Below, one piece after another: positions 1-64,000 of a stretch of 64,000 nucleotides of DNA. The notes below the pieces were generated by a model. It did no database searches. It saw nothing but the letters and a program-made list of their open reading frames with translations, and was not told the DNA's origin. Position 1 is the first letter of the stretch. Every line of letters begins with the position of its first letter. The position numbers and the translations under genes are program-made. The stretch comes from Anaerolineae bacterium. GTDB taxonomy: Bacteria > Chloroflexota > Anaerolineae > Aggregatilineales > UBA2796. The stretch is from positions 1 through 64,000 of the forward strand of contig JAHBVK010000033.1 of NCBI GenBank assembly GCA_019637555.1, in the 5' to 3' direction.

Positions 1-73
1 ACCGCAAGCGGTTAGAGGAGGAGTGGAAATTAGCCCTTCTCCCGCCTGCGGGAGAGGGGTTGGGGTGAGGGTT
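1..73. repeat. GC-rich palindromic intergenic repeat element, possibly truncated by the window edge. Core is cccttctcccgcctgcgggagaggggttggggtgaggg.
   Basis: Inverted-repeat hairpin ctctcccgc/gcgggagag, followed by ggggttggggtgaggg. The same motif family recurs at 4964, 16216, 59993, 62411, 63763 and 63931. Confidence 0.6.
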
Positions 74-110
74 CTTTACCTGACATCATTGTTACTACAA
101 GGATCGCATC

Positions 111-998
111 ATGGTCAGTGGATTGCGCCCGCTTGGTCGAGAACGTCTATGGCTGTTGATTCTGCTCGCGCCGACCTTGATCGGTTTGATCTTTGGCGCG
201 TTCGGCTCGATCCTGGCGACGCTCGGCATCAGTTTCCTCAAATGGGATCTGATCAGCGCCCCGATCTGGGTGGGCATCGACAACTATAAGGCGCTGCTGA
301 CCGATAAGCTGTTCCTCGATTCGCTGCGCAACACCACTGTTTTTAGCGTCCTCTATGTGCCTTCTGTCGTCATCCTATCGTTGGCGGTGGCGCTGCTGCT
401 GAACCGCCGGATGCGCGGCGTCGCCATTTTTCGCGTTCTTTATTTTCTGCCCGTGATTACTTCCGCCGTCGCCGTTGGCATCGTCTGGAACTGGATTTAC
501 GCGCCGGATCGCGGCGTGCTCAACAGCATTATCGTCTCGCTCGGTGGTCAGCCTGTACGCTGGTTGAGCACCCAGAATATGATGATGTCCATCGTCATCG
601 TCAACGTTTGGGGTGCAATCGGTGAGGGCATGATCATCTTTCTGGCGGGTTTGCAGGCGATCCCGCGCGAATATTACGAAGCGGCGGAGGTTGATGGCGT
701 CACCGCATGGTCGCGCTTCTACCGCATCACACTGCCGCTGATCACGCCCAGCTTATTTTTCCAACTGCTAATCTCTACGATCAACGCTTTTCAGGCATTC
801 GAGTACATCTACATCCTGACGCGCACGGCAAGCGGTAATTCCAACCTGCCGACGGTGGTATTTTCCATCTACCGCAACGGCTTCAATTACTTCCGCATGG
901 GCACGGCGACGGCGCAGGCAATTGTACTAGCGGTGATCATCATGGTACTGACGGCGCTTTATTTCTGGCTGCAAAGGCGGTGGGTATCTTATGAGTAG
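111..998 (+). CDS. Carbohydrate ABC transporter permease, MalF/UgpA-like, with a binding-protein-dependent inner-membrane component.
   Basis: Six-TM profile. EAA-like loop motif AIPREYYEAAEVDG. The stop overlaps the start of the next permease gene. Confidence 0.85.
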   Translation: MVSGLRPLGRERLWLLILLAPTLIGLIFGAFGSILATLGISFLKWDLISAPIWVGIDNYKALLTDKLFLDSLRNTTVFSVLYVPSVVILSLAVALLLNRRMRGVAIFRVLYFLPVITSAVAVGIVWNWIYAPDRGVLNSIIVSLGGQPVRWLSTQNMMMSIVIVNVWGAIGEGMIIFLAGLQAIPREYYEAAEVDGVTAWSRFYRITLPLITPSLFFQLLISTINAFQAFEYIYILTRTASGNSNLPTVVFSIYRNGFNYFRMGTATAQAIVLAVIIMVLTALYFWLQRRWVSYE

Positions 999-1905
999 TC
1001 AAGGTCAACTGAAACTAGCCACCGCGCCAACAACAGCAGCGCAATCAGCCCGCCGAAAGTGGCAAATGGGCAAACGCGGGGGCGAATTGCTCGGTGACAT
1101 CGTGGCGTACACCATCCTGATTATCGGGGCGGTGATCATGGTCGGTCCCTTCCTGTGGATGCTCTCGACGGCGCTCAAGCAGCCCGGCGATCAATTCACC
1201 CGCAGCCTGATCCCCGATCCGATCACTTTCGAGAACTTCCAGAAGCTGACGGAAGTGCTGCCCTTCACCACGATGCTCTGGAACAGCATCAAGATCGCGC
1301 TGATCACGACGGTGGGGCAAATCCTCACCTGTGCGATGGGCGCGTTCGTCTTTGCGGTGGTGCGCTTCCGCTATCGCAACGTGATCTTCTTCCTGCTGCT
1401 GACCACGCTGATGATCCCCAGTCAGGCGACGCTGATCCCCAACTTCATCCTGTTCAAGTGGCTCGGCTTATACGGCACGCAGACGCCGTTATGGCTGCCA
1501 GCCTTCTGGGGCGGTGCGTTCGGCACCTTTTTACTGCGCCAGTATTTTATGAAGATTCCTCTCGATCTAGCGGAGTCGGCGCGCGTTGACGGTGCTTCGC
1601 TGCTGGCGATCTTCTGGCGCATCTATTTGCCGCTGGCGCGTCCGGCAATTGCGGCGCTGACCATTTTCGTCTTCCTCGGTTCGTGGAATAATCTACTCAC
1701 AGCGCTGATTTACCTGCCCAGCGATCCACAGCAAACCACACTCACCGTCGGACTGGCACTCCTGCAAGCCTATCAAGCCCAGTCTGGTGCACCGTGGACG
1801 CTGATGATGGCGGGAGCAGTCGCCAGCGTCGCCCCGATCCTATTGGTCTTTATTTTCGCGCAGCGCCAATTCATCGAAGGTATCGCGCTATCGGGCATGA
1901 AATAA
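991..1905 (+). CDS. Carbohydrate ABC transporter permease, MalG/UgpE-like.
   Basis: TM-rich. EAA-type loop ESARVDGAS. Start overlaps the upstream permease by 8 nt, the typical paired-permease arrangement. Confidence 0.85.
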   Translation: MSSQGQLKLATAPTTAAQSARRKWQMGKRGGELLGDIVAYTILIIGAVIMVGPFLWMLSTALKQPGDQFTRSLIPDPITFENFQKLTEVLPFTTMLWNSIKIALITTVGQILTCAMGAFVFAVVRFRYRNVIFFLLLTTLMIPSQATLIPNFILFKWLGLYGTQTPLWLPAFWGGAFGTFLLRQYFMKIPLDLAESARVDGASLLAIFWRIYLPLARPAIAALTIFVFLGSWNNLLTALIYLPSDPQQTTLTVGLALLQAYQAQSGAPWTLMMAGAVASVAPILLVFIFAQRQFIEGIALSGMK

Positions 1906-1945
1906 GCAGGCGCAAACGAAGCTACTTCTGGAGTAAACAAACAAC

Positions 1946-3247
1946 ATGGCAAACCCAAAGATCGTTTTTGTCGGCGCGGGAAGTGTCGTTTTCACCAAGA
2001 ATCTGCTTGGCGACATCCTCTCGTTCCCTGAGTTACAAAACGCCACCATCAGCCTCTACGATATCGATCCGGTGCGACTGGATACCGCAGAGAAGATGGC
2101 TCGCTGGACAGCCAAGACGCTCGGTGCTTCCCCCACCATTGAAGCCTCGCTGGATCGGCGTAAGGCGCTGGCAGGGGCGCAGTACGTCATCAACATGGTG
2201 CAGATCGGTGGGCACGCCGCGACGCTGATCGACTTCAACATCCCCAAGCAGTACGGCATCAAGCAGACCATCGCGGACTCGCACAGCATCGGCGGCATCT
2301 TCCGTTCGCTGCGTACCATCCCCTTCATGCTCGATCTGGCGCATGACATGGAAGAAGTCTGCGCGCCCCACGCACTGCTGCTCAACTATACCAATCCAAT
2401 GTCCGCGCTGTGCTGGTCGGTGTTTGCGGGGACGAGTGTGCCCATCGTCGGACTGTGCCACAGCGTTCAGGGCACTACATGGCAGATTTCGCAGTACGCA
2501 GGCGTCCCTTACGAGGAAGTGACCTATCTCGGCGCGGGCATCAACCATGTTGCATGGATTCTGCGCTTCGAGCACAACGGCAAAGATGCTTATCCGCTGC
2601 TGCGTAAGGCTTACGAGGCAGGACGCATCCCCGCCGAGGACAGTGTGCGCGCTGAACTGTACAATCGCTTGGGCTACTACGTCACCGAGTCATCCGAGCA
2701 CAACGCCGAATACTCCGCGCACTTCATCCCCCACGCGGGCGAGATCGAACGTTTCCACATCCCCATCGACGAATACATCCGCCGCAGTGAGGAAAACCTC
2801 AAGGAATTCGATGAGATTCGGGGCATGTTGGAGCGCGGCGAACCATTCGAGATCGAGCGCAGTTCGGAGTACGGCTCACTGATCATCCACTCGATGGAGA
2901 CGGGTCAGCCCCGCGTGATCTACGGCAACGTCAAGAACGACTCGCTGATCGATAACTTCCCCAACGGCTGCTGCGTGGAAGTACCTTGCTTAGTGGATCG
3001 CAACGGCATCCAGCCTACCCGCATCGGCAAGATTCCGGCGCAGTTGGCGGGCATGTCGCGCTTGCACATCACCGTTCAAGAACTGACGGTGAAAGCGGTA
3101 CTGGAGCGCAACCGCGATTATGTCTATCAAGCCGCTATGCTCGATCCGCTGGTTGCTGCTTCGCTGCCGCTGGACAAAATCTGGTCAATGGTCAACGACC
3201 TGATCGCCGCACATGGTTCCGCAATGCCGGAAGGCATCCGGCAGTAA
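1946..3247 (+). CDS. Glycoside hydrolase family 4 (NAD+/Mn2+-dependent glycosidase; alpha-glucosidase, alpha-galactosidase or 6-phospho-glycosidase type).
   Basis: N-terminal Rossmann motif KIVFVGAGS with characteristic GH4 length (433 aa). The CHS motif region GLCHSVQG is present. Confidence 0.8.
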   Translation: MANPKIVFVGAGSVVFTKNLLGDILSFPELQNATISLYDIDPVRLDTAEKMARWTAKTLGASPTIEASLDRRKALAGAQYVINMVQIGGHAATLIDFNIPKQYGIKQTIADSHSIGGIFRSLRTIPFMLDLAHDMEEVCAPHALLLNYTNPMSALCWSVFAGTSVPIVGLCHSVQGTTWQISQYAGVPYEEVTYLGAGINHVAWILRFEHNGKDAYPLLRKAYEAGRIPAEDSVRAELYNRLGYYVTESSEHNAEYSAHFIPHAGEIERFHIPIDEYIRRSEENLKEFDEIRGMLERGEPFEIERSSEYGSLIIHSMETGQPRVIYGNVKNDSLIDNFPNGCCVEVPCLVDRNGIQPTRIGKIPAQLAGMSRLHITVQELTVKAVLERNRDYVYQAAMLDPLVAASLPLDKIWSMVNDLIAAHGSAMPEGIRQ

Positions 3248-3251
3248 CGCT

Positions 3252-4223
3252 ATGAAACAACCAATTTCACTTGGTAAGTATCGTTCGTTGCAGCAGTGCA
3301 GCACGCCGCGCGGCGCGATCTCGGTGTTGGCGTTGGATCAGCGCGGCAACTTGCGCCAACTGCTCAACGCCAGCGATCCCAAAGCGGTAAGCTACGATCA
3401 AATGGTTGGCTTCAAGACCGAAGTGATCGCCGCCCTCAGCAGCAGCGCCACTGCCGTTCTGCTCGATCCTGAGTTCGGCGCGGCGCAATGCATCGCCTCC
3501 GGTGCACTTGCCGGATCAGCGGGCTTGCTGGTGGCGGCGGAAGCGACGGGCTACTCTGGCGATCCGACGGCACGGCAGACGAAGCTGCTACCTGATTGGA
3601 GCATAGCGAAAACGGCGCGGATGGGCGCGAATGCGGTCAAATTGCTAGCTTACTACCATCCCGATTCGCCTTCCGCTGCCGAGATCGAAGCGTTGATCAG
3701 GCAGGTGGCGGCAGACTGTGCGGCAGCGGAGTTACCGCTGTTCCTCGAGCCGCTGTCCTACTCGCTTGATCCTGATCAGTCGAAACTACCTGCTGACGAA
3801 CGCAGGCGCGTGGTGATCGAAACCGCGCGCCGCTTGACACCGTTGGGTGCGGATATACTCAAGGCAGAATTTCCACTGGATGTCAGCGCCGACGCGGACG
3901 AATCGCGCTGGTACGATGCCTGCGCCGAATTGACCGCCGCCAGCGTGATCCCGTGGGTGTTGCTCTCGGCTGGTGTGGCATACGAGGTATTCTTGAAACA
4001 AGTAACTGTCGCTTGTCAGGCGGGCGCGTCTGGTGTGGCGGTTGGTCGGGCGGTCTGGCAGGAAGCGGCGAAAGTGCAGGGCGCGGAACGATCCGCGTTC
4101 TTGGCAAGCACCGCGCGGGAACGGATGCAGCGCGTGACTGCCCTCTGCGATGCCCTCGCCACCCCGTGGATCTCCGCCTTCGAGACCCCTGTGATCGCTG
4201 ATCAGTGGGCGGCAACCTACTAG
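3252..4223 (+). CDS. LacD-family class I aldolase (tagatose-1,6-bisphosphate or sulfofructose-phosphate aldolase family).
   Basis: N-terminal SLGKYRSLQQCSTPRGAISVLALDQRGNL resembles the LacD/YihT family signature. An ATG lies 5 nt after the GH4 stop. The internal ATG is preferred over the upstream ORF-track start, which would overlap GH4. Confidence 0.65.
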   Translation: MKQPISLGKYRSLQQCSTPRGAISVLALDQRGNLRQLLNASDPKAVSYDQMVGFKTEVIAALSSSATAVLLDPEFGAAQCIASGALAGSAGLLVAAEATGYSGDPTARQTKLLPDWSIAKTARMGANAVKLLAYYHPDSPSAAEIEALIRQVAADCAAAELPLFLEPLSYSLDPDQSKLPADERRRVVIETARRLTPLGADILKAEFPLDVSADADESRWYDACAELTAASVIPWVLLSAGVAYEVFLKQVTVACQAGASGVAVGRAVWQEAAKVQGAERSAFLASTARERMQRVTALCDALATPWISAFETPVIADQWAATY

Positions 4224-4248
4224 AATTGCTTACTTAGCTTCGTAGTCA

Positions 4249-4288
4249 CTCCTATTCTCTACTGTAGTGGAGAATAGGAGCTTTTTTT
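4249..4288 (+). terminator. Rho-independent terminator, probably bidirectional (convergent genes).
   Basis: Perfect 11-bp stem ctcctattctc/gagaataggag with a 10-nt loop, followed by a T7 run. It lies between the + strand aldolase stop (4223) and the - strand GNAT stop (4334). Confidence 0.75.
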
Positions 4289-4333
4289 GGCTCCTATACA
4301 GTAGCTTGAGATTGGCTAGTGCTGTAGTTGCAC

Positions 4334-4897
4334 TTAACTCTTCTCTCCGCTGATCTTCAACCACTCCTCGCGCAGAATGCCCATCCAGATCAGATCGTAG
4401 CGTTGACCGTCGCGGTGAATCTGCCCTCGGATCACGCCCTCGCGCACGAATCCGGCTTTCTCGTAGGCACGAATCCCGCGCTGGTTGTAGCTGGTCACGT
4501 TCAGCCCTACGCGGTACAGATTCAGTTCGTAGAAGGCGAAGCGCAAGATCAATTTCAGCGCATCACCACCGTAACCCTTGCCACGATAATCCGCTTCCCC
4601 GATCCCCATCGACAGGATGCCCGTCTGATTGCCCCACTCGATGCTGTGGATCACGATGAAGCCGATCAGCTTATCGTCTGCCAGCGTGCGAATGCGAAAT
4701 GATGCCGAATTGCGCTCTGGCTGATAGCCGCCCGACTCGAACGCCGCTAACGGTTGCAACCGCGCGATGTCCGTATCGACGTTGCGCAGATATTCCGCGT
4801 CCTGATGCCAGCGGGCGAATCCCTCGGCGTCATCAGCTTGTGGCGGCGCTAACTTCACCAACTCTCCAACAAACAAATTATTGAAATCAAACGGCAT
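4334..4897 (-). CDS. GNAT family N-acetyltransferase (RimJ/RimL-like).
   Basis: GNAT acetyl-CoA binding region with RGKGYGGDALKLIL. Start set at the internal ATG (MPFDFNN). The longer ORF-track start would run into a repeat element. Confidence 0.75.
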   Translation of the reverse strand: MPFDFNNLFVGELVKLAPPQADDAEGFARWHQDAEYLRNVDTDIARLQPLAAFESGGYQPERNSASFRIRTLADDKLIGFIVIHSIEWGNQTGILSMGIGEADYRGKGYGGDALKLILRFAFYELNLYRVGLNVTSYNQRGIRAYEKAGFVREGVIRGQIHRDGQRYDLIWMGILREEWLKISGEKS

Positions 4898-4963
4898 AAT
4901 CGTTGCGTTCCCTCTACAACTACCTGAATATTCGATACATTGACGGCATAGTGTATCATCGTT

Positions 4964-5020
4964 GCCCCTCGGTCCCCCTCTCCTAATATGTACTCGCATT
5001 GGAGTGGGCAAGGGTGAGGT
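4964..5020. repeat. GC-rich palindromic repeat element (subfamily with taatatgtactcgcatt loop).
   Basis: ccccctctcctaatatgtactcgcattggagtgggcaagggtgagg. Same subfamily as the copy at 63931-64000. Confidence 0.55.
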
Positions 5021-5029
5021 TCAATTAAC

Positions 5030-5067
5030 AAAAAACAGCCCCAGATTCGCGTGAATCTGGGGCTGTT
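5030..5067 (-). terminator. Rho-independent terminator of rpsA.
   Basis: Stem acagccccagatt/aatctggggctgt, followed on the minus strand by a T-run (A-run on the plus strand at 5029-5035). Sits immediately 3' of the rpsA stop. Confidence 0.65.
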
Positions 5068-5090
5068 GGTTTTACTCATCCGACGGGGAA

Positions 5091-6728
5091 TTAATAGTCC
5101 CCATCTCCGTAGTCGTCGTAGTCGTCGTGACCACCACGCTTGCCGCCACCTTTGCCCTTGCGTTTGCGATCCGCACGGCGACGCTCCTCATCCTTCAGCA
5201 TATCGCGCTCCATGTCCGCCACATCAAAGGAGGCGGGCTGTTGTGGAGGTGCGGCTGGCGCAGGACGACCAGTAGCGCGGCGGTAATCCGATTCGAGGTA
5301 TTCCGGCGAGTCTACGCGCTTGATGCTCAGACCCATGCGCCGTTCTTCCTGATCGATCTTGACCACGCGCAGCGTCAACACTTCGCCTTCGTTGACTACT
5401 TCCTTCGGATGCACCACGCGCCGATCCGAAAGTTCGCTGATGTGGATCAAGCCTTCGATCTCAGGAGCATCAACCAGACGGGCAAACGCGCCGAACTTGG
5501 TCAGCTTGGTGATGGTTCCCTGAACCAACTGCCCGACGCTGTAATTGCGGGCAATCGCCGTCCACGGATCTTCCGCCACGCGCTTCATGCTCAGACCGAT
5601 GCGCTTGCGCTCCGGCTCGATGCTGATCACCTCAACTTCGACTTCCTGCCCGACCTTGAGCAGTTCGCGCGGGTGGGTGATGTGCTGCCAGCTCATTTCG
5701 GTCAGGTGAACCAGACCGTCAGCGCCGCCGACATCGACGAAAGCACCGAAATCAGCCACGCTCTTGACGCGCCCAACGCGGCGATCACCAACCTTCAATT
5801 CGGAGAGCAGCTTTTCCTTCTGACCTTCGCGCAGCGCGGGCATTGCCTCACGCTCCGAGAGGATCAGGCGGTTGCGCGCACGATCCACTTCCAGCACTTT
5901 GACGGCAATATCTTCGCCGCGCATCCGTGCCCACTTCTCCTGCGGATCGAGTCCCTGCGCGCGATTCTTACGATCACGGCTGACTTGGCTCTCCGGTACG
6001 AAGCCGCGCACGCGACCAAAGCGCACGATCAAGCCACCCTTGTTGTAGCCATCGACCTTGCCCTCGTAAATTTCGCCGCTTTCGCGCATTTCCTCGGCAT
6101 TGCGCCAATCCTGCTCCTCCTGTGCGCGGGAGAGCGAGAGGACGACGTTGCCACCACGATCTTCGGGGTTCAGGACGTAGACCAGCACTTCTTCGCCGAC
6201 CTTCAATTGGTTCAGCGTTTCGCGGTCAATACGCTCTAATTCCTTCCCCGAGATCACGCCTTCGGACTTCAGACCAATATCGATCAGAATTTCCGTAGGC
6301 GCTGTCTTGACAATCGTGCCTTTTAGCAGATCACCTCGTCTGACGCGCGAACCATCGTCCTGCTCTTGATCGAGCAGCTCTTGCATGGGCGAGTCAGCCG
6401 AATCTGCCGCTTCATCAGCAGCATCAGTCTCCGCTTCTGCTTCAACTTCAGCATGTGGTTCTGCGCTGCCATTGGTATGCGCTTCCGGCACAGCAATCTG
6501 CGCGGCGGGGGCGCTTGCCACTGGTTCAGCCTCAGACTGGTCAGGCACGACGTTGCTACTTGGAACCGTTACAGACTCCGGTTCTGGCGATTCGGGCACT
6601 GGCTCTTGCGAGGCTGCCACGACGCCGGAGGGAGCCTCTGCACTTGGCGCGGCGGATTCTTCGACGGGCGCTTGCAGTAATTCTTCCTGCACAGGCTCAT
6701 CACCACCGACAACTGGGTTATTGGACAT
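5091..6728 (-). CDS. rpsA: 30S ribosomal protein S1-like, with four S1 domains, a long acidic Pro/Ala/Glu-rich N-terminal extension and a Lys/Gly/Asp/Tyr-rich C-terminal tail.
   Basis: Four consecutive S1 OB-fold repeats ([10 protein letters not shown]..., [10 protein letters not shown]..., [20 protein letters not shown]..., [20 protein letters not shown]...). GGAGAG RBS 9 nt upstream of the ATG at 6728. Confidence 0.8.
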
Positions 6729-6831
6729 TGACCATCGCTCTCCGTGAACACGAGTACCATTTCAGTATATCACGGTGGTTTATCAGTGGTCAAACAAAGA
6801 TCAAGAGCAGTTTTTATGGTTCATCGAATCT

Positions 6832-8196
6832 CTAATGATTCGGATCGCCGTTTTGGGCTAGTTGATCGCGTAAATGCAGTAATTCTGTCCGCGTCGTGAT
6901 CACCCGCATTTGTTCCAACCATGCTTTGATCGTCGGACTATTGGCGCGAATACTTTCTATCGCCGCCCCCGTCGGATCGCCGCCACCAGCGCTTTGTCCG
7001 CCACTGCCTTGATAGCCGCCATAAAATGAGAAAAATGCCTGATTCAGTTTGCGTAGTCTGATTCCATAGACTGCGAACTCGCGTCGCCGCGCTTCCATAT
7101 AGCCTTCCGCCAGATCGACCAGCCCAAAGTGCAGCAGGAAATCAACGGTGATGCGCGTGCGGTTCAATTCCGTGCCGAAATCGAATGGCTGTGCTTCATC
7201 GGGATCGCGCGGGATCGGCGTCGCGGTCGCCGTGGGCGTTACCTGCGGCTCGTCCGGCTGCGCTGTGGATCGCGGTTGAGGCAGAGGCGGCAGCTGCGCG
7301 ATTACGGCGGGGTAGTCGGCATAAAAGCGCTCGATCACTTTGCGCCCAATCTCGTTGCCGAAAACTGTCGCCGTAGTCTCGTTGATGATCCGCGTTTCGG
7401 GGTTGCTCATGTAGCCCCACCCGATTGGAAACAGGAGCATGTAATTGTGCGACCACTCGTGCGCTACCGTCGAGATCAGATAGACCGGACTCCACGTTTC
7501 CATCACCATTGTGGGGTACAAGCCGATGCCGCCAATGGGCACCACCACTGACGAAACATCCAAACTGCTGTCGATCTCAATTTCCAGCGCGTTCATGGCA
7601 TCCGCGCTGAGGTTGAGCACGTTGGTGGCGAAGTCGTAGCGGATCACGTTGCGCGGCGAAACTACCAGCAGCATGGGCGGTCTGGTGATGTGCGCGGACA
7701 CGGGCGGGAGGATCTCGCCTCCGATACTGAAACCCTCATCGCGCAGCACACTAGCGACCTGCGTCTCAATGATCGATTCCGCCAGCGGTTGCAACTGTGC
7801 TACCTCTACGCGCCACTGATCCCGCTTCGTGCGCATCTCGGCGCTGGCAGAATCAGGATCGTTTACCGTCGCATCGCTGTACAGCGCATTGATCCGCGCT
7901 TCCACGTCTTGCAGCTCACCGACGCGGCGCAGATAAGCGATCACATATGCCGAGCGTGTTTTCTCATCCAGATAGGGCGCGACTCCGGCATTGGTCTGCG
8001 TCAGCTTATTGGCGATGGCATCCAGTTCCCAAGCTACGTAATTGAACAGGATGTCATCTGCCTTGCCCAAAACCCGATCCGTGACGCTGTTGCCGCCGGG
8101 AGAATCGCCGGGTACCAATCCGATGAACAGCACGGCGATCAGCAGCAAGATCGCGTAACTGCGCCCGCGTTGAAACCAGCGCCACCACTTGGACAT
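6832..8196 (-). CDS. Hypothetical membrane-anchored protein with an HExxH motif (possible zinc metallopeptidase).
   Basis: N-terminal TM helix (AILLLIAVLFIGLV). HEWSH motif in TVAHEWSHNY. Pro/Thr-rich linker. No confident family assignment. Confidence 0.5.
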   Translation of the reverse strand: MSKWWRWFQRGRSYAILLLIAVLFIGLVPGDSPGGNSVTDRVLGKADDILFNYVAWELDAIANKLTQTNAGVAPYLDEKTRSAYVIAYLRRVGELQDVEARINALYSDATVNDPDSASAEMRTKRDQWRVEVAQLQPLAESIIETQVASVLRDEGFSIGGEILPPVSAHITRPPMLLVVSPRNVIRYDFATNVLNLSADAMNALEIEIDSSLDVSSVVVPIGGIGLYPTMVMETWSPVYLISTVAHEWSHNYMLLFPIGWGYMSNPETRIINETTATVFGNEIGRKVIERFYADYPAVIAQLPPLPQPRSTAQPDEPQVTPTATATPIPRDPDEAQPFDFGTELNRTRITVDFLLHFGLVDLAEGYMEARRREFAVYGIRLRKLNQAFFSFYGGYQGSGGQSAGGGDPTGAAIESIRANSPTIKAWLEQMRVITTRTELLHLRDQLAQNGDPNH

Positions 8197-8456
8197 TCCA
8201 GTACACCTACGACTATTGCCACGTGAGCACGGAAGATCTCAGCACTCCCGCCGTCAACTATTCCACATCTTGTGCCATTTAGCGAATGTCGCGCTCTAAC
8301 GCTCAGCACTGGGGCAGCCCTAGCGCAGGGTAGGATCAGGTCTAGTGCAGGGTTTTCCGCTTGTTTTCCGTTAGAAAAGGGTTGCTACGAGCGGTCACAA
8401 ATAGACAATATAGCAAGCAAGGGTAAGGTGCTTACTCAACCTCAACCGCGCTTTGT

Positions 8457-9407
8457 CTATACCTTGCCATCAGGCGAGGGGGCGCTTGTGCTATGCTCCA
8501 ATCGTCCGAATGCGCGCAGCATCCGCAGATTGTTCAGCGTCATCACACCACTCCACTCGCGCTTCGCCTGTTCCCATGCCTCCTGCCACTGAGCGCCCCA
8601 AGTCCAATTCGGACTCCAGTAGCCATCTTCGCCAAGCTGATCGATGACGAAATCCAGATTCGCCTCCAGCAGATCACCAAACAGGGGCGCAAACATAGAG
8701 TCCGGCGTGCTAACCAGCGTCAGTGGCTGCACACCGTAGATAGCCCATTGTGCCGGATCACGCTCAACCAGCCGCAGCGCGATCTCTTTCAGTGTGCCCT
8801 CTATCCGCGCTTTGATCGCCTGTGGCAGTGCCGCCGTCTCGTACAATCGCAGCGCACACAACAGATCGTGATGCTCAATGTCGTCCGCGTGAGTCAGCAA
8901 ATAATGGACGAAACTCTCCGTTGCCTGCTGGCGCATCTCCACCGGAAACTGATCGGCGTAATCGTACAGATAGCCGATCACCTCCGCGCGGGGGTTGCTC
9001 TTGCTCTCTGATAAATTACCGCCATACGTCCACCACGGCGCGTGAGGTGCGTCATCCACATTCGGCGGCATGATCTCCCAATCGGCGCTGGCGGCATCAT
9101 ACTGATCGCGCAGGTAGCGGCAGCCGTTGATCACCATCGAATCATTCTTCAACGCTTGAATCTCAGCAAAGTGCTGGAACGCGATTGTGGTAGCAACCAC
9201 CGACGAGTCTGGTAGGCGCAAATCGGGTTCTAGCCCGTGCCCGAAGCCGCCGTCTGCGTTCTGGAATCGCGCTAGTTCCGTGATCACCTCTTCGCGCGGT
9301 AGGTTCGCAAAATGATGGAGGTACAGCTTGCGTTCCAGCGGGCGAACTTGATCACTGTTGAGAAATGTATCAATCTTTAGCAGTGCCGCAGGCGACAGCT
9401 TTTTCAT
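8457..9407 (-). CDS. Hypothetical protein, possibly alpha/alpha-toroid (prenyltransferase or terpene-cyclase-like QW-type motif).
   Basis: QNADGGFGHG motif resembles the QxxDGGWG repeats. Start moved to the internal ATG (MKKLSP) with a GGAGG RBS. Function unknown. Confidence 0.5.
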   Translation of the reverse strand: MKKLSPAALLKIDTFLNSDQVRPLERKLYLHHFANLPREEVITELARFQNADGGFGHGLEPDLRLPDSSVVATTIAFQHFAEIQALKNDSMVINGCRYLRDQYDAASADWEIMPPNVDDAPHAPWWTYGGNLSESKSNPRAEVIGYLYDYADQFPVEMRQQATESFVHYLLTHADDIEHHDLLCALRLYETAALPQAIKARIEGTLKEIALRLVERDPAQWAIYGVQPLTLVSTPDSMFAPLFGDLLEANLDFVIDQLGEDGYWSPNWTWGAQWQEAWEQAKREWSGVMTLNNLRMLRAFGRLEHSTSAPSPDGKV

Positions 9408-9530
9408 CGTGATTCCTCCACCAGTGTGCATGACCGGATCAGCTATTAGAACGTCCATTCTAATCCGAATGGCATTATCCGTCTACACCGGAAGCCAAGA
9501 GGCTTATCTGGAGAACAGGCACTTTTCCAC

Positions 9531-10235
9531 TCACTCGTAATATGCAGGCAGCTTTTTCAGCCCTTTCCACTGCTCCGAGTCATGTCCGAAAATCACCAGC
9601 CCGATATGCTCCCGTTCGACCAGATCAAGCAGCTTAAGCGTACTGGCGCGAATCGCTGCCGCGTCGGGGTTGCTACCATCGTCCTGCACGTCGCGGGTGA
9701 AGCCCTCGCCGAAGGGTACAGCGTCAATCGTCAATAAGATCGTCCCTGATTGAGGCAGCCGCAGCAGCACCGATTGATGCCCCGGCACATGCCCGCTCGT
9801 CTCGATCAGTTCCAACCCCGGCAGCAGTTCCGTGTCGCCATCCACCAGCTGGATGCGCTCCATCGGCTGATCCCATTGGGATCGAATGTCGGCAAAACGC
9901 GGGTTGCTCGCCGCATCCAGATGATGCGCACGCTGAACCACATATTGCGCCTTGGTGAAGGACCCGTGTCTTCCAGCATGGTCGCCATCATAATGCGTCG
10001 AAATGATCGTATCGATGTCATCTGGCTTTAAGCCAATACTCGCCAACTGCTCGATAACGTCACGTTCATTCACGAAATCCGCTTCCCCTTCGGGCATGAT
10101 CTCCGGTAGACCACTGTCAATCAGGATATTTCTGCCGTCGTTTGTCTGCACCAGATAACACACAATCGGAATCTGATATTCCGGCATTGAACCCACCTGC
10201 ATCAGATAAAGACGCGTCACAGCACTCTGGCTCAT
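9531..10235 (-). CDS. MBL-fold metallo-hydrolase (N-acyl-homoserine-lactonase-like).
   Basis: Metallo-beta-lactamase motifs THYDGDHAG and TSGHVPGH. Size and architecture resemble AiiA/AhlD-type lactonases. Confidence 0.7.
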   Translation of the reverse strand: MSQSAVTRLYLMQVGSMPEYQIPIVCYLVQTNDGRNILIDSGLPEIMPEGEADFVNERDVIEQLASIGLKPDDIDTIISTHYDGDHAGRHGSFTKAQYVVQRAHHLDAASNPRFADIRSQWDQPMERIQLVDGDTELLPGLELIETSGHVPGHQSVLLRLPQSGTILLTIDAVPFGEGFTRDVQDDGSNPDAAAIRASTLKLLDLVEREHIGLVIFGHDSEQWKGLKKLPAYYE

Positions 10236-10328
10236 TATCTCCTCCTCGTTACTGAAACCCTATTCCATCACAGCAATCGGGTTGGTGGTTGTATCGTAGC
10301 ACAGCCAGAGGAGGGATGTCTTGAATGA

Positions 10329-11030
10329 TTACGCAATTTCAGCGGAGGAATACAAGCCGATGATCGACTTGGACGGAATTTCTGAGGGCGTGTGACCGAT
10401 AAAATGTTTGAGCGAACGGGTAAGATGGGCTTGGTCGCTATAGCCTGCCTCGCAGACCGTATCGAAGATCGACCTACCTTCTTTGAGCAGGGATGCCGCA
10501 TAACGAGCGCGCTCGATTTGACGGATGGTTCTCTGCGACAACCCGGTGGAACGCAGCACCCGATATTGCACCATGCGCGACGACAACGACTGTGAGTAGC
10601 CTTGCTGGACGGTGCTCAGCAGCGGATCATGTACGAGCACGCCCGCACGCACCAGTTGATCGACAAACGTATCGGCATTTTCATAAGTCGGGAACTGCCA
10701 TACGGAATGACACAAGGAGAAAGTTCGTCTTGATGCGTCAGGGAGGATGATGCACCCATTAGTGAAAGCGCCAAATGGGAGATGAGGCACAAATGTCCCC
10801 AGCTTAAAGGCGATCCCAAACCATTCTGCCTCAGGTGGAAATTCCTTGCCTGTTGCCCCTGTTTCTGGACCATGCAGACTTATCGCCATATGCCCATTGC
10901 ATTTGGAGATGACCATTGTCCAGAAGACCGTCGCAATCGAGGTAAATGAGCCAGCCTTATCGCTCTGTGTAGACCAGATGCGCTCAACTAGTGGCGAATC
11001 GGAAGATCTTTCATCAAAATGAGGAAACAT
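10329..11030 (-). CDS. AraC family transcriptional regulator.
   Basis: C-terminal AraC HTH signature (GYSDQAHLTRSLKHFIGHTPSEI), with an N-terminal ligand/cupin-like region. Confidence 0.75.
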   Translation of the reverse strand: MFPHFDERSSDSPLVERIWSTQSDKAGSFTSIATVFWTMVISKCNGHMAISLHGPETGATGKEFPPEAEWFGIAFKLGTFVPHLPFGAFTNGCIILPDASRRTFSLCHSVWQFPTYENADTFVDQLVRAGVLVHDPLLSTVQQGYSQSLSSRMVQYRVLRSTGLSQRTIRQIERARYAASLLKEGRSIFDTVCEAGYSDQAHLTRSLKHFIGHTPSEIPSKSIIGLYSSAEIA

Positions 11031-11189
11031 GCATCCTATCCTTCATTGATCGATGCCGTCGATTGCTCGCCAACTATTCGCTAACGTCCCGTCCATTCTT
11101 AACCGCCGCTTCTCTTTTTGGCACGATCTCCAGTAGACAACTCCCGCGACTTATTAAACAAACGGGCACAAAAGCGATCACTTTTACAC

Positions 11190-11606
11190 CTATTTTGTAG
11201 CTATACCTTTTAGTTTAGCGAGCAACTTGGCACGTAGTGGATCATTGGGATGATCGGCTTCGTATTCTCTCCGTGCTTCGTTGGCAAGTTGGCGCTCTCG
11301 CCGGACATACTCATCAACTTCGGCACGATTGGCGAGATAGTAGCCAAGAACTGGGTATACATCCGAGAGGTTTAATGTAGTGTAGTGATGAACAATTTCT
11401 TCTGCCGATGCGCCCCGATGAAAATCAGAAATCACGGATTGCAGCGTTACACGAGTACGCCCAATGCGAATCACGCCGTTCTCGTTAGTTCGCAGTGGCA
11501 CATCAACCGCAGTAGGAGTAGGGATCAGCAGCTTATCTTTCTGCTTGTAGAATTGACCGCATCCGAGCGCGGACGGCTTCAGTTTCGGGTGTCCGCTTCG
11601 CCTCAA
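11190..11606 (-). CDS. DUF433 domain protein. The true start may be internal, for example GTG at about 11501.
   Basis: DUF433 core GRTRVTLQSVISDFHRGASAEEIVHHYTTLNLSDVYPVLGYY, with a charged C-terminal tail. The annotated 5' end overlaps the upstream paralog by 74 nt. Confidence 0.6.
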   Translation of the reverse strand: MRRSGHPKLKPSALGCGQFYKQKDKLLIPTPTAVDVPLRTNENGVIRIGRTRVTLQSVISDFHRGASAEEIVHHYTTLNLSDVYPVLGYYLANRAEVDEYVRRERQLANEARREYEADHPNDPLRAKLLAKLKGIATK

Positions 11607-11808
11607 TCTGCGCTTGAAGTTGCTTGCCCTTCGCTTCGCTTTGGCGAATGTAGCTATCTACTTCTTCGCGGTGGTTCAGATAATAGGCAATCACTGCATA
11701 AACATCAGCCAGTGTCAGTGATGGATAGCTGTCAATGATGCCTTCGGGTGTTTCGCCTTGCCGAAAAGCGTAGATCACCAACTCTAACAAAATCCGCGTG
11801 TTACCCAC
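11533..11808 (-). CDS. DUF433 domain protein (tandem paralog, GTG start).
   Basis: VGNTRILLELVIYAFRQGETPEGIIDSYPSLTLADVYAVIAYY is homologous to the neighbouring copy. No in-frame ATG is available, so an N-terminally shortened form is possible. Confidence 0.55.
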   Translation of the reverse strand: MGNTRILLELVIYAFRQGETPEGIIDSYPSLTLADVYAVIAYYLNHREEVDSYIRQSEAKGKQLQAQIEAKRTPETEAVRARMRSILQAER

Positions 11809-11934
11809 GCGAATCGCGCCATCTGACCCATTTGCAGAGGGACGCCTACAGCAGGTGGAATTTCCATCATGTGCTATCTCTCAACTAGAATGTGAGTTTG
11901 TGGTTAGTGTAGCATACTATGATTGGATAGTTAC

Positions 11935-13113
11935 TCACTGAACTACCCATATCGAGATCTTATAAGAGTCAACGGAAAGCAGTATCCTGCCATCAGGACT
12001 CAAACTGGGGCGATAGTCGCTGCTTATTAAGCGTATCTCCTGCTCTGTATCAACATCCCATAATCGGATGCGTCCTCTACGCGGAGGATTACCTCTATCG
12101 TCTTGATCCCAGTAAATTAGTAGGTCGTTGCTTTGGCTGAACATTCCACCATAACGATTCCCGTCTAAATCGTTAGCCACTATAGTGTACCTATTTGAGT
12201 CTAGAGAGAATAAATGAACGCCACTCGGAGCAAACGCGACTAATTTCCTGCTATCTGGACTGAAATCAAGGATGGCGTAGGTGAAATCAACAGAAAATTC
12301 GCGGTATGAGGTACCGTACATTATGTCCCACACAATGATACGAGCATCTTGATAAGTTGCTGCAATCCACTTGCCATCAGGCGAAAACCGAATAGTTGTG
12401 GGACTAACGTTCCACTTCTCTAATTTTGCCTGTTCAGTACCGAGCTTGACATCCCATAGTTTTATAGTGTCATTTATGTGATTTGCTTCATCAGTTTCAA
12501 TGGTCGCTAGTGTCGTAGAATCTGGCGAGAATGCTAGAAAACGCTGCCAACCGTTTCCTTTTATGGTTAATTTGGGAGAGACAGTTTGAGTATCATAAAG
12601 TTCTATCATTCCTGCTGAAGACTTTATTACCGCTAGGATTTTTCCGTCCGGGCTGAAGGCAAATTCAGAAACCTTATTCAGAGTCAGTAGGATGTCGCCA
12701 GTTGCAGTCTTATAGAGATACATCTCACCCGAATTACTCACTGAAAAAGCTAACAATGCACCGTTCGCACTAAGGTACATATAACGTGTAAATATCGGAA
12801 TCACTTGAAATGAATCAACAAGGTTGGTCGCGTTGTGTAAGTAGATACCACGCTCACGAACGATCGCAACGACCTCTCCGTTAGCTGACCAAGCTACCGA
12901 GAAGAAATCATTGTTCATTTCGGATGGCGAAACTATGGAAGTCAGGGGCACTAAGTCTCTAGCATTCATGGCATTTATCACAGGATAGCTAAATGTAGGA
13001 GAAGGTGAAGCAGTATTTGAAGCTGCGATGCTTATCTCCTCTGAATTAGCCACGGCAAAGATAAGGAGAACCACCGCAAGTAAAAATGCAGACAAGCCAG
13101 TAACTTTGTTCAA
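11935..13113 (-). CDS. WD40 / beta-propeller repeat protein with an N-terminal signal or anchor.
   Basis: Hydrophobic N-terminus LSAFLLAVVLLIFAVA. Repeated WD-like strands (IKLWDV, IIVWDI, IRLWDV). Confidence 0.7.
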   Translation of the reverse strand: MNKVTGLSAFLLAVVLLIFAVANSEEISIAASNTASPSPTFSYPVINAMNARDLVPLTSIVSPSEMNNDFFSVAWSANGEVVAIVRERGIYLHNATNLVDSFQVIPIFTRYMYLSANGALLAFSVSNSGEMYLYKTATGDILLTLNKVSEFAFSPDGKILAVIKSSAGMIELYDTQTVSPKLTIKGNGWQRFLAFSPDSTTLATIETDEANHINDTIKLWDVKLGTEQAKLEKWNVSPTTIRFSPDGKWIAATYQDARIIVWDIMYGTSYREFSVDFTYAILDFSPDSRKLVAFAPSGVHLFSLDSNRYTIVANDLDGNRYGGMFSQSNDLLIYWDQDDRGNPPRRGRIRLWDVDTEQEIRLISSDYRPSLSPDGRILLSVDSYKISIWVVQ

Positions 13114-13328
13114 TATGCCCCCTTATTAGATAGCTTCGCCATCACTCAATCCAACTATATACACTATTTGGCATATTGCGGTCTAACCTACCCCAACCAC
13201 CCTCCAATAAATCACCTACCCAAATCCTGATCAGCCCCCTGTTATTCCTGCGAATATCAGCCGCGAAATCACCTCCTCTGCAACCAATCGCCACCCTTCT
13301 ACGCTACAATAAGGAGTAGGAGGACGCT

Positions 13329-15173
13329 TTGACCGTAACCCCAACCACCGATTCCAATGATCTCGCCATCGCTAAGCCGAGCCTGCTGACCAAGTACGAG
13401 ACGCTGCGCCGCAAGGAGTCCGAACGGCTCAACGCGCTGATCGACACCTTCAGCCGCGTCGATGGCTTGCCTACCGAGCAGATGGAGCAAGCGCGCGATG
13501 CCCTTTTCCACGCCGATCACCCTTATCTGATCGTGCTGGTGGGTGCGTTCAATACTGGCAAATCCAGCATCATCAACGCGCTGATCGGTGAGCCAGTCTT
13601 GGAGATCGGTGCGACGCCCACCACCAGCAAGATCGCCATCGTGCGGCACGGTCCCTCCTTGCAGCGATCACAAGCAGGGCAGACGGAGACGGTATTCTTC
13701 CCGCATCCGCTGCTGGAAAAGGTCAGCTTGGTCGATACGCCCGGACTCGATTCGGTGTTCAAGGGTCACGACGAAACCACCCGCAAATTCCTGCACCGCG
13801 CCGATATGGTGCTGATGGTTATGCTGGCGACTCAGGCGATGTCAGCGAAAAGCATGGAATCCCTCGCCGCGCTGCGTGCCTACGGTAAGCGCGTGATCAT
13901 CGCCATCAACCAGATCGATCTGGTCGAGCCGGAAGAACGCGAGACACTGCGCCAGTTCGTCGCTGATCAAAGCAAACAGCAGCTCGGTTTCGTGCCTGAA
14001 GTTTGGCTGATTTCCTCGCGGTTGGCGGCAGAATCGCAGCGCGAATCTCCCCGCAATGAGCAGTTGTGGCGCGATAGCGGTTTCAGCGAGTTCGATAAGT
14101 TCGTCAACCGTGCTCTCAGTGACGCCGAGCGCGTGCGTCAGAAGCTAGATACCCCGCTGCAAATCGTCCGCAATGTGATGGCGCAGGCGACGGCAACGGT
14201 ACGCGAACAGCAAGACGCGCTGGCGGAACATCGCCGTTCGGCGCAGAACGTCAACACGCAGATCGAAGCCGGATTGCGCGATCAAGCCGCCACGCTCTAC
14301 GAGACGGAGGAGGAGATCAACAAGAGCTTTGCCGAGTCGATCCGGCGCGGGCGCGAAGCGATCCACGACACCTTCCAGTGGTCACGCGGCGTCAGGTTGG
14401 CGTTCGGCGGTCTTAGCGAGATCGTCGGCATCGGGCGCTTCTTCCGCCGCTTCGGGGCGCAGACTCCCGCCAAACTCGCCTTCGAAAGCCACAAGGTCGA
14501 AGAACCACTCGCCCAAGCGCCGATCATCGCGGATCGATTGGGTCCTCGCCTCGAAGGTCGGGACGTGAAAGACGTGGACGATCTGATCGGCTACACGCGC
14601 AAGGAGATCGAGGAACTGCCTGCCTCGCTGCAAGATAACCTGATCGGCACGCTGCAAGCGCCCAGCAGCTATGATCGCAGCATCTTGCGCGGCATCCGCG
14701 ACGAGCTGATGAAGCTGGTCGATCAAGCCCGCACGGTGGAGTTCCAGCGCATTGATGACAGCGTGCGCGGTTCAATTGCGATACTGGCGATCTACGAACT
14801 GCTGGTTATCTTCGTGGGTATTCTCGGCACAGTCATCGCGGCGAGTCAGAACAACGGCAATTGGGTATTCTTCTTCTTCGGCATGATCATCCTGATGATC
14901 GCGGGCGTGCTGGTCATGCCCTTGCGCGGGATGCTGCTGGAACGCCGTTACGCGGATCGGCTGCGCGGCATCAAAGAGGAATTCACCCGCACGCTGGACA
15001 AAGCCGCCAAGGATCAGATCGCTTACGGCAAGCAGATGCGTCAGGATGCGGTTGCGCCGTTCATGCGCCTCGTCGATACGCAGCTCTCGCAGATCGACAA
15101 GCTGAAGGTAGAGCTGGAAGAACATCAGCAAGCAATCACTGCGCTGGAGAAGGAACTGAGTGGACTGCGCTAA
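13329..15173 (+). CDS. Bacterial dynamin-like GTPase (DynA/YdjA family) with a C-terminal membrane segment.
   Basis: G1 GAFNTGKSS, G3 DTPG, G4 NQID. C-terminal hydrophobic pair (AILAIYELLVIFVGILGTVIA / VFFFFGMIILMIAGVLV) and coiled-coil tail. TTG start preceded by GGAGTAGGAGG. Confidence 0.8.
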   Translation: MTVTPTTDSNDLAIAKPSLLTKYETLRRKESERLNALIDTFSRVDGLPTEQMEQARDALFHADHPYLIVLVGAFNTGKSSIINALIGEPVLEIGATPTTSKIAIVRHGPSLQRSQAGQTETVFFPHPLLEKVSLVDTPGLDSVFKGHDETTRKFLHRADMVLMVMLATQAMSAKSMESLAALRAYGKRVIIAINQIDLVEPEERETLRQFVADQSKQQLGFVPEVWLISSRLAAESQRESPRNEQLWRDSGFSEFDKFVNRALSDAERVRQKLDTPLQIVRNVMAQATATVREQQDALAEHRRSAQNVNTQIEAGLRDQAATLYETEEEINKSFAESIRRGREAIHDTFQWSRGVRLAFGGLSEIVGIGRFFRRFGAQTPAKLAFESHKVEEPLAQAPIIADRLGPRLEGRDVKDVDDLIGYTRKEIEELPASLQDNLIGTLQAPSSYDRSILRGIRDELMKLVDQARTVEFQRIDDSVRGSIAILAIYELLVIFVGILGTVIAASQNNGNWVFFFFGMIILMIAGVLVMPLRGMLLERRYADRLRGIKEEFTRTLDKAAKDQIAYGKQMRQDAVAPFMRLVDTQLSQIDKLKVELEEHQQAITALEKELSGLR

Positions 15174-15264
15174 AGCGAGTCTCTGAATCCTCCCCAAAAG
15201 ATGCAACGGTCTGGCGATCTCCCCGCTAGGATTCCTGATATTTGTTGTAGAAGGGATGCTGGCG

Positions 15265-16209
15265 ATGTTGAAGAAACTTTGTCTGACCGCTATGTTACTC
15301 CTGCTCACTCTGCCCTTGATCACTGCACGCGCACAGCAATCGGCGGGCAAACATATCAAGGGTACGCTCTCACACAGCGGCATCAACCGCGCCTACACGC
15401 TCTACGTCCCTGCCAATCTGGATAGCAACAGCTCAGTCCCATTGGTACTCGGCTTGCATCAAGGTGGCGGCAAGGGCGCAGATTTCGAGAAACTGACAGA
15501 AAACGGTTGGACTACTTTAGCGGATGAGCATGGCTTCATCGTCGTCTATCCCGATGCCTACAAAGGGCGCTGGAACAATGGTACTGACGATCCCACTAGT
15601 CCCGCCTTCCTCGGCAATATTGACGATGTGGACTTCCTACGCACATTGGTCGCCAAGATCAGCACGGATTACAGCATTGATCCCGCCCGAATCTATGCCA
15701 CCGGACTATCCAGCGGCGCGATCATGGCGCTGCGGTTAGCGTGTGAAGCCGCTGATCTAGTCGTGGCGATTGCGCCAGTTGCGGGACAAGCGGGCAAATC
15801 ACAACAAGCAACCTGCAAACCAGCGAAGCCAGTTTCCGTGCTGCTGATCGTCGGTTCGGATGATCCTATCGTTCCGGGCGCTGGCGGCGAGATTCCCGGT
15901 GGCTTCGGCGCAGTGATCAGTGTGGACGACACCTTAAGGTTGTTTACGAGCGCCGCCAACTGTCCCGCTGGTCCTGATACCCAACTGCTAGACGATGTTG
16001 ACCCCGACGATGGCACAACGGTGATCAAGGATAGCTATACTCCATGCGAGGGCGATGTTGAGGTATTGCTCTATACCATTAAGGGCGGCGGACACACCTA
16101 TCCGCAGGGCTGGCAGTTCGCACCGGTAGATCAGATCGGCGTCACCAGCCAGGAGTTCAACGCAAACGAGGTCATCTGGGATTTCTTCAGCATGCACAAA
16201 CGAGGATAA
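15265..16209 (+). CDS. Secreted esterase, PHB-depolymerase/LpqC family alpha/beta hydrolase.
   Basis: Signal peptide (LCLTAMLLLLTLPLITARA). GLHQGGG and GLSSG nucleophile elbow. Start chosen at the second ATG, with a GAAGGG RBS at 9-nt spacing. Confidence 0.7.
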   Translation: MLKKLCLTAMLLLLTLPLITARAQQSAGKHIKGTLSHSGINRAYTLYVPANLDSNSSVPLVLGLHQGGGKGADFEKLTENGWTTLADEHGFIVVYPDAYKGRWNNGTDDPTSPAFLGNIDDVDFLRTLVAKISTDYSIDPARIYATGLSSGAIMALRLACEAADLVVAIAPVAGQAGKSQQATCKPAKPVSVLLIVGSDDPIVPGAGGEIPGGFGAVISVDDTLRLFTSAANCPAGPDTQLLDDVDPDDGTTVIKDSYTPCEGDVEVLLYTIKGGGHTYPQGWQFAPVDQIGVTSQEFNANEVIWDFFSMHKRG

Positions 16210-16215
16210 TTCGGG

Positions 16216-16290
16216 CTTCCCCTCTCGCTCGCAGGTGCAATCACACAGCGTGGGAGAGGGGTGGCGCGTCAGCGCCGGAGGTGAGGGGCA
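16216..16290. repeat. GC-rich palindromic repeat element between convergent genes.
   Basis: cccctctcgctcgcaggtgcaatcacacagcgtgggagaggggtggcgcgtcagcgccggaggtgagggg, with nested hairpins. Confidence 0.55.
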
Positions 16291-16292
16291 AT

Positions 16293-16577
16293 CTACTCGT
16301 TCCCAATCGAGAACATGCGATCCATATCCTCGCGCGAGAAGGTCTTGAACGCCATCAGTGTCTGCGTCTTAATGATGTACGGCAAATCGCGGATTCGCGC
16401 CGTGACTAGATCTGCGATCTGCTCGTTGGTGGGAGTCCGCAGCAGCGCCACTACATCATACTGACCTGCTACCGAGAACACTTCCGATACGCCGTCCAGC
16501 TTGAGCAGCTCTTGCGCCACCGCATCAACTTTGCCCCGTTCGATCTCCATCAGCACGAGTGCTGTTACCGCTGCCAT
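16293..16577 (-). CDS. Lrp/AsnC-family ligand-binding (RAM) domain protein, stand-alone.
   Basis: 94 aa. The pattern VDAVAQELLKLDGVSEVFSVAGQYDVVALLRT is typical of the AsnC C-terminal domain. No HTH is present. Confidence 0.65.
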   Translation of the reverse strand: MAAVTALVLMEIERGKVDAVAQELLKLDGVSEVFSVAGQYDVVALLRTPTNEQIADLVTARIRDLPYIIKTQTLMAFKTFSREDMDRMFSIGNE

Positions 16578-16651
16578 ATGACACTACCTTCCGTTTCAGC
16601 TAAACTCAGGATAAGGAATTGTCCTCAATTGTAACCGCATTCGGAGTAAAA

Positions 16652-17365
16652 ATGCCGCCTGTAGACGTAATGAAGAACATACAACTTGTCAGCACTGGTG
16701 CTGCCTACAACAAGCTAGGCTTGGTGCATCGCGTTCGCATTCCTGAAGGTGAACCGCCTGCACAGGGATTTCCCACGTTGGTGATGGTGCATGGTCACAA
16801 AGGCAACGAGGATGTAACGTGGGTATTCGCCCGCAATACTGGTGCAAACTGGCTGATCGTCACGCCGCGTGCGCCACTGCCTTCTCCCGATGGCGATGGC
16901 TACACATGGAACAGCTTCAGTGACGAAGGAAAAACCGATACGGCATCACTGGATCAATCGCTGGCGCAGTTGACCCATTTCATCACCAGCTTGCCCTCCG
17001 TCTATCCCGCTGATCTCTCGCATCTGGTGTTGCTCGGCTTTAGTCAGGGTGCGGGCATGTGCTATGCCTACACCGCCACGCAGCCGCAGCCACCGCTGAT
17101 CGGGATGGCGGCGCTCGGCGGCTACATCCCCGGACCTGTCAAGCTGCCACCATTGCATCATCTGCCGATCTTCATGTTTCATGGCAGCAAAGACGAGACG
17201 ATCCCGATCTCGCTGGCGCACAAGAATCGCGATCAACTGATCGCGGCGGGTGCTGATCTCACCTATCAGGAGGATGAGGTCGGGCATAAGGTCAGCGCCG
17301 AAGGAATGCGCCGCCTGAGTACATGGTTCGCTGAGCGCCTAGCGCAGGGAGAATCGCCACAATGA
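16652..17365 (+). CDS. Alpha/beta hydrolase, phospholipase/carboxylesterase (dienelactone-hydrolase-like) family.
   Basis: GFSQGAG nucleophile motif. Start at the ATG with a GGAG RBS, preferred over the upstream TTG. Confidence 0.7.
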   Translation: MPPVDVMKNIQLVSTGAAYNKLGLVHRVRIPEGEPPAQGFPTLVMVHGHKGNEDVTWVFARNTGANWLIVTPRAPLPSPDGDGYTWNSFSDEGKTDTASLDQSLAQLTHFITSLPSVYPADLSHLVLLGFSQGAGMCYAYTATQPQPPLIGMAALGGYIPGPVKLPPLHHLPIFMFHGSKDETIPISLAHKNRDQLIAAGADLTYQEDEVGHKVSAEGMRRLSTWFAERLAQGESPQ

Positions 17366-17922
17366 GCAGCGGACGTAGATATCCCGTTACCCCTGATGAA
17401 TTTGAGGCGTTCATCAATTTACCGGTGAATGCGAATCGCTCTTTCGAGTACATTGCTGGCGAGATCAGGGACGTGGAACCTAATCCGATTGCAGCCCAAA
17501 TCGCTGCGCGGCTTGTGGAACCGCTTGCCGCCTATCTGCGTGAGGATCGGATTGCACATCTGACCAGCGGATCGTCTGGCTTTATCGTGGCTTATGATTG
17601 CTATACGCCGGATGTGGCGGTGCTGCGAAGGGATCGGCAGGCGGAACTGGTGACCAAAGGATTCAACCCCATCGCGCCCGATCTGGCGATTGAGATCAAT
17701 TCTCCCGATAATGAGCGCGTGTTGCGGCTCAAGGTCGCCAATTATCTGGTTGCTGGCACGACGTTGTGGATCGTGCTTCCTTCCGCTAAACGTGTGGAAG
17801 TCTACACACCGGGTAAACCCGCCGCCGTCCTAGACATCAACGGCACGCTCAACCCCGGCGCGATCCTACCGAGCTTCACGTTGAACGTTAGTCAGTTATT
17901 TGAAGGACTTAAAGTAGATTGA
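17362..17922 (+). CDS. Uma2 family (DUF820) putative endonuclease.
   Basis: PDLAIEINSPDNER...VANYLVAGTTLWIVLPSAKRVEVYTP is the Uma2 signature. Confidence 0.75.
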   Translation: MSSGRRYPVTPDEFEAFINLPVNANRSFEYIAGEIRDVEPNPIAAQIAARLVEPLAAYLREDRIAHLTSGSSGFIVAYDCYTPDVAVLRRDRQAELVTKGFNPIAPDLAIEINSPDNERVLRLKVANYLVAGTTLWIVLPSAKRVEVYTPGKPAAVLDINGTLNPGAILPSFTLNVSQLFEGLKVD

Positions 17923-18079
17923 GGTTCTTTTGTTCTGAGTCTTCGATATTATGGATGCCCTCGACTATTTTCTCCAATCCTAAGCATCTTTTTGCTTAGC
18001 CGCGTAATCGGTCTCGAAACCCTCGCGATCGGTCTAAAATTGGCTATAAACCAGATTTTTGTGAGCAAAAATGCAATAT

Positions 18080-18108
18080 ATTGTTCTATTTCCTGATCTT
18101 CATATAAT
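18080..18108 (+). promoter_or_regulatory. Candidate sigma-70-type promoter for the TIR-ATPase gene.
   Basis: TTGTTC-N16-TATAAT in an AT-rich leader, about 55 nt upstream of the ATG at 18162. Confidence 0.3.
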
Positions 18109-18161
18109 TAAGTCTAGGGCATCCTGAAAAATTCAAGGAACCTGATTCTGACAGGCAGTTT

Positions 18162-20084
18162 ATGAGCCATATATTTCTCAGTTATTCGCGAGATGATGCT
18201 GATTGGATGAGCATGATCCGCACCTATTTAGAAAAATTAGGTCTCAATACTTGGGTTGATGAAAGACGATTGAATACAGGGGATGAATGGTGGCAGGTAA
18301 TCAAGAACTCAATTGAACAAGCCTGCTGCGTCATTGTCCTGCTTTCTCCAACTGCAAATACCTCGGAGTGGGTACAGAAGGAAATAGATCACGCGCTCAC
18401 TTGTGGGCGTCAGGTTTACCCTCTACTGATACGTGGTAATGCGCAAGCTGAGAGTACGATCCCGCCTGCGTTAGCAAATCTCCAGTGGACAGACATCAGA
18501 GCAGAATTTACTAGGATGGACGCTGTTGTACGAACGATTCGAGAGCGTCATGGTACAGCCTGCGGGGAGGTCAAACTTTCGACTCCTCCTGTCCTTAACG
18601 AGATTAAGGCGACAGTAGTTGCTGTCATGGGCGTTAGGGGTGGTGTCGGCAAAGGAACATTCGTTGCCTGTGCAGCCCAATTGTTAGCTGAAAAAGGGGA
18701 TGAGGTCGTCATTGTAGATTTTGATCTGGAGTCTTCGGGTGCAACCAACAAAGCAATGACCCGTCCCGGAACAGTACGTCCACCTGTCAAAACTATTTAC
18801 GATCATTTTGCCCCTTATGCTCTTAGATTTGAGAACCATCGCGGACCTGAATCTGAGCAACTATGGAACATCACGCCAACTTATTTGCAGGAACGCGGAC
18901 TTGGAAATATCTGGCTCGTCCCGGCAGCCGACACTGCGCGCGTGCGAGCAAGTTTTGAAGTAATCGCCAATATCCCAGTCCCGCGCGAGAAAACCGTGTT
19001 GAATGTCACCTATGAAGTGCTAAATCGCATTCAACGGGTAAGACCACAGGCAAAATGGATCCTTATGGATTGCGGCGCTGGTACCAATCCAATATATTCG
19101 GCAGCGTTTGTCGCAGCCCGCTATCGTTATATGGTCATATTGCCAGATAGCAGTTTTTTCAATCAGATCGCCACCATCAAAGCAGAACACGTTACCCGCT
19201 ATCCCGAAGAATCGGGCGTTGCTCAGGTAAACATTGTTGTCAATCGTATTTCTTCGGACGAACACAAGTATCAAACAGCAGTACTCAAGCCAATAGGGTT
19301 CATTCCTGAAGACCCGACGTTGCAAGCCGACGATTTTCAGCAACCAATTGATTTTGATTTAGGGTACAGCGCCGTTCTAGAAGCTATTCATAGAGCGCTG
19401 AATGCTAGTTTCGATATGGAAGATCGAAAGCGATTGCCTAAAGAAGAAAATGTTCGTTTATTGCCGTGGCTTAATCCAGTCCTGCGCAATCGCTTGGCTT
19501 CACGACTACTGAATGACAAGTTGTTCAAGAGAACTACGCTGCTGCTCTACGGCGTAACCATCGGATCTGCAGTGGTTACGGTGCTGGTAGTCGCAGCAGC
19601 ATTGATCCTCAAATTGCTGCAAAGCCTACAGCCGCTAGCTACATCCGAAATATCGGCTGTTTCCACACCAGTACAAACAGCGCCTCAAATCGATCTAGTG
19701 CTGGTACTTACCGGAATCGCCGCGACATTGGCTGGTGCGTATTTTTTGCGCGAACAACTGCGCAAGCGAGCATTATTGCGCCGCGTTGTAGTTATGGAGA
19801 ATACCGAATCCGAAATTGAGCAATATGCACTTTTGCGCAAGCTCATTCATGGTGAAATGGATATGAGTCGGGGAACGCTGCACTGGTTCAACCAGCAGGT
19901 GCAAAAGGCACAGCAAGCGGACAAAAGCGCGCGTAGTCACCAAGTAGCGAAATACGAAGCAAAGCTAACCTTCCAAGACCAGAATTCAGATATTCCCTCC
20001 GCTATTCAACTGTCGAGTGAATCATGGCGTTCACTTGATCATTTTTCTACTCAGGGGAGTATTGACGATGACGACGAGACCTGA
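18162..20084 (+). CDS. Membrane-anchored TIR domain / ParA-MinD-type P-loop ATPase fusion protein.
   Basis: N-terminal TIR (IFLSYSRDD...VIVLLSPTANTSEWVQKEIDHAL, with the conserved Glu in the SxWxxxE motif). Deviant Walker A in VMGVRGGVGKGT, followed by VVIVDFD and ILMDCGAG, as in MinD/ParA. Two predicted TM helices near residues 455-530. AT-rich codon usage. Confidence 0.8.
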   Translation: MSHIFLSYSRDDADWMSMIRTYLEKLGLNTWVDERRLNTGDEWWQVIKNSIEQACCVIVLLSPTANTSEWVQKEIDHALTCGRQVYPLLIRGNAQAESTIPPALANLQWTDIRAEFTRMDAVVRTIRERHGTACGEVKLSTPPVLNEIKATVVAVMGVRGGVGKGTFVACAAQLLAEKGDEVVIVDFDLESSGATNKAMTRPGTVRPPVKTIYDHFAPYALRFENHRGPESEQLWNITPTYLQERGLGNIWLVPAADTARVRASFEVIANIPVPREKTVLNVTYEVLNRIQRVRPQAKWILMDCGAGTNPIYSAAFVAARYRYMVILPDSSFFNQIATIKAEHVTRYPEESGVAQVNIVVNRISSDEHKYQTAVLKPIGFIPEDPTLQADDFQQPIDFDLGYSAVLEAIHRALNASFDMEDRKRLPKEENVRLLPWLNPVLRNRLASRLLNDKLFKRTTLLLYGVTIGSAVVTVLVVAAALILKLLQSLQPLATSEISAVSTPVQTAPQIDLVLVLTGIAATLAGAYFLREQLRKRALLRRVVVMENTESEIEQYALLRKLIHGEMDMSRGTLHWFNQQVQKAQQADKSARSHQVAKYEAKLTFQDQNSDIPSAIQLSSESWRSLDHFSTQGSIDDDDET

Positions 20085-21567
20085 ACCGGGACGTTTCGGC
20101 TATGCTGTTTTAATGTCTTATACTTACTTTTTGTCGATTGGTGTTTTTGGGATTATACAGTGGTTTACTGACCTCGATCTTAAGCAAGCATCCTCTAGCT
20201 ATCTGCGCACTGCCTTCAGTATCGACCAGAATTCGACAGTTTCCGTAATCATGTTCTTTGGTTGTTACATCCTCTCGGTGTTGCCTATCGGCTCGGCTGT
20301 ACAGCTGTACTATAAATACACTGGGCGTACCTATACGGGGGATCGGATTGGTTTTGCCAAGTCTGGCGGACATGACATCGCCACTTGGGCAGGATTGCTT
20401 TCTTTTGTCCTAGTCGTCTATGTTTTTGCTCGTTTCATTCCCGCTGGAATACTAGGAGTGGGACGTGTCGTTGTCATTTTCGTCGCTAGTTTTTTTCTAA
20501 GTGGTTGGCTGACGCGCACCTTGACTGGATTGCTCTACGAGGCAATGTATCGCCCACGACTTACCACCACCTTTGGTCTCTCAAGCCTACTACGTTGCCA
20601 GATACTCTATCCGACGAATTATGCACGCTGCCCAAATCCGACTTACCGTATTTTACCGATCTGTCGCTGGCATCGCATCATGGCTGAGTTCCGCAGAGAC
20701 TATCAAATAGCTCCATGGGCTGCTCATGTAATGATGTATCTAGCTGGAAGCAGCTTCTTTGCCGTCATATTCTGTTCATACCAATTTTCCGTTACGGTAG
20801 ATGGGCGCTGGTTACTACCGATAGTGGCTTCAACGGGCATGACATTTGCTACTTTTGCTGACTCGGTGATGGCGCGGAATTATCCACTATCGCAATACGC
20901 GCTGTGGGCAAAAATGCTGTCGACAGGAATACTACTGGTGGCGATTGGGGCAGCTATCCTTGCATTCTATGCAGTTTTAGCGCCAGATGCGACACGCGCT
21001 TTTGTCCAGCAACTCACGACGGATGAACGCTTGATCGATTGGTCACCTGCTCTCATAGGCATTATTGGTGGCTTCGGCTTTGGAATTTACGGGCGCATGT
21101 TCTTACGGCGTGTCCTATTCATCCGTAATCGCTTTGCCAATTGGGGAGTGTATGGAGTTCAATTGGGTCTAATTGGCGCGGCACTACAACCGCTGTTCAT
21201 GAACCTTTCCCCTATCAGTCCGCAGAATTCGCCAGACTTCTGGACGCCAATATTGGGCGACTCAAACCTCTTACCCATTGGTATCGTCTGGTTTATTGCC
21301 TTCAACATTTGCGAAATCATCAACGTGCGGGCGCGACGTGCCGAACTTACTGACGCGGAATTTAAACGTACGTTTGAAATATCTTATGGAGCGTGTATTC
21401 TGCCTGCCGTATTAGGTTTGTTCGCTGCCCGTTATCTTATGATTTGGCTGACCCTCAGTGGCGTTGTCATACTAGGGGCGATTTCGATTGCAATTGCTAT
21501 ACCGCTGTGCATGGCAACGACTCGTTGGGTAATCAACTGGGGACGAACCCCGCCCTTAGCCCGTTAA
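20066..21567 (+). CDS. Polytopic integral membrane protein of unknown function (about 10-12 TM), translationally coupled to the TIR-ATPase gene.
   Basis: ATG (MTTRPEP) overlaps the upstream stop by 19 nt. Multiple hydrophobic helices. No recognisable family. Same low-GC composition. Confidence 0.65.
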
Positions 21568-21751
21568 GCGCAAGCAACTTTGAGACATACTACAAACCAT
21601 TACCCAATTACGATTGTTTGCTTTTGCTTGGCAAAGTAGCCAAGAGTTGAGCAATCATGGTAGGTCCCCTCTAGATGCTTGGGCAAGATAACAATTTATT
21701 CTTCAATGTTGCACCTTTCCTGACTGATCAGTGTTAACTCTAAAGGCACAG

Positions 21752-21759
21752 TGTATAAT
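21752..21759 (+). promoter_or_regulatory. Candidate -10 element for acpP.
   Basis: Perfect TATAAT at 21754-21759, preceded by TG, about 60 nt upstream of acpP. GGAGG RBS before the ATG. Confidence 0.35.
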
Positions 21760-21818
21760 CGCAGGCTCTAACTTAAATTTGAGCTTGCTTATCAACCAAC
21801 CGCTGGAGGTTTCTCACA

Positions 21819-22058
21819 ATGGCAACTACTGAAGAGCGCGTACGCGACATTATCGTGGACTTGCTGGGCAAAGACCCATCCGAGGTCGTCCCCGCAGCAC
21901 GCTTCCGCGAAGATCTGGAAGCTGACTCGCTCGATCTGGTCGAACTGATCATGAAGATCGAAGAAGAGTTCGGTGGCGAGATTTCTGACGAAGAAGCGCA
22001 GAAGATCACCACCGTTGGCGATGCGATCACCTACATTGACACACGGATGCTCAAGTAA
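21819..22058 (+). CDS. acpP: Acyl carrier protein.
   Basis: 79 aa, acidic, with the phosphopantetheine attachment motif [11 protein letters not shown]. Confidence 0.9.
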
Positions 22059-22123
22059 GAGCTAGCGCAACCCGTACTGCAAAGCATTCAACTCAACTCA
22101 TCTAGGCACAGAATCGACATGAC

Positions 22124-22156
22124 AAGGGCGAGGCGCTGCTTCGCCCTTCCGTTTGC
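22124..22156 (+). terminator. Rho-independent terminator after acpP.
   Basis: Hairpin gggcgaggcgctgcttcgccc, followed by ttccgtttg. Confidence 0.5.
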
Positions 22157-22174
22157 ATCTACGTATCAGCAGAG

Positions 22175-22984
22175 ATGACTATTCCTACCATCCCGTGTGT
22201 GCTCACTATAGCCGCCTCCGATCCTAGTGGTGCGGCAGGTGTGCAAGCCGATCTCAAAACATTTGAAGCGCGGCAAGTCTACGGCTTGTCCGCGATCACC
22301 GCCCTGTCCGTGCAAAACTCAGTCTCCTTTCAAGGGCTGCGCGTGATGGAGGCGGATTTTGTGCGCCAGCAGATCGAAGCACTGGTCAGCGACATTAATA
22401 TCGCCGCCATCAAGACGGGGATGCTGCTGCGTGCCGACATTATTGAAACGGTCATCGCGGCGATCCCGCCACAACTTCCGGCAGTGATCGATCCGGTATT
22501 CGTCACGGGCGAAGGCAAACGGTTTGTGGACGATCCGGTGATCGAGGGTTACCGCCGCCAACTCTTCCCACGCGCCACGCTGATCACGCCCAATCTCCTG
22601 GAGACGGCGATTCTCGTCGGGCATCCCGTAGAGGATGTGCCTGCGATGCGCGAAGCGGCGCGACAATTGCATCAGGATGGCGCACGCGCCGTGCTGATCA
22701 AAGGCGGACATCTCGCGACCACCGATCACATGATCGATGTCCTCTACGACGGACGCGATTTTTACGAGATGGACTCACCCTATCTACCCGTCAAGAATCC
22801 GCGTGGTACGGGCTGTACTTTTGCCTCCTGCATTGCCGCCGAACTCGCCAAAGGCGCTGATCTGCTGACGGCAGCGCGAACCGCCAAAGCATATGTCGCG
22901 GCGGCATTGGAAGCGGCGCTCGATTGGCACATCGGGCATGGGCGTGGCACGCTTTTTCACGGAGTTGGGAATAAGGTGTTGTGA
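22175..22984 (+). CDS. thiD: Hydroxymethylpyrimidine/phosphomethylpyrimidine kinase.
   Basis: VLTIAASDPSGAAGVQADLKTFEA and the downstream ribokinase-fold GG motifs. Confidence 0.85.
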   Translation: MTIPTIPCVLTIAASDPSGAAGVQADLKTFEARQVYGLSAITALSVQNSVSFQGLRVMEADFVRQQIEALVSDINIAAIKTGMLLRADIIETVIAAIPPQLPAVIDPVFVTGEGKRFVDDPVIEGYRRQLFPRATLITPNLLETAILVGHPVEDVPAMREAARQLHQDGARAVLIKGGHLATTDHMIDVLYDGRDFYEMDSPYLPVKNPRGTGCTFASCIAAELAKGADLLTAARTAKAYVAAALEAALDWHIGHGRGTLFHGVGNKVL

Positions 22985-22987
22985 TTC

Positions 22988-23702
22988 CGTGAACTGGGCA
23001 TTATTTCTCATCGTACTGGCTGGCGCGCTGACGCAGACGATCACTGGTAACGGTGTTGCGCTGATCGCCATGCCGCTGCTGGTGGGAATGATGACGCCTG
23101 TAGATGCAGCGGCGTTGGTCGCTACCCTCTCCTTCAGCGTACAGATCATCTTGCTGCTGCGCTACCATCGGCAGGTGCAGATCGGCAAATTGTGGCGTCT
23201 GATCACGGGCGCGGTTCTCGGTATCCCGATTGGTGTTTATCTGCTCACACGCTTAGATCGGCATCTGATCATCACGGTGATGGGCATCATTTTGGTGGGC
23301 TATTCACTGTACAGCCTGATCGCACCACGCTTGCCAGAGATCAAAAATCGGGGTTGGGCGTTCGGGTTTGGTTTTGTATCGGGTTTGCTCGGTGGCGCGT
23401 ACAACACGGGCGGTCCGCCATACGTGATCTGGGGAGTCAGTCAGGGCTGGCAATCGCGCGAGTTCAAGGGCAATATGCAATTGCTGCTGTTGTTCAATAC
23501 CAGCATCGTCGTGACCACGCACTTGCTGGCAGGACATTATCACGGTGGCATCTTGCAGAGCTATGTACAAGCCGTACCAGCGATTCTGCTCGGCACATTG
23601 ATAGGTTTTGTGCTGGATCAGCACATCAACGAAGTGCTGTTCAGGCGCTTGGTGTTAGTTGTCCTGCTGCTGATCGGCGCGAAGATGCTGATCGGGGGAT
23701 GA
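22988..23702 (+). CDS. TauE/SafE (DUF81) family sulfite/anion exporter-like membrane protein.
   Basis: Repeated 4-TM halves with Gly-rich motifs (LIAMPLLVGM, GLLGGAYNTGGPPYVIW). GTG start chosen just after the thiD stop. The longer ATG ORF would overlap thiD. Confidence 0.65.
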
Positions 23703-23831
23703 TGACGATTCCCAAACTATATTTGCACTGGTTCCAAGAATCACTCACCCTCCGATGGCATACCGTAATACGGCATGAATCTGAGGGTGAGCTATGTTTG
23801 TGTCTGAGTCACGTCGGGACGCTGCTGCGAC

Positions 23832-25370
23832 TTAGTTCAAGGTCGCGGGCGGTTCTACATCGGTTGGCGTACTACCTGCTGCCGATTGACCATTCGAGGT
23901 AACAGCCGGAGCGCTGGCGAGAGCACTCACTTCGTGTCCTCGCAGCGCATTGAGCAAGCTACCAACGCGTGCAACGGTTGTCGCCATATCTTCCCCGCTG
24001 AGTGCCTCGACTTTGGTGCGGAACACTTCCGCCACCTCAGGGATGTTGGTCAGTAAGTCCATCAACGTGTTGCCCGAAGACCCGTTGCCGTTGTGCCCAC
24101 CGAACTGCACGATGCGGACGTTATCGCCCAGTCCTGCCATTGCGTTAGCAATCGCTTCCATCTTCGCTACATCTGCCCGCATGATCTGTTCGATCAGGAA
24201 CTGACGCAGGTTGATCTCGCCCTCGGCGGCGCTGGCGGCTGCCAGTTCACGGCGACCTTCCGCCTCGGCAAGCAGTTTCGCCTTCTCGCCTTCTGCTTCC
24301 GCCAACTTACGCGCTTGAATAGCACTTGCCTCCGCTTTCTGACCGGCGGCTTCTGCTTCCTTCATCGCTTGCAGGGCGGCGGCATCAGCACGCCCCTTCT
24401 GCTCGGTGGCGCGGGCTTCCGCTTCGGCACGGGTGCGCGTCGCTTCAGCGTTCGCCTGTGCATTGATGGTGACGCGCTGACGTTCGGCTTCGGATTGAAT
24501 CTCGATTGCCTGACGCTGCGCTCGTGCTGGCACCAGTACTTCGGCTTCTTGTTTCTGCTCCACTGCCAGCGCGTGCAGCTTTTGTACTTCCTGTTCCGAG
24601 GTGGCGCGTGCCAAGCCGACCTTCTTTTGCACCTCCACCTCACGGATGTTCAGTGCTTCACGCTGCGCCAGAATTTCGCGCTGCGCTTCCAGCTCTGCTT
24701 GTTCCGCCTCGCGGGTTGCTCCGGCTGCCTTGACGCGGGCTTCACGTTCCGCCTCCGCCTGCGCAATCTGAGCATCGCGCTTGACGGCAGCGATCTGCGG
24801 GGCTGCCATCGCCGTCAAATAGCCCTGATCATCGGAGATTTCTTCGATGCCCATCGAGATAATTCGCACGCCCATGGCGGCGACATCATCACGCGCCAGA
24901 TCCTGCACCTTCTGCACGAACGAGTCACGATCCCGATGGATCGCTTCGACGGACATCTGACCGACGATAGCGCGGAAGTTGGCGCTTAAGGTTTCGGAGA
25001 TGATGCCGCGAATTTCCTCGCGCGATTTGTCCAGAAAAGCACGGGCAGCGGTCCGTAGCGCCGTTTCCTCTGGATCGATCTGAACCTGAGCCACCCAGTC
25101 CAGACGAATCGGCACACCGCTGACGGTGTAGACCTCATCCTTCTCCTGCTTGATGGTCATGATCGTGATATTCAGTTTCTTGAACGTTTCCAGAATGGGG
25201 ATGATGAATACACCGCCGTTGCTGATCAGACGCGCGTCTTTGCGTCCATAGACCACCATCACTTCACTGGGTGGTACGCGGTGATATTGTCTGGTGATCA
25301 GTGCCCCAACCGCGAGGATAAGGACCACGACCACGCCTACTACGACCAACAATCCAGTTCCGTCCATCAA
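23832..25370 (-). CDS. Flotillin-like SPFH/band-7 protein.
   Basis: N-terminal TM and SPFH domain, followed by a long Ala/Glu-rich coiled coil (EA repeats). Sits downstream of NfeD, as in the yuaF-floT arrangement. Confidence 0.8.
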   Translation of the reverse strand: MMDGTGLLVVVGVVVVLILAVGALITRQYHRVPPSEVMVVYGRKDARLISNGGVFIIPILETFKKLNITIMTIKQEKDEVYTVSGVPIRLDWVAQVQIDPEETALRTAARAFLDKSREEIRGIISETLSANFRAIVGQMSVEAIHRDRDSFVQKVQDLARDDVAAMGVRIISMGIEEISDDQGYLTAMAAPQIAAVKRDAQIAQAEAEREARVKAAGATREAEQAELEAQREILAQREALNIREVEVQKKVGLARATSEQEVQKLHALAVEQKQEAEVLVPARAQRQAIEIQSEAERQRVTINAQANAEATRTRAEAEARATEQKGRADAAALQAMKEAEAAGQKAEASAIQARKLAEAEGEKAKLLAEAEGRRELAAASAAEGEINLRQFLIEQIMRADVAKMEAIANAMAGLGDNVRIVQFGGHNGNGSSGNTLMDLLTNIPEVAEVFRTKVEALSGEDMATTVARVGSLLNALRGHEVSALASAPAVTSNGQSAAGSTPTDVEPPATLN

Positions 25371-25390
25371 TGTCTCTCCTTCATGAACAG

Positions 25391-25918
25391 TTAGCCACTA
25401 CTCTCGGTTCGCTTCTTCTTGACATAAAGGACACTGCTATCAGCATCCACTACTTCTATGACATCACCGCGATGCAGTTCTGCTTCGCCGACTTCTTTGA
25501 TCGCATATTTATGAATGTACTTGCCCTGTACCATCGCTTCCCCGACCATACCCGCAGGCGAGTCGATGGTTACGCGTCCGCTGTTGCCGATCAGCAGATC
25601 CCGATGATCGACTTGCGGCGATTGCTGGCGGATCACAAAACGCATCACCGTCAGTACCAAGCGCCCGATCAGCAGACCAACCGCGACGGCGATGATTAAG
25701 GTTAGGGGTAAGTTCCAGTGGGAAAGCGAGCCTAGCAGCCCGATAGCGCCGAACACCGACGCAAAAGCAGCGCCGACCAACAGCGTGAAGTCACCATCAC
25801 CGCCGTGATCACCCGCGTCGAAGCTATCTGTTTCGTTGCCGCCGAAAAACAAGCTGTAGAGGAAATAAAGCACGCCAGCCAGCGTAATCGCGGCGAAAAT
25901 GTAAGGAAGAAAATCCAT
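25391..25918 (-). CDS. NfeD-family membrane protein (short YuaF-like form).
   Basis: N-terminal TM helices plus a C-terminal OB-fold-like segment. Conserved partner upstream of flotillin. Confidence 0.7.
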   Translation of the reverse strand: MDFLPYIFAAITLAGVLYFLYSLFFGGNETDSFDAGDHGGDGDFTLLVGAAFASVFGAIGLLGSLSHWNLPLTLIIAVAVGLLIGRLVLTVMRFVIRQQSPQVDHRDLLIGNSGRVTIDSPAGMVGEAMVQGKYIHKYAIKEVGEAELHRGDVIEVVDADSSVLYVKKKRTESSG

Positions 25919-26090
25919 AGCACACTCTCGTCGTGGTTATGTGGTTAGTACACTAACTATACCTCATTTTGTAAGAACGCTCAAATGATTCGCGGCTGAA
26001 TTTACAATTGCTTCAATGCCTTTGTAGCCTGCAACTCCAAAACAACAGCGACCATCTATCTACAGATGGTCGCTGTTGTTTGCTAGAAGA

Positions 26091-27623
26091 TCACGGTTTC
26101 GGCTGACACTGCGGCAAGTTTGGTTTCGTATCGCAAATGGGTGGCAGCGGATTATCCGGATCTCTGGTAGGTCGGGGCGTGCGAGTTGGCGTCTTGGTTG
26201 GCGCTGGTGGTTGCACTTGCAGCGTGACGCTCAACCGATTGTTGGCAGTGTTGGTTTCCCTCGTCTTGCGATCTTGATTCACGCTGGCAGTGGTTTGCAT
26301 CGCGCCGCTATCGGTGTAAGTGAAGCTAAACGTGATCACTTTACTTTGTCCGGCTTCCAGATTGGTGATAACTTGCGTTAGCGGCTGCACATCCAGACTC
26401 GCTTTGGGCTGCCATGCGACCTCAAACTCCGGGGCGACGCCTTGCCCTTGATTCTGCACCGTAACACTGATGGTGACGCGCTGCCCTGTGCGCGGCGATG
26501 TCGGTGAGAAGGTGATCGCACTCACAGTCAGATCGGCGCGTGGCGCGGTAAATTCGACGGATGTGCCCATTTCGTCAGCCATCGTGTCAAACTTCACCGT
26601 CACGGAGGCGATACCGACAGTGGTGAAAACTGTCGCGGGTACATCAACCACGATCTCCCGATCATTACGGGTGGCGATATTGACCACAGTACCACCAATT
26701 TTTACCACAGGCGGATTCCCCTGCGTTGGCAGCTTGCCGCCAAGAATACGCATTTGCGCATCGGTGCTGGCAACTAGTTTCTTGGGGAACACGAAGGAAA
26801 TGTAGGGCTGCGTCAAGGCGACCAGCTTCTTATCGGCGGCTTGTGCAGCCGTTCGACTCAGAATGAAGGTGCGAAGGGAAGGAACGGTGACGCCCGAAAC
26901 TCCTATCAGGAACACGACGCCTAGCAAGACTAAGCCGATGATCTGGAATTTGCCTAGCGTAGCCGCACTCCGCATGGAGAAAAAGCCGATCCCCACCACG
27001 ATCAGCGCGACCAGTCCGACGATCCCGAAGATGAGCTGCCACAAGCGATCCGCGCTGCGATCAATGAGTGCCGCGCCCGACTCGGTAGCGACGATGATCA
27101 CTTCTTTGAGCTTGTCGGCAGCGTGATCGATAGTAGTGTTGATCTCTTTGCTCGCCTGATCGATGATGTTCAGCGCGGTGTCGGAGATAACGGCAATGTC
27201 ATCCAATATCTGATCGTTGATCTGCTGCACGAGGTTGAACAGCCGCGAGAGCTGCCCATCGACGAAGGCATCTGCTTTGTCGAGTGCGATGTCGAGGTTA
27301 TCCTGAAACTTTTCTTCGATGAAGCGGATGAGTTCTTGGATTTCTCGTTGTGCATTTTCCAAGATTTCCTTCGACGCACCAACAGCAGCATCTTTGGCGT
27401 GGTCGATAGCATCATTTACTAGTTTGCCAACGCCCAACAACGCGCCGACGGTGAGTACAGCGCCGAGGAATGGCTTGGGTTTTGCCAGTACCACCGTAGT
27501 TGGTCGCGCTAATCCTAGTCCCAGTCCTAGCGATCCCAATACGAGCGCAAAAATGACGGCTGTTGACAAGCCTGCACGCAGGGATTGTCCATAGCGTAGA
27601 GTCTGCGACATACGCACCTCCAC
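26091..27623 (-). CDS. Membrane protein with a C-terminal CARDB-like domain and a Pro/Thr-rich tail.
   Basis: ADLTVSAITFSPTSPRTGQRVTISVTVQNQG matches the CARDB pattern. N-terminal hydrophobic segments. Tail PPAPTKTPTRTPRPT. Confidence 0.55.
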   Translation of the reverse strand: MEVRMSQTLRYGQSLRAGLSTAVIFALVLGSLGLGLGLARPTTVVLAKPKPFLGAVLTVGALLGVGKLVNDAIDHAKDAAVGASKEILENAQREIQELIRFIEEKFQDNLDIALDKADAFVDGQLSRLFNLVQQINDQILDDIAVISDTALNIIDQASKEINTTIDHAADKLKEVIIVATESGAALIDRSADRLWQLIFGIVGLVALIVVGIGFFSMRSAATLGKFQIIGLVLLGVVFLIGVSGVTVPSLRTFILSRTAAQAADKKLVALTQPYISFVFPKKLVASTDAQMRILGGKLPTQGNPPVVKIGGTVVNIATRNDREIVVDVPATVFTTVGIASVTVKFDTMADEMGTSVEFTAPRADLTVSAITFSPTSPRTGQRVTISVTVQNQGQGVAPEFEVAWQPKASLDVQPLTQVITNLEAGQSKVITFSFTYTDSGAMQTTASVNQDRKTRETNTANNRLSVTLQVQPPAPTKTPTRTPRPTRDPDNPLPPICDTKPNLPQCQPKP

Positions 27624-27739
27624 AACCTTCTGAAGCCCGCCGTCAGTATAGGATGGATGCCAAATCAGCGCAATTTTGAGCAGACAACGAGACGGCTATG
27701 GTAGCAATCTCCGATTGCTAAAATGAAGCTCCTCATTAC

Positions 27740-28864
27740 TCACCGATCAGAAGGCAATGCAGCCGACGTGACAAAAGCCTCCGTCATGCCCTCATCTTCA
27801 ATAGGCTTGAGCGCACGTCGGCGTATCGCCAACCGGATTGCCCAATCTAAGGCGAGCCGAATCATAAGGATGTATAAAGCAAATCCCGCGCCTATCATCA
27901 CCAGTCGTTGCAATTGATGGTTAGCGTCAACGGTCAGGCGCGTAAAGTCAGTGATCAGCAACATACCGCCATCTGCCAAGCTAGATACTGTGACTTGAAG
28001 TGAATCTACAATGCCGGAAATGTCTTTCGGACACATTCCACCGTAAGGACCATAGATACAAGGACCCATGTTGCTTGCCAATGGAGATATGGCATATGAG
28101 ATCGCCTGAGATGGGCGCAATGAGTTAGCAATTGGGATAATGGCGAACCAAGACCACAATACCGCCGTAATCAACACAAAACGCATCGTGATCGCTAATA
28201 GGTAACCTGCCAAGCGATTAAGCTGCGCTTGTAACATCGCCGCTATGGAGATAACCACAATAAGAATTGATTCCATAAGGGCAAAAATCAACAAGAAGCC
28301 GATAGCGGTAGTCATCAACTTAACACGGACTATATCCATCATGGCGCTTGGGTAATTGTTCCAATAACACAATCCGCCAAAGTAGCTATAGCAGTTAGGT
28401 ATTGCTGTGGTGAACAAATATTGCGACAACCCAACAGCGATGCCCATTCTCGGCAGCGCGGCAAGGATCGTGTCTATAGCGACAAGGCGCATGACCACCC
28501 ATACTTTGGAGACAATAATCTGAGGCGCATCTAGTGTCGTTAACACGAGTGCGTCCCAATGATCGCTATCCAAATGGCGGGCAATTACAGAAGTCGCTAG
28601 TATGACGGTTCGCACGATAAGCAGCGTCGTTAAGCCGTAAATAATGAACGCCATCAATGGCAACAAAATATAAGTATGTGTAGCGTCAATCATTGGTATC
28701 CATAAAGGAAGGACACCAGCGCAATAGGCAGCGACAAAGACTATGCCGTACAGCCACTTACTCGCGCTGGACTGCTCTCTTAACTGTCGTCGCAAGTAGC
28801 GCAAATCCGCATCCACCAGCGCCGGATGAAGCCAATTTCGCGCTGCTTGTCGCCACATCTGCAT
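27740..28864 (-). CDS. Hypothetical polytopic membrane protein.
   Basis: Six or more hydrophobic helices. Co-directional and adjacent to the CARDB protein gene (probable operon). Confidence 0.5.
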   Translation of the reverse strand: MQMWRQAARNWLHPALVDADLRYLRRQLREQSSASKWLYGIVFVAAYCAGVLPLWIPMIDATHTYILLPLMAFIIYGLTTLLIVRTVILATSVIARHLDSDHWDALVLTTLDAPQIIVSKVWVVMRLVAIDTILAALPRMGIAVGLSQYLFTTAIPNCYSYFGGLCYWNNYPSAMMDIVRVKLMTTAIGFLLIFALMESILIVVISIAAMLQAQLNRLAGYLLAITMRFVLITAVLWSWFAIIPIANSLRPSQAISYAISPLASNMGPCIYGPYGGMCPKDISGIVDSLQVTVSSLADGGMLLITDFTRLTVDANHQLQRLVMIGAGFALYILMIRLALDWAIRLAIRRRALKPIEDEGMTEAFVTSAALPSDR

Positions 28865-29043
28865 AAGTTGATCCTAGTGCTTTTACTTCGCATCATAGCC
28901 GGATGTCACCTCAATTCTTGACCTCTACCCTTCCACTTGCATACTATAGGATGCTGATATGCCGTCGCCGCAAAATACAAAGTCGCGTTGGCTCTGTCCC
29001 TAGTTTGCGATACCATTTACACAATTGACCATATGCATGATCA

Positions 29044-30405
29044 GTGAATCACTCAAACCACTTGATGCTTAATTCCTCAACAATTCCAGTGACTCTACCC
29101 ACCACGCGGCATGTCCTTAGTAACGGCATGGTAGTTCTGCTCAAAGAAGTGCATACTGCTCCGGTGATCAGTTGGTGGCTGCTCTACCGCGTTGGCAGTC
29201 GCAATGAGCGCACAGGCTTGACGGGTGCATCGCATTGGGTTGAACACATGATGTTCAAAGGCACCGAGCAATTTCCGGCGGGCTTTCTGGATCGCGCTAT
29301 CGAGCGTGATGGCGGTTTCTGGAACGCCCAAACATCCTATGATTACACCGCCTACTTCGAGACGATGCCCGCTGATCGGATCGATCTGGCGCTGCGTGCC
29401 GAAGCAGATCGCATGATCGGGTCACGCTTCGCGCCCGACGAAGTTGCCACCGAACGCAGCGTGATCATCTCCGAGCGTCAGGGCAGCGAGAACTATCCGC
29501 TGACGTGGCTGGGTGAGGAAGTGCAGGCAGCGGCATTCCGCGTACATCCTTACCACCACCAGATCATCGGCGATATGACCGATCTGGAGCAGATGACCCG
29601 CGACGATCTGTACAACCACTATCGCACCTACTACGCGCCGAGCAATGCTATCGGTTCGCTGGTCGGGGATTTCGATAGTGAGCAAATGCTGCGGCGCTTG
29701 GAAGAACTGTTCGGTTCGTTGCCATCACCTGAGCGCCCCAAACCATTCAGCCGGATCGAGCCGACGCAAACAGGTGAGCGCCGCGTGCGCGTGGAGCGTC
29801 CCGGACCGGAGCGTTATATCAGCATCGCCTACAAGTCGCCGCCCGTCACACATCCCGATTGGACGAAGCTATATTTGCTAGATAGCGTACTCGGCGGCGC
29901 AAGCGGATTCGGCGGTGGCGGCGTGGGCAACCGCACCTCGCGCTACTATCAGGCGCTGGTCAAGACGCAGATGGTCGCCTCAATCAGCAGTGGCTTGAAC
30001 GAGAGCATTGATCCCTTCCTCTATTCTATTGATGCGGTGCTGCGCGAGGGACGTTCGCTAGAAGAAGTCGAAGCCGCCATCCTCGCGGAGATTGACAAAG
30101 CGGCGCAAGGCGACATCACGCAGGCGGAACTGGATAAGGCGGTCAAGCAGGCGCGGGCGCTGCTGGCGTATTCTGGCGAAACCGTCACCAATCAGGCTTT
30201 CTGGCTGGCGTACTTCGAGCACGTCGCGGACGATCACCGCTGGCTGGATCATTTTGTGGATCGACTGCGCGCCGTCACGCTGGACGATCTGCAATACGCC
30301 GCGCAGACCTATTTGATCCCGTCGCAGCGCACGGTAGGCTGGTTCATCCCGACGGGCGAACTTGAAGACGATGATTTCGAGGATGAGATGGACGGGGATG
30401 ACTAG
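29044..30405 (+). CDS. M16 family zinc peptidase (insulinase-like), catalytic subunit.
   Basis: Inverted zinc motif HWVEH (HxxEH) with the downstream Glu. Acidic C-terminal tail. Confidence 0.8.
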   Translation: MNHSNHLMLNSSTIPVTLPTTRHVLSNGMVVLLKEVHTAPVISWWLLYRVGSRNERTGLTGASHWVEHMMFKGTEQFPAGFLDRAIERDGGFWNAQTSYDYTAYFETMPADRIDLALRAEADRMIGSRFAPDEVATERSVIISERQGSENYPLTWLGEEVQAAAFRVHPYHHQIIGDMTDLEQMTRDDLYNHYRTYYAPSNAIGSLVGDFDSEQMLRRLEELFGSLPSPERPKPFSRIEPTQTGERRVRVERPGPERYISIAYKSPPVTHPDWTKLYLLDSVLGGASGFGGGGVGNRTSRYYQALVKTQMVASISSGLNESIDPFLYSIDAVLREGRSLEEVEAAILAEIDKAAQGDITQAELDKAVKQARALLAYSGETVTNQAFWLAYFEHVADDHRWLDHFVDRLRAVTLDDLQYAAQTYLIPSQRTVGWFIPTGELEDDDFEDEMDGDD

Positions 30406-30448
30406 ACTATGGGTTGAATCCTCCGCGCAATCGATATCCGTCGTGCGC

Positions 30449-30540
30449 GGAATGATGCGCTGAGGATAGGTCTGGCAACCTACCCCTACGAAAGAAGAAA
30501 TACAATAAGCGTCACCGTAGGGGTAGGTTTCTAACTCACC
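30449..30540. repeat. Long palindromic hairpin element.
   Basis: aacctacccctacg ... cgtaggggtaggtt inverted repeat between the two M16 genes. Confidence 0.45.
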
Positions 30541-30600
30541 CATATAGTGATCAACCTACAAAAAAGCCGTAACTACACCAATCGTATAGAGGATTCCTAG

Positions 30601-31890
30601 TTGACCAACGCCACCTCCTTTCCTAGCCCCGCCGATGTCGCCCGCGTCGTGTTGCCCAACGGCATCATCGTGTTGGCGCGTGAGAATTTTGCCTCGCAGT
30701 CCGTCGTGATCACCGGATCGCTGCGTGTCGGCAGCATCCACGAGCCAGCTGAACGCACTGGATTGGCATCCTTCGTCACAGCGGCATTGATGCGTGGCAC
30801 GCATAACCGTGATTTCGATACGCTGCACGGTGAACTGGAAGGCATTGGCGCGAGTCTGGGCATCGGTGGCGGCGTGCATACCAGCAGCTTCAGCGGCAAA
30901 TCGCTGGCGGAAGATCTACCCACGCTACTCGATTTGCTTTCCGATGTGCTGCGCTATCCGGCATTTCCGCAAGATCAAACCGAACGCTTGCGCGGCGAAA
31001 TGCTCACCGGATTGCGAATCCGCTTGCAGGATACCCGCGCAGTGGCAAGCGATAGCTTCCGCAATCTGACATACCCGGAAGGGCATCCTTACCGCCGCGA
31101 TCTCAATGGCACGGTGGAAAGTATGAGTCGGCTGACGCTGGACGAAGTGCGCGAATTTCACCGCAGCACCTTTGGACCCAACGCCATGATCATCGTGGTC
31201 GTTGGTGCGGTCAAAGCAGAAGATGCCATCGCGCAGGTACGTCGCACCTTTGAAGGCTGGCAAAATCCCGATCAACCAGCAGAAATCGCGCTGCCGCCGA
31301 TTCCGGCGATGACGGAAATTCGCCAGCAGTTCAACGTGATCCCCGGCAAAACACAGTCAGACATCGTAATGGGCTGGACGGGTCCCTCGCGCCTGTCTCC
31401 AGATTTTCATCACGCCAACATCGCCAACAACATTCTCGGTGTTTTCGGCATGATGGGCAGACTCGGCAAAACGGTGCGCGAAGAACAGGGCTTGGCGTAT
31501 TCGGCAGGCAGCCGTGTCGGGGGTGGCTTCGGTCCTTCGCCATGGAGCGTCAGTGCGGGCGTGAATCCGGCGAATGTACGGCTGGCACTTGATAGCATCG
31601 TGGCGCAAGTGAAGCGCATGACCGATGAAATGGTCAGCGAAGATGAGCTTGAGGAGAATAAGCAGAACTTCATCAGGCGGCTGCCACTCTCGTTGGAGAG
31701 CAATGAAGGCGTCGCGGGTTCGATCCTGAACATGGAGATTTATCACCTCGGACTCGATTATCTACAGCGCTATGCCGATATCATCAATGCGATAACGCGC
31801 GAGGATCTACTACGTGCTGCGCAAACTTATTTGAAGCCTGATGCCTACGCACTGGGCGTAGCTGGTCCGCAGATTGCAGGCGAAGAATAG
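30601..31890 (+). CDS. M16 family peptidase-like protein lacking the HxxEH motif (non-catalytic partner subunit).
   Basis: M16 fold features (GLASFVTAALMRGT), but no HxxEH. TTG start. Paired with the upstream catalytic M16. Confidence 0.7.
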   Translation: MTNATSFPSPADVARVVLPNGIIVLARENFASQSVVITGSLRVGSIHEPAERTGLASFVTAALMRGTHNRDFDTLHGELEGIGASLGIGGGVHTSSFSGKSLAEDLPTLLDLLSDVLRYPAFPQDQTERLRGEMLTGLRIRLQDTRAVASDSFRNLTYPEGHPYRRDLNGTVESMSRLTLDEVREFHRSTFGPNAMIIVVVGAVKAEDAIAQVRRTFEGWQNPDQPAEIALPPIPAMTEIRQQFNVIPGKTQSDIVMGWTGPSRLSPDFHHANIANNILGVFGMMGRLGKTVREEQGLAYSAGSRVGGGFGPSPWSVSAGVNPANVRLALDSIVAQVKRMTDEMVSEDELEENKQNFIRRLPLSLESNEGVAGSILNMEIYHLGLDYLQRYADIINAITREDLLRAAQTYLKPDAYALGVAGPQIAGEE

Positions 31891-31994
31891 CCTCAAAACG
31901 AACGACGCCCACATCCATAGGATGTGAGCGCCGCCCTGAGAGAGTTGTCTGTGAAGCAATCCCCGTTAGTGGAACTGCACTTCGTCGTGGTGCG

Positions 31995-32450
31995 TTATTG
32001 CGCCTGGATGGTGAAGTCGGGGATGATCAGCACCTGACCGACGTAAATGCGATTGATGTTGACGATGTTGTTCACGCGTGCCAACACATACGGATCAATA
32101 CCGTAGCGGCGCGCGATCAAGAACAGGGAATCGCCCGGCTGAACGATGTAGCGTGTGCCCGTTGGCTGCGGCTGCGGTACGGGACCTTCCTGACCGCCGG
32201 GACGTACGCACAGCTTCTGACCGACGTAGATCAGAGTGCTGCCCCACAAGCCGTTCATCTCCTGCAACAGTGATATCGAAACACCGTAGCGGATCGACAA
32301 GCGGTACAGCGTATCGCCGTAAGTGACGGTGTGCTGAACGGCGCAGCCGCCAGCCTGACTCGGTGCGACTGAACCGCCGACGTGCAGAGAAAGTACTGTC
32401 GCTAACGCGATGGCAAACAAGATCGCGCGTTTGATCATATGGTGAGTCAT
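31995..32450 (-). CDS. LysM-domain protein with two LysM repeats and an N-terminal anchor.
   Basis: HTVTYGDTLYRLSIRYGVSISLL and YIVQPGDSLFLIARRYGIDPYVL LysM motifs. Start at the internal ATG with an AAAGGGGA RBS. Confidence 0.75.
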   Translation of the reverse strand: MTHHMIKRAILFAIALATVLSLHVGGSVAPSQAGGCAVQHTVTYGDTLYRLSIRYGVSISLLQEMNGLWGSTLIYVGQKLCVRPGGQEGPVPQPQPTGTRYIVQPGDSLFLIARRYGIDPYVLARVNNIVNINRIYVGQVLIIPDFTIQAQ

Positions 32451-32662
32451 TGTTGTTCCCCTTTTGTTGCTGTTTGAATGACTACTGCCCACATTCAACC
32501 ACGAAACGCCATGTTGATCCTTCCGCGCAAGTGATGAATCGAACTCCTACTTCAGTAGGGCAATATGAGGAAGGCGCTGATTGCAGTACACTTAATTCAG
32601 AGTGACACGACCAATATCAGGAATTAGCGCGAATCGAATTGAAGGGAAAGGCATTTAGGGAG

Positions 32663-33541
32663 ATGAGTGATCAAAAGTTGACGGTAGCAGTACTTGGCTT
32701 GGGGATCATGGGCGCTGGCATCGCGGCTAACATCATGAGCAAAGGCTTTCCATTGATCGTTTACAACCGCACACCTGCCAAAACAGAACCTTTTGCCGCC
32801 AAAGGCGCACAGGTTGCCGACTCGCCGCGCCGTGCTGCTGAAGCCGCCGACATAGTGCTGGTATGCGTGGGCGATGATCTGGCATCTAGTGAAGTCTGGT
32901 TGGGTGAGAATGGCGCGCTGGCAGGAGCGAAACCCGACGCGGTTTTGATCGAGTGCAGCACCCTGACGCCTGACTGGATACGCGAGTTAGCTGGCTTGGC
33001 GGCTGAGCGTGGCTGTTCACTTCTAGATGCGCCGCTGTTCGGCAGCAAAGATGCGGCAGTCAGTGGCAAGGTGCGAGTCGTAGTTGGTGGACATAAGGAA
33101 GCATTCGAGAAGGCGCTGCCTGTCTTGGAAGCGTTCACGGCGCAAGTAGTGTATCTCGGCGTCAGCGGTGCTGGCTCGACGTGGAAGCTGCTCAACAATA
33201 TGATGGGCGCGGTCAGTCTGGCGGTCGCCTCCGAAGCGGTGATCATTGCGGAGAAAGCCGGACTAGACATGGCACAGGTAGCCAAGCTGCTGCCGGGCAG
33301 TGCAGGCGCGAGTCCCGTCGTACAGGGCAAGACAACGCGCATTCTCGAGCAGCGTTACGACGATCCCGATTTCGCGCTCAAGTGGATGCAAAAGGATGTC
33401 GGCTACGTGTTGCGTTTGGCGGAGCAGTTCAGCGCATCAGCGGAGCAGGCACGTGCCGCGCTCAAGCTGATCGAAGTTGCACGCGCCAAGGGTTACGGCG
33501 ACTCCGATTTCGCCGCTGTGATCGAAGCCTTGCGTGGGTGA
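32663..33541 (+). CDS. NAD(P)-dependent oxidoreductase, 3-hydroxyisobutyrate dehydrogenase / 2-hydroxy-3-oxopropionate reductase family.
   Basis: VAVLGLGIMGAGIAANI dinucleotide-binding motif. Length about 290 aa. Confidence 0.75.
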   Translation: MSDQKLTVAVLGLGIMGAGIAANIMSKGFPLIVYNRTPAKTEPFAAKGAQVADSPRRAAEAADIVLVCVGDDLASSEVWLGENGALAGAKPDAVLIECSTLTPDWIRELAGLAAERGCSLLDAPLFGSKDAAVSGKVRVVVGGHKEAFEKALPVLEAFTAQVVYLGVSGAGSTWKLLNNMMGAVSLAVASEAVIIAEKAGLDMAQVAKLLPGSAGASPVVQGKTTRILEQRYDDPDFALKWMQKDVGYVLRLAEQFSASAEQARAALKLIEVARAKGYGDSDFAAVIEALRG

Positions 33542-33690
33542 GACTACGCGCACTTGACTGATCGAAAACTGATCGAAAATCGAGGGGCAGATGAATGTTC
33601 ATCTGCCCCTCGATGCTTTAGCCTGGAGACTTTCAAGTTTATGCTTCGTAGTGGTGAATTTCACCACTACGAAGGTTTTCAGCTTCAGGG

Positions 33691-36600
33691 TCAGCCTACC
33701 GAGACGACCACATCATCGACCTGCCAGCCATCGGCAACCGTGCTGTTGACCGTCGAGTCAAGCTGCCATTTGAGCATCACCTCGATCTGCGCCCCCGATC
33801 CATTGGGGATGGTGTAGCTGGTTGCTACCCAATCTTGCAGCGCGAGTCCGGTGGTCAGATCAGGGCTGTTGGCATTGTGTTCGGTAGCCGCGACCTTATT
33901 CCACGTCGCGCCGCGATCCGTTGAGTACCATGCCGCCGCATGATCCGTATCGGCAATCGACCAGCGTTCACGGTAAGACACGAACGCCGTCTTGCCCGCC
34001 GGAATCTTGATCGTACCGTTGAGGATCAAGCTGCTGCGCGTCAAGTGTGTGTAACGGGTTTCCCACGCGCTAGTGCGTGCTACGTTCTCCGGCTGCGCGA
34101 TGCGGAAGTCAATGTACGGCTCACCCGTCAACGCCACCGTAGAGTGCAGGAAGCGCACTTCAACATCCACCGTACCGCTGATCGGCACACTGTAGTAGAA
34201 GATACGTCGTGCGGTAGTAGCAGTTTCCGGCGTGGTGCTGGTCGAGATGTAAGGTCTCGGCAGCACTGCGCTGGGCGTGATCACACTGCCACCAACGAGC
34301 ACCTGTGCGCCGCCTGTTGCTTCTAAGCGGAACAGATAGGTCTGGGCGGTGGTGGCGGTCAGACGGCGACGCCAGCGGATCGCGTACCACTCATCGTTGT
34401 TCAAGCCGCCTACTGTCCACGATGGGTTGCCCGGTGGGATAGGCAGATTGACATGATCAGCACCGTAGTCGAAGCTGATGTTACCGCCTTCGATCCTGCC
34501 CGGCAGGTTAGCAGTTGTCGCCAACAAGGCTGCCCAGTTGACGCTCGTACCGCCGCTCCAGTTGGCATTAGTGTGATAGAAATCGCCCACCCAACCGGAA
34601 GAAGTGACGCCTGCGCCCGGATAGCCATTGCCCGTCCATGTCGTGCTTACTGGCGACAGGGTAGTGGGATTGTACTCGGCGTAGCCCCACAGGATATTGG
34701 CTGGCGTGCCAGTCGCGGGTACTTTCCAGTCACCTTCGAGTATCCAGCGGCTCGGACCACTCATGGTATCGAAGCCGGGCGGCAGGGCATCGAAGGATTC
34801 CCACACTGGCGCAACGCGGTCAACAATATGGAAACTATCCAGATTGACGCCGTCAGCGGCAGTGGCGGTATCCATCGCCTCCAAACGGATACGTACTTTG
34901 AATGGCTGCTGTGCAGCCGTCAGATTGACGGGCACGATCACCCGCGTCCATGCCAGATTGGTGCTCAGCGAGATGGCTGCGTCAGTGGTTGCCCATTGCT
35001 GCGTCCACGTACCGCCATTTGGTTTGAAGTCTACTGCCAGCGCGTGCGTCGTCGATCCGAAGTTGTACTTCGTCCAGAAGACAATCGCCGGGTAAGAGGC
35101 GGCAGTCGTATTGATGGGTTGGATGAACTCCATTACGCTGCGTTCTGGCTTGTCATAAGGAACACCAGTACCGGGGCTATCGACCCAGCCACCCGTCGTC
35201 GTACCGCTGCTGTTGGTCTTACCGACGTTGTTCGCCCATGCCCAAGTACCACCGACATACCAGTTGTTGGCGGAGGTAGCGGCATCCATGTCTTCGATGT
35301 ACTCGGTACCTGCCGTCAAAGTGACAGGGGTTTGCACCAAGTCTTCGATGCGGAAGTCGTCAATGTAGACACCGTCGCCGGGTACGCCTGTTCCCGTCGC
35401 TTTGATGTTGAAGCGGAACTTCAGACGCGGTGCGCTGGCGATAGTTTGCGGTGGTGTTTGTGCCGCAAGTACCGATACCAGATCGATCTCAAAGCGATAC
35501 CACGCTTTATTCTCTGATCCTTCAGTAGCCTTGTTGAGCTGCCACGCTTGATTCCACGAGATACCGTCGTCGGATGAGAAGTCTAGACGAACGTTGGCAT
35601 TAGGAACTTGCCAGCGCAGCCAGAAACTGATCGTCGGCTTGGTCGAACCAGTGATGCGGATCGCAGGTATCAGTTCGGTGGTCTTGTCCACATCAACCTG
35701 ATACAAGGCACCGTTCGGGCTGTCAGTCAAGGCTGTCGGCAAGCCATGTACAGGGTCGCTACCAGCGGTCAATGCCCAGCCGTTTAGTTCCCAGTCGGTG
35801 GTACTGGTAAACGGTTCAATGAAGGGCAGCGAGCGTTCGCTCACCACATTCAGACGTACTTTAAGGTTATCGATGAACCAACCACTGGCAACGGAAGCGT
35901 CCGTATCCGCCAGCAGTCGGAAGCGAATCATGATCTGCTTACCACGCAGCACCGTACCAGCGTAGTCGGAGTCGAGACGTACTTTGACCGTCTCCCATGT
36001 GATGTTGTTGGTGCCCTGATACAAGTATGGCGTTGTACCACCCAACCGTTGCAGTGGCAGCCACGGTCCTTCAGCGATAGTGGTATCTGGCGCAGTGCCG
36101 GATTTGGTCACTTCGCTGTACTCCACCAGCACCTGATCGGTAGCTGCGGCTAGGCGCACTTGGCTATCAAATTCCAACAGCGGCAGATCACTGCCCGTTG
36201 GGATGTTGAATATTCTATCGATAGTCAGCGGGCAATCTGAACCGCCCGTGTAGCTGCTGAAGTTGACAGGTCCGTTGAGACCACCGTAGGAACCGCTCCA
36301 CCAGACACTGCGGGAACCCGTAGCGCCTTCGTTGACCACGCGCCACGTGCATTCGTTGACGTAGTTGATCTGACTTCCGGTGTTGATAACGTCAGTGAAC
36401 GGCGTAGTCGTGGTGATCGTCACTTCTTGCGGACCGTACTCGAACACACCGATGTCATCAAGATACCAGCCATCTTCTGTGTCATTGGCAGTATCGCTGA
36501 GGACACGGAAGGCGATCTCGACTTTGCCGGACGTACCTGCTCCGGTGAAGTCTTTGGTCACCGTTTCCGATCCGATTTGACCCTGCGCACCGCCTGTCGT

Positions 36601-37938
36601 CGGCTCAACGTAAGCACCCGTAATGTTTTCCAGATCGAGAACGATACGGTTCCAATTGAAGTTCGTGCCGATAGTAGTATGGACGCGCTTCCACAGCCAT
36701 GGATCGGTGCTGCCATAATCGCGGACACCGACGATCAGGCTGTCGCCAGTGTTCAGTTTCCAGCGATTCCAGAAGATCAGGCGGGGGTTATCCATCGTCG
36801 AAATGTCGTACCAGCCGCGCTGCCGCAGCGTGCACGAAGAATTAACGGAATAGTTGATACGGGAGATGCCATCCTGACTATCTGCCCACGCATTGTTGGG
36901 ACTGCGGTTGTAACCTGCTGGCGAGACGATGCTGGCGTTCGTCCACTTGCAGTCGCCGTAATCGCTGACGCGGTTGATGGTTACTTCAATGGAAGCGTTG
37001 CCACTAATATCGCTGAACAGAGCGACAACCTGATGTATGCCTGTTGTAGAGGCGGTGTAGTAGCCTAGTTTGGTGACGACACCATCTGCACTTGGTGCGG
37101 TGATGTCAGTGACGACCGGTGAGCCATCCACTTCAACGCGGAAGAACTCATTACCCGTCACGCGGATTTCCCAAACCTCACCAACGGTAAAAGGTACACC
37201 GGGGTTCAGGGGATCAGGCGGGGTGGCGGGGTCGGTCTGCGCGAGTGCGGTATAGCGGGCGCTAAAGCCATCGGAAGCAACACCCGCATAAGGTGAACCA
37301 CCGCCCCAATCGAACTTCAGATGATCCTGCAAAATCTCAGTGGCAAAAGGTGCACCTGAGAATGTCATCGGAGAATTGAAGTACTCGACATTCCACGCAA
37401 AGCGGGCGCGGCTTGGCGCAGTCACATTATCGTAGTGCCACTGCGTTTCCGTTCCCGGTTGATAGTATGTATTGATGTTGAACTGCTGATCGACGGGCGT
37501 CTGCGAAGGCACAATGTAGGTGCTCGTCGCTGTTGGCGTGTACGTCTTGGTGAACGTAGCCGTAGGCGAGCTGTAGGGAGTCCCCATCGGTGTATCGCTG
37601 GGAGCCAAGGTCGGCAGGATGACGATCTGGTTGGGTGTACGCGGAGGCGGGGTATACGATGCCACCGCCGCGATGTAAGTCCCAAGCTGCTCGACGCTCA
37701 GTGTTGGATACGGTGTCCACGTCTGCTGAAGTAGATTAATCACCGCGTTGCTGAAGATATTGCCGACAGCCGGACCAGTCAAGGCGATGATGCCGATGAT
37801 CGCCATCACCACGAATACGGCGATCAACACATACTCGACCAGCGCCTGACCGGGTTTTCGGAGCAGACCACTGATCTTGATCGCACGATTGCCGCGCTGC
37901 CTTGATGTAGCCATCTTACCTTGATTGGGACGTACCAT
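33691..37938 (-). CDS. Very large (1415 aa) extracellular protein with an Flp/TadE-type prepilin-like N-terminus.
   Basis: N-terminus RKPGQALVEYVLIAVFVVMAIIGIIAL matches the G-x-x-x-x-E-Y class-III signal of Flp/TadE pilins. The rest is Thr/Ser/Trp/Asn-rich beta-rich sequence with no obvious repeats. Confidence 0.7.
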   Translation of the reverse strand: MVRPNQGKMATSRQRGNRAIKISGLLRKPGQALVEYVLIAVFVVMAIIGIIALTGPAVGNIFSNAVINLLQQTWTPYPTLSVEQLGTYIAAVASYTPPPRTPNQIVILPTLAPSDTPMGTPYSSPTATFTKTYTPTATSTYIVPSQTPVDQQFNINTYYQPGTETQWHYDNVTAPSRARFAWNVEYFNSPMTFSGAPFATEILQDHLKFDWGGGSPYAGVASDGFSARYTALAQTDPATPPDPLNPGVPFTVGEVWEIRVTGNEFFRVEVDGSPVVTDITAPSADGVVTKLGYYTASTTGIHQVVALFSDISGNASIEVTINRVSDYGDCKWTNASIVSPAGYNRSPNNAWADSQDGISRINYSVNSSCTLRQRGWYDISTMDNPRLIFWNRWKLNTGDSLIVGVRDYGSTDPWLWKRVHTTIGTNFNWNRIVLDLENITGAYVEPTTGGAQGQIGSETVTKDFTGAGTSGKVEIAFRVLSDTANDTEDGWYLDDIGVFEYGPQEVTITTTTPFTDVINTGSQINYVNECTWRVVNEGATGSRSVWWSGSYGGLNGPVNFSSYTGGSDCPLTIDRIFNIPTGSDLPLLEFDSQVRLAAATDQVLVEYSEVTKSGTAPDTTIAEGPWLPLQRLGGTTPYLYQGTNNITWETVKVRLDSDYAGTVLRGKQIMIRFRLLADTDASVASGWFIDNLKVRLNVVSERSLPFIEPFTSTTDWELNGWALTAGSDPVHGLPTALTDSPNGALYQVDVDKTTELIPAIRITGSTKPTISFWLRWQVPNANVRLDFSSDDGISWNQAWQLNKATEGSENKAWYRFEIDLVSVLAAQTPPQTIASAPRLKFRFNIKATGTGVPGDGVYIDDFRIEDLVQTPVTLTAGTEYIEDMDAATSANNWYVGGTWAWANNVGKTNSSGTTTGGWVDSPGTGVPYDKPERSVMEFIQPINTTAASYPAIVFWTKYNFGSTTHALAVDFKPNGGTWTQQWATTDAAISLSTNLAWTRVIVPVNLTAAQQPFKVRIRLEAMDTATAADGVNLDSFHIVDRVAPVWESFDALPPGFDTMSGPSRWILEGDWKVPATGTPANILWGYAEYNPTTLSPVSTTWTGNGYPGAGVTSSGWVGDFYHTNANWSGGTSVNWAALLATTANLPGRIEGGNISFDYGADHVNLPIPPGNPSWTVGGLNNDEWYAIRWRRRLTATTAQTYLFRLEATGGAQVLVGGSVITPSAVLPRPYISTSTTPETATTARRIFYYSVPISGTVDVEVRFLHSTVALTGEPYIDFRIAQPENVARTSAWETRYTHLTRSSLILNGTIKIPAGKTAFVSYRERWSIADTDHAAAWYSTDRGATWNKVAATEHNANSPDLTTGLALQDWVATSYTIPNGSGAQIEVMLKWQLDSTVNSTVADGWQVDDVVVSVG

Positions 37939-38268
37939 AGCCTCACATCCCCCCGTACACTCTAAATAGTACTGTGAACGAAACGATACTCAGCAGCCGC
38001 AACTTCAATGTTAGCTGTGAACCTGCGACTGTACCTAACCTGACATAATTCGGGTTTGTAGCCCAAAAAGCGATCTCGGAATCAGAGTCCCGACTAGCCC
38101 GATTACTATAGTACATGAGAGTGCGTATTTCGCGGATATTAGTTTGTGTACATTTTGTGTGAAACCATTGACAAAAGAATCGCGGCTGCAAACCTAAATT
38201 TGTAAAAATGGGATCGTGCAAAATCAGAAGAAAACTCGCTATAATGTGGGATAAGTGGCGCGGGGCAT

Positions 38269-39180
38269 TTGGATATTGAGGGATTTGGTGACGACTTGTT
38301 GACGTTAAACCGCCAACGGTTCGTATGGCTATGGTGCTGGCTGGGAGTGCTGGTCGTCGGCTGTAGTGGTAGTGCCAGCACAACTGCCCTCAATTCCACT
38401 CCCACCTCGGCGACACCACTGGCAACCTTTGTGCTGCTCGGCTGGACGCTGACGCCGCCAACTCCGCTGCCTACATCTACGCCGATCCCTCGTCTACTAC
38501 GGACGCCAACGCTGCCGATGTTATCCACTGTCACACTGATGCCGACCTCGTCTGCTGCGCTCTCCGCCGCCGAAACCGAACAATTGTTACTGGCGCAGCC
38601 CACTTGTTATGAAACTGCTACGGGCAGCCTCTACTGTCTCGGTGTGGTCGAGAATACGCTGCTGCTGGCAGTGGAGCACATCATGATCCGCGTCTATCTG
38701 GTGGATGTGCAAGGATCGGCGCTGGCGCAGGGCGAAAGTGGGTTAGCGCAAATGCTGCTGCTCCCCGGAGAACGTGCCCCCTACGGCGTACTCTTTGACT
38801 CCGCACCTGCGGGGGTGATCGGAGGAGTCGCCATGCTGATCAACGCGCAGGAAGCGCAGCCACAAGATGCAGCAGAAAGTGCGATTTTCCATTTGCTAAT
38901 TCAGGATGTAACATGGAATGATTGGCAAGTGAGCGGGCTGGTCGTCAATAAATCGGGGCAGAAGCTGGAACAAGTTTGCGTGATTGTGACCTTGTACGAT
39001 AAGGCAGGAGCGGTGACCGGATTTCGCATCTGGCGCTCAGCCGATCAACAGGTTCTGGTTACAGGTGCGACGCTGCCCTTTGAGATCACCGCTATTCCGC
39101 AAGGTAATCCTGTGGCACAGTGGGAAGTGAGTGCAGAGGGATATACCGTCCGGCAGAACGCAGGTAGTGCTACACCTTAA
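38269..39180 (+). CDS. Hypothetical secreted or lipo-protein.
   Basis: N-terminal hydrophobic segment with LVVGCSG lipobox-like motif, a Thr/Pro-rich linker, then a globular domain. Confidence 0.5.
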   Translation: MDIEGFGDDLLTLNRQRFVWLWCWLGVLVVGCSGSASTTALNSTPTSATPLATFVLLGWTLTPPTPLPTSTPIPRLLRTPTLPMLSTVTLMPTSSAALSAAETEQLLLAQPTCYETATGSLYCLGVVENTLLLAVEHIMIRVYLVDVQGSALAQGESGLAQMLLLPGERAPYGVLFDSAPAGVIGGVAMLINAQEAQPQDAAESAIFHLLIQDVTWNDWQVSGLVVNKSGQKLEQVCVIVTLYDKAGAVTGFRIWRSADQQVLVTGATLPFEITAIPQGNPVAQWEVSAEGYTVRQNAGSATP

Positions 39181-39305
39181 CCCGTCTAGCGTGACTCCCA
39201 AAAATGAGGGAGATCGTCTACTGTGGTTCGTCCTACCATGATTCTTGCTGTGTGAAATCCCTAAATTGTTAGTCTCTTGCTCCACACAAAGGCAGTGCAA
39301 CAAAG

Positions 39306-40019
39306 ATGGTTGCCTTACGTGTTCCATTGCTCCTGCGTATCCTCTTTTATGTCCTGATCACCTCCGTCGCCATCGTCCTCGGTAGGGCGATATTCGGCAG
39401 CGATGTCAACGGTTACTATGCCAATCTCTATTCGGAAGGGTTAGGCGCGTTCGCCACCATTTTCATTGTCGAGCGTGTGCTGCAAGTGGAGGAGCGCCGA
39501 CGTCGGCATCGCCTCAGCAAGAAACTACATTTCCTCGCCATGCTCCGTCGTGAGGACCATCAAGCCAATGCGCAGGCATTACGGAAGTTAACGCGACTGC
39601 ATTGGCTGACTGATGGCACGCTGCACGGTGTCAACCTTAAGGGCGCGCATCTCAACGGCGCGGACTTATGTGCAGCCAATCTGCGCTGCGCCCGCTTAAG
39701 CCGCGCCAGCCTGACCTTCGCCCGCCTGCGTAACGCCGATCTCTCCGGCGCGAGGCTGCGTGAGGCAAAGCTAACGAATGCCGATCTTTCGGGTGCCCGG
39801 TTGCAGGACGCGCGGCTGTGTGGAGCAGACCTCTCTGGCGCAGACCTAACGGGTACAGATCTACGCGGCACGCTGTTTGATGTGCAGACGATCTTGCCTG
39901 ATGGCACATGCTGGCAGGCGTACACCGATCTGCGCTTGTTCACCGATCCGCACTATGGCAGCTACTGGCGCAGTGACGATCCGGTATCTCCGGCTTATGA
40001 AGTCGAAGTTGCGGGCTAA
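39306..40019 (+). CDS. Pentapeptide-repeat protein with an N-terminal TM helix.
   Basis: Long run of A(D/N)LxG pentapeptides (ADLSGARLREAKLTNADLSGARLQDARLCGADLSGADLTGTDL). Confidence 0.8.
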   Translation: MVALRVPLLLRILFYVLITSVAIVLGRAIFGSDVNGYYANLYSEGLGAFATIFIVERVLQVEERRRRHRLSKKLHFLAMLRREDHQANAQALRKLTRLHWLTDGTLHGVNLKGAHLNGADLCAANLRCARLSRASLTFARLRNADLSGARLREAKLTNADLSGARLQDARLCGADLSGADLTGTDLRGTLFDVQTILPDGTCWQAYTDLRLFTDPHYGSYWRSDDPVSPAYEVEVAG

Positions 40020-40118
40020 CAGCAGCGGCATAGCAAATCTGTACTGATGCTTATGACACCTCGCATCGGCACCGACATTGGGGAGTGTATTGGAGAGTGT
40101 AGAGGCAAGGCGAATTCC

Positions 40119-40475
40119 TCAACCCTGCGGCGGATAAATCCCCTTGCCCACTTTCTTGCTGAACGCCGCCTGATCCAACAGAAAGGCGGGGCGGTTCTCC
40201 TCCTCCCAGACATAAGCAGTACCGATCACCGCTTGGCAGGACGAGCATACCAACGGCGGCACTTTCTTCAGGTCAGCGATCTTTTGTAGTTCGCTTAATG
40301 CCGAGGGGGCGACGATGCGATCCAGATACAAGCGGAACAAGGTACCCGGACCATCTTTCTGATACAACAGTAGGTGATTACCACATTTACTGCAATAAAG
40401 GTTGAGGAAGCGGGCATAGCCGCCGCGCGTGGTGCGGTACTGATCGCGTTTGAGCGTGAACTTCTGGACTGCCAT
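40119..40475 (-). CDS. Hypothetical small protein with a possible zinc ribbon.
   Basis: CSKCGNH ... CSSCQA cysteine pairs. Intergenic placement without overlaps. Confidence 0.4.
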   Translation of the reverse strand: MAVQKFTLKRDQYRTTRGGYARFLNLYCSKCGNHLLLYQKDGPGTLFRLYLDRIVAPSALSELQKIADLKKVPPLVCSSCQAVIGTAYVWEEENRPAFLLDQAAFSKKVGKGIYPPQG

Positions 40476-40604
40476 GATCTTGCCGAACCCTGATCCCTAT
40501 GAATGAAAGAGCAACTCTACCCCTATCATATCAACTTCTTAGTCAGTATATTCAACCTATTCGACGTTGATCCCTACATACCAACACGAAATCAGGACAC
40601 AACC

Positions 40605-41933
40605 ATGTGGAGCCAACAATTTAGCGGAACCCTCAGCGAGCGTGATTGTCAGCAGCATATTCCACATCAATTCGACGTACCCGCCGGATTGACGGCTCTG
40701 ATCATTGACTACGAATACTCACCTGCCGAGATCGACGGTTTTAAGAACCTGTGCACCTTGAGCGTCTATGCTCCCGATGGTTGTCGAGGCGCGGCGCACC
40801 GTGATCCCAAGAAACAGCACATCGTAATCAGCAGCGGCGACTCGACGCCGGGGTTTACATCCGGCGCGATCACGGCGGGGCGCTGGCAGATCGACATCGA
40901 CAGCCACATGGTGCTGCCGGGTGAACCGCTGCGATACACCTTGACCATCAGCGGCAGCAGCGATCCGCAATCCGCCGCGCCCACATGGACGTCGAGTATC
41001 ACTGCACCGCGCGGCGCGGGCTGGTATCGCGGAAACCTGCACAGCCACACCTTCCACTCTGATGCCAGCATGTCGGCAACTGATCTGGTTAGGTGGGCAC
41101 GCAGCGAAAACTTCGACTTCGTGGCGTTGACCGATCACAACACGATCTCTGGCTTGGCGCAGATGGACAGCCTCGGCGCAGATGATCTACTGGTAATGGG
41201 CGGGATCGAACTCACTACGTTTTATGGACATGCGCTGGTTATGGGTGTCCGCGATTGGATCGATTGGCGTGTGCGCGCTGACCGCAACATGCTGGATATT
41301 CAGCGCGAGGCAGAAGCGCGCGGGGCAACCTTCATTATCGCCCATCCCTTCACCCCCGGCGGCAAATACTGCACGGGCTGCCACTGGGAATACAGCGAAA
41401 TGATGCCGGGTACGGCGCGATTGCTGGAAATCTGGAACTGGACGTGGGATGGCGATAGCAACAATCAGGATGCTGTGGAACTGTGGTACACATGGCTGAA
41501 TCAGGGCTATCGCATTTTTGCGACGGCAGGCAACGACATTCACGATGTCCCTACTGAACCGCTGCGTTTGGGCTTCAACGTAGTTTATGCGCAGGAGCTT
41601 TCCGAGCGCGAGATTCTGGCAGCGATCCGCAAGGGACATAATTACCTCAGCTCTGCGCCGAAGCTCAACTTTGAGGGGCGCACACTGGACGGTCAAACGA
41701 TACTGCTGGGCGAACAACTGCCAGCGGGCACGCTGAATCTCGACTGGGCGAACTGCGGGGATTCCGATCTGGGCAAGTTGATCGTCAACGGGCAGCAAGC
41801 GGCAGTCTTTGCGGCGAAATCTGCGGGCAGTCTGCACTGGACACCGCAGCCGGATTGGAAGTGGGCGGTAGTCGAAATCAGAGATGATCAGGGCAACTTG
41901 AAAGCGATCACCAACCCGATATTCATCGGCTGA
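40605..41933 (+). CDS. PHP-domain metallohydrolase (CehA/McbA-like).
   Basis: GNLHSHTFHSD ... FVALTDHN PHP motifs. AGGACA RBS before the ATG (MWSQQ). Confidence 0.7.
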   Translation: MWSQQFSGTLSERDCQQHIPHQFDVPAGLTALIIDYEYSPAEIDGFKNLCTLSVYAPDGCRGAAHRDPKKQHIVISSGDSTPGFTSGAITAGRWQIDIDSHMVLPGEPLRYTLTISGSSDPQSAAPTWTSSITAPRGAGWYRGNLHSHTFHSDASMSATDLVRWARSENFDFVALTDHNTISGLAQMDSLGADDLLVMGGIELTTFYGHALVMGVRDWIDWRVRADRNMLDIQREAEARGATFIIAHPFTPGGKYCTGCHWEYSEMMPGTARLLEIWNWTWDGDSNNQDAVELWYTWLNQGYRIFATAGNDIHDVPTEPLRLGFNVVYAQELSEREILAAIRKGHNYLSSAPKLNFEGRTLDGQTILLGEQLPAGTLNLDWANCGDSDLGKLIVNGQQAAVFAAKSAGSLHWTPQPDWKWAVVEIRDDQGNLKAITNPIFIG

Positions 41934-42040
41934 TCCAGATCGGAGATCGCAGGCGCTGATTGCTTGCTTATGCCCTCCCCTAGTCACTATAATCAGCCGT
42001 TCAAAATTACTTACTTTAGGTATGGGGCTGGAAGAGTGCG

Positions 42041-43027
42041 ATGCAATCCCTGAGACGATATTCGCTCCAACTCACGGCAATATGGCTACTGATGGGGATT
42101 GCTTTCTTCGCCACCACAGCACATGCGGATGGCAGAGGCAGCGGGCTGAAAATCGGCTTTTCACAGGTGGGCACGGAAAGCGATTGGCGCACCGCTTTCA
42201 CCGAGAACATCCTGCAAGAGGCTCAAGAACGCGGCATCCAACTGCTTTTCTCCGATGCCGAAAACAATCAGGAAAACCAGATTACCGCGCTGCGCTCGTT
42301 CATCGATCAGCACGTCGATGCGATCATCCTCGCACCGGTGATCGAAACGGGCTGGGATCAGATTCTGCGGCAGGTGCAAGCGGCTGGTATCCCCGTAGTG
42401 ATCATTGACCGCAACGTCACGGCTGACGAATCCCTCTACCTCACCCGCGTTTCCTCCGATTTTGTACGTGAAGGCAGATTGGCAGCGGCGTGGCTGGCAC
42501 AGGCGACGGCGGGTGTTTGCAAGATCGTGGAGTTAGAAGGCACGGTAGGTTCCAGCGCGGCAAGAGATCGGCAAATCGGCTTCAATGAAGTGATCGCGCT
42601 GTTTCCCGGAATGCAGATTATCGTCTCGCAACCGGGCGATTTTATGCGCGCTAATGGCAAGAAGGTGATGGAAGGGATTCTCAAGACCGAAGACCCTAAC
42701 GAAATTTGTGCGATTTGGTCGCATAATGATGATATGGCGCTGGGTGCGATTCAGGCGATCAAGGAAGCAGGACTGCGTCCCGGCAAAGATATTCTGATCG
42801 TTTCCGTCGATGCCATCCCCGATATTTTTAAGGCGATGCTGGACGGCGATACCAACGCCACTGTAGAACTCAGCACTAAGATGGGTGCTCCTGCCTTCGA
42901 TGCCATTGTTGATCACTTGGAAGGCAAAGAAGTGCCGAAGTGGATACGCATCACGGGAGGTATCTTCTTCCCCGAAACGGCGGCGCAAGAATATGAGAAA
43001 CGCAAGCGCCAGTCAGATAGTCAATAG
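42041..43027 (+). CDS. Sugar ABC transporter substrate-binding protein (periplasmic binding protein type I; YtfQ/RbsB-like).
   Basis: Signal peptide. GFSQVGTESDWRTAF and HNDDMALGA motifs of the monosaccharide PBP family. Confidence 0.8.
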   Translation: MQSLRRYSLQLTAIWLLMGIAFFATTAHADGRGSGLKIGFSQVGTESDWRTAFTENILQEAQERGIQLLFSDAENNQENQITALRSFIDQHVDAIILAPVIETGWDQILRQVQAAGIPVVIIDRNVTADESLYLTRVSSDFVREGRLAAAWLAQATAGVCKIVELEGTVGSSAARDRQIGFNEVIALFPGMQIIVSQPGDFMRANGKKVMEGILKTEDPNEICAIWSHNDDMALGAIQAIKEAGLRPGKDILIVSVDAIPDIFKAMLDGDTNATVELSTKMGAPAFDAIVDHLEGKEVPKWIRITGGIFFPETAAQEYEKRKRQSDSQ

Positions 43028-43046
43028 CTGCTAACAAGGAAGCCCC

Positions 43047-44072
43047 ATGACTAGCTCCGGTAAAACCCGTCCGACGATGCTGGATGTCGCAGAACTCTCC
43101 GGCGTCTCCTATCAGACTGTCTCGCGGGTCATCAACAACCATCCTTATGTCTCCGATGAGGCGCGGCGGCGCGTGCAGGAGGCAATCGACACGCTCGGCT
43201 ACCGTCCCAGTAAAGCAGCCCGTAACCTCGCCGCTAAATCGACCAAGACCATCGCTATTGTACTGTACGGTAGCTGGTTTCACGGTCCGGTGGAGATCGC
43301 GCTGAACGTGGAGATGGCGGCAAAGACCAGCGGTTACGATGTGATCATCTCCAACGTTACCGAGACACGGCAGCAAGTAACCGAGGCGCTGCATCACGTC
43401 AAAGATTGGGATGTCGATGGCATCATCATGATCGTGCCTGCGCAGGGACTTTCACAGGACGAAGTTCACGCCATCAGTGGCACTCTGCCCATCGTGCAGA
43501 TCGACTCGCAGCACACGGCGGATTATCCGACGGTGACGCTGGACGAAGCAGCCGGAACCAGACAAATCGTTGAACACTTGCTGTCGCTCGGTCATCGCCG
43601 CTTCTGCGAGATTAGCGGACCGCTGGACTGGTTCAGTGCACAGGTTCGGCATCAGACCTGCGCGGATGTGCTGCGAGCGCATGGGGCAGAACTGGTACAG
43701 CATATCGAAAGCAACTGGTCAACACCGGGCGGCTATCAGGCGACGCGGCGGTTACTGAATGCCAATCTCGACTTCACTGCTATCGTCGCCGCCAACGATA
43801 ATATGGCGCTCGGTGCGCTGCGTGCGCTTTACCAAGCTGGAATCAGCGTACCGGGACAGGTCTCTGTGGTTGGCTACGACGACATCGCCGAAGCCGCCTA
43901 CTTCACCCCACCGATGACCACCATCCGCCACAATTTCATCCAGCTTGGCGCGGTGGGCTTCGAGTATCTCCTGCAACTGATCGACGATCCGCGCACGCCA
44001 TCGGAGCGCCGCGTGGTCACACCGACCTTTGTGCTGCGCGAGAGTACCGCACCCGTTACCGCCAAGCGCTGA
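43047..44072 (+). CDS. LacI family transcriptional regulator.
   Basis: N-terminal HTH MLDVAELSGVSYQTVSRVIN, plus a PBP-type effector domain. Confidence 0.85.
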   Translation: MTSSGKTRPTMLDVAELSGVSYQTVSRVINNHPYVSDEARRRVQEAIDTLGYRPSKAARNLAAKSTKTIAIVLYGSWFHGPVEIALNVEMAAKTSGYDVIISNVTETRQQVTEALHHVKDWDVDGIIMIVPAQGLSQDEVHAISGTLPIVQIDSQHTADYPTVTLDEAAGTRQIVEHLLSLGHRRFCEISGPLDWFSAQVRHQTCADVLRAHGAELVQHIESNWSTPGGYQATRRLLNANLDFTAIVAANDNMALGALRALYQAGISVPGQVSVVGYDDIAEAAYFTPPMTTIRHNFIQLGAVGFEYLLQLIDDPRTPSERRVVTPTFVLRESTAPVTAKR

Positions 44073-44376
44073 TTCTTTAATTTTCCCCGCTGATCCCCTC
44101 AACCTCAAAGGCAATTCATGCATTCAAAATCGAATTACTTGACTCCGCTGCACATCTGCCCTAAAGTATATATGTGAGCGTTCACACATTCACAATAACC
44201 TATAGCGTGAGTGGGCTGCTCCATAGAATTTCTTTTTTTGTGCCTCGCTTGACCTCTCTTGTTTGTATAGAGGCGAGTCGGGGTGAAAAGTGAAAGGAGG
44301 GCGCGGGAAACGATCTTACCTCTGGTCAGGTTCGTTCTTTTCGTTTCGTCATCCATTGTTCAAGAGAGAAACCAAA

Positions 44377-45333
44377 ATGCGTTTTGTTAAACTCAGTCTA
44401 GCGATCCTCCTGTTGGTCGCCTTCGCCGCGATCAAATCCCCGGTTTCCGCGCAGGGCGGCAAGGGCTTGACCATCGGCTTCTCGCAGGTCGGTTCCGAAA
44501 GCGCATGGCGCACCGCCTTCACCAACGCCACCAAAGCCGAAGCGGAAGCACGCGGCATCAACTTGCTGTTCTCCGATGGTCAGCAGAAGCAAGAAAACCA
44601 GATCGCCGCGCTGCGCTCGTTCATCGCGCAGGGTGTTGATGCGATCATCCTCGCCCCTGTCGTTGAGACTGGTTGGGACGAAGTGCTGCAGGAAGCCAAA
44701 GATAACGAAATTCCCGTCGTCATCGTTGACCGCAACGTGAGCGCCGATCCTTCGCTGTATGTCACCCGCGTTTCCTCCGACTTCGTGCATGAAGGTCGTC
44801 TGGCAGCGGCGTGGTTGGTGCAGGCGACGGCTGGCAAGTGCAACATCGTTGAGCTTCAGGGCACGGTTGGCTCTAGCGCCGCCTTGGATCGTCAGAAGGG
44901 CTTCAACGAAGTAATCGCGCTGTTCTCCGAAATGAAGATCGTGCTTTCGCAGTCCGGTGACTTCACCCGCACGGGCGGCAAGGAAGTCATGGAGAGCTTC
45001 CTCAAGTCGATGGATCCGAAAGAGATCTGCGCGGTGTGGGCACACAACGACGACATGCTGATCGGCGCGATTCAGGCGATGAAGGAAGCCGGTATTGATC
45101 CCGGTCAGGACATCAAGACGATCTCCGTCGATGCGATCCCCGACATTTTCAAGGCGATGATGGATGGCGACGCCAACGCGACAGTCGAACTCAGCCCCAA
45201 CATGGGTGGTCCAGCGTTCGATGCGGTGGTGGCTTATCTGGCGGGCGAGACACTGCCCAAGTGGATTCCGGTGGCGGGTGGAATTTACTTCCCCGATACC
45301 GCTGCTGAGGAATATGCCAAGCGGAGCAAGTAA
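44377..45333 (+). CDS. Sugar ABC transporter substrate-binding protein, close paralog of 42041-43027.
   Basis: Roughly two-thirds identical by eye to the upstream SBP (GFSQVGSESAWRTAF ... HNDDMLIGA). Start at MRFVKLS. Confidence 0.8.
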   Translation: MRFVKLSLAILLLVAFAAIKSPVSAQGGKGLTIGFSQVGSESAWRTAFTNATKAEAEARGINLLFSDGQQKQENQIAALRSFIAQGVDAIILAPVVETGWDEVLQEAKDNEIPVVIVDRNVSADPSLYVTRVSSDFVHEGRLAAAWLVQATAGKCNIVELQGTVGSSAALDRQKGFNEVIALFSEMKIVLSQSGDFTRTGGKEVMESFLKSMDPKEICAVWAHNDDMLIGAIQAMKEAGIDPGQDIKTISVDAIPDIFKAMMDGDANATVELSPNMGGPAFDAVVAYLAGETLPKWIPVAGGIYFPDTAAEEYAKRSK

Positions 45334-45549
45334 CTCTGAAGCAGAGTCACTTGCCCCTAGGTTTGCCAACTCTCGTCGTAGGCTGAACTGGCACTCAATC
45401 GTCCTCTTGCCTGCCACAGCAATCGGTTGAGCAGCAGTTCACCTCCACTCCGGGAGCCGCAGAAGTCATTATATACCAGAAACGGTGCTGACTTTCTGCG
45501 GCTCTCTGACCAATAAATCGGCACCAATAAGCATAGAAAATTCTGACTT

Positions 45550-47082
45550 ATGACCAACGCAACCCCGCCCGCGACTCCGTCTCAGACTCCGCTGCTGCGA
45601 ACCATCGGGTTGAGCAAAAGTTTCGGCAACGTGCAGGCGCTGTCCTCAGTGGATTTTAATCTCTATGGTGGCGAAGTTCATGCGCTGCTGGGCGAGAACG
45701 GCGCAGGTAAATCCACCCTGATCAAATTGATCACCGGAGTCTACTCTAAAGATGCGGGACAAATCCTTTTGGAAGGTAAAGAGATCGAAGCGCGCAGCCC
45801 GCATCAGGCGCAAGAGATCGGGATCAGCACGGTATATCAGGAGATTAATCTCGTCCCTACCATGTCCGTCGCGGAGAACATTTTCTTGGGTCGTCAGCCG
45901 ATGCGCTTCGGCATGGTCAACATGGGGGCGACTAACCGCGCGGCAAAAGCACTGCTCGGCAAATACAACATCAACATCGATGTGACGCGCACGCTATCCA
46001 CCTATTCCGTTGCTATTCAGCAGCTAGTGGCAATAGCCCGCGCCGTCGATATGTCGGTCAAAGTGCTAATCCTTGATGAACCGACGGCAAGCCTTGACCG
46101 CAACGAGATCAATTTGCTGTTCGATGTCGTTCGTTCCCTGAAAGCGCAGGGCGTGGGCATTATCCTGATCACCCATTTTCTGGATCAGGTCTACGAAATC
46201 AGTGATCGCATCACCGTACTGCGAAACGGCAAAAAGATCAGCGAACATCTGACCGTCGAACTGCCCAAAGTCAAGCTGATCTCCGAGATGCTCGGTCATG
46301 AACTGCTCTCGGAATTGGAAGGCAGTACCGGACGCAGTGGGGAAGCAGAACCAGCACGGGACGTTTATCTGCGCGTCAACAAGCTGGCGCGTAAGGGCAT
46401 GTTAGCCCCCCTCGATCTGGAAGTCCGCAAAGGCGAGATCGTGGGCTTGGCAGGCTTGCTCGGCTCTGGACGCACGGAGACAGTGCAGCTTATTTTCGGC
46501 ATTCACAAGCGCGATCATGGCGACATTTACGTCCAAGATCAACGCATTGATATCAACACGCCGCGGCAGGCGATCCGGCATGGTTTCGCGCTCTGCCCCG
46601 AAGATCGTAAGACCGAAGGGATCATCGGTGAGTTATCGGTGCGCGAGAATATCATTCTGGCGTTGCAAGCCAAGCAAGGCTGGCTGCGTACCTTGCCGCG
46701 CAAAAAGCAGCTTGAACTGGCGAACGAGATGATCGAGGCACTGCGCATCGTCACGCCGGATGCGCAGAAAGCGGTGCGCGATCTCTCCGGCGGCAACCAG
46801 CAAAAAGTGATCCTTGCCCGCTGGCTGGTTTCGCAGCCCGAACTGCTGATCCTCGATGAACCGACGCGCGGCATCGATGTGGGCGCACATGCCGAGATCA
46901 TCGCCATCATCAAGCGGCTGTGCAAGCAAGGTATGGCGCTGCTGGTGATCTCCTCGGAGTTGGCGGAAGTGGTCGATTACAGTGATCGCGTGGCGGTGCT
47001 GCGAGATCGCCAGAAAGTGACTGAACTCGTCGGTGGTGAGATCAACGAGAACTCGATCATGCAGGCGATTGCCGAGCAGTAG
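45550..47082 (+). CDS. Sugar ABC transporter ATP-binding protein with duplicated ABC domains (RbsA/YtfR-like).
   Basis: Two Walker A/signature sets (GENGAGKST ... LSGGNQQK). Confidence 0.85.
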   Translation: MTNATPPATPSQTPLLRTIGLSKSFGNVQALSSVDFNLYGGEVHALLGENGAGKSTLIKLITGVYSKDAGQILLEGKEIEARSPHQAQEIGISTVYQEINLVPTMSVAENIFLGRQPMRFGMVNMGATNRAAKALLGKYNINIDVTRTLSTYSVAIQQLVAIARAVDMSVKVLILDEPTASLDRNEINLLFDVVRSLKAQGVGIILITHFLDQVYEISDRITVLRNGKKISEHLTVELPKVKLISEMLGHELLSELEGSTGRSGEAEPARDVYLRVNKLARKGMLAPLDLEVRKGEIVGLAGLLGSGRTETVQLIFGIHKRDHGDIYVQDQRIDINTPRQAIRHGFALCPEDRKTEGIIGELSVRENIILALQAKQGWLRTLPRKKQLELANEMIEALRIVTPDAQKAVRDLSGGNQQKVILARWLVSQPELLILDEPTRGIDVGAHAEIIAIIKRLCKQGMALLVISSELAEVVDYSDRVAVLRDRQKVTELVGGEINENSIMQAIAEQ

Positions 47083-47126
47083 AGAAGTCGCGCTGAATTT
47101 GGATCAAACCCGAGGCTAAAGCCACC

Positions 47127-47192
47127 GGGCTTAATGTGATCCAAATGACGCTGGTAACTTATCACATTAAGCCCGGTGCTTTAGCGCCGGGA
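47127..47192 (+). terminator. Stem-loop elements after the ABC ATPase gene.
   Basis: 14-bp stem gggcttaatgtgat/atcacattaagccc, then cccggtgctttagcgccggg. The 20-nt motif agcccggtgctttagcgccggg recurs at 58909-58930. Confidence 0.4.
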
Positions 47193-47235
47193 AAAATATA
47201 GAAGAATCATCTAATAATGCGCGAAATAGGTACTT

Positions 47236-48291
47236 ATGACAGTTCCATCGACAAGTGATGAGCAGAAAGCGATCTCGCCGCTGCAGCGATTGCAAAAGTA
47301 CACAGGCAAAGCGATCTGGCCCCTGCTGGCGCTGGTCGTTGTGCTCATCGTCAATCGGCTGGTCGCGCCGGACTTCTTCTCGGTGCAGCTGCTGCAAGGA
47401 CGCGTCTACGGCAGCCTGATCGATATTCTGAATCGCGGTGCGCCTGTGGCATTGCTCTCCATCGGCATGACGCTGGTGATCGCCACCAAAGGGATTGATC
47501 TCTCGGTGGGCGCGGTGATCGCGATCTCCGGTGCAGTGGCGGCAGTACTTATATCCACTACCGATCTCTCGCCCTTCGTAGTCATCTTGCTGAGCATTGG
47601 CGCGGGCGTGCTGTGCGGATTGTGGAACGGTATCCTCGTCGCCTTCTTCGACATCCAGCCGATCATCGCCACCTTGATCCTGATGGTGGCGGGGCGCGGT
47701 ATCGCTCAGATGATTACGCAGGGACAGATCGCCATCTTCAACGATGAAACGATTGCCTTCATGGGTACGGGCTTGGTACTCGGCATCCCCTTCCCGATCT
47801 ATTTGATGGTTGCGATGCTGATCCTCATTTACTTGCTAGTGCGGCGGACGGCGCTCGGACTGTTCATCGAGTCGGTGGGTGCCAATGACCGCGCCAGCCA
47901 CTATGCCGGAGTCAACGCCGCACTGATCAAGCTGCTGGCATATGTGATCTCCGGCATTTGCGCGGCGCTGGCAGGCTTGATCCTGACCGGTGACATCAAA
48001 GGTGCGGACGCTAACAACTCCGGTTTGTGGCTGGAGCTTGACGCGATTTTAGCGGTGGTCTTGGGTGGTACAGCACTGACGGGCGGACGCTTCTCGCTCG
48101 TCCTCAGTGTGATCGGGGCGCTGATCATTCAGAGCGTGGAGACGGGCATCTTACTCAGCGGTCTGCCGCCGACCTTCAATCTAGTGGTCAAAGCGATTGT
48201 GATCCTATTCGTGCTGCTGCTGCAATCGGAGGCGTTCAGGAGGATGATCAGCGTGGGTGTACTCAGGCTCAGAACAGGGAGGGCAGCATGA
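47236..48291 (+). CDS. Sugar ABC transporter permease (YtfT/RbsC-like).
   Basis: Ten-TM branched-chain or monosaccharide-type permease profile. Confidence 0.8.
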   Translation: MTVPSTSDEQKAISPLQRLQKYTGKAIWPLLALVVVLIVNRLVAPDFFSVQLLQGRVYGSLIDILNRGAPVALLSIGMTLVIATKGIDLSVGAVIAISGAVAAVLISTTDLSPFVVILLSIGAGVLCGLWNGILVAFFDIQPIIATLILMVAGRGIAQMITQGQIAIFNDETIAFMGTGLVLGIPFPIYLMVAMLILIYLLVRRTALGLFIESVGANDRASHYAGVNAALIKLLAYVISGICAALAGLILTGDIKGADANNSGLWLELDAILAVVLGGTALTGGRFSLVLSVIGALIIQSVETGILLSGLPPTFNLVVKAIVILFVLLLQSEAFRRMISVGVLRLRTGRAA

Positions 48292-49325
48292 GATCGCGGA
48301 TGTTCCCTCTACTGGTCACTTTTCTTGTATTCATTGCGCTTTATCTGATCGGCTGGCAGCGCTTTCCGGCGTTCGGCACGACGAAAGTCGCTGCTAACTT
48401 TCTGACGGATAAGGCATTCTTAGGAATTGCTGCTGTTGGTATGACCTTCGTGATCATCTCCGGCGGGATCGACCTCTCCGTTGGCTCAGTCGTCGCCTTC
48501 ACGGGCGTGTTCTGTGCCCTGATGATCGAGAATTCGGGTTTTCATCCGCTGGTCATCTTCGCGCTGATCCTGCTGATCGGGGCGTTGTTCGGCGCTACCA
48601 TGGGCGCGGCGATACACTACCTCAAGATTCCGCCGTTCATCGTCACCTTAGCGGGTATGTTCTTAGCCCGCGGGGCGTCGTTCGTGCTTTCTAAAGCCTC
48701 TATCCCGATCACCCACACCTTCTATGAGGATATTTCCAATCTCTATATCCGCTTCCCGGACAAAGGACGCCTCACTACCGTTGGTATCTTGTTCCTGATC
48801 GTATTCGTTGTCGGGATCATGCTCGCCCATTTCACCCGCTTCGGACGCAACGTCTACGCCATCGGCGGCGATCACACCTCGGCGCTGCTGCTCGGCGTGC
48901 CCGTCGCTCGCACCACTATCGGGGTGTATATGTTGAGCAGCATTTTAGCTACGCTGGCAGGCATCGTCTATTCCCTGTATACGCGCTCTGGCTATCCGCT
49001 TGCCGCCGTCGGCTTAGAAACGGATGCGATTGCGGCGGTGGTAGTTGGCGGCACGCTGCTGACCGGAGGCGTCGGCTACGTGGCGGGAACGTTCATCGGT
49101 GTGCTGATTCAAGGCGTGATCCAGACCTACATCACCTTTGATGGCACGCTCAACAGTTGGTGGACGAAGATCGTCATCGGCGTGCTGCTGTTCGTGTTCA
49201 TCGCCTTGCAGAAAATCCTGACCAGCCGCAACAGCCTGTCGAAATTTCTGGATCGTCTGATGACGCGATCATCGGCGTCAGTGGTAGGGCGAACACCGGA
49301 GCCAGCCACAGTTGATGTAGAATAA
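48288..49325 (+). CDS. Sugar ABC transporter permease (YjfF-like second permease).
   Basis: Overlaps the upstream permease by 4 nt. Paralogous fold. Confidence 0.8.
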   Translation: MRSRMFPLLVTFLVFIALYLIGWQRFPAFGTTKVAANFLTDKAFLGIAAVGMTFVIISGGIDLSVGSVVAFTGVFCALMIENSGFHPLVIFALILLIGALFGATMGAAIHYLKIPPFIVTLAGMFLARGASFVLSKASIPITHTFYEDISNLYIRFPDKGRLTTVGILFLIVFVVGIMLAHFTRFGRNVYAIGGDHTSALLLGVPVARTTIGVYMLSSILATLAGIVYSLYTRSGYPLAAVGLETDAIAAVVVGGTLLTGGVGYVAGTFIGVLIQGVIQTYITFDGTLNSWWTKIVIGVLLFVFIALQKILTSRNSLSKFLDRLMTRSSASVVGRTPEPATVDVE

Positions 49326-49377
49326 ACAACAGAAAATAGATCGTTTTGCTCGCAGCAGGAGAGGGGAGCACCGCGCG

Positions 49378-51237
49378 ATGCCTCCGTTCTTCAAAAACAT
49401 GAGTCTCGCCGTCAAGCTCAATATCTTAGTGCTGCTGGTGCTGGCGCTGTTATTAGTCAGCATCGACTATCTGCTGATCCACAATACGCAGAGCTTGACG
49501 GAAGAAATCGGCGGGGAACGGGTGCTGGAAGAAGTCAACATCATCCGCAGCCGCCTTGCCGAGATTGAAAAAGAGTTAGCAGTCGATACCGATTTCGTAG
49601 TCACCAGCGTTAACTTCTTCCAAGCAGTAGGACGCCGCGACAAAGCCGATACCGGCGACATCATCGCCACCGCCAATCAGACGCTCGGTCTGGATGACAT
49701 CGCGGTGGTCGATGGAGACGGCAAGCGGCTGGTGGACACGCAGATCGAAGCGGATAGCAGTGAGGAAGATGCCTTGCTGCTTTCCGCACTGGAAGGCAAA
49801 AAGACTACAGCACTGCTGATTGAGAATGACAGCAGCGGACCACAGATCAGCATCGCGGCGGCGGCTCCAGTGGTCAGCAGTTCGCGCAACATCCTCGGCG
49901 CGATCCAGATGAGTCGCAACGTCAGCGAGTTATTCCTGACCGATCTCACCTTCGGGCGCAAGGGCATCCACCTAGGGCTAGTCTATAACGGCAAAGTGAT
50001 CGAGCGTTCACTCGTCGATGGCATCTCGCTGCCGATCAACGACCCGAACATGCTCGGATCGGGGATAATGCTGGATGCCGCATCGGTACAGCAAGCCGAA
50101 GCGGGCGAAGCGGTAGTCTCTAGCAATCTGGTGCTAGGTGATGGTGGTGTTCCGCATACTGTCGCCTACACGCCGATCCTCGCGGATAGCGGCGCATCAC
50201 CCTCACCCGCCGTGATCGTAATCGTGATCGAATTGGAGGAGATTTTCTCCTTTCAGAATCGCACCTTATCCAATACGCTGCTGGTCTTTGCCGCGCTCAC
50301 GGTGATCGCGTTGGCGGTGATCTATATCAACATCTACCGCACCATGATCCGCCCGCTGAACCAGCTAAAGACCATCGCGCATACGATGACCAGCGGTAAA
50401 TATGACGAGCGCGCACCCGTGCCCACCACTGACGAAGTAGGACAACTGGCAATCGCCTTCAACGAGATGGCGACGGCGATCCAGCAGCGTGAGATCAGCT
50501 TGAAGGCGGCGCGGGAACAGGCGGAACGTGCCGATAAGGTCAAATCGCTGTTTCTGGCGAGTGTCTCTCATGAGCTGCGCACGCCGCTGAACGCGATCAT
50601 CAACCTGACCAAGTTCGTCAGTTTGGGCATGTATGGCGCGGTCAATGCCGAGCAGGATGACATCCTGCGTAAAGTGGAGAAAAGCAGCAAGCATCTGCTC
50701 AACCTGATTAATGATGTGCTGGACATCTCCAAGATAGAATCGGGATCGCTAGAATTGTTCGTGGAGAACGGTTTAGTCATCGACAAGATCGTGTCGCCAG
50801 CGGTGGAAACGGCACGCACACTGGTGGTCGAAAAGCCTATCGACGTTACCTACGAGATCGAACCCGATCTGCCGCCGATCACGGGCGATGAGCAGCGGCT
50901 CGGTCAGATCGTGCTCAATCTGCTTTCCAACGCTTGCAAGTTCACCGAGAAGGGCGAGATCGCAGTCAAGGTGTGGCGCAAGAACGCCGAGATCATCATC
51001 TCGATCCGCGATACCGGACCGGGCATCGAAGCGGGCAGCAAAGAGCTGATCTTCGAGTCCTTCCGACAGGCGAAGGGTGGCTTGCGTAAAGGATCAGGTA
51101 CCGGGCTAGGACTGCCGATCTCGCGGCGATTGGCAGAAGCGCATGGCGGCTGCGTCTGGGTGGAAAGCACAGCGGGGAAAGGCGCGACCTTTTTCGTGGC
51201 GCTGCCTATCGAGACTTCGCTGGTGCCCACGGTCTGA
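49378..51237 (+). CDS. Sensor histidine kinase with an extracytoplasmic sensor domain, HAMP, HisKA and HATPase_c.
   Basis: Two TM helices flanking a 260-aa sensor domain of about 260 aa. H-box SVSHELRTPLNAI. G-boxes GTGLGL. Confidence 0.8.
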   Translation: MPPFFKNMSLAVKLNILVLLVLALLLVSIDYLLIHNTQSLTEEIGGERVLEEVNIIRSRLAEIEKELAVDTDFVVTSVNFFQAVGRRDKADTGDIIATANQTLGLDDIAVVDGDGKRLVDTQIEADSSEEDALLLSALEGKKTTALLIENDSSGPQISIAAAAPVVSSSRNILGAIQMSRNVSELFLTDLTFGRKGIHLGLVYNGKVIERSLVDGISLPINDPNMLGSGIMLDAASVQQAEAGEAVVSSNLVLGDGGVPHTVAYTPILADSGASPSPAVIVIVIELEEIFSFQNRTLSNTLLVFAALTVIALAVIYINIYRTMIRPLNQLKTIAHTMTSGKYDERAPVPTTDEVGQLAIAFNEMATAIQQREISLKAAREQAERADKVKSLFLASVSHELRTPLNAIINLTKFVSLGMYGAVNAEQDDILRKVEKSSKHLLNLINDVLDISKIESGSLELFVENGLVIDKIVSPAVETARTLVVEKPIDVTYEIEPDLPPITGDEQRLGQIVLNLLSNACKFTEKGEIAVKVWRKNAEIIISIRDTGPGIEAGSKELIFESFRQAKGGLRKGSGTGLGLPISRRLAEAHGGCVWVESTAGKGATFFVALPIETSLVPTV

Positions 51238-51457
51238 CAGCGCTCCAGATCGGGATAGTTTCCTGCGTTTCCGTTTGCCTGACTTCTGACCACTGTGTCG
51301 CGCTCTGCTCCCCTGCTCGGTACTGACCACTTCTCCAGCCTTAGGTTTGGGATTTTTTTAGCGCTTGTCAACTAGTCTTGTAGCGTCAGTGAGATGTATC
51401 TACTGTTGGTTGTAGAAGTAACTGTTTGACCTAAACAAGGGGTATCAGGAGTAATTC

Positions 51458-51949
51458 ATGAAACTGGAAACGTTGCAAGATCTATTGGTAGATCATATCA
51501 AAGACCTGTACAGCGCTGAAACACAGATCGTCAAAGCGCTGCCGAAGATGGAAAAAGCGGCGGGCGCTTCGGAACTGCAAGCTGCCTTTCGCAAGCACCT
51601 GAAGCAAACGGAAGAGCATGTTCGTCGCCTCGAAGAAGTCTCCAACATGCTGAACACCAAGCCAGCAGGCAAAAAGTGCGTAGGCATGGAAGGCTTACTC
51701 AAGGAAGGTGACGAACTACTCAAGGAAGATGCCGATCCTGAAGTGTTGGATGCTGGCTTAATTGCCGCCGCACAGAAGGTGGAGCACTACGAGATCTCCG
51801 GTTACGGCACCGCCCGCACTTATGCGGAGATGCTTGGCAATCAGGATGTCGCCTCGCTGCTTCAAAAGACGCTGGACGAAGAAGCGCAAACGGATGAGTC
51901 TCTCACCAAGTTGGCGCAGAGCCGCATCAATGTCAAAGCGGCTCAATAA
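51458..51949 (+). CDS. DUF892 ferritin-like protein (YciE/YciF family).
   Basis: LVDHIKDLYSAETQIVKALPKM signature. Confidence 0.75.
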   Translation: MKLETLQDLLVDHIKDLYSAETQIVKALPKMEKAAGASELQAAFRKHLKQTEEHVRRLEEVSNMLNTKPAGKKCVGMEGLLKEGDELLKEDADPEVLDAGLIAAAQKVEHYEISGYGTARTYAEMLGNQDVASLLQKTLDEEAQTDESLTKLAQSRINVKAAQ

Positions 51950-52217
51950 GCTCAGCGTTAAGGCAACCTAGAACTAAGCGCGCCGAATATGCTCAGAGTG
52001 AAAACAGAGTGTATTCGGCGTCATCCTACCCCACTTGCCTGCTGCGCATAACGAGACGCAAGCTGTTGATGAAAGCAGTCGATGTTACTTTCTCATTCCC
52101 TCAATAACGATCACTGCTCCAATTAATCACCTTTGCCATCAAACAATCTAAAGCGAATAGGAAGAGCAAATAAGCAGTGCATAACTGCTCATTGCTGCTA
52201 TCGAATAGGAGTCTAAA

Positions 52218-52802
52218 ATGACCAATTCTGAGTCAGCTAATCAGGTCAGCGTACCGCACAACAAGGGCATTCGCGTTGATAAAAGCATCACCATCAACCG
52301 TCCCGTCGAAGAGATTTACAAATTCTGGCGCAACTTCGAGAACTTACCGCACTTCATGCACCATCTTAAGTCCGTCCGCGTGACGGATGATCTGCATTCT
52401 CACTGGATCGCCAGAGCGCCAGCGGGTTCATCCGTAGAGTGGGACGCCGAAATCATCAATGAAGTGCCAAACGAGCGGATTGGTTGGCGCTCTCTAGAAG
52501 GATCAGAGGTGGCAAACGCCGGATCAGTAGTATTTAAGCCTGCCCCCGGCGGACGCGGAACTGAATTGCAGGTCTCCCTCAAATACGATCCACCCGGCGG
52601 CAAGATTGGTGCGACGATTGCCAAACTGTTTGGCAAAGAACCTAGTGTTCAAATTCAGGAAGACCTCCATCGTCTTCAGCAGCTACTGGAAACTGGCGAG
52701 ATTTCTACCGCTACGGGCCAGACATCAGGTAGAGAAAAAGGCGAAGATCTAGAGGAGCAAGCTGCACAAAATCCGACCAGTATTCAGAGTAATGTGAGGT
52801 AA
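52218..52802 (+). CDS. SRPBCC (cyclase/dehydrase, Bet v1-like) family protein.
   Basis: [25 protein letters not shown] start of the polyketide-cyclase-like fold. Confidence 0.65.
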
Positions 52803-52809
52803 TTCCATT

Positions 52810-54000
52810 ATGCGTGCTTTGTGTTGGAATGCTCCCAATGTGGTCAAAGTAGAAACTGTTCCCGATCCGATCCTGATCAACCCTAACGACATCATTGTGC
52901 GGATCACCTCGACGGCTATTTGTGGATCCGATCTCCACCTGTTCAACGGCTTTATTCCCGGTATGCGCCCCGGCGATATTCTGGGTCACGAGTTTATGGG
53001 CGAGGTCGTTGATGTCGGACCAGCCATCAGCAACCTACAAAGAGGGGATCGGGTGGTCGTTCCGTTTGCCATTGGCTGCGGACGATGCTTCTATTGTGAA
53101 CACGATCTCTGGTCGCTGTGCGATAACTCCAATACGGCGGCGGGCGATGTGGCGCTGGAAGCTGCCTATGGAGCTGCCGGAGCAGGTCTATTTGGCTACT
53201 CACACTTATACGGTGGCTACTCCGGCGGGCAGGCAGAATATGTGCGCGTTCCCTTTGCGGATGTCGGTCCGGTCAAAGTGCCTGATGGCTTACCTGACGA
53301 ACAAGTTTTGTTCTTGACCGATATTTTCCCGACAGGCTACATGGCGGCGGAGAACTGCAACATCAAGCCGGGCGATGTAGTGGCGGTGTGGGGCTGCGGT
53401 CCCGTCGGTCTGTTCGCCATCGCCAGTGCCTACCTGCTCGGTGCCGAGAAGGTGATTGCCATTGACCGGATTGAGGAACGGTTGCAAAAGGCGGCAAATG
53501 AGTGCCGCGCTATTCCTATCAACTATCTGGAAACGGACGTGGTTGAAGAACTGCGAACGCTTACCGGCGGGCGTGGACCCGATGCCGTGATTGATGCGGT
53601 GGGCATGGAAGCACATGCTACCGGACTGCCCGGTTTGACGGATCGAGTCAAACAGACCATCAGGATGGAAACGGATCGTCCTCACGTACTGCGCGAAGCG
53701 ATTCAGGCGTGCCGCAAGGGCGGCACGGTGTCAATTCCGGGCGTCTATGGCGGCGTGATTGATACTGTGAATATGGGGGCTGCTTTCGCCAAAGGGCTGA
53801 CCTTCAAAATGGGACAAACCCATGTTCAACGTTACATGAAGCCGTTGATGGAGCGCATTCAGCGTGGTGAGATCGACCCTTCGTTTGTGATCACTCATAC
53901 CATGTCACTTGAGGATGCTGCCGAGGGTTACGCCATGTTCAGAGCCAAACAGGATGGCTGTGTCAAGGTAGTCTTGAAACCTGACGGCGTGGTGCATTAA
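52810..54000 (+). CDS. Zinc-dependent dehydrogenase, glutathione-independent formaldehyde dehydrogenase-like.
   Basis: CGSDLH catalytic zinc motif, structural zinc Cys cluster ([15 protein letters not shown]) and GCGPVG NAD motif. About 396 aa, like FdhA. Confidence 0.75.
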
Positions 54001-54230
54001 GCGAAGTACGCCCAATCGTCTCCTAAATACACGCTTGCAGATGAAGGGACTCGTAATTTCAATGAGCATTTTCGTCTGCAAGCTGCAAGTTTAGCTGCCT
54101 ATGTACGCGGGTTTTCCTTCATTCAAGATATTCGTACAGCAGCTAGAACCCTGAGTAGCCATCGCTGCGAAACGGCAGCTCTGCCTTGATCGGTGTTTCG
54201 GTAGTTGGAAGTTGGCGCTAGTGAGGGCTT

Positions 54231-56118
54231 ATGCCACGCTCGATACATGATGCTGAAGTGGTCAAGCTGATCAACGAAGCTCGCCTTGACCGCAATCGTT
54301 TTCATCCCTCTCCTATTGATTGGCGCGACCAGTGGATCTACTTCATTTTGATAGATCGCTTCAGCAACTCGCAGCAGGAGCCGAATCACTCTCCGTGGGA
54401 TCAGCCCTACGATAAATTTCAGGGCGGCACTTTCAACGGCATCCGCGATCATCTGGATTACCTGAAAGAAATGGGCGTTGGCGCGATCTGGCTCTCTCCG
54501 GTACTCAAGAATGCGCAATATAAAGAGGCGTCCTATCATGGCTACGGCATACAGGACTTCCTAGCAATTGAACCGCGCTTCTCCTCCGATCCCGAACGCG
54601 CCCGCCAAGACCCGACTTTTCCAGAAAATGAACTGCGCCAGCTTGTTGATGCCATACATCAGCACGGCATGTATATCATTTTCGACATCATCTTGAATCA
54701 CGTTGGCAGTGTCTTTAGTTATCGCACAGACGCAGGTAACGCAGAGGATGTCCCTTGGCGTGAGGAAGGTAAATACGACATCCTCTGGCATGATGAAAAG
54801 GGGCGCGTTGAACAAGAATGGAGTGAACCGCCAACACAGGGTGGAAAAAACGAGGAGTTGACCAGCAAGATTTCACAGGATGCGCTGATCTGGCCCCAAG
54901 AATTGCAGCGCAATGATTACTTTCGGCGGCAAGGTAATGCCTTCACCCGCGCTCAGGAGGATGGAGAACGGGCAGGTGATTTCAACAGTCTAAAGGAGTT
55001 GGTAACCGATTATGTTGAATTACGACCCATTTTACGGACGTTACTATCCCGTCCGGCAGGCATTGATCGTCGCCCATCAGTATCTTTTGCTAAATACGAT
55101 ATTGACGGCTTCTCGCATGGACACGTTGAAATACTTGGAACCGGATTTCGTCCGTTCATTCGGGACTGCCATCTCGGAATTCGCAACCGTCATCGGTAAG
55201 AAGAACTTTTTTACCTTTGGCGAGGTATTCGATGACGATGAGAAAATCTCCCATTTCGTCGGGCGTGATGTGCATAACCACGGCGACTTGCTTGGTGTCG
55301 ATGCCGCATTGGACTTCCCGTTGTTCTTTGTGCTGCCCGGTGTCATTAAAGGGCAAAAAGCCCCGAGCGATCTGGTTGCAATGTATGAGAATCGTCAACA
55401 CACACTGGCGCCGATCATCAGCGCTCAGGGAGAAATCGGTAGTTTTTTCGTCAATTTTCTGGATAACCACGATGTCAACTCGCGCTTCTACAGCGCCGAG
55501 TCTGACGATCCTCGAAAATACGATGCCCACATGTCGCTGGCGTTAACTTGCTTGCTAACACTGCAAGGGATTCCCTCACTTTATTACGGCACGGAGCAAG
55601 GGTTGCAAGGAAGCGGTGAAAGTTCCGAAGCCACGCGAGAGGCTTTATGGGGCAAACCGAATGCCTTTGACTTGCACCATCCCTTTTACCGCACCATTGA
55701 ACTCCTCTCGCGCTTGCGTGCCCGGCAGCCTGCAATCCGTTATGGTCGTCAGTATTTCAGGCAGACATCCGAAGATGGAGTCAATTTCAGTTACGCTACA
55801 CGTCCGGGTGGTGTGCTCGCGTATTCGCGCTTACTGGATAGTCAGGAAGTAGTTGTTATCGCCAATACGAGCTTGGATCAGGGCTGGCAAGGTGAAACGC
55901 TGATTGATTATGCCATTGAGGCAAACAACCATGCTTATACGCTGCAATACAGCAATCAGCGCGTGGTTCAGAACAGCTACCCGATTTCCATGATCGGCAA
56001 AAATGAAGGCACTATCCAGATCACTAATCTGGATGGCACGAATAGCAAAGGTGCCACACGAGCGATCAGGGTGGAATTACTGCCCGCTGAAGTTCAAGTG
56101 TGGAGTAAAGGTAGATAA
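54231..56118 (+). pseudogene. GH13 alpha-amylase-family gene split by a frameshift near 55010-55040.
   Basis: ORF 54231-55199 carries GH13 region I (DIILNHVG). ORF 55012-56118, in a different frame, carries region II (ASRMDTLKYLEPDF), FLDNHD and the C-terminal domain. Confidence 0.55.
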
Positions 56119-57077
56119 TGGTTGCTATTGGTTATCACTGCTCTCACGAGCGCTTCAAACCGAGTGAATTGTTACAGTTGCTTCAACTCGCAGAACGGGC
56201 TGGCTTTCACGCTGGCATGTGTTCCGATCATTTTCATCCGTGGAGCGAGGTACAGGGGCAGAGTGGCTTTACGTGGTCGTGGCTCGGCGCTGCGCTGCAA
56301 GCCACCAGCTTATCGCTTGGTATGGTATGTGCGCCGGGGCAGCGTTACCATCCGGCGATTATCGCTCAGGCGGCGGCGACGCTGGGAGAAATGTTTCCGG
56401 GCAGGCTGTGGTGTGCGTTTGGCACCGGACAAAATCTCAATGAACACATCACGGGCGATCACTGGCTGCCCAAACCACAAAGGCGGGCGCGCCTAGAGGA
56501 AGCAGTGGCAATCATACGGGCGCTGTGGGCTGGGGAAACGGTTACTCATCGCGGTTATATCACTGTAGAAGAAGCCAAACTCTATACGCGCCCTGATCAG
56601 AGACCACTTATCTTAGGGGCGGCACTCTCCAACGAAACGGCGGAATGGGTAGGCAAATGGGCAGATGGGCTGATCACTGCCGCCAAGCCGCCTGACGAAC
56701 AGCGCAAGTTCATTGAATCGTTTTGGCGCGGTGGGGGCGACGGCAAACCGATCTATCTGCAAGCACTACACGGCTATGCAGATGATCTTGAAGCCGCCAA
56801 GCAGGAGTCATGGCAAAATTGGCGCACCAATAGTTTCGGCAGCGAAATCCAAGCCGATCTAAAAATGCCTCAGCATTTTGAAACGGTCAGTCGTTTCGTG
56901 CGACCGGAAGATATGACCGGCACGGTACGTCTCTCCAGCAGTTTGAATCAGCACATCGAATGGTTGCAGCAAGACATAGAACTTGGCTTTGAACGCATTT
57001 TCATCCATAACGCAGCCAATAACCAGCGCAAATTTATCGAGGATTTCGGCGCCAAAGTATTGCCTCAGCTTGCTTAG
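56118..57077 (+). CDS. Luciferase-like F420-dependent oxidoreductase, F420-dependent glucose-6-phosphate dehydrogenase family.
   Basis: SDHFHPWSEVQGQSGFTWSWLGA ... YHPAIIAQAAATLGEMFPGRLWCAFGTGQNLNEHITG closely parallels the Fgd signature region. Confidence 0.7.
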   Translation: MVAIGYHCSHERFKPSELLQLLQLAERAGFHAGMCSDHFHPWSEVQGQSGFTWSWLGAALQATSLSLGMVCAPGQRYHPAIIAQAAATLGEMFPGRLWCAFGTGQNLNEHITGDHWLPKPQRRARLEEAVAIIRALWAGETVTHRGYITVEEAKLYTRPDQRPLILGAALSNETAEWVGKWADGLITAAKPPDEQRKFIESFWRGGGDGKPIYLQALHGYADDLEAAKQESWQNWRTNSFGSEIQADLKMPQHFETVSRFVRPEDMTGTVRLSSSLNQHIEWLQQDIELGFERIFIHNAANNQRKFIEDFGAKVLPQLA

Positions 57078-57363
57078 GATTGTGATCACAGTCGCATCGT
57101 CAACCTGCTTGACTTCCCATAAATAGAAGCAGCCGCTTCAAGGCTCATTTAGCTGGTCGAAAGCATCCCTGCGTACTGCACTTCCGCTTGGCTCGGTGTC
57201 ATTCCGCCTATCCATTTGATTACCTTGATCAATGGAAAAATTGGTGCTTTGAAGGCAAAATATGCCTATGAGTTGGAACGCTGCCAGCGAGTGCTTGTGC
57301 AGCGTAATGCTGTGCCAAAGTGAACCGCGCAGCCGCCGTTAATCAAAAACATAAGGATTCAAC

Positions 57364-57774
57364 TTGAACGGGTTAGTGCCGACAATTCTATACGTGGAAA
57401 ATGATCCCTTGAGCTGCGAGGTTATGCGGGCGCTGCTGATCCGCGCCCTCGGCTACAAAGATGTGACCATCTTCGAGGACAGTGCCGCTTTTGAGGAGCG
57501 CTTGGAGACGCTGCCTAAAAAGCCAGATGTGATCTTTCTGGACATTCACATGCATCCCTTGGATGGCTTCGACATGCTCAAGCTGATCCGCAGGCATGAT
57601 ACTTATCGCTCGACGCAGGTGGTGGCGCTGACGGCAAGCGTGATGAACGAGGAGGTTAGGACTCTACGTGATGCCGGATTCGACGGCGTGATCGCCAAGC
57701 CGATCACCTATGAAGTTTTCCCCGGCGTGCTGGATCGCATTTTGAAAGGGGAGCAAGTCTGGAATGTGCGCTGA
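57364..57774 (+). CDS. Stand-alone response regulator receiver domain protein.
   Basis: REC fold with the acidic pair in YVENDP and the phospho-acceptor in IFLDIHM. TTG start with an AAGGA RBS. Confidence 0.7.
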   Translation: MNGLVPTILYVENDPLSCEVMRALLIRALGYKDVTIFEDSAAFEERLETLPKKPDVIFLDIHMHPLDGFDMLKLIRRHDTYRSTQVVALTASVMNEEVRTLRDAGFDGVIAKPITYEVFPGVLDRILKGEQVWNVR

Positions 57775-57903
57775 ACACTGCTGAAGCATAAATTGCTGTA
57801 CACTGATTCAGTAGTTGATGATTAGCATCGGTGATCAACGCCAACGGAAATAATGCCTTTGCCCGATCCGAATAGATCAACAGCTTACAATTTGAGGCGG
57901 AAT

Positions 57904-58290
57904 ATGACTAACAAACACGCGCTAATTATTGATGATGACGCATACAATGTGTACATCATGGAGCGGCTGCTAGACCGCGAAAATATCTCTTACACCGCCG
58001 TCACCGACACCGCCAGTCTGGAACTGACCCTCAGCAATCTAGGGAAAGTCGATATTGTGTTCCTCGACTTGGAAATGCCCAAGCGCGATGGCTACGAGTT
58101 AAAGCGTGTCCTCTCCGATTACGTCAAAGACGGCGTACCGATTGTTGCCTGTACGGTGCATACGGCGGAAATCCGCAACACGCGGTCACTCGGATTCAGC
58201 AGCTTCATCGCCAAACCGCTGGATATCGAGCGTTTCCCTGATCAACTGCGGCGCATTTTCGAGGGCGAACCGGTCTGGGAGACGAAGTAA
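57904..58290 (+). CDS. Stand-alone response regulator receiver domain protein (paralog).
   Basis: ALIIDDDAYN ... IVFLDLEMP REC motifs. C-terminus EGEPVWE parallels the EGEQVWN of the neighbour. Confidence 0.75.
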   Translation: MTNKHALIIDDDAYNVYIMERLLDRENISYTAVTDTASLELTLSNLGKVDIVFLDLEMPKRDGYELKRVLSDYVKDGVPIVACTVHTAEIRNTRSLGFSSFIAKPLDIERFPDQLRRIFEGEPVWETK

Positions 58291-58356
58291 GAGGCAGCGG
58301 CGTGCAATGCTGATCATGTACAATTGGAATACTTAGTGATCGGTGGAGATTGCGCG

Positions 58357-58581
58357 ATGACCGATTATCACATCAATGTCTTCTACAGCGACGAAGATCA
58401 GAGCTATATTGCCGACATTCCCGATTTTGAAATGTGTTCAGCGCACGGCGAGACACCAGAAGAAGCCCTGCGCGAAGTCCTGATCGCGCGTGATGCGATC
58501 ATTGAGTCGATGAAGGAACGCAGGCAACCAATCCCTGAACCACGCTATCGTCCAGCAATTTACGAAGCAACGCGACGGTAA
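58357..58581 (+). CDS. hicB: HicB-family antitoxin.
   Basis: YHINVFYSDEDQSYIADIPDF ... ETPEEALREV is typical of HicB/UPF0150. GGTGGAG RBS. Confidence 0.7.
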   Translation: MTDYHINVFYSDEDQSYIADIPDFEMCSAHGETPEEALREVLIARDAIIESMKERRQPIPEPRYRPAIYEATRR

Positions 58582-58585
58582 ACCA

Positions 58586-58870
58586 GTGAGTAAAAAGCGT
58601 AAGTTACTAAATCGCGTTTTGTCTGGATCGAAAAACATCCGGTTTGGCGATTTGGTAACTTTGCTGGAGGCGTTTGGCTTCACACTAGATCGCATTAGCG
58701 GCAGTCATCATATTTACGAACACCCCGAAGTTTCGCAAAGTGTCTCAATCCAACCAGACAAAAATGGGCAAGCGAAACCATATCAAGTCCGCCAATTCCT
58801 CGCACTTGTTGAACGCCATCGTTTGCGCTTTATCGACGATGAAACTGATTTAGATGACTCGGATCGCTGA
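58586..58870 (+). CDS. hicA: HicA-family toxin (mRNA interferase).
   Basis: GFTLDRISGSHHIYEHPE matches the HicA/YcfA motif. GTG start 4 nt after the hicB stop. Confidence 0.7.
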   Translation: MSKKRKLLNRVLSGSKNIRFGDLVTLLEAFGFTLDRISGSHHIYEHPEVSQSVSIQPDKNGQAKPYQVRQFLALVERHRLRFIDDETDLDDSDR

Positions 58871-58879
58871 GGAAGTTTT

Positions 58880-58931
58880 AGCGCCCTTCAGGGCGCTTCG
58901 TGCTTATAGCCCGGTGCTTTAGCGCCGGGTG
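58880..58931 (+). terminator. Hairpin terminator after hicA, plus a recurring 20-nt motif.
   Basis: agcgccc-ttca-gggcgct stem-loop, followed by cccggtgctttagcgccggg. Confidence 0.45.
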
Positions 58932-58949
58932 ATGATGATCTTCGGCTAC

Positions 58950-59987
58950 TCACCTCATCGGCGGGCACACCGTATCGCGCAGCACCAAGCGCGTCGGCAG
59001 CAGATGATGATTGCTCTCGCTTGGCTTGCCCTCGATCAACTCCACCAGCAGATCAGCTGCCAATTTGCCCTTCTGCCTGATCTGCTGTCCCACCGTCGTC
59101 AGCGGCGGCGTCATCAGCGCGGCGAAGGGAATATCATCGAAGCCCACAATCGAGAGTTCGTTGGGAACACTGATGCCCGCTTGCCGCGCCGAGTGCATCG
59201 CGCCCATCGCTATCACATCGCTCATCGCCACGATGCAAGTGGGATGCCGCGCCGTTTTCCATAATTTCTGAAAGGCGCTGATCCCACCCTCGACGGTGCT
59301 AGCAGTCTCCACTAATTGGATGTGCTTACCGTCCAGCGTCAGCCCGTATTCTTGCAACGCCGTCAGATAACCATCCATGCGCTGCCGCAGCGTGCCTGCA
59401 TATTCCTGATAGTGTCCGTGCTTACCAGATCGGATCGCCAGCACGGTGATCTCCCGATGTCCGGCTTCCAGCACATGCCGCATCACGTCGTAAGCGCCCA
59501 TCGCGTCATCGACGTTGACGGCAGGCACACCCTCAATCGGATCGCTATCTACCGTCACGAAAGGCGTCCCGCGCTGCTGCAAGATCATCATCGTCGCTTT
59601 GTGCGATTCCAAGCCGAGCGTGACGAAGCCATCCACCGCGACGTTGCTGACGGCGCGCTTCATACTGCCCTCCAACGGCGGCACGATCATCAGCGAGAAG
59701 CCGGAGCGCATACACGCCTCGCCAATGCCCTCGATCAGTTCCGGCAGAAATGGATTGCTGATGATTTCGGGGATCGGCTGCGGCACGAGGATGCCCAGCG
59801 TGCCTGTGCGTCCGGTGCTCATACTCCGTGCCACCGGATCGGGTGTGTAGCCGAGTTCGTCCGCCACTTCGAGGATGCGCTGCACGGTGGCGCCGCCAAG
59901 GCGTGACGGATTGTTGAAGGCGAACGATACCGCCGTCACCGAGACGCCAGCCTTCTGCGCGATGTCCTTGATCGTGACCTTCGACAT
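58950..59987 (-). CDS. LacI family transcriptional regulator.
   Basis: N-terminal HTH TIKDIAQKAGVSVTAVSFAFNN. Confidence 0.85.
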   Translation of the reverse strand: MSKVTIKDIAQKAGVSVTAVSFAFNNPSRLGGATVQRILEVADELGYTPDPVARSMSTGRTGTLGILVPQPIPEIISNPFLPELIEGIGEACMRSGFSLMIVPPLEGSMKRAVSNVAVDGFVTLGLESHKATMMILQQRGTPFVTVDSDPIEGVPAVNVDDAMGAYDVMRHVLEAGHREITVLAIRSGKHGHYQEYAGTLRQRMDGYLTALQEYGLTLDGKHIQLVETASTVEGGISAFQKLWKTARHPTCIVAMSDVIAMGAMHSARQAGISVPNELSIVGFDDIPFAALMTPPLTTVGQQIRQKGKLAADLLVELIEGKPSESNHHLLPTRLVLRDTVCPPMR

Positions 59988-59992
59988 AACAA

Positions 59993-60065
59993 CCCCTCAC
60001 CCCGACGCTTCGCGCCACCCCTCTCCCACGCTGCGTGAGTACACTGCGGGGAGAAGGGACGTAGA
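59993..60065. repeat. GC-rich palindromic repeat element.
   Basis: cccctcacccc...cccctctcccacgctgcgtgagtacactgcggggagaaggg. Confidence 0.5.
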
Positions 60066-60075
60066 CGTCTAGTGG

Positions 60076-61464
60076 TTACTTCGCTTGATGCAGCACGAGT
60101 GCGCTCGTCGCTGCCAGTTGCCCGATCCGCAGTTGCCCGTCGCTGCTGTGGTACTCACGATCACTGAGCAGATCGCACCACGTACCAGCGCCATCAACCG
60201 CGATAGTGATGTCGTTACGGGCATCACGCGGATTCAGAATCACCACCAACTGCTCCTCGGCATTATACCGCCGATACGCGCTGATCCCGTTAAACGTCCA
60301 CAGCGACTCGTACTCGCCGCTGACCAGCGCCGGATGCTGTTTCCGTGCCTTGATCAGCCGTCGGTAGGTATCCGTCAGCGCCGGATTCCACTTCGCGGAG
60401 TCCCACTGCATCGGCTTGCGGCAGTCGGGATCGTTCTCGCCCGTCATGCCGATCTCGTCTCCATAGTAGACCATCGGTACGCCGACGGTAGTGAACAGCG
60501 CCGTCGCCGCGATCTGTGTCCGTCCCACATCCTCACGGCAGACGGTCAGGATTCGTGCGGTATCGTGGCTGCCCAACAGATTCAACTGCACGCCCGCCGC
60601 ATTACCATAGACCTTTTGTAGCCGATTGACCTCATAGCCGAAGTCCTCGCCATCCATCGAATCGCGGGCGCTGAAGTCAAGGATCGTGTCACGCAGCGGA
60701 TAGTTCATCACCGCGTCACAGGTATCGCCCGCCAGCCATTCGCGGGCGTCGCGCCAGAACTCCCCGACGATATAAGACTGCGGATCGATGCCCTTGACCA
60801 CATCGCGGAAGCGCCGCCAGAAATCGAAATCGGCTTTCCACGGCACATCCAAGCGCCAGCCGTCAATCCCGTACTCCTTGATCCAGTAGGCGGCGACCTT
60901 GAGCAGATAGTCCTGTACTTCGAGATTGCGCGTATTCAACTTCGGTAGGAATGCCGCGCCGCCGCAGGTCTGATAGCTCGGCGGATTCATTTGCAGCGGA
61001 TAGTCGCGCACCATGAACCAGTCCCAGTACGGCGACTGTTTGCCGCGCTGCGCCACATCCTCGAACGCCCAGAAGCCATCGCCGCAGTGGTTGAACACCG
61101 CATCCAGCACGATTCTGATGCCGCGATTGTGCGCCGAGTCGATCAGCTTGCCGAGCAATTCGTTGCTGCCGAACGCCGGATCGACGGTCATGTAATCGCA
61201 AGTGTCGTACTTGTGATTGCTGCGTGCCTTGAACACCGGCGTCATGTAGATCGCATTGATGCCAAGCTGCTCCAGATAAGGCAGGCGATCAAGGATGCCC
61301 TGCAAGTCGCCGCCGAAGAAATTCTCGCGCGTCGGCGTGGATTCCCACGACACCACGCCCGCTGGATCGTTGCTTGGATCGCCGTTAGCGAAGCGTTCGG
61401 GAAATATCTGATAGAAGATCGAATCCGCCACCCACGCGGGCGCGGTAAGTTCTGGCAAGGTCAC
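60076..61464 (-). CDS. GH13 glycoside hydrolase (alpha-amylase, neopullulanase or alpha-glucosidase-like catalytic domain).
   Basis: GINAIYMTPVF, DAVFNHCG, GWRLDV and LLGSHD conserved GH13 regions. Confidence 0.8.
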   Translation of the reverse strand: MTLPELTAPAWVADSIFYQIFPERFANGDPSNDPAGVVSWESTPTRENFFGGDLQGILDRLPYLEQLGINAIYMTPVFKARSNHKYDTCDYMTVDPAFGSNELLGKLIDSAHNRGIRIVLDAVFNHCGDGFWAFEDVAQRGKQSPYWDWFMVRDYPLQMNPPSYQTCGGAAFLPKLNTRNLEVQDYLLKVAAYWIKEYGIDGWRLDVPWKADFDFWRRFRDVVKGIDPQSYIVGEFWRDAREWLAGDTCDAVMNYPLRDTILDFSARDSMDGEDFGYEVNRLQKVYGNAAGVQLNLLGSHDTARILTVCREDVGRTQIAATALFTTVGVPMVYYGDEIGMTGENDPDCRKPMQWDSAKWNPALTDTYRRLIKARKQHPALVSGEYESLWTFNGISAYRRYNAEEQLVVILNPRDARNDITIAVDGAGTWCDLLSDREYHSSDGQLRIGQLAATSALVLHQAK

Positions 61465-61468
61465 ACGA

Positions 61469-62362
61469 TTATCCTTTCATGCCCGTAGTGCTGATCCCTT
61501 CGATGAATTGGCGCTGTCCGATCAGAAATGCGATGATGGCGGGGATCGTCGCCGTCACCGTGCCAGCCATCAGCAGGGACCATTGCGTGCCGTACTTCCC
61601 TTGAAACATCGCCAGCCCAAGCTGCACCGTCCGCATGTCGGGATTGTTGGTCACCACCAGCGGCCACAAGAAATCATTCCACGCGAATAAGAAGGCAAAG
61701 ATCGCCAACGTCGCCAGCGCCGGACGCGATAGCGGCAGCACGATGCGCCACCACACGCCGATCTTGCTTGCACCGTCGATCATAGCGGCTTCGTCCAATT
61801 CGCGCGGTAACGTCAAATAGAACTGGCGCATCACGAAAATGCCGAACGCGCTGACCAGTCGCGGCACGATCAACGCCTGATACGTATCCACCCAACCGAG
61901 ATTGAAAATGATCAGGTACGACGGGATCAGCGTGACGTGCGAGGGAACGAGCATGGTCGCCAGAAAGATCAGGAACAGGAAGTCGCGTCCGGGGAATTTT
62001 AACCGCGCGAAAGCATACGCCGCCAGCGAGGAGAAGATCACCTGTCCGAAGGTGATGCCCGCCGTCATGATCAGCGTGTTGGCGTAATAGCGCAAGAACG
62101 GCGCAGCTTCCCACGCCTGCTGATAATTTGCCCACTCGAAATGGTTGGGGATGATGTACGGCGCTGCATAGACCTGCGATTGCGCCTTGAGCGAGGTGGT
62201 GATCATCCACAGGAACGGCACGATCATCACGATGCCGCCGGAGAGCAGCAGCACATGGATCAGCAAGCGCACGAGCCGCTGACCGAAACGCGCGAGTTGC
62301 CAGCGCGAGTCTGACGCCCGATTCGATGTGGGAATGGTGGGAGAAAAGGTGGGCGCGGTCAT
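61469..62362 (-). CDS. Carbohydrate ABC transporter permease (MalG-like).
   Basis: EAA-type loop DEAAMIDGAS. Six TM helices. Confidence 0.85.
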   Translation of the reverse strand: MTAPTFSPTIPTSNRASDSRWQLARFGQRLVRLLIHVLLLSGGIVMIVPFLWMITTSLKAQSQVYAAPYIIPNHFEWANYQQAWEAAPFLRYYANTLIMTAGITFGQVIFSSLAAYAFARLKFPGRDFLFLIFLATMLVPSHVTLIPSYLIIFNLGWVDTYQALIVPRLVSAFGIFVMRQFYLTLPRELDEAAMIDGASKIGVWWRIVLPLSRPALATLAIFAFLFAWNDFLWPLVVTNNPDMRTVQLGLAMFQGKYGTQWSLLMAGTVTATIPAIIAFLIGQRQFIEGISTTGMKG

Positions 62363-62410
62363 AGGTTAGCCTGAATTTCGGATATGCAGCGTTCGTTCGT
62401 TGGCGTGCAA

Positions 62411-62512
62411 ACCCTCACCCCAACCCCTCTCCCGCAGGCGGGAGAAGGGCTAATGCTGACTCCCCCTCTAGCCGCTTGCGGGAGAGGGGGTTGGGGGGTG
62501 AGGGCTATCTTA
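62411..62512. repeat. Compound GC-rich palindromic repeat: two nested hairpins forming one large inverted repeat.
   Basis: ccctcaccccaacccctctcccgcaggcgggagaaggg ... ccccctctagccgcttgcgggagagggggttggggggtgaggg. Confidence 0.65.
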
Positions 62513-62522
62513 CTTACGATCA

Positions 62523-63467
62523 TCAGCTTACATCCTTCGCCCCGAAGCGAGAGACGCGCCATTGCAGCAGTGTCAGCGCAGCGACGATCACGAACACGAT
62601 CACAGCGGTAGCGGAGGCGCTGCCCAGATCGAAATAGCGGAACGCCTGCCGATAGAGCAGCAGTCCGACCACATCGGTTGCGCCAGCCGGACCGCCGTTG
62701 GTCATCACGTAGACCTGATCGAACAGCAAGAAGCCGTCAATGATTGAGAGCACGGTCAATAATGCCGTCGTCGGTGTGATCAACGGCACGGTGATGCGCC
62801 GGAACAAATCCCATCTGCCCGCGCCATCGACCTGTGCCGCTTCGTAATATTCGCGGGGGATCGATTGCAGCGCCGCCAGATAGACGACCAAGTTAAAGCC
62901 CAATCGCTTCCACACGCCGACCATGATCACTGCAGGCATCGCCCATGTGGTGCTGCGTAACCACGACGGCGCGACGATCCCGATCTGGCGTAAGAACACG
63001 TTGAGATAACCCGAACCCGGATCGAGCATGTAGCGCCATACCACTGCCACCGCTACCGTCGCCGTGACGACGGGCAGAAAGTACATCGTGCGGTAGAGCG
63101 ATTGGAAGCGCACGCCAGTATTCAGCAGCACCGCCACGATCAGCGCCAGTGGCACGCAGACGATGGTGACTCCGATCGTGTAGCCCGTCGTCGCCCGCAG
63201 CGAATTCCACAGCACATCGGAGGTCAGCAGATTGCGGAAGTTATCCAAGCCGACGAACAATTTCTCGGCGCTCAGTCCATCCCACTTGAACAAACTCAGA
63301 AACGCCGTATTCAGCAGCGGATAAATGTTGAAGATGCCGAACACCAGCACCGCCGGAGCTAGCGCGATGATCGCCGCCGTCAGATCGCCCTGTCGGTTAT
63401 GCCGCTTCCACGCGCTGATAAAGTTCGTTAGCGGATTACCAGTATTGTGCTGCTGTGCCTGCTGCAT
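62523..63467 (-). CDS. Carbohydrate ABC transporter permease (MalF-like).
   Basis: SIPREYYEAAQVDGAG EAA loop. TM-rich. Confidence 0.85.
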   Translation of the reverse strand: MQQAQQHNTGNPLTNFISAWKRHNRQGDLTAAIIALAPAVLVFGIFNIYPLLNTAFLSLFKWDGLSAEKLFVGLDNFRNLLTSDVLWNSLRATTGYTIGVTIVCVPLALIVAVLLNTGVRFQSLYRTMYFLPVVTATVAVAVVWRYMLDPGSGYLNVFLRQIGIVAPSWLRSTTWAMPAVIMVGVWKRLGFNLVVYLAALQSIPREYYEAAQVDGAGRWDLFRRITVPLITPTTALLTVLSIIDGFLLFDQVYVMTNGGPAGATDVVGLLLYRQAFRYFDLGSASATAVIVFVIVAALTLLQWRVSRFGAKDVS

Positions 63468-63639
63468 GGAAATGCGCCTCGCGGATCATATCGTTGGTTT
63501 GCACCGCCTCCCCTGCGAGTGATTAGCCGCACAGAGGAAGCAGCACGAAAGGAGAGTCTAGTTAGCTGGTTAGTCTTACCTCACCCTATGGCTGTCAACT
63601 TAAGCGCATCGCCGCCCTATCAATTGGGATAAGGAAGCG

Positions 63640-63720
63640 CTTTGCTATTCGCAAAGGCTGGAGTCCCGCAGGGACTTTGTTCGTTCAGCCCGGCAATTGA
63701 TTGCCGGGAAACAGTTACCT
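63640..63720. repeat. Cluster of three short hairpins.
   Basis: gctttgc...gcaaag, gtcccgcagggac, cccggcaattgattgccggg. Confidence 0.4.
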
Positions 63721-63762
63721 ACGCTACTCGAACCCTTAATTTGACACCTATAGTGTTAGGTT

Positions 63763-63862
63763 TACCTCACCCCTACCCCTCTCCGTCAACGGAGAGGGGA
63801 ATTTGTAGTCGGCGTTGCTTCGAGGTGTCCACTCTCTGCGGGCGGAGAGGGGTAGGGTGAAG
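63763..63862. repeat. Compound GC-rich palindromic repeat element.
   Basis: cctcacccctacccctctccgtcaacggagagggg ... ctctctgcgggcggagaggggtagggtgaag. Confidence 0.6.
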
Positions 63863-63930
63863 TTAGTATCTTGAGACTCAGACGAAGCCTATTTGAATAT
63901 TCGCTTGGTAGGCATTAAACCATCGTGCGA

Positions 63931-64000
63931 ACCCTCTCGGTTCCCCCTCTCCTAATGGGTACTCCCATTGGAGAGGGGGTCAGGGGGTGAGGCTAACTTA
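63931..64000. repeat. GC-rich palindromic repeat element, truncated by the window end.
   Basis: ccccctctcctaatgggtactcccattggagagggggtcagggggtgagg. Same subfamily as 4964-5020. Confidence 0.55.

Follow-up and report, generated by a model that had tools for sequence, protein, structure and literature searches.

The two genes at positions 18162 to 21567 of the window (the whole 64,000-nucleotide stretch analysed, from an Anaerolineae MAG) probably form a membrane-embedded conflict module, most likely anti-phage and acting by abortive infection. They belong to a very rare, undescribed family in which a MinD-type ATPase and a membrane partner of unmatched predicted fold are combined with interchangeable killing domains, and this combination makes a new membrane-based anti-phage or suicide system the most likely interpretation. 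The earlier note on this DNA, made from the sequence alone, had proposed a candidate defence module, and that proposal is supported by the conservation of the partner, the exchange of effectors and the location of some relatives in defence islands, the functions assigned here being in all cases what we infer. The features of the locus are as follows.

17923..18161, + strand: AT-rich intergenic stretch 5' of gene A, presumed to serve as promoter region for both genes (GC content)
18162..20084, + strand: gene A, 640 aa, TIR / MinD-ParA-type ATPase / membrane hairpin / cytosolic helical tail (ORF; Pfam TIR_2 and CbiA)
18171..18506, + strand: TIR domain, residues 4-115 (Pfam TIR_2)
18381-18383, + strand: predicted catalytic Glu74 of the TIR (alignment to SARM1)
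18603..19427, + strand: MinD/ParA-fold P-loop NTPase domain, residues about 148-422 (Pfam CbiA, AF2/Foldseek)
18630-18656, + strand: P-loop GVRGGVGKG (sequence)
19554..19745, + strand: membrane hairpin, TM1 ~465-483, short outside loop, TM2 ~510-528 (hydropathy, AF2)
19746..20081, + strand: cytosolic C-terminal helical tail with KRALLRR..., a conserved L-x-W-L helix and the acidic end DDDDET (alignment columns)
20054..20059, + strand: Shine-Dalgarno-like GGGGAG, 8 nt 5' of the gene BC ATG, within the end of gene A (sequence)
20068..21567, + strand: gene BC (gene 2), 499-aa, 12-helix membrane protein (ORF)
20068..20562, + strand: B-like half, residues 1-165, four membrane helices, conserved cytosolic loop GDRIGFAKSGGHD (alignments, AF2)
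20596..20673, + strand: predicted cytosolic zinc-binding motif C177-x10-C188-x10-C199-x-W-H202 (regex, alignment)
20674..21564, + strand: C-like half, eight membrane helices

The ORF at 18162..20084 (+) encodes the 640-aa three-part protein described before (TIR, P-loop ATPase and a C-terminal part with two TM helices), and its product is 100% identical to the NCBI entry 'TIR domain-containing protein [Anaerolineae bacterium]', in which the start is placed at Met16. The TGA stop of gene A lies at 20082-20084. Since the ATG of gene BC is at 20068, preceded by GGGGAG, the second protein has 499 aa and the genes overlap by 17 nt, which corrects the 500 aa and 19 nt given previously. Judging from this arrangement, the two genes appear to be translationally coupled. 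The module is compositionally foreign, with a GC content of 0.47-0.49 against ~0.55-0.59; in 18000-18399 the value is 0.415, compared with ~0.55 in the flanks. A promoter and terminator scan returned nothing beyond shuffled expectation (one sigma-70-like match was located at 18148-18175, and such matches are not above chance), Rfam had no match across 17000-23000, and no flanking direct or inverted repeats marking an insertion were found.

The N-terminus of gene A matched the Pfam profile TIR_2 (E 2.1e-24; 86.8 bits, cut-off 28), and the ThsB_TIR and TIR profiles were likewise above their own cut-offs. The motifs FLSYSRDD and LLSPTANTSEWVQKEI are present as quoted in the earlier note. In a phmmer search against the PDB the first match was the TIR of SARM1, with E74, the Glu after the S-x-W motif, aligned with the Glu of the SARM1 WVHKEI motif, the catalytic E642 of that protein. 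D12 and E74 are invariant in the seven TIR-bearing family members. The profile match, the position of E74 and its invariance in relatives bear out the earlier identification of a TIR with a conserved Glu, and by its conserved residue the domain is predicted to be a competent NADase-type TIR with Glu74 as catalytic residue. A flavodoxin-like fold is expected of a TIR; over residues 1-120 the AF2 model is poor (pLDDT ~50), as the alignment mixed TIR and non-TIR N-termini, and this counts against the reading of the domain.

The following domain was matched by the CbiA/MinD/ParA profile of Pfam over residues 153-386 (29.2 bits, cut-off 25.4), with weak AAA_31/BcsQ and ArsA_ATPase matches in addition. 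The AF2 model of this part (pLDDT 80-90) had MinD 1hyq (E 6e-9, TM 0.69 on target), ParA, FlhG and Soj as its best Foldseek matches, so that the profile and the model fold, closest to MinD, agree with the MinD/ParA-type SIMIBI ATPase recognized earlier. The motifs GVRGGVGKGT, VVIVDFD and ILMDCGAG were found as quoted, with switch I DFD corresponding to D186 and D188 and Walker B to D303, and G157, G160, G161, G163, K164, D186, D188 and D303 are invariant across the family alignment. Of the deviant Walker A claimed before, the P-loop letters are there but the canonical signature K-G-G-x-G-K-[ST] is not: the window reads V-R-G-G-V-G-K-G, with Arg159 at the signature Lys position and Gly165, not Ser/Thr, after the P-loop Lys164. 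Family members have K, R, S or D at the signature position, and the P-loop of two relatives (L022/L023) reads GKGV. Given Arg159 and a Gly in place of the Mg-binding Ser/Thr, ATP hydrolysis may be weak or absent in the clade of the window.

The best curated family for this domain was NCBIfam NF047398, 'KGGVGR-motif variant AAA ATPase', both for gene A (60.6 bits) and for all members tested (50-65 bits); with a cut-off of 90 bits and a motif that in the window reads RGGVGK, not KGGVGR, it was rejected as a family assignment. PDC-M28 was rejected as a system assignment, as the PADLOC model PDC-M28B, likewise a best-scoring model for the members tested, matched in part only (gene A residues 148-257 on model positions 126-227 of 438, thus ~100 positions for the window and up to ~170 for relatives), no PDC-M28A-like partner was present and gene BC had no PADLOC match.

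The two TM helices and charged tail noted previously correspond to hydrophobic helices at ~465-483 and 510-528 and to a tail that ends in DDDDET. In the AF2 model, long helices at 453-488 and 512-546 span the hairpin, both cytosolic ends of which are flanked by basic residues, and the tail comprises helices 551-562, 570-608 and 620-630, with conserved alignment columns present after TM2. The hairpin is kept across the family; its loop varies, and in some relatives a PpiC rotamase domain is inserted there.

Gene BC has 12 predicted membrane helices, within the 10-12 estimated before. Its AF2 model, built with 39 homologues, reached a mean pLDDT of 91.2 and a pTM of 0.82, and no match, transporters included, was found among PDB structures, making the predicted fold unmatched among solved structures. 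The absence of a recognisable family, as claimed, holds for Pfam, NCBIfam and PADLOC but not in the wider sense, since homologues exist: gene BC is 30-37% identical to separate B (~170-180 aa) and C (~330 aa) genes that follow the TIR-ATPase genes in three loci (L001-L003). By these alignments, gene BC is a fusion of the small B subunit and the zinc-motif C subunit of the family. The helices of the B-like half are placed by AF2 at 20-39, 55-85, 101-122 and 130-161, with D37, Y81, D92, R93, G95, G100, D103, W107 and R133 conserved, and the conserved basic/acidic loop of gene BC would face the ATPase side of the membrane. The Cys3-His motif stands at the start of every C-type partner gene and is nearly invariant (C177 in 29/29, C188 in 30/30 and C199, W201 and H202 each in 30/31). 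In the C-like half, conserved polar residues (D265, R348, E416, N419, R423) fall in predicted membrane helices, and W280 is also conserved. Partners of extra length carry no added domains by Pfam.

In 17/17 related loci with enough downstream DNA, an ATPase-hairpin gene is directly followed by a Cys-motif membrane-protein gene whose start reads C-x9-10-C-x10-C-x-[WYV]-H, and the window shows the same order, its multi-helix partner carrying C-x10-C-x10-C-x2-H. Searches led by the partner in turn uncovered the ATPase gene upstream in L035, L037/L038 and L041. The check suggested earlier, co-occurrence of TIR-ATPase homologues with the polytopic partner, thus came out positive, with the partner adjacent in every checkable locus. 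The operon family is very rare and patchy: an exhaustive HMMER scan, needed to recover homologues of the partner, turned up 76 representative clusters in a set of 1.84 billion proteins, while word-indexed searches (with the partner alone or a 10-sequence partner profile) recovered nothing beyond the query protein and a copy 92% identical to it. A tblastn search with the ATPase-hairpin part yielded one marginal match in PLSDB plasmids and none in phages, a result that speaks against both a plasmid-partition and a phage origin of the gene. Among candidates from genome, metagenome and viral scans, L009-L012, and likewise L014-L016, L029-L033, L042 and L043, were discarded because the match was confined to the P-loop stretch; L013 was an ordinary FlhG beside FlhA/FlhF, with neither hairpin nor partner.

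The N-terminal module is swapped between relatives, where TIR_2, a caspase, a phosphoesterase, a ProA-like domain or a second ATPase (AAA_22/ATPase_2) is found. The caspase is a Peptidase_C14 for which the NCBIfam 'caspase, EACC1-associated type' scored best and which PADLOC labels 'caspase'. The phosphoesterase (Metallophos) matched PADLOC PDC-S60 (E 3e-72), the CBASS effector PDLC00736 (E 3e-30) and NCBIfam DS8_antiphage (E 8e-41), and another domain matched the NCBIfam anti-phage ProA (E 1e-21). This last similarity is the better-supported label for the N-terminal domain of L024, for which a transglutaminase-like label was sub-threshold (E 0.03-0.06) and was set aside, P0006 having no Pfam match even at E 10. 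The most distant partners pair instead with a membrane-inserted patatin.

The best reading of these data is that the TIR is the effector and that the ATPase and the membrane partner act as sensor or switch. Gene A would hold its TIR effector on a MinD/ParA-fold nucleotide switch, permanently anchored in the membrane by the two-helix hairpin. The partner and hairpin would sense a membrane or envelope event, for example the entry of a phage, one of its membrane proteins or a membrane that has lost its integrity. MinD/ParA proteins dimerise or polymerise, and by analogy sensing could let the nucleotide-bound MinD-like domains do the same and bring the N-terminal domains together. TIRs assembled in this way may hydrolyse NAD+ and stop the infected cell, and such proximity could equally activate the caspases of relatives; what would trigger the module, and whether control works by activation or by release from inhibition, is guesswork. 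To our knowledge, STAND, AAA+, cyclase or Argonaute modules control those prokaryotic immune systems whose effectors are TIRs, caspases or patatins. We put forward more tentatively, and with less confidence than the conflict role itself, that the locus is the first representative of an undescribed class of immune sensor resident in the membrane, probably present in bacteria and archaea, in which a Cys3-His partner and a MinD/ParA switch together recognise a membrane event linked to infection and then set off exchangeable suicide effectors (TIR, caspase, phosphoesterase, patatin), with the first SIMIBI ATPase to serve as central immune switch. If true, this would be a new control logic, proximity activation through a cell-division-type ATPase, and possibly a new way to sense infection at the membrane. 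An orphan membrane protein family gains a function-bearing context, the family allows a test of whether MinD-type dimerisation gates TIR NADase activity, and effector swapping makes it readily dissected by experiment.

The membrane protein could instead be the killing effector, for instance a pore or channel through which the membrane collapses, with the TIR-ATPase as the sensor or signal generator that opens it, as in TM-effector CBASS, Pycsar and type II Thoeris. Membrane effectors are common in abortive-infection systems, gene BC is large and polytopic with the conserved polar membrane residues listed above, and the apparent translational coupling would fit as well; we nonetheless consider this unlikely, because the partner is constant whereas the swapped domains (caspase, CBASS-type phosphoesterase, patatin) are terminal effectors elsewhere, most of the swapped enzymes make no nucleotide signal and no nucleotide-sensing domain is recognisable in the partner, which offers a small Cys3-His motif only. 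The effector role that the earlier note had entertained for this protein is disfavoured for the same reason: a partner that stays constant while the enzymatic N-terminal domain varies more likely belongs to the sensor or regulator core.

The genomic surroundings bear on two further explanations. Flanks long enough to judge context were available in a few loci only. The window flanks are mostly housekeeping (esterases, AsnC, ThiD, TauE, flotillin), although a Uma2/PDC-S03-like gene adjoins the module and a LeoA-like dynamin lies 3 kb upstream. Siting in a defence island, as envisaged earlier, fits some relatives: L005/L006 adjoin a type IV restriction enzyme (E 7e-232), PDC-S07 (E 1e-44) and a Nhi/AbiO-like helicase, and the genes on either side of L021 encode a HerA-like ATPase, an nSTAND2 NTPase and a DNA methylase. 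The upstream genes of relatives had no Pfam family in common. Damage or stress, and not specifically phage, could be what sets off the module, which would then serve regulated cell death, kin discrimination or addiction in filamentous multicellular bacteria. Such a role would suit the housekeeping flanks and a host among the Anaerolineae, members of which are commonly filamentous. It would also recall the membrane-associated EACC1-caspase and NTPase systems, as in relatives the best-scoring model for the caspase is the EACC1-associated type, the KGGVGR-motif variant comes nearest among curated ATPase families in every member and MinD/ParA-like domains occur in the conflict systems of Kaur et al. 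(PMC7159879). This explanation overlaps mechanistically with ours and differs in the trigger alone, but relatives adjoin restriction and Abi-like genes and one lies on a contig with capsid genes, and we judge it a shade less probable than a killing membrane protein. Least probable by a clear distance is a housekeeping membrane machine in which the MinD/ParA ATPase localises or powers a membrane complex (as for FlhG, BcsQ, ArsA-ArsB, Get3 or BY-kinases) and the TIR is a protein-interaction domain only. The MinD fold, the weak AAA_31/BcsQ matches, the pairing of an ATPase with a polytopic membrane protein, as ArsA with ArsB, and the glycosyltransferases adjoining L002 speak for it; against it stand the rarity and patchiness of the family, the retained catalytic Glu of the TIR, the swapping of toxic-type N-terminal enzymes, the atypical GC and the absence among relatives of any conserved link to biosynthetic or motility genes. 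Flagellar or cell-division neighbourhoods, which would have spoken against the earlier proposal, were seen for no true member, the sole such match being the non-member L013.

The suicide-module reading, with the TIR as effector, also has to be set beside described systems. PADLOC did not recognise the locus as a known system, and literature and database searches (KGGVGR, PDC-M28, MinD-like/anti-phage/TIR, ProA) found no description of the architecture, in agreement with the earlier statement that no system built on a TIR/ParA-MinD fusion with a membrane partner had been described. Gene A shares its TIR_2-type domain with prokaryotic TIR NADases (Thoeris ThsB, TIR-SAVED/TIR-STING of CBASS, TIR-APAZ/SPARTA) and with SARM1, and the position of the catalytic Glu with SARM1. 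TIR domains need induced self-association to form the active site, which is likely for this one too. Unlike those NADase systems, the locus has no ThsA, SAVED, STING or Argonaute partner, its TIR being joined within one polypeptide to a MinD-type ATPase with a membrane anchor, and coupled with a separate polytopic membrane protein; Thoeris itself was rejected, as the PADLOC ThsB models matched the TIR only and no ThsA-like gene is present at the locus. Gene A has the fold, P-loop Lys, switch I DxD and Walker B residues of MinD, ParA, FlhG and Soj, but differs from them in a signature Lys that is not conserved in the family, in the Gly after the P-loop Lys in the window, in a transmembrane hairpin that replaces the amphipathic membrane-targeting helix and in an added N-terminal effector domain, and no MinC/MinE, ParB or FlhF genes flank the window locus.

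SIMIBI P-loop proteins work at, or tethered to, a membrane partner in ArsA-ArsB, Get3-Get1/2 and BY-kinases (Wzc), the last of which join a two-helix membrane module to a MinD-like domain. The arrangement of SIMIBI protein and membrane is common to these and to gene A, without sequence membership, and unlike in Wzc the domain order is reversed and there is no Tyr cluster. The logic of a constant NTPase/membrane core with interchangeable effectors is that of STAND/Avs/bNACHT and of the VMAP, iSTAND and EACC1-caspase systems. EACC1-caspase is a membrane-associated two-gene system, and Kaur et al. 2020 (PMC7159879) describe the MinD/ParA-like domains noted in these conflict systems as accessory and predict them to be inactive, whereas the present module has a MinD-type, membrane-anchored protein as its central NTPase and an 8-12-helix Cys3-His protein as its constant partner, in place of the single-helix EACC1, vWA-MoxR or STAND.

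The upstream gene of the module, gene 1, has the 640-aa length and N-terminal TIR domain proposed in the earlier note, the latter being supported both by Pfam TIR_2 (residues 4-115, E 2.1e-24, beyond the curated cut-off) and by the conserved glutamate E74. The two genes and the putative ribosome-binding site between them are arranged as follows.

18162-20084, + strand: gene 1 ORF, 640 aa, with stop codon TGA at 20082-20084
20054-20059, + strand: GGGGAG, eight bases ahead of the gene 2 ATG
20068-21567, + strand: gene 2, 499 aa

The best solved relative of the gene 1 TIR domain was that of SARM1, in which the Glu of 'WVHKEI', known to be the catalytic E642, aligns with E74 of gene 1 ('WVQKEI'). 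Across seven aligned TIR-bearing relatives, D12 and E74 were invariant. The window belongs to an Anaerolineae MAG, and for both module proteins there is an NCBI entry with 100% identity; the NCBI version of gene 1 (P0001, 625 aa) begins at Met16, leaving out 18162-18206 and thus losing the first TIR beta-strand (IFLSYS). The gene call for its counterpart in the sister MAG, a second Anaerolineae genome, uses the 640-aa start.

The central part of gene 1 matched Pfam CbiA/MinD/ParA (residues 153-386, beyond the curated cut-off), and an AlphaFold model derived from seven aligned sequences, confident only over this part (pLDDT 80-90), placed it nearest to archaeal MinD (1hyq, E 6e-9), with ParA, FlhG, Soj and BcsQ next; profile and structure therefore agree with the MinD/ParA-type ATPase proposed beforehand. 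The Walker A departs from the canonical deviant form claimed for it: the P-loop Lys164 is present and, together with the switch I residues D186/D188 and the Walker B D303, invariant across the family, but the MinD/ParA 'signature' Lys is replaced by Arg159 in the window (K, R, S or D in relatives) and a Gly rather than Ser/Thr directly follows Lys164. Because the Walker A is atypical and the invariant switch residues are kept, the domain is likely to bind nucleotide, while efficient hydrolysis is uncertain. A hydropathy scan located both expected C-terminal membrane helices, at about 465-483 and 510-528. The loop joining them varies among relatives, being short in the window, carrying a PpiC rotamase domain in two related loci (L018 and L021) and a similar long insert in the homologue P0005. 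The PpiC-bearing loop, predicted to lie outside, suggests an extracytoplasmic sensing or binding role.

Gene 2, the membrane partner, starts at 20068 within gene 1, whose stop lies at 20082-20084, so that the overlap noted earlier is real but measures 17 nt instead of 19, and the product has 499 aa instead of 500. No match to gene 2 was obtained in Pfam, NCBIfam or PADLOC, even at E = 1; the earlier description of a protein with no recognisable family is thus valid for these collections, but homologues exist, since an exhaustive HMMER scan of 1.84 billion proteins recovered 76 representative clusters (E <= 1e-3), only a small number, comprising fused as well as split forms. The AlphaFold model of gene 2 (39 homologues, mean pLDDT 91.2, pTM 0.82) consists of four helices, a short beta-hairpin region, a helix starting at CxWH and eight more helices. 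C177, C188, C199, W201 and H202 are essentially invariant among homologues, and the Cys3-His motif that they include, predicted to bind zinc, has basic residues on either side. With these flanking residues and four helices before the motif, the positive-inside rule would place the motif and the GDRIGFAKSGGHD loop in the cytosol. A terminator-like hairpin with a T-run was seen at 20012-20039 (+ strand), inside the final 70 nt of gene 1 and just before the gene 2 ribosome-binding site, in a scan that overall did not exceed chance; it is a possible means of adjusting the ratio between both products.

Gene 1 has few homologues: a word-indexed search with it returned 12 matches, including three TIR-ATPases and three ATPases with another N-terminus. 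In the three TIR-ATPase loci (L001-L003) two small genes come after the ATPase gene. One product (about 170-180 aa, 3-4 helices, motif DRxGFxKSGGxD) aligns with the N-half of gene 2 and the other (about 330 aa, beginning with C-x-C-x-CxWH) with its C-half, at 30-37% identity. By this alignment, gene 2 is a fusion of two partner genes that are split in those loci. Only the second type was found downstream of the non-TIR relatives. After genome and metagenome scans, a scripted check of every locus detected the Cys3-His membrane gene directly downstream in 17/17 loci that reach past the ATPase gene (about 14 distinct loci when near-identical pairs are counted once), and lookup from the partner side again found the ATPase upstream in L035, L037/L038 and L041. 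The sister MAG partner (P0014, 424 aa, L034 3503-4777) is 92% identical to gene 2, locally divergent and ends early as if frameshifted, which may reflect an assembly error or a decaying copy.

The N-terminal domain carried by the ATPase-hairpin core differed among loci.

TIR: window, L001-3, L022/23, L037/38 and L041 (Pfam TIR_2)
Caspase: L008 and L019/20 (Pfam Peptidase_C14; PADLOC 'caspase'; NCBIfam 'caspase, EACC1-associated type')
Calcineurin-like phosphoesterase: L028 (PADLOC PDC-S60, E 3e-72; CBASS effector PDLC00736, E 3e-30; NCBIfam DS8_antiphage, E 8e-41)
Domain of about 240 aa: P0006, with which P0005 and P0007 align (NCBIfam anti-phage ProA, E 1e-21, a score taken from P0006 alone)
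AAA_22/ATPase_2 module: L021 (Pfam)

The most distant partner matches, P0072 and P0083, show 22% identity and retain the motif; the gene upstream of them encodes a 528-aa patatin that has inserted membrane helices and no MinD domain. Such patatin-paired partners occur in L039 (8397-11539), L040 and L036, and look like a sister system having only the Cys3-His membrane protein in common with the module.

Toxic enzymes exchanged on an unchanging core are the hallmark of prokaryotic conflict systems. On membranes, MinD/ParA proteins assemble into nucleotide-sandwich dimers and polymers, and induced proximity is what activates TIR NADases and caspases. The observed core of the present family is its domain composition, conserved gene order, swapped N-terminal modules and retained catalytic and switch residues; from these we infer that the N-terminal domain is the effector and that the ATPase, hairpin and B/C partner (fused or split) form the sensor and switch. 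That the module serves conflict or defence with the TIR as effector is, on balance, probable. How it would fire is more tentative: given the membrane pairing of MinD/ParA and the proximity activation of TIR domains and caspases, the partner-hairpin complex might sense a membrane or envelope event and permit nucleotide-dependent pairing of the ATPase domains, which would assemble active TIR domains and deplete NAD+.

As the partner stays constant while the N-terminal enzymes are exchanged, we consider it unlikely to be itself a pore effector. A non-viral role in cell death or addiction appears slightly less probable still, and a housekeeping membrane machine is a very improbable reading.

Searches of known plasmids, phages and viral contigs found no family member in these three sets, and the 43-kb contig of P0006 (L004) carries phage capsid and cement genes with a TFIIB gene nearby. 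Because of these capsid and TFIIB genes the contig suggests an archaeal or proviral setting, hinting at an extension of the family to archaea or their viruses. The flanks of the window module are mostly housekeeping genes, the exceptions being the adjacent Uma2/PDC-S03-like gene and the LeoA-like dynamin listed below, and its synteny is kept in the sister MAG. Among the relatives, L005/L006 adjoin PDC-S07 (E 1e-44), a helicase resembling Nhi/AbiO and a methyl-directed restriction enzyme of type IV (E 7e-232), and L021 is flanked by a HerA-like ATPase, an nSTAND2 NTPase and a DNA methylase.

On the favoured conflict or defence reading, the module would be an NTPase-gated, effector-swapping immune module. 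It has the TIR domain in common with Thoeris, CBASS and SARM1-type NADases, but lacks the ThsA that Thoeris needs; likewise, it has the switch fold of MinD/ParA but not the signature Lys, MinE or ParB. Its logic resembles that of STAND systems and of those of Kaur et al. 2020 (PMC7159879), the latter having a comparable constant core with exchangeable toxic enzymes. Both core components, a MinD-type switch anchored in the membrane and a Cys3-His partner with no structural match, are undescribed, and no description of the module was found in the literature searched, whose coverage was incomplete. Assignments to the KGGVGR and PDC-M28B families were rejected, as the matches were below threshold or partial.

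The GC content of both genes and the upstream spacer is 0.42-0.51 (mostly 0.47-0.49) versus about 0.55-0.59 on either side. The following neighbours were identified.

13329-15173, + strand: dynamin-family GTPase with a C-terminal membrane segment (PADLOC LeoA, E 1e-27, and LeoBC models), 3 kb upstream of the module
17362-17922, + strand: Uma2-family putative endonuclease (PADLOC candidate PDC-S03, E 4e-10), immediately upstream of the module
21819-22058, + strand: acyl carrier protein, 79 aa (PP-binding in the sister MAG locus L034)
23832-25918, - strand: flotillin/SPFH (Band_7) gene, then a small membrane protein of 175 aa with no Pfam match
33691-37938, - strand: very large ORF, 1415 aa

No second Leo-type gene was evident beside the dynamin, and the Uma2-family gene shares 4 nt with the carboxylesterase gene before it. 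The acyl carrier protein gene, below the 80-aa limit of the ORF listing, takes up most of what looked like a gap between gene 2 and thiD. The flotillin/SPFH gene and its 175-aa companion are also conserved as a pair in the sister MAG.

Follow-up and report, generated by a model that had tools for sequence, protein, structure and literature searches.

The window analyzed here, a 64-kb stretch of DNA from an Anaerolineae bacterium, poses the question of why a protein of 1415 residues, most of them in a β-rich ectodomain, should begin in the manner of a Flp pilin, given that mature Flp pilins have 40–60 residues and "entirely lack a C-terminal domain" (PMC10710030). The first-pass annotation had placed the open reading frame at 33691–37938 and quoted its N-terminal sequence. 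Translation agrees with both and identifies the minus strand as the coding one (the plus-strand frame is riddled with stop codons), the product of 1415 aa beginning with MVRPNQGKMATSRQRGNRAIKISGLLRKPG|QALVEYVLIAVFVVMAIIGIIALTGPAVGN... (Table 1).

Table 1 Features of the giant Flp-fusion gene and its surroundings, with positions in the 64-kb window
Feature	Residues	Position	Strand	Basis
Whole gene, giant Flp-fusion protein	1–1415	33691..37938	minus	ORF list and translation
Stop codon		33691–33693	minus	
Class-III-type leader peptide, ending at invariant Gly30	1–30	37849..37938	minus	Charge, conservation
Flp-type pilin core (QALVEY...TGPAVGNIFSNAVINLL)	31–75	37714..37848	minus	Motif, model, profile match to Flp
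Conserved extension of pilin module (TP..T....Y.AAVASYTPP)	76–100	37639..37713	minus	Homolog conservation
Pro/Thr-rich flexible linker	101–176	37411..37638	minus	Composition, low pLDDT
PA14-like β-sandwich domain 1	177–325	36964..37410	minus	AF2 and Foldseek
Four tandem MAM/reelin-subrepeat-type jelly rolls	326–505, 506–697, 698–866, 867–1040	34819..36963	minus	Pfam, AF2, Foldseek
Putative PA14-like domain 2, with long insertions	1041–1290	34069..34818	minus	All-β model 2 and homolog alignment
C-terminal InhA-like MAM jelly-roll domain	1291–1415	33694..34068	minus	Pfam and model 2
Intergenic region (~330 bp) shared with divergent gene		37939..38268	.	Sequence read directly
Divergent 303-aa lipoprotein-like gene (LVVGC lipobox-like motif)		38269..39180	plus	Synteny

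Pilin-like module at the N-terminus

A short charged leader followed by a pilin-like segment had been described for this protein and is indeed present: a basic stretch of 29 residues (8 K/R, no D/E in the leader) precedes Gly30, QALVEY and a single hydrophobic helix, with the Kyte–Doolittle value exceeding 1.6 only within residues 29–63 and reaching 1.2 at the next best peak. Translation may start at M1 or M9, of which M1 (MVRP) is favoured because the closest homologs begin with or contain MVR(L/P); with either start, a class-III-type leader precedes Gly30, after which cleavage by a prepilin peptidase is predicted. The AF2 model shows a disordered leader and a helix over residues 31–69. A regular-expression search for G....E[YFW] plus a hydrophobic run found only the Gly30 site in all six frames of the window (~128,000 codons), where ~0.4 chance matches are expected by a rough estimate, so that this single match is not improbable by itself. 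The motif is considered to exceed chance because it lies N-terminally, right after a basic leader, is conserved in all 33 relatives, and belongs to a segment whose profile matches Flp pilins.

The conservation is selective. G|Q[A/S][L/M]xEY is kept in 33/33 relatives, including those with only 22–25% overall identity, at a variable distance from the start; the leader varies in length (14–34 aa) and sequence, with the Gly invariant. In an alignment of 24 modules, G, Q, E and Y are all invariant, E35 and Y36 corresponding to positions +5 and +6 of the predicted mature protein. The N-terminal module is the best conserved part of the family proteins (53–62% identity versus 15–35% across the rest) and is therefore unlike a generic TM anchor in its behaviour. 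A conventional TM anchor with no conserved Gly or Glu-Tyr in homologs, the outcome that the first-pass annotation had held against its own proposal, is thus not what is found.

The proposed Flp-type class-III signal is borne out also by homology to short Flp pilins. Genes for 48–50-aa Flp proteins identical to the window module at 24 of 39 positions occur in Anaerolineae, as exemplified by the mature 48-aa Flp of locus L079. A profile of the module (A1) gave 7160 matches at E ≤ 1e-3 among 1.84e9 proteins and reached a canonical tandem Flp (P0165; E = 1e-15), which itself scores 68.5 bits against PF04964, and most of the short relatives tested have Flp_Fap as their top Pfam family. In the PDB, the best matches are 8u1k and 8u2b, both Caulobacter Tad pilins, in register (Gly at −1) with weak E values (0.12 and 1.8). 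The window N-terminus as such reached no Pfam or NCBIfam cutoff, with no Flp_Fap match and TadE at 13 bits (E = 0.099). On these comparisons, residues 31–75 correspond to a mature Flp pilin in full. The adjoining extension, with a short second helix (82–93) in the AF2 model, is common to the giant homologs and to short paralogs of 122–138 aa (P0029–P0032).

A widespread family

Full-length homologs (n = 28) range from 1074 to 1881 aa, and one protein (P0001), encoded in an NCBI Anaerolineae MAG, is nearly identical. The family comprises 108 clusters at 50% identity, and of the 80 best genome loci, labeled nearly all as Anaerolineae/Chloroflexota, 77 contain its gene. This giant Flp-fusion family is widespread yet undescribed, and the architecture, initially judged unusual, deserves that word relative to the literature but not within Anaerolineae, where it is common.

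Linker and ectodomain

The linker (17 T, 11 P and 6 S per 76 residues) is poorly conserved and has pLDDT below 55 without secondary structure in the AF2 model. It leads into an ectodomain of ~1240 residues with two PA14-like domains and five MAM/reelin-type jelly rolls, which is rich in Thr, Trp and Asn as first noticed (11.5%, 4.1% and 5.7%, respectively) and predicted by AF2 to be all-β. PA14-like domain 1 is modeled with pLDDT above 90 over residues 181–323, and Foldseek retrieved for it the PA14 domains of the MpIBP RTX adhesin, RsgI sensors and Epa/Flo adhesins (E ~3e-6). The Pfam search gave no PA14 match in the 1415-aa protein, for domain 1 and domain 2 alike; PF07691 matches are on record for homologs, and it is with such homolog segments that the domain 2 region aligns. 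The assignment of domain 2 is weaker than that of domain 1.

The rest of the ectodomain was covered by a second AF2 model (model 2; pLDDT 81.9, pTM 0.68). Each of the four tandem jelly rolls closes with a ...DGW(Y/F)(I/L)DD... strand, and the Cys pairs 330/369 and 530/569 are conserved, C330 being invariant. Residues 778–821 match Reelin_subrepeat-B (PF21471; 37.9 bits, cutoff 27), and Foldseek returned for the four-jelly-roll region reelin repeats (E = 1e-19), followed by the MAM domains of neuropilin, meprin, enteropeptidase and RPTPmu. The C-terminal domain, composed of strands with pLDDT ~90 in model 2, matches InhA-like_MAM (PF20773; 33.8 bits, cutoff 26.9) over residues 1306–1414. Beyond PA14, the likeness is to reelin, MAM and CBM-type domains. 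The structural check for lectin, hydrolase or Ig-like folds recommended earlier yielded lectin/adhesin-type β-sandwiches, and Pfam, AF2 and Foldseek found no enzyme or catalytic fold in the ectodomain. Of the two functions originally offered, adhesin or enzyme, the former fits and the latter is disfavoured because the β-sandwich array contains no enzyme fold.

Tad genes and genomic context

No tad machinery or prepilin peptidase genes were found in the 64-kb window, nor at distances of up to 10 kb from P0007, P0002 and P0024, all members of the family, and a motif screen of 80 genome loci gave no match for CpaF-like ATPases or A24-like peptidases; at the loci examined, the family gene always stands apart from the tad machinery. 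In the main clade its neighbourhood is conserved and of housekeeping type, with folD in 52/77 loci; in most species the synteny takes in folD, a guanylate-kinase-like gene and a gene for an amidohydrolase. Short Flp genes lie 2–3 kb from the giant family member in two loci (L079 and L072). In another (L129), a short flp related to the module heads a tad locus, flp-tadE-tadE-tadG-...-rcpC-tadZ-cpaF-tadB, whose TadE, TadE, TadG, RcpC/CpaB, TadZ, CpaF and TadB all exceed Pfam cutoffs and whose CpaF has close homologs named by NCBI as Chloroflexota or Anaerolineae proteins. The short paralog P0029 (122 aa) is encoded by the last gene of a tadE-tadG(vWA)-tadE cluster. Anaerolineales are known to possess and transcribe flp-cpaB-cpaE-cpaF-tadB-tadC clusters (PMC4877987).

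Predicted mode of display

With a complete Tad/Flp-type pilin at its N-terminus, the protein is probably an adhesive cargo of giant size that the tight-adherence pilus system carries or anchors. On balance, the evidence leans toward a modular pilin of the Flp class (type IVc, Tad) that a TadV-type peptidase would cleave and that would be displayed as an adhesin on, or through, the Tad pilus. The fusion would consist of a complete Flp prepilin, a 25-residue extension, a Pro/Thr linker of ~75 residues and a β-sandwich array of ~1240 residues. In the predicted pathway, the protein would be inserted by SRP/Sec with N-in/C-out topology, its ectodomain being translocated and folding outside the membrane, as judged by the presence of only one TM segment, by the conserved Cys pairs and by domain types that are extracellular. 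A prepilin peptidase of TadV/CpaA type, encoded elsewhere, would then cut after Gly30, leaving Gln31 with Glu and Tyr at +5 and +6; we infer this step because the motif is invariant. The Tad assembly platform may subsequently take up the mature Flp helix alongside ordinary 40-residue Flp pilins, with the giant subunit at the tip or sparsely interspersed. Since Chloroflexota are considered to have no true outer membrane, the 150-kDa cargo need not pass a secretin. Finally, the PA14/jelly-roll array would, by analogy of fold, bind polysaccharide or protein ligands and help to make these bacteria, which are filamentous and floc-forming, adhesive. Tad pilins expose their C-terminal end at the filament surface (PMC10710030), so that a C-terminal fusion on a long linker could project outward; grafted adhesive modules are presented by modular pilins (PMC8179133), and minor-pilin tips functionalise Tad pili (PMC12075869). 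Against this modular-pilin assignment, the conserved housekeeping neighbourhood looks more like that of a core envelope component than of an accessory pilus adhesin. The lack of tad and prepilin peptidase genes in the window and near the family members examined, and the sub-threshold Pfam scores of the N-terminus, also speak against it, and to our knowledge no subunit of 150 kDa is known from a Tad filament.

Comparison with known systems

The role proposed here is worth comparing with those of the modular type IV pilins PilB (vWA) and PilC (lectin) of Streptococcus sanguinis (Raynaud et al. 2021, PMC8179133; PMC9934059), which likewise belong to an envelope without an outer membrane. The modular pilins of that survey, the largest being 860 aa (PMC8179133), are of T4a type, defined by the IPR012902 N-methylation motif; their pilin part has a globular head and their linker is short (PMC8179133; PMC9934059), whereas the giant protein would use a Flp (T4c) carrier without a globular head, has a linker of ~75 residues and a cargo of ~1240, and is unlinked to pilus genes. 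The Flp/Fap major pilins (A. actinomycetemcomitans Flp1; Caulobacter PilA, PDB 8u1k; PF04964) share with it the basic leader, Gly −1, Glu5-Tyr6, the continuous hydrophobic helix and the G..(V/I)..(I/V)F.. tail; it differs in its ~1340 further residues, its location outside a tad locus and its score below the Pfam cutoff. The TadE/TadF/TadG pseudopilins and the Myxococcus Kil "Tip" minor pilins KilL/M/N, with Flp adapters KilK/KilO (Herrou et al. 2025, PMC12075869), are prepilin-peptidase-dependent Tad subunits of the families TadE (PF07811) and Tad (PF13400), encoded within minor-pilin clusters; the domains that they expose at the end of the pilus vary, are sometimes large and give it specificity. 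The tadE-tadG-tadE operon containing the short paralog P0029 is reminiscent of these, although the giant protein has a Flp-type EY motif, reaches only 13 bits with TadE, is several-fold larger and is encoded by a stand-alone gene. Its ectodomain shares folds, and an array projecting away from the cell, with PA14-bearing giant adhesins (Marinomonas MpIBP RTX adhesin, yeast Flo/Epa) and MAM/reelin-type arrays, with sequence identity of only 8–19%; those PA14 adhesins are anchored by T1SS retention modules or by GPI/cell wall, without a pilin.

Alternative explanations

An unlikely alternative, still deserving serious weight, is that the Flp-like N-terminus, cleaved by the prepilin peptidase or intact, only keeps the lectin-like giant in the cytoplasmic membrane, or in a raft close to it, outside any filament; so anchored, the protein would be a core envelope or cell–cell cohesion component of the filamentous cells. 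An archaeal precedent is the Sulfolobus bindosome (PMC3047682), in which sugar-binding proteins with large non-pilin ectodomains carry class III signal peptides and are processed by a prepilin peptidase for surface display rather than classical pilus formation, although its cargo consists of ABC-transporter substrate-binding proteins and is assembled by its own Bas system. Consistent with such anchoring, the family gene is nowhere linked with tad genes at the loci examined, its conserved synteny in most species suggests a vertically inherited core gene, and the long linker would let the ectodomain span a thick multilayered envelope. However, a plain anchor needs neither 53–62% identity over the Flp-equivalent region, including TGPAVGNVFSN beyond the membrane, nor close similarity to co-resident short Flp pilins, and short paralogs with the same module are located in a minor-pilin operon.

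It is improbable that the protein is a secretion substrate of the Tad system, its helix being extracted after cleavage in a type-II-secretion-like or pseudopilus manner and the protein freed into the medium or matrix. This option, raised in the first-pass annotation, shares the N-terminal evidence of the modular pilin, and in its favour machines of the type 4 filament class do function in secretion (PMC10191384). Nothing, however, points specifically to release; in solution, a hydrophobic helix of 23 residues would be unfavourable, and the T2SS substrates known to us are not pilins.

Very improbable is a thick filament or sheath of which the protein is the major subunit, with a polymer core of Flp helices decorated by outer domains of 1300 residues. 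The single ancient conserved lineage, usually at one conserved locus, and the pTM of model 2, suggesting a fairly defined multi-domain body, would suit it; the Tad helical rise of ~5 Å per subunit (PMC10710030), however, is too small for each subunit to carry a 150-kDa domain, the 75-residue linker notwithstanding, and short Flp genes are present in the same genomes. Finally, the reading of the N-terminus as a plain Sec signal peptide or signal anchor, its G....EY likeness being coincidental, is strongly disfavoured: the sub-threshold window N-terminus and the chance-level motif count would allow it, but it is contradicted by a motif kept in every relative despite variable leaders, by the profile link to canonical Flp, by the match, weak but in register, to Tad pilins of solved structure, and by the region past the hydrophobic stretch, where TGPAVGNVFSN is pilin-like and no A-x-A-type cleavage region is conserved.

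Upstream region and divergent gene

Purine-rich G runs and GAGG immediately precede the ATG of the giant gene. Open reading frames inside the intergenic region look non-coding, and a promoter search there gave a single promoter-like match, not above shuffle expectation. The divergent 303-aa lipoprotein-like protein has only a weak DUF3426 match; its gene is not conserved next to the more distant family members. It is 42% identical (E = 6e-63) to the product of a gene in the same divergent position beside P0002 (locus L007), and this conserved neighbour in the closest relative is a possible partner of the giant protein.

Flp-type pilin module of the giant protein

The open reading frame at 33691–37938 was recovered in the ORF list and by translation, and the first-pass annotation was right as to both of its ends, but the 1415-aa product is encoded on the minus strand; a plus-strand reading was discarded, that frame being riddled with stops. 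The protein begins with MVRPNQGKMATSRQRGNRAIKISGLLRKPG|QALVEYVLIAVFVVMAIIGIIALTGPAVGNIFSN..., in which the bar follows Gly30. The leader of 29 residues before Gly30 contains eight Lys/Arg and no acidic residue, and the sole hydrophobic segment of the protein falls within residues 29–63, in the arrangement of a class III signal (basic leader, Gly at –1, and then a hydrophobic stretch). The motif at this site, G|QALVEY, is of the Flp type, with Glu and Tyr at +5 and +6 of the mature protein, whose predicted length is 1385 aa. A regular-expression search of the six-frame translation (G....E[YFW] with a hydrophobic run) found this site alone in the window, a lone match that is not statistically remarkable by itself, and the case rests on other evidence. 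A near-identical homologue from an NCBI MAG (P0001) differs at about five residues (e.g., F198V, G219T, and I1038V) and is truncated C-terminally by the end of its contig; the window accordingly derives from another, closely related assembly or strain.

A database search gave 28 homologues of 1074–1881 aa with an overall identity of 22–48%, whose named sources are all Anaerolineae/Chloroflexota-type MAGs. Lack of a conserved Gly and Glu-Tyr in homologues had been set beforehand as the observation that would speak against a prepilin signal; G|Q[A/S][L/M]xEY is kept in all 33 sequences compared, including the 28 homologues and four short relatives (122–138 aa), following a leader variable in sequence and in length (14–34 residues). 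The invariant residues of the 24-module alignment (A1) comprise G, Q, E, Y, I, and one F; a downstream TGPA.N..N is nearly invariant. Residues 26–75 are 53–62% identical to those of 27 homologues, as against 15–35% over the rest of the protein; for a generic signal anchor, the reverse pattern would be expected.

The N-terminus has no match to Flp_Fap (PF04964) at E ≤ 10 and reaches no Pfam cutoff. The sub-threshold scoring is attributable to the model under-reaching this clade, since genuine Chloroflexota Flp pilins of 48–50 aa also fail, with just 24–30 bits at a gathering threshold of 32.2 bits. Among ten short relatives scanned, Flp_Fap matches span 13.7–26 bits and two proteins have none, only P0165, a canonical tandem Flp pilin, passing the threshold; Flp_Fap is the top Pfam family, below threshold, for most short relatives tested. 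With the A1 module profile, 7160 matches at E ≤ 1e-3 were obtained among 1.84 billion representative proteins, running continuously into canonical Flp pilins; P0165, itself scoring 68.5 bits on PF04964, was matched at E = 1e-15. The two best pilin matches in the PDB are the solved Caulobacter PilA Tad pilins 8u1k and 8u2b, with weak E-values (0.12 and 1.8); the register is kept in these matches, position +4 after the Gly being paired with mature residue 4 of PilA. By these three lines (profile, P0165, and the weak PDB matches) the module is homologous to accepted Flp/Fap members. Furthermore, 24 of the first 39 mature residues are identical to those of the mature 48-aa Flp encoded at L079, a locus of a relative, and the N-terminal ~45 mature residues therefore correspond to a whole Flp pilin.

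The protein falls outside TadE/TadF/TadG, giving 13.2 bits (E = 0.099) with TadE (PF07811, cutoff 22.9 bits) and no match with Tad (PF13400, cutoff 22.3 bits), when genuine TadE proteins at the loci L001 and L129 score 38–63 bits. On reading the sequence, the methylation motif of the IPR012902 type (G|[FM]TLxE) is absent, the Flp-type G|QALVEY standing in its place. The closest NCBIfam prepilin model gave 13.6 bits (E = 0.054; cutoff 138), and NCBIfam is uninformative for Flp membership, as canonical P0165 itself matches none of its pilin models.

Structure of the ectodomain

AlphaFold2 prediction for residues 1–340 with 30 sequences gave a disordered leader, a helix at 31–69 beginning exactly at residue 31, a second short helix at 82–93, a disordered Pro/Thr linker at 101–176, and a confident β-sandwich at 181–323 (pLDDT >90). 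In Foldseek searches the β-sandwich matched PA14 domains of the Marinomonas RTX adhesin MpIBP, clostridial RsgI, and yeast Epa/Flo (E = 3e-6 to 1e-3), so that the PA14 fold is recognized through the predicted structure; the sequence model PF07691 has no match in the giant protein, while matches are on record for homologues. Residues 336–1415 were predicted as an all-β array (mean pLDDT 81.9, pTM 0.68), the best structural matches of which are reelin repeat fragments (E = 1e-19), followed by neuropilin, the MAM-containing enteropeptidase, meprin, and RPTPmu, and CBM-like toxin domains. Two Pfam models score above cutoff, namely PF21471 (Reelin_subrepeat-B, 37.9 bits; cutoff 27) and PF20773 (InhA-like MAM, 33.8 bits; cutoff 26.9). 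The domain order, as read from the predicted model together with the ...DGW(Y/F)(I/L)DD... strands that recur at domain ends, is one PA14-like domain, then four jelly rolls, another PA14-like region, and one last jelly roll. The description of the ectodomain as β-rich and rich in Thr, Trp, and Asn agrees with these predictions and with the composition (T 11.5%, W 4.1%, and N 5.7%).

No second transmembrane segment, cell-wall sorting signal, or catalytic domain was found in the protein, and the conserved Cys pairs (330/369 and 530/569) are consistent with a position outside the cytoplasm. Of the two kinds of cargo proposed initially, adhesin or enzyme, the former fits the adhesin-type folds (PA14 and MAM/reelin), whereas the latter was rejected, there being no catalytic Pfam or NCBIfam family and no enzyme core in the fold search; the sole NCBIfam match of the ectodomain is an M36 peptidase model over a 35-residue jelly-roll strand, scoring 27 bits where the cutoff is 1700.

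Distribution and genomic setting

A scan of one genome per species yielded 190 confirmed matches. Nearly all of the best 80 of these 190 loci are labelled Anaerolineae, Aggregatilineales, Thermoflexus, Ardenticatenia, or other Chloroflexota, and 77 of the 80 contain a member of the giant family. One family member (L069) is encoded in the complete Aggregatilineales genome CP146238.1, and Aggregatilineales SYSU G02658 is a cultured carrier. All 108 module-bearing proteins of at least 800 aa that were gathered match the ectodomain profile at 236 bits or more, although the test is partly self-matching, 27 of the 108 being in the seed alignment. Promiscuous fusion of the Flp module to varied cargos is therefore rejected, and the proteins form a single, old family.

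In the main clade (L010–L089), the giant gene is accompanied by folD in 52 of 77 loci, an amidohydrolase gene in 44, and a guanylate-kinase-like gene in 41, and this conserved housekeeping setting suggests a core gene that is inherited vertically. The window copy belongs to a smaller clade without the folD-type synteny, a difference suggesting two paralogous lineages. Here the conserved neighbour is a divergent gene for a 303-aa lipoprotein-like protein; its product is 42% identical to that of the gene in the same divergent position beside P0002, the closest giant homologue (locus L007), and may be a partner of the sub-clade to which the window copy belongs. Two ORFs of 146 and 154 aa immediately upstream were rejected as partners: they look non-coding, match no family, and overlap mutually as well as with the divergent gene. 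In promoter and terminator scans around the giant gene, counts did not exceed the shuffle expectation.

A Pfam scan of all 50 large ORFs in the 64-kb window found no tad or prepilin peptidase genes; the neighbours encode M16 peptidases, a LysM protein, a dehydrogenase, a pentapeptide protein, sugar ABC transporters, and similar products. There are likewise no tad genes near those for the homologues P0007, P0002, and P0024, each a stand-alone gene, and a motif screen across the 80 genome loci found no CpaF-like or A24-like proteins. For the 120 CpaF homologues listed, the lengths of the longest contigs coincide with none of those that bear a giant gene. In the window and the family loci examined, the giant gene is accordingly not encoded with a tad locus.

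Other loci do connect the module with Tad biology. In L079 and L072 the giant gene has genuine short flp genes at a distance of 1.8–3.4 kb, and a 122-aa short paralogue (P0029) is encoded by the final gene of a tadE–tadG(vWA)–tadE operon. A metagenome scan with the short Flp type recovered a further locus (L129), which contains a tad locus headed by a 50-aa flp, its tad-family genes all scoring above Pfam cutoffs; no secretin was found in the part of it that was read, and NCBI names close homologues of its CpaF as Chloroflexota or Anaerolineae proteins. Conserved and transcribed flp-cpaB-cpaE-cpaF-tadB-tadC clusters have been described in Anaerolineales (PMC4877987), Tad pili have been reported in other Chloroflexota (PMC7332563; bioRxiv 10.1101/2025.08.19.671072), and this phylum is increasingly seen as having no true outer membrane (bioRxiv 10.1101/2025.08.19.671072).

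Two further observations were made at these loci. In the otherwise canonical Chloroflexota-type tad locus of L129, the tadG-like gene and rcpC are separated by a gene for a Kelch-repeat β-propeller protein, a candidate tip or accessory component that is not itself a pilin; a 760-aa ORF occupies the equivalent position in L130. A TadE-family pseudopilin at L001 carries a Pro/Thr/Ser/Asn-rich tail of ~180 residues with TPxxT-type repeats; thus, long PT-rich extensions seem recurrent in Chloroflexota Tad subunits.

Features of the window and of the loci of relatives
Feature	Source	Coordinates	Strand	Remarks
Lower-G+C stretch	window	10001–14000		~49% G+C
WD40/PD40 β-propeller protein	window	11935–13113	–	in the lower-G+C stretch
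Dynamin-family GTPase	window	13329–15173	+	gene start within the lower-G+C stretch
TIR/ParA-like stretch	window	18162–21567	+	640-aa protein, then 516-aa ORF
CARDB/DUF11 surface-type protein	window	26091–27623	–	510 aa; few kb from the giant gene
ORF without family match	window	27740–28864	–	374 aa; adjoins the CARDB/DUF11 protein
Giant gene	window	33691–37938	–	1415 aa
Upstream ORFs	window	37943–38603		146 and 154 aa
Divergent lipoprotein-like gene	window	38269–39180	+	303 aa; N-terminus …LVVGCSGSAS; weak DUF3426 match
α-Amylase-like ORF	window	54231–55199	+	profile 1–151
α-Amylase-like ORF	window	55012–56118	+	profile 219–367
TadE-family pseudopilin	L001	8474–9910	+	478 aa
Example main-clade neighbours	L012	8703–9590; 7222–8580; 14162–15205	–; –; +
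Kelch-repeat protein	L129	8382–10571	+	729 aa
tad locus	L129			50-aa flp, TadE, TadE, TadG-like, Kelch, RcpC/CpaB, TadZ (receiver + ParA), CpaF, TadB

Proposed interpretation as a modular Flp-class pilin

The best-supported reading of the giant protein is that of a modular Flp-class pilin. It would be inserted by the Sec machinery with the N-terminus in and the C-terminus out, and a TadV-type peptidase would cut it behind Gly30; the Tad platform would then take up the mature helix together with ordinary Flp subunits, and the PA14/jelly-roll array would be presented on the long linker for adhesion. The motif and its conservation, the Flp homology, and the folds of the domains are observed, while position in the filament and ligand are, like cleavage and pilus incorporation, predicted parts of the model. 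Functional precedents are found in the modular T4a pilins (PMC8179133) and in the 'Tip' minor-pilin complexes of Tad pili (PMC12075869).

In the main rival, the Flp segment would be no more than the anchor of a core surface protein, as in the archaeal bindosome (PMC3047682). Both the housekeeping synteny of the giant gene and its separation from tad genes favour an anchor, but the entire pilin-equivalent region is strongly conserved, well past its membrane-spanning part, which disfavours it. A further reading, which we regard as rather unlikely, is that the giant proteins, folD-linked in most species, are not occasional tip adhesins but a conserved core surface structure of Anaerolineae, the Tad system, or its prepilin peptidase alone, being dedicated to assembling and displaying a protein of >150 kDa. 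Such a structure might take the form of a 'bottle-brush' Tad filament, with a Flp core bearing giant lectin arrays on long linkers, or of a pilin-anchored surface layer holding multicellular filaments and flocs together. If true, bacteria would have an equivalent of the archaeal bindosome, and no earlier Tad-type subunit would have had a genuine C-terminal domain.

Tad/Flp pilins are described as the one class of just 40–60 residues in mature form and with no C-terminal domain (PMC10710030), a size that the giant protein far exceeds. Modular type IV pilins (Raynaud et al. 2021) combine a pilin module with C-terminal non-pilus domains, as does the giant protein; however, they are defined by the T4a signature IPR012902, whereas the giant protein carries the Flp-type (T4c) motif. 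The published survey was confined to that signature and its largest case has 860 aa (PMC8179133), far below the present cargo. No Flp pilin with a large C-terminal domain was found in the literature searched on Flp/Tad with modular pilins or Chloroflexi, which yielded general reviews and the papers cited here. The family is already half-recognised, in that automated annotation names some members 'Flp pilin' (three of the 28 homologues, by the JGI pipeline), and we class its members as modular pilins in which the carrier is of the T4c/Flp type and the cargo is giant, common in one bacterial class.

A Flp pilin with ~1340 extra residues, kept in at least 77 genome loci of which almost all bear Anaerolineae/Chloroflexota labels, would extend the principle of grafting a module onto a pilin to Tad pili and to a cargo much larger than any in that survey. 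In wastewater and anaerobic digesters, where Tad genes are highly transcribed (PMC4877987), Anaerolineae filaments give flocs and granules their structure, and the family is a concrete candidate for what makes these filaments adhesive. A mechanistic question is also posed, namely whether the Tad platform can cope with a 150-kDa subunit and where in the filament that subunit sits.

Other features of the window

The CARDB/DUF11 surface-type protein and the product of the adjoining ORF are candidate further envelope proteins near the giant gene. The stretch encoding a TIR + ParA/MinD-like P-loop protein and then an ORF without family match has a G+C content of 47–48%, as against 55–59% around it, and could be an acquired defence-type island; a second lower-G+C stretch contains the β-propeller gene and the start of the dynamin-family GTPase gene. 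Finally, two overlapping ORFs each match a different part of the α-amylase catalytic domain, which points to a glycoside hydrolase gene that has been split or frameshifted, or else to an error in the assembly.
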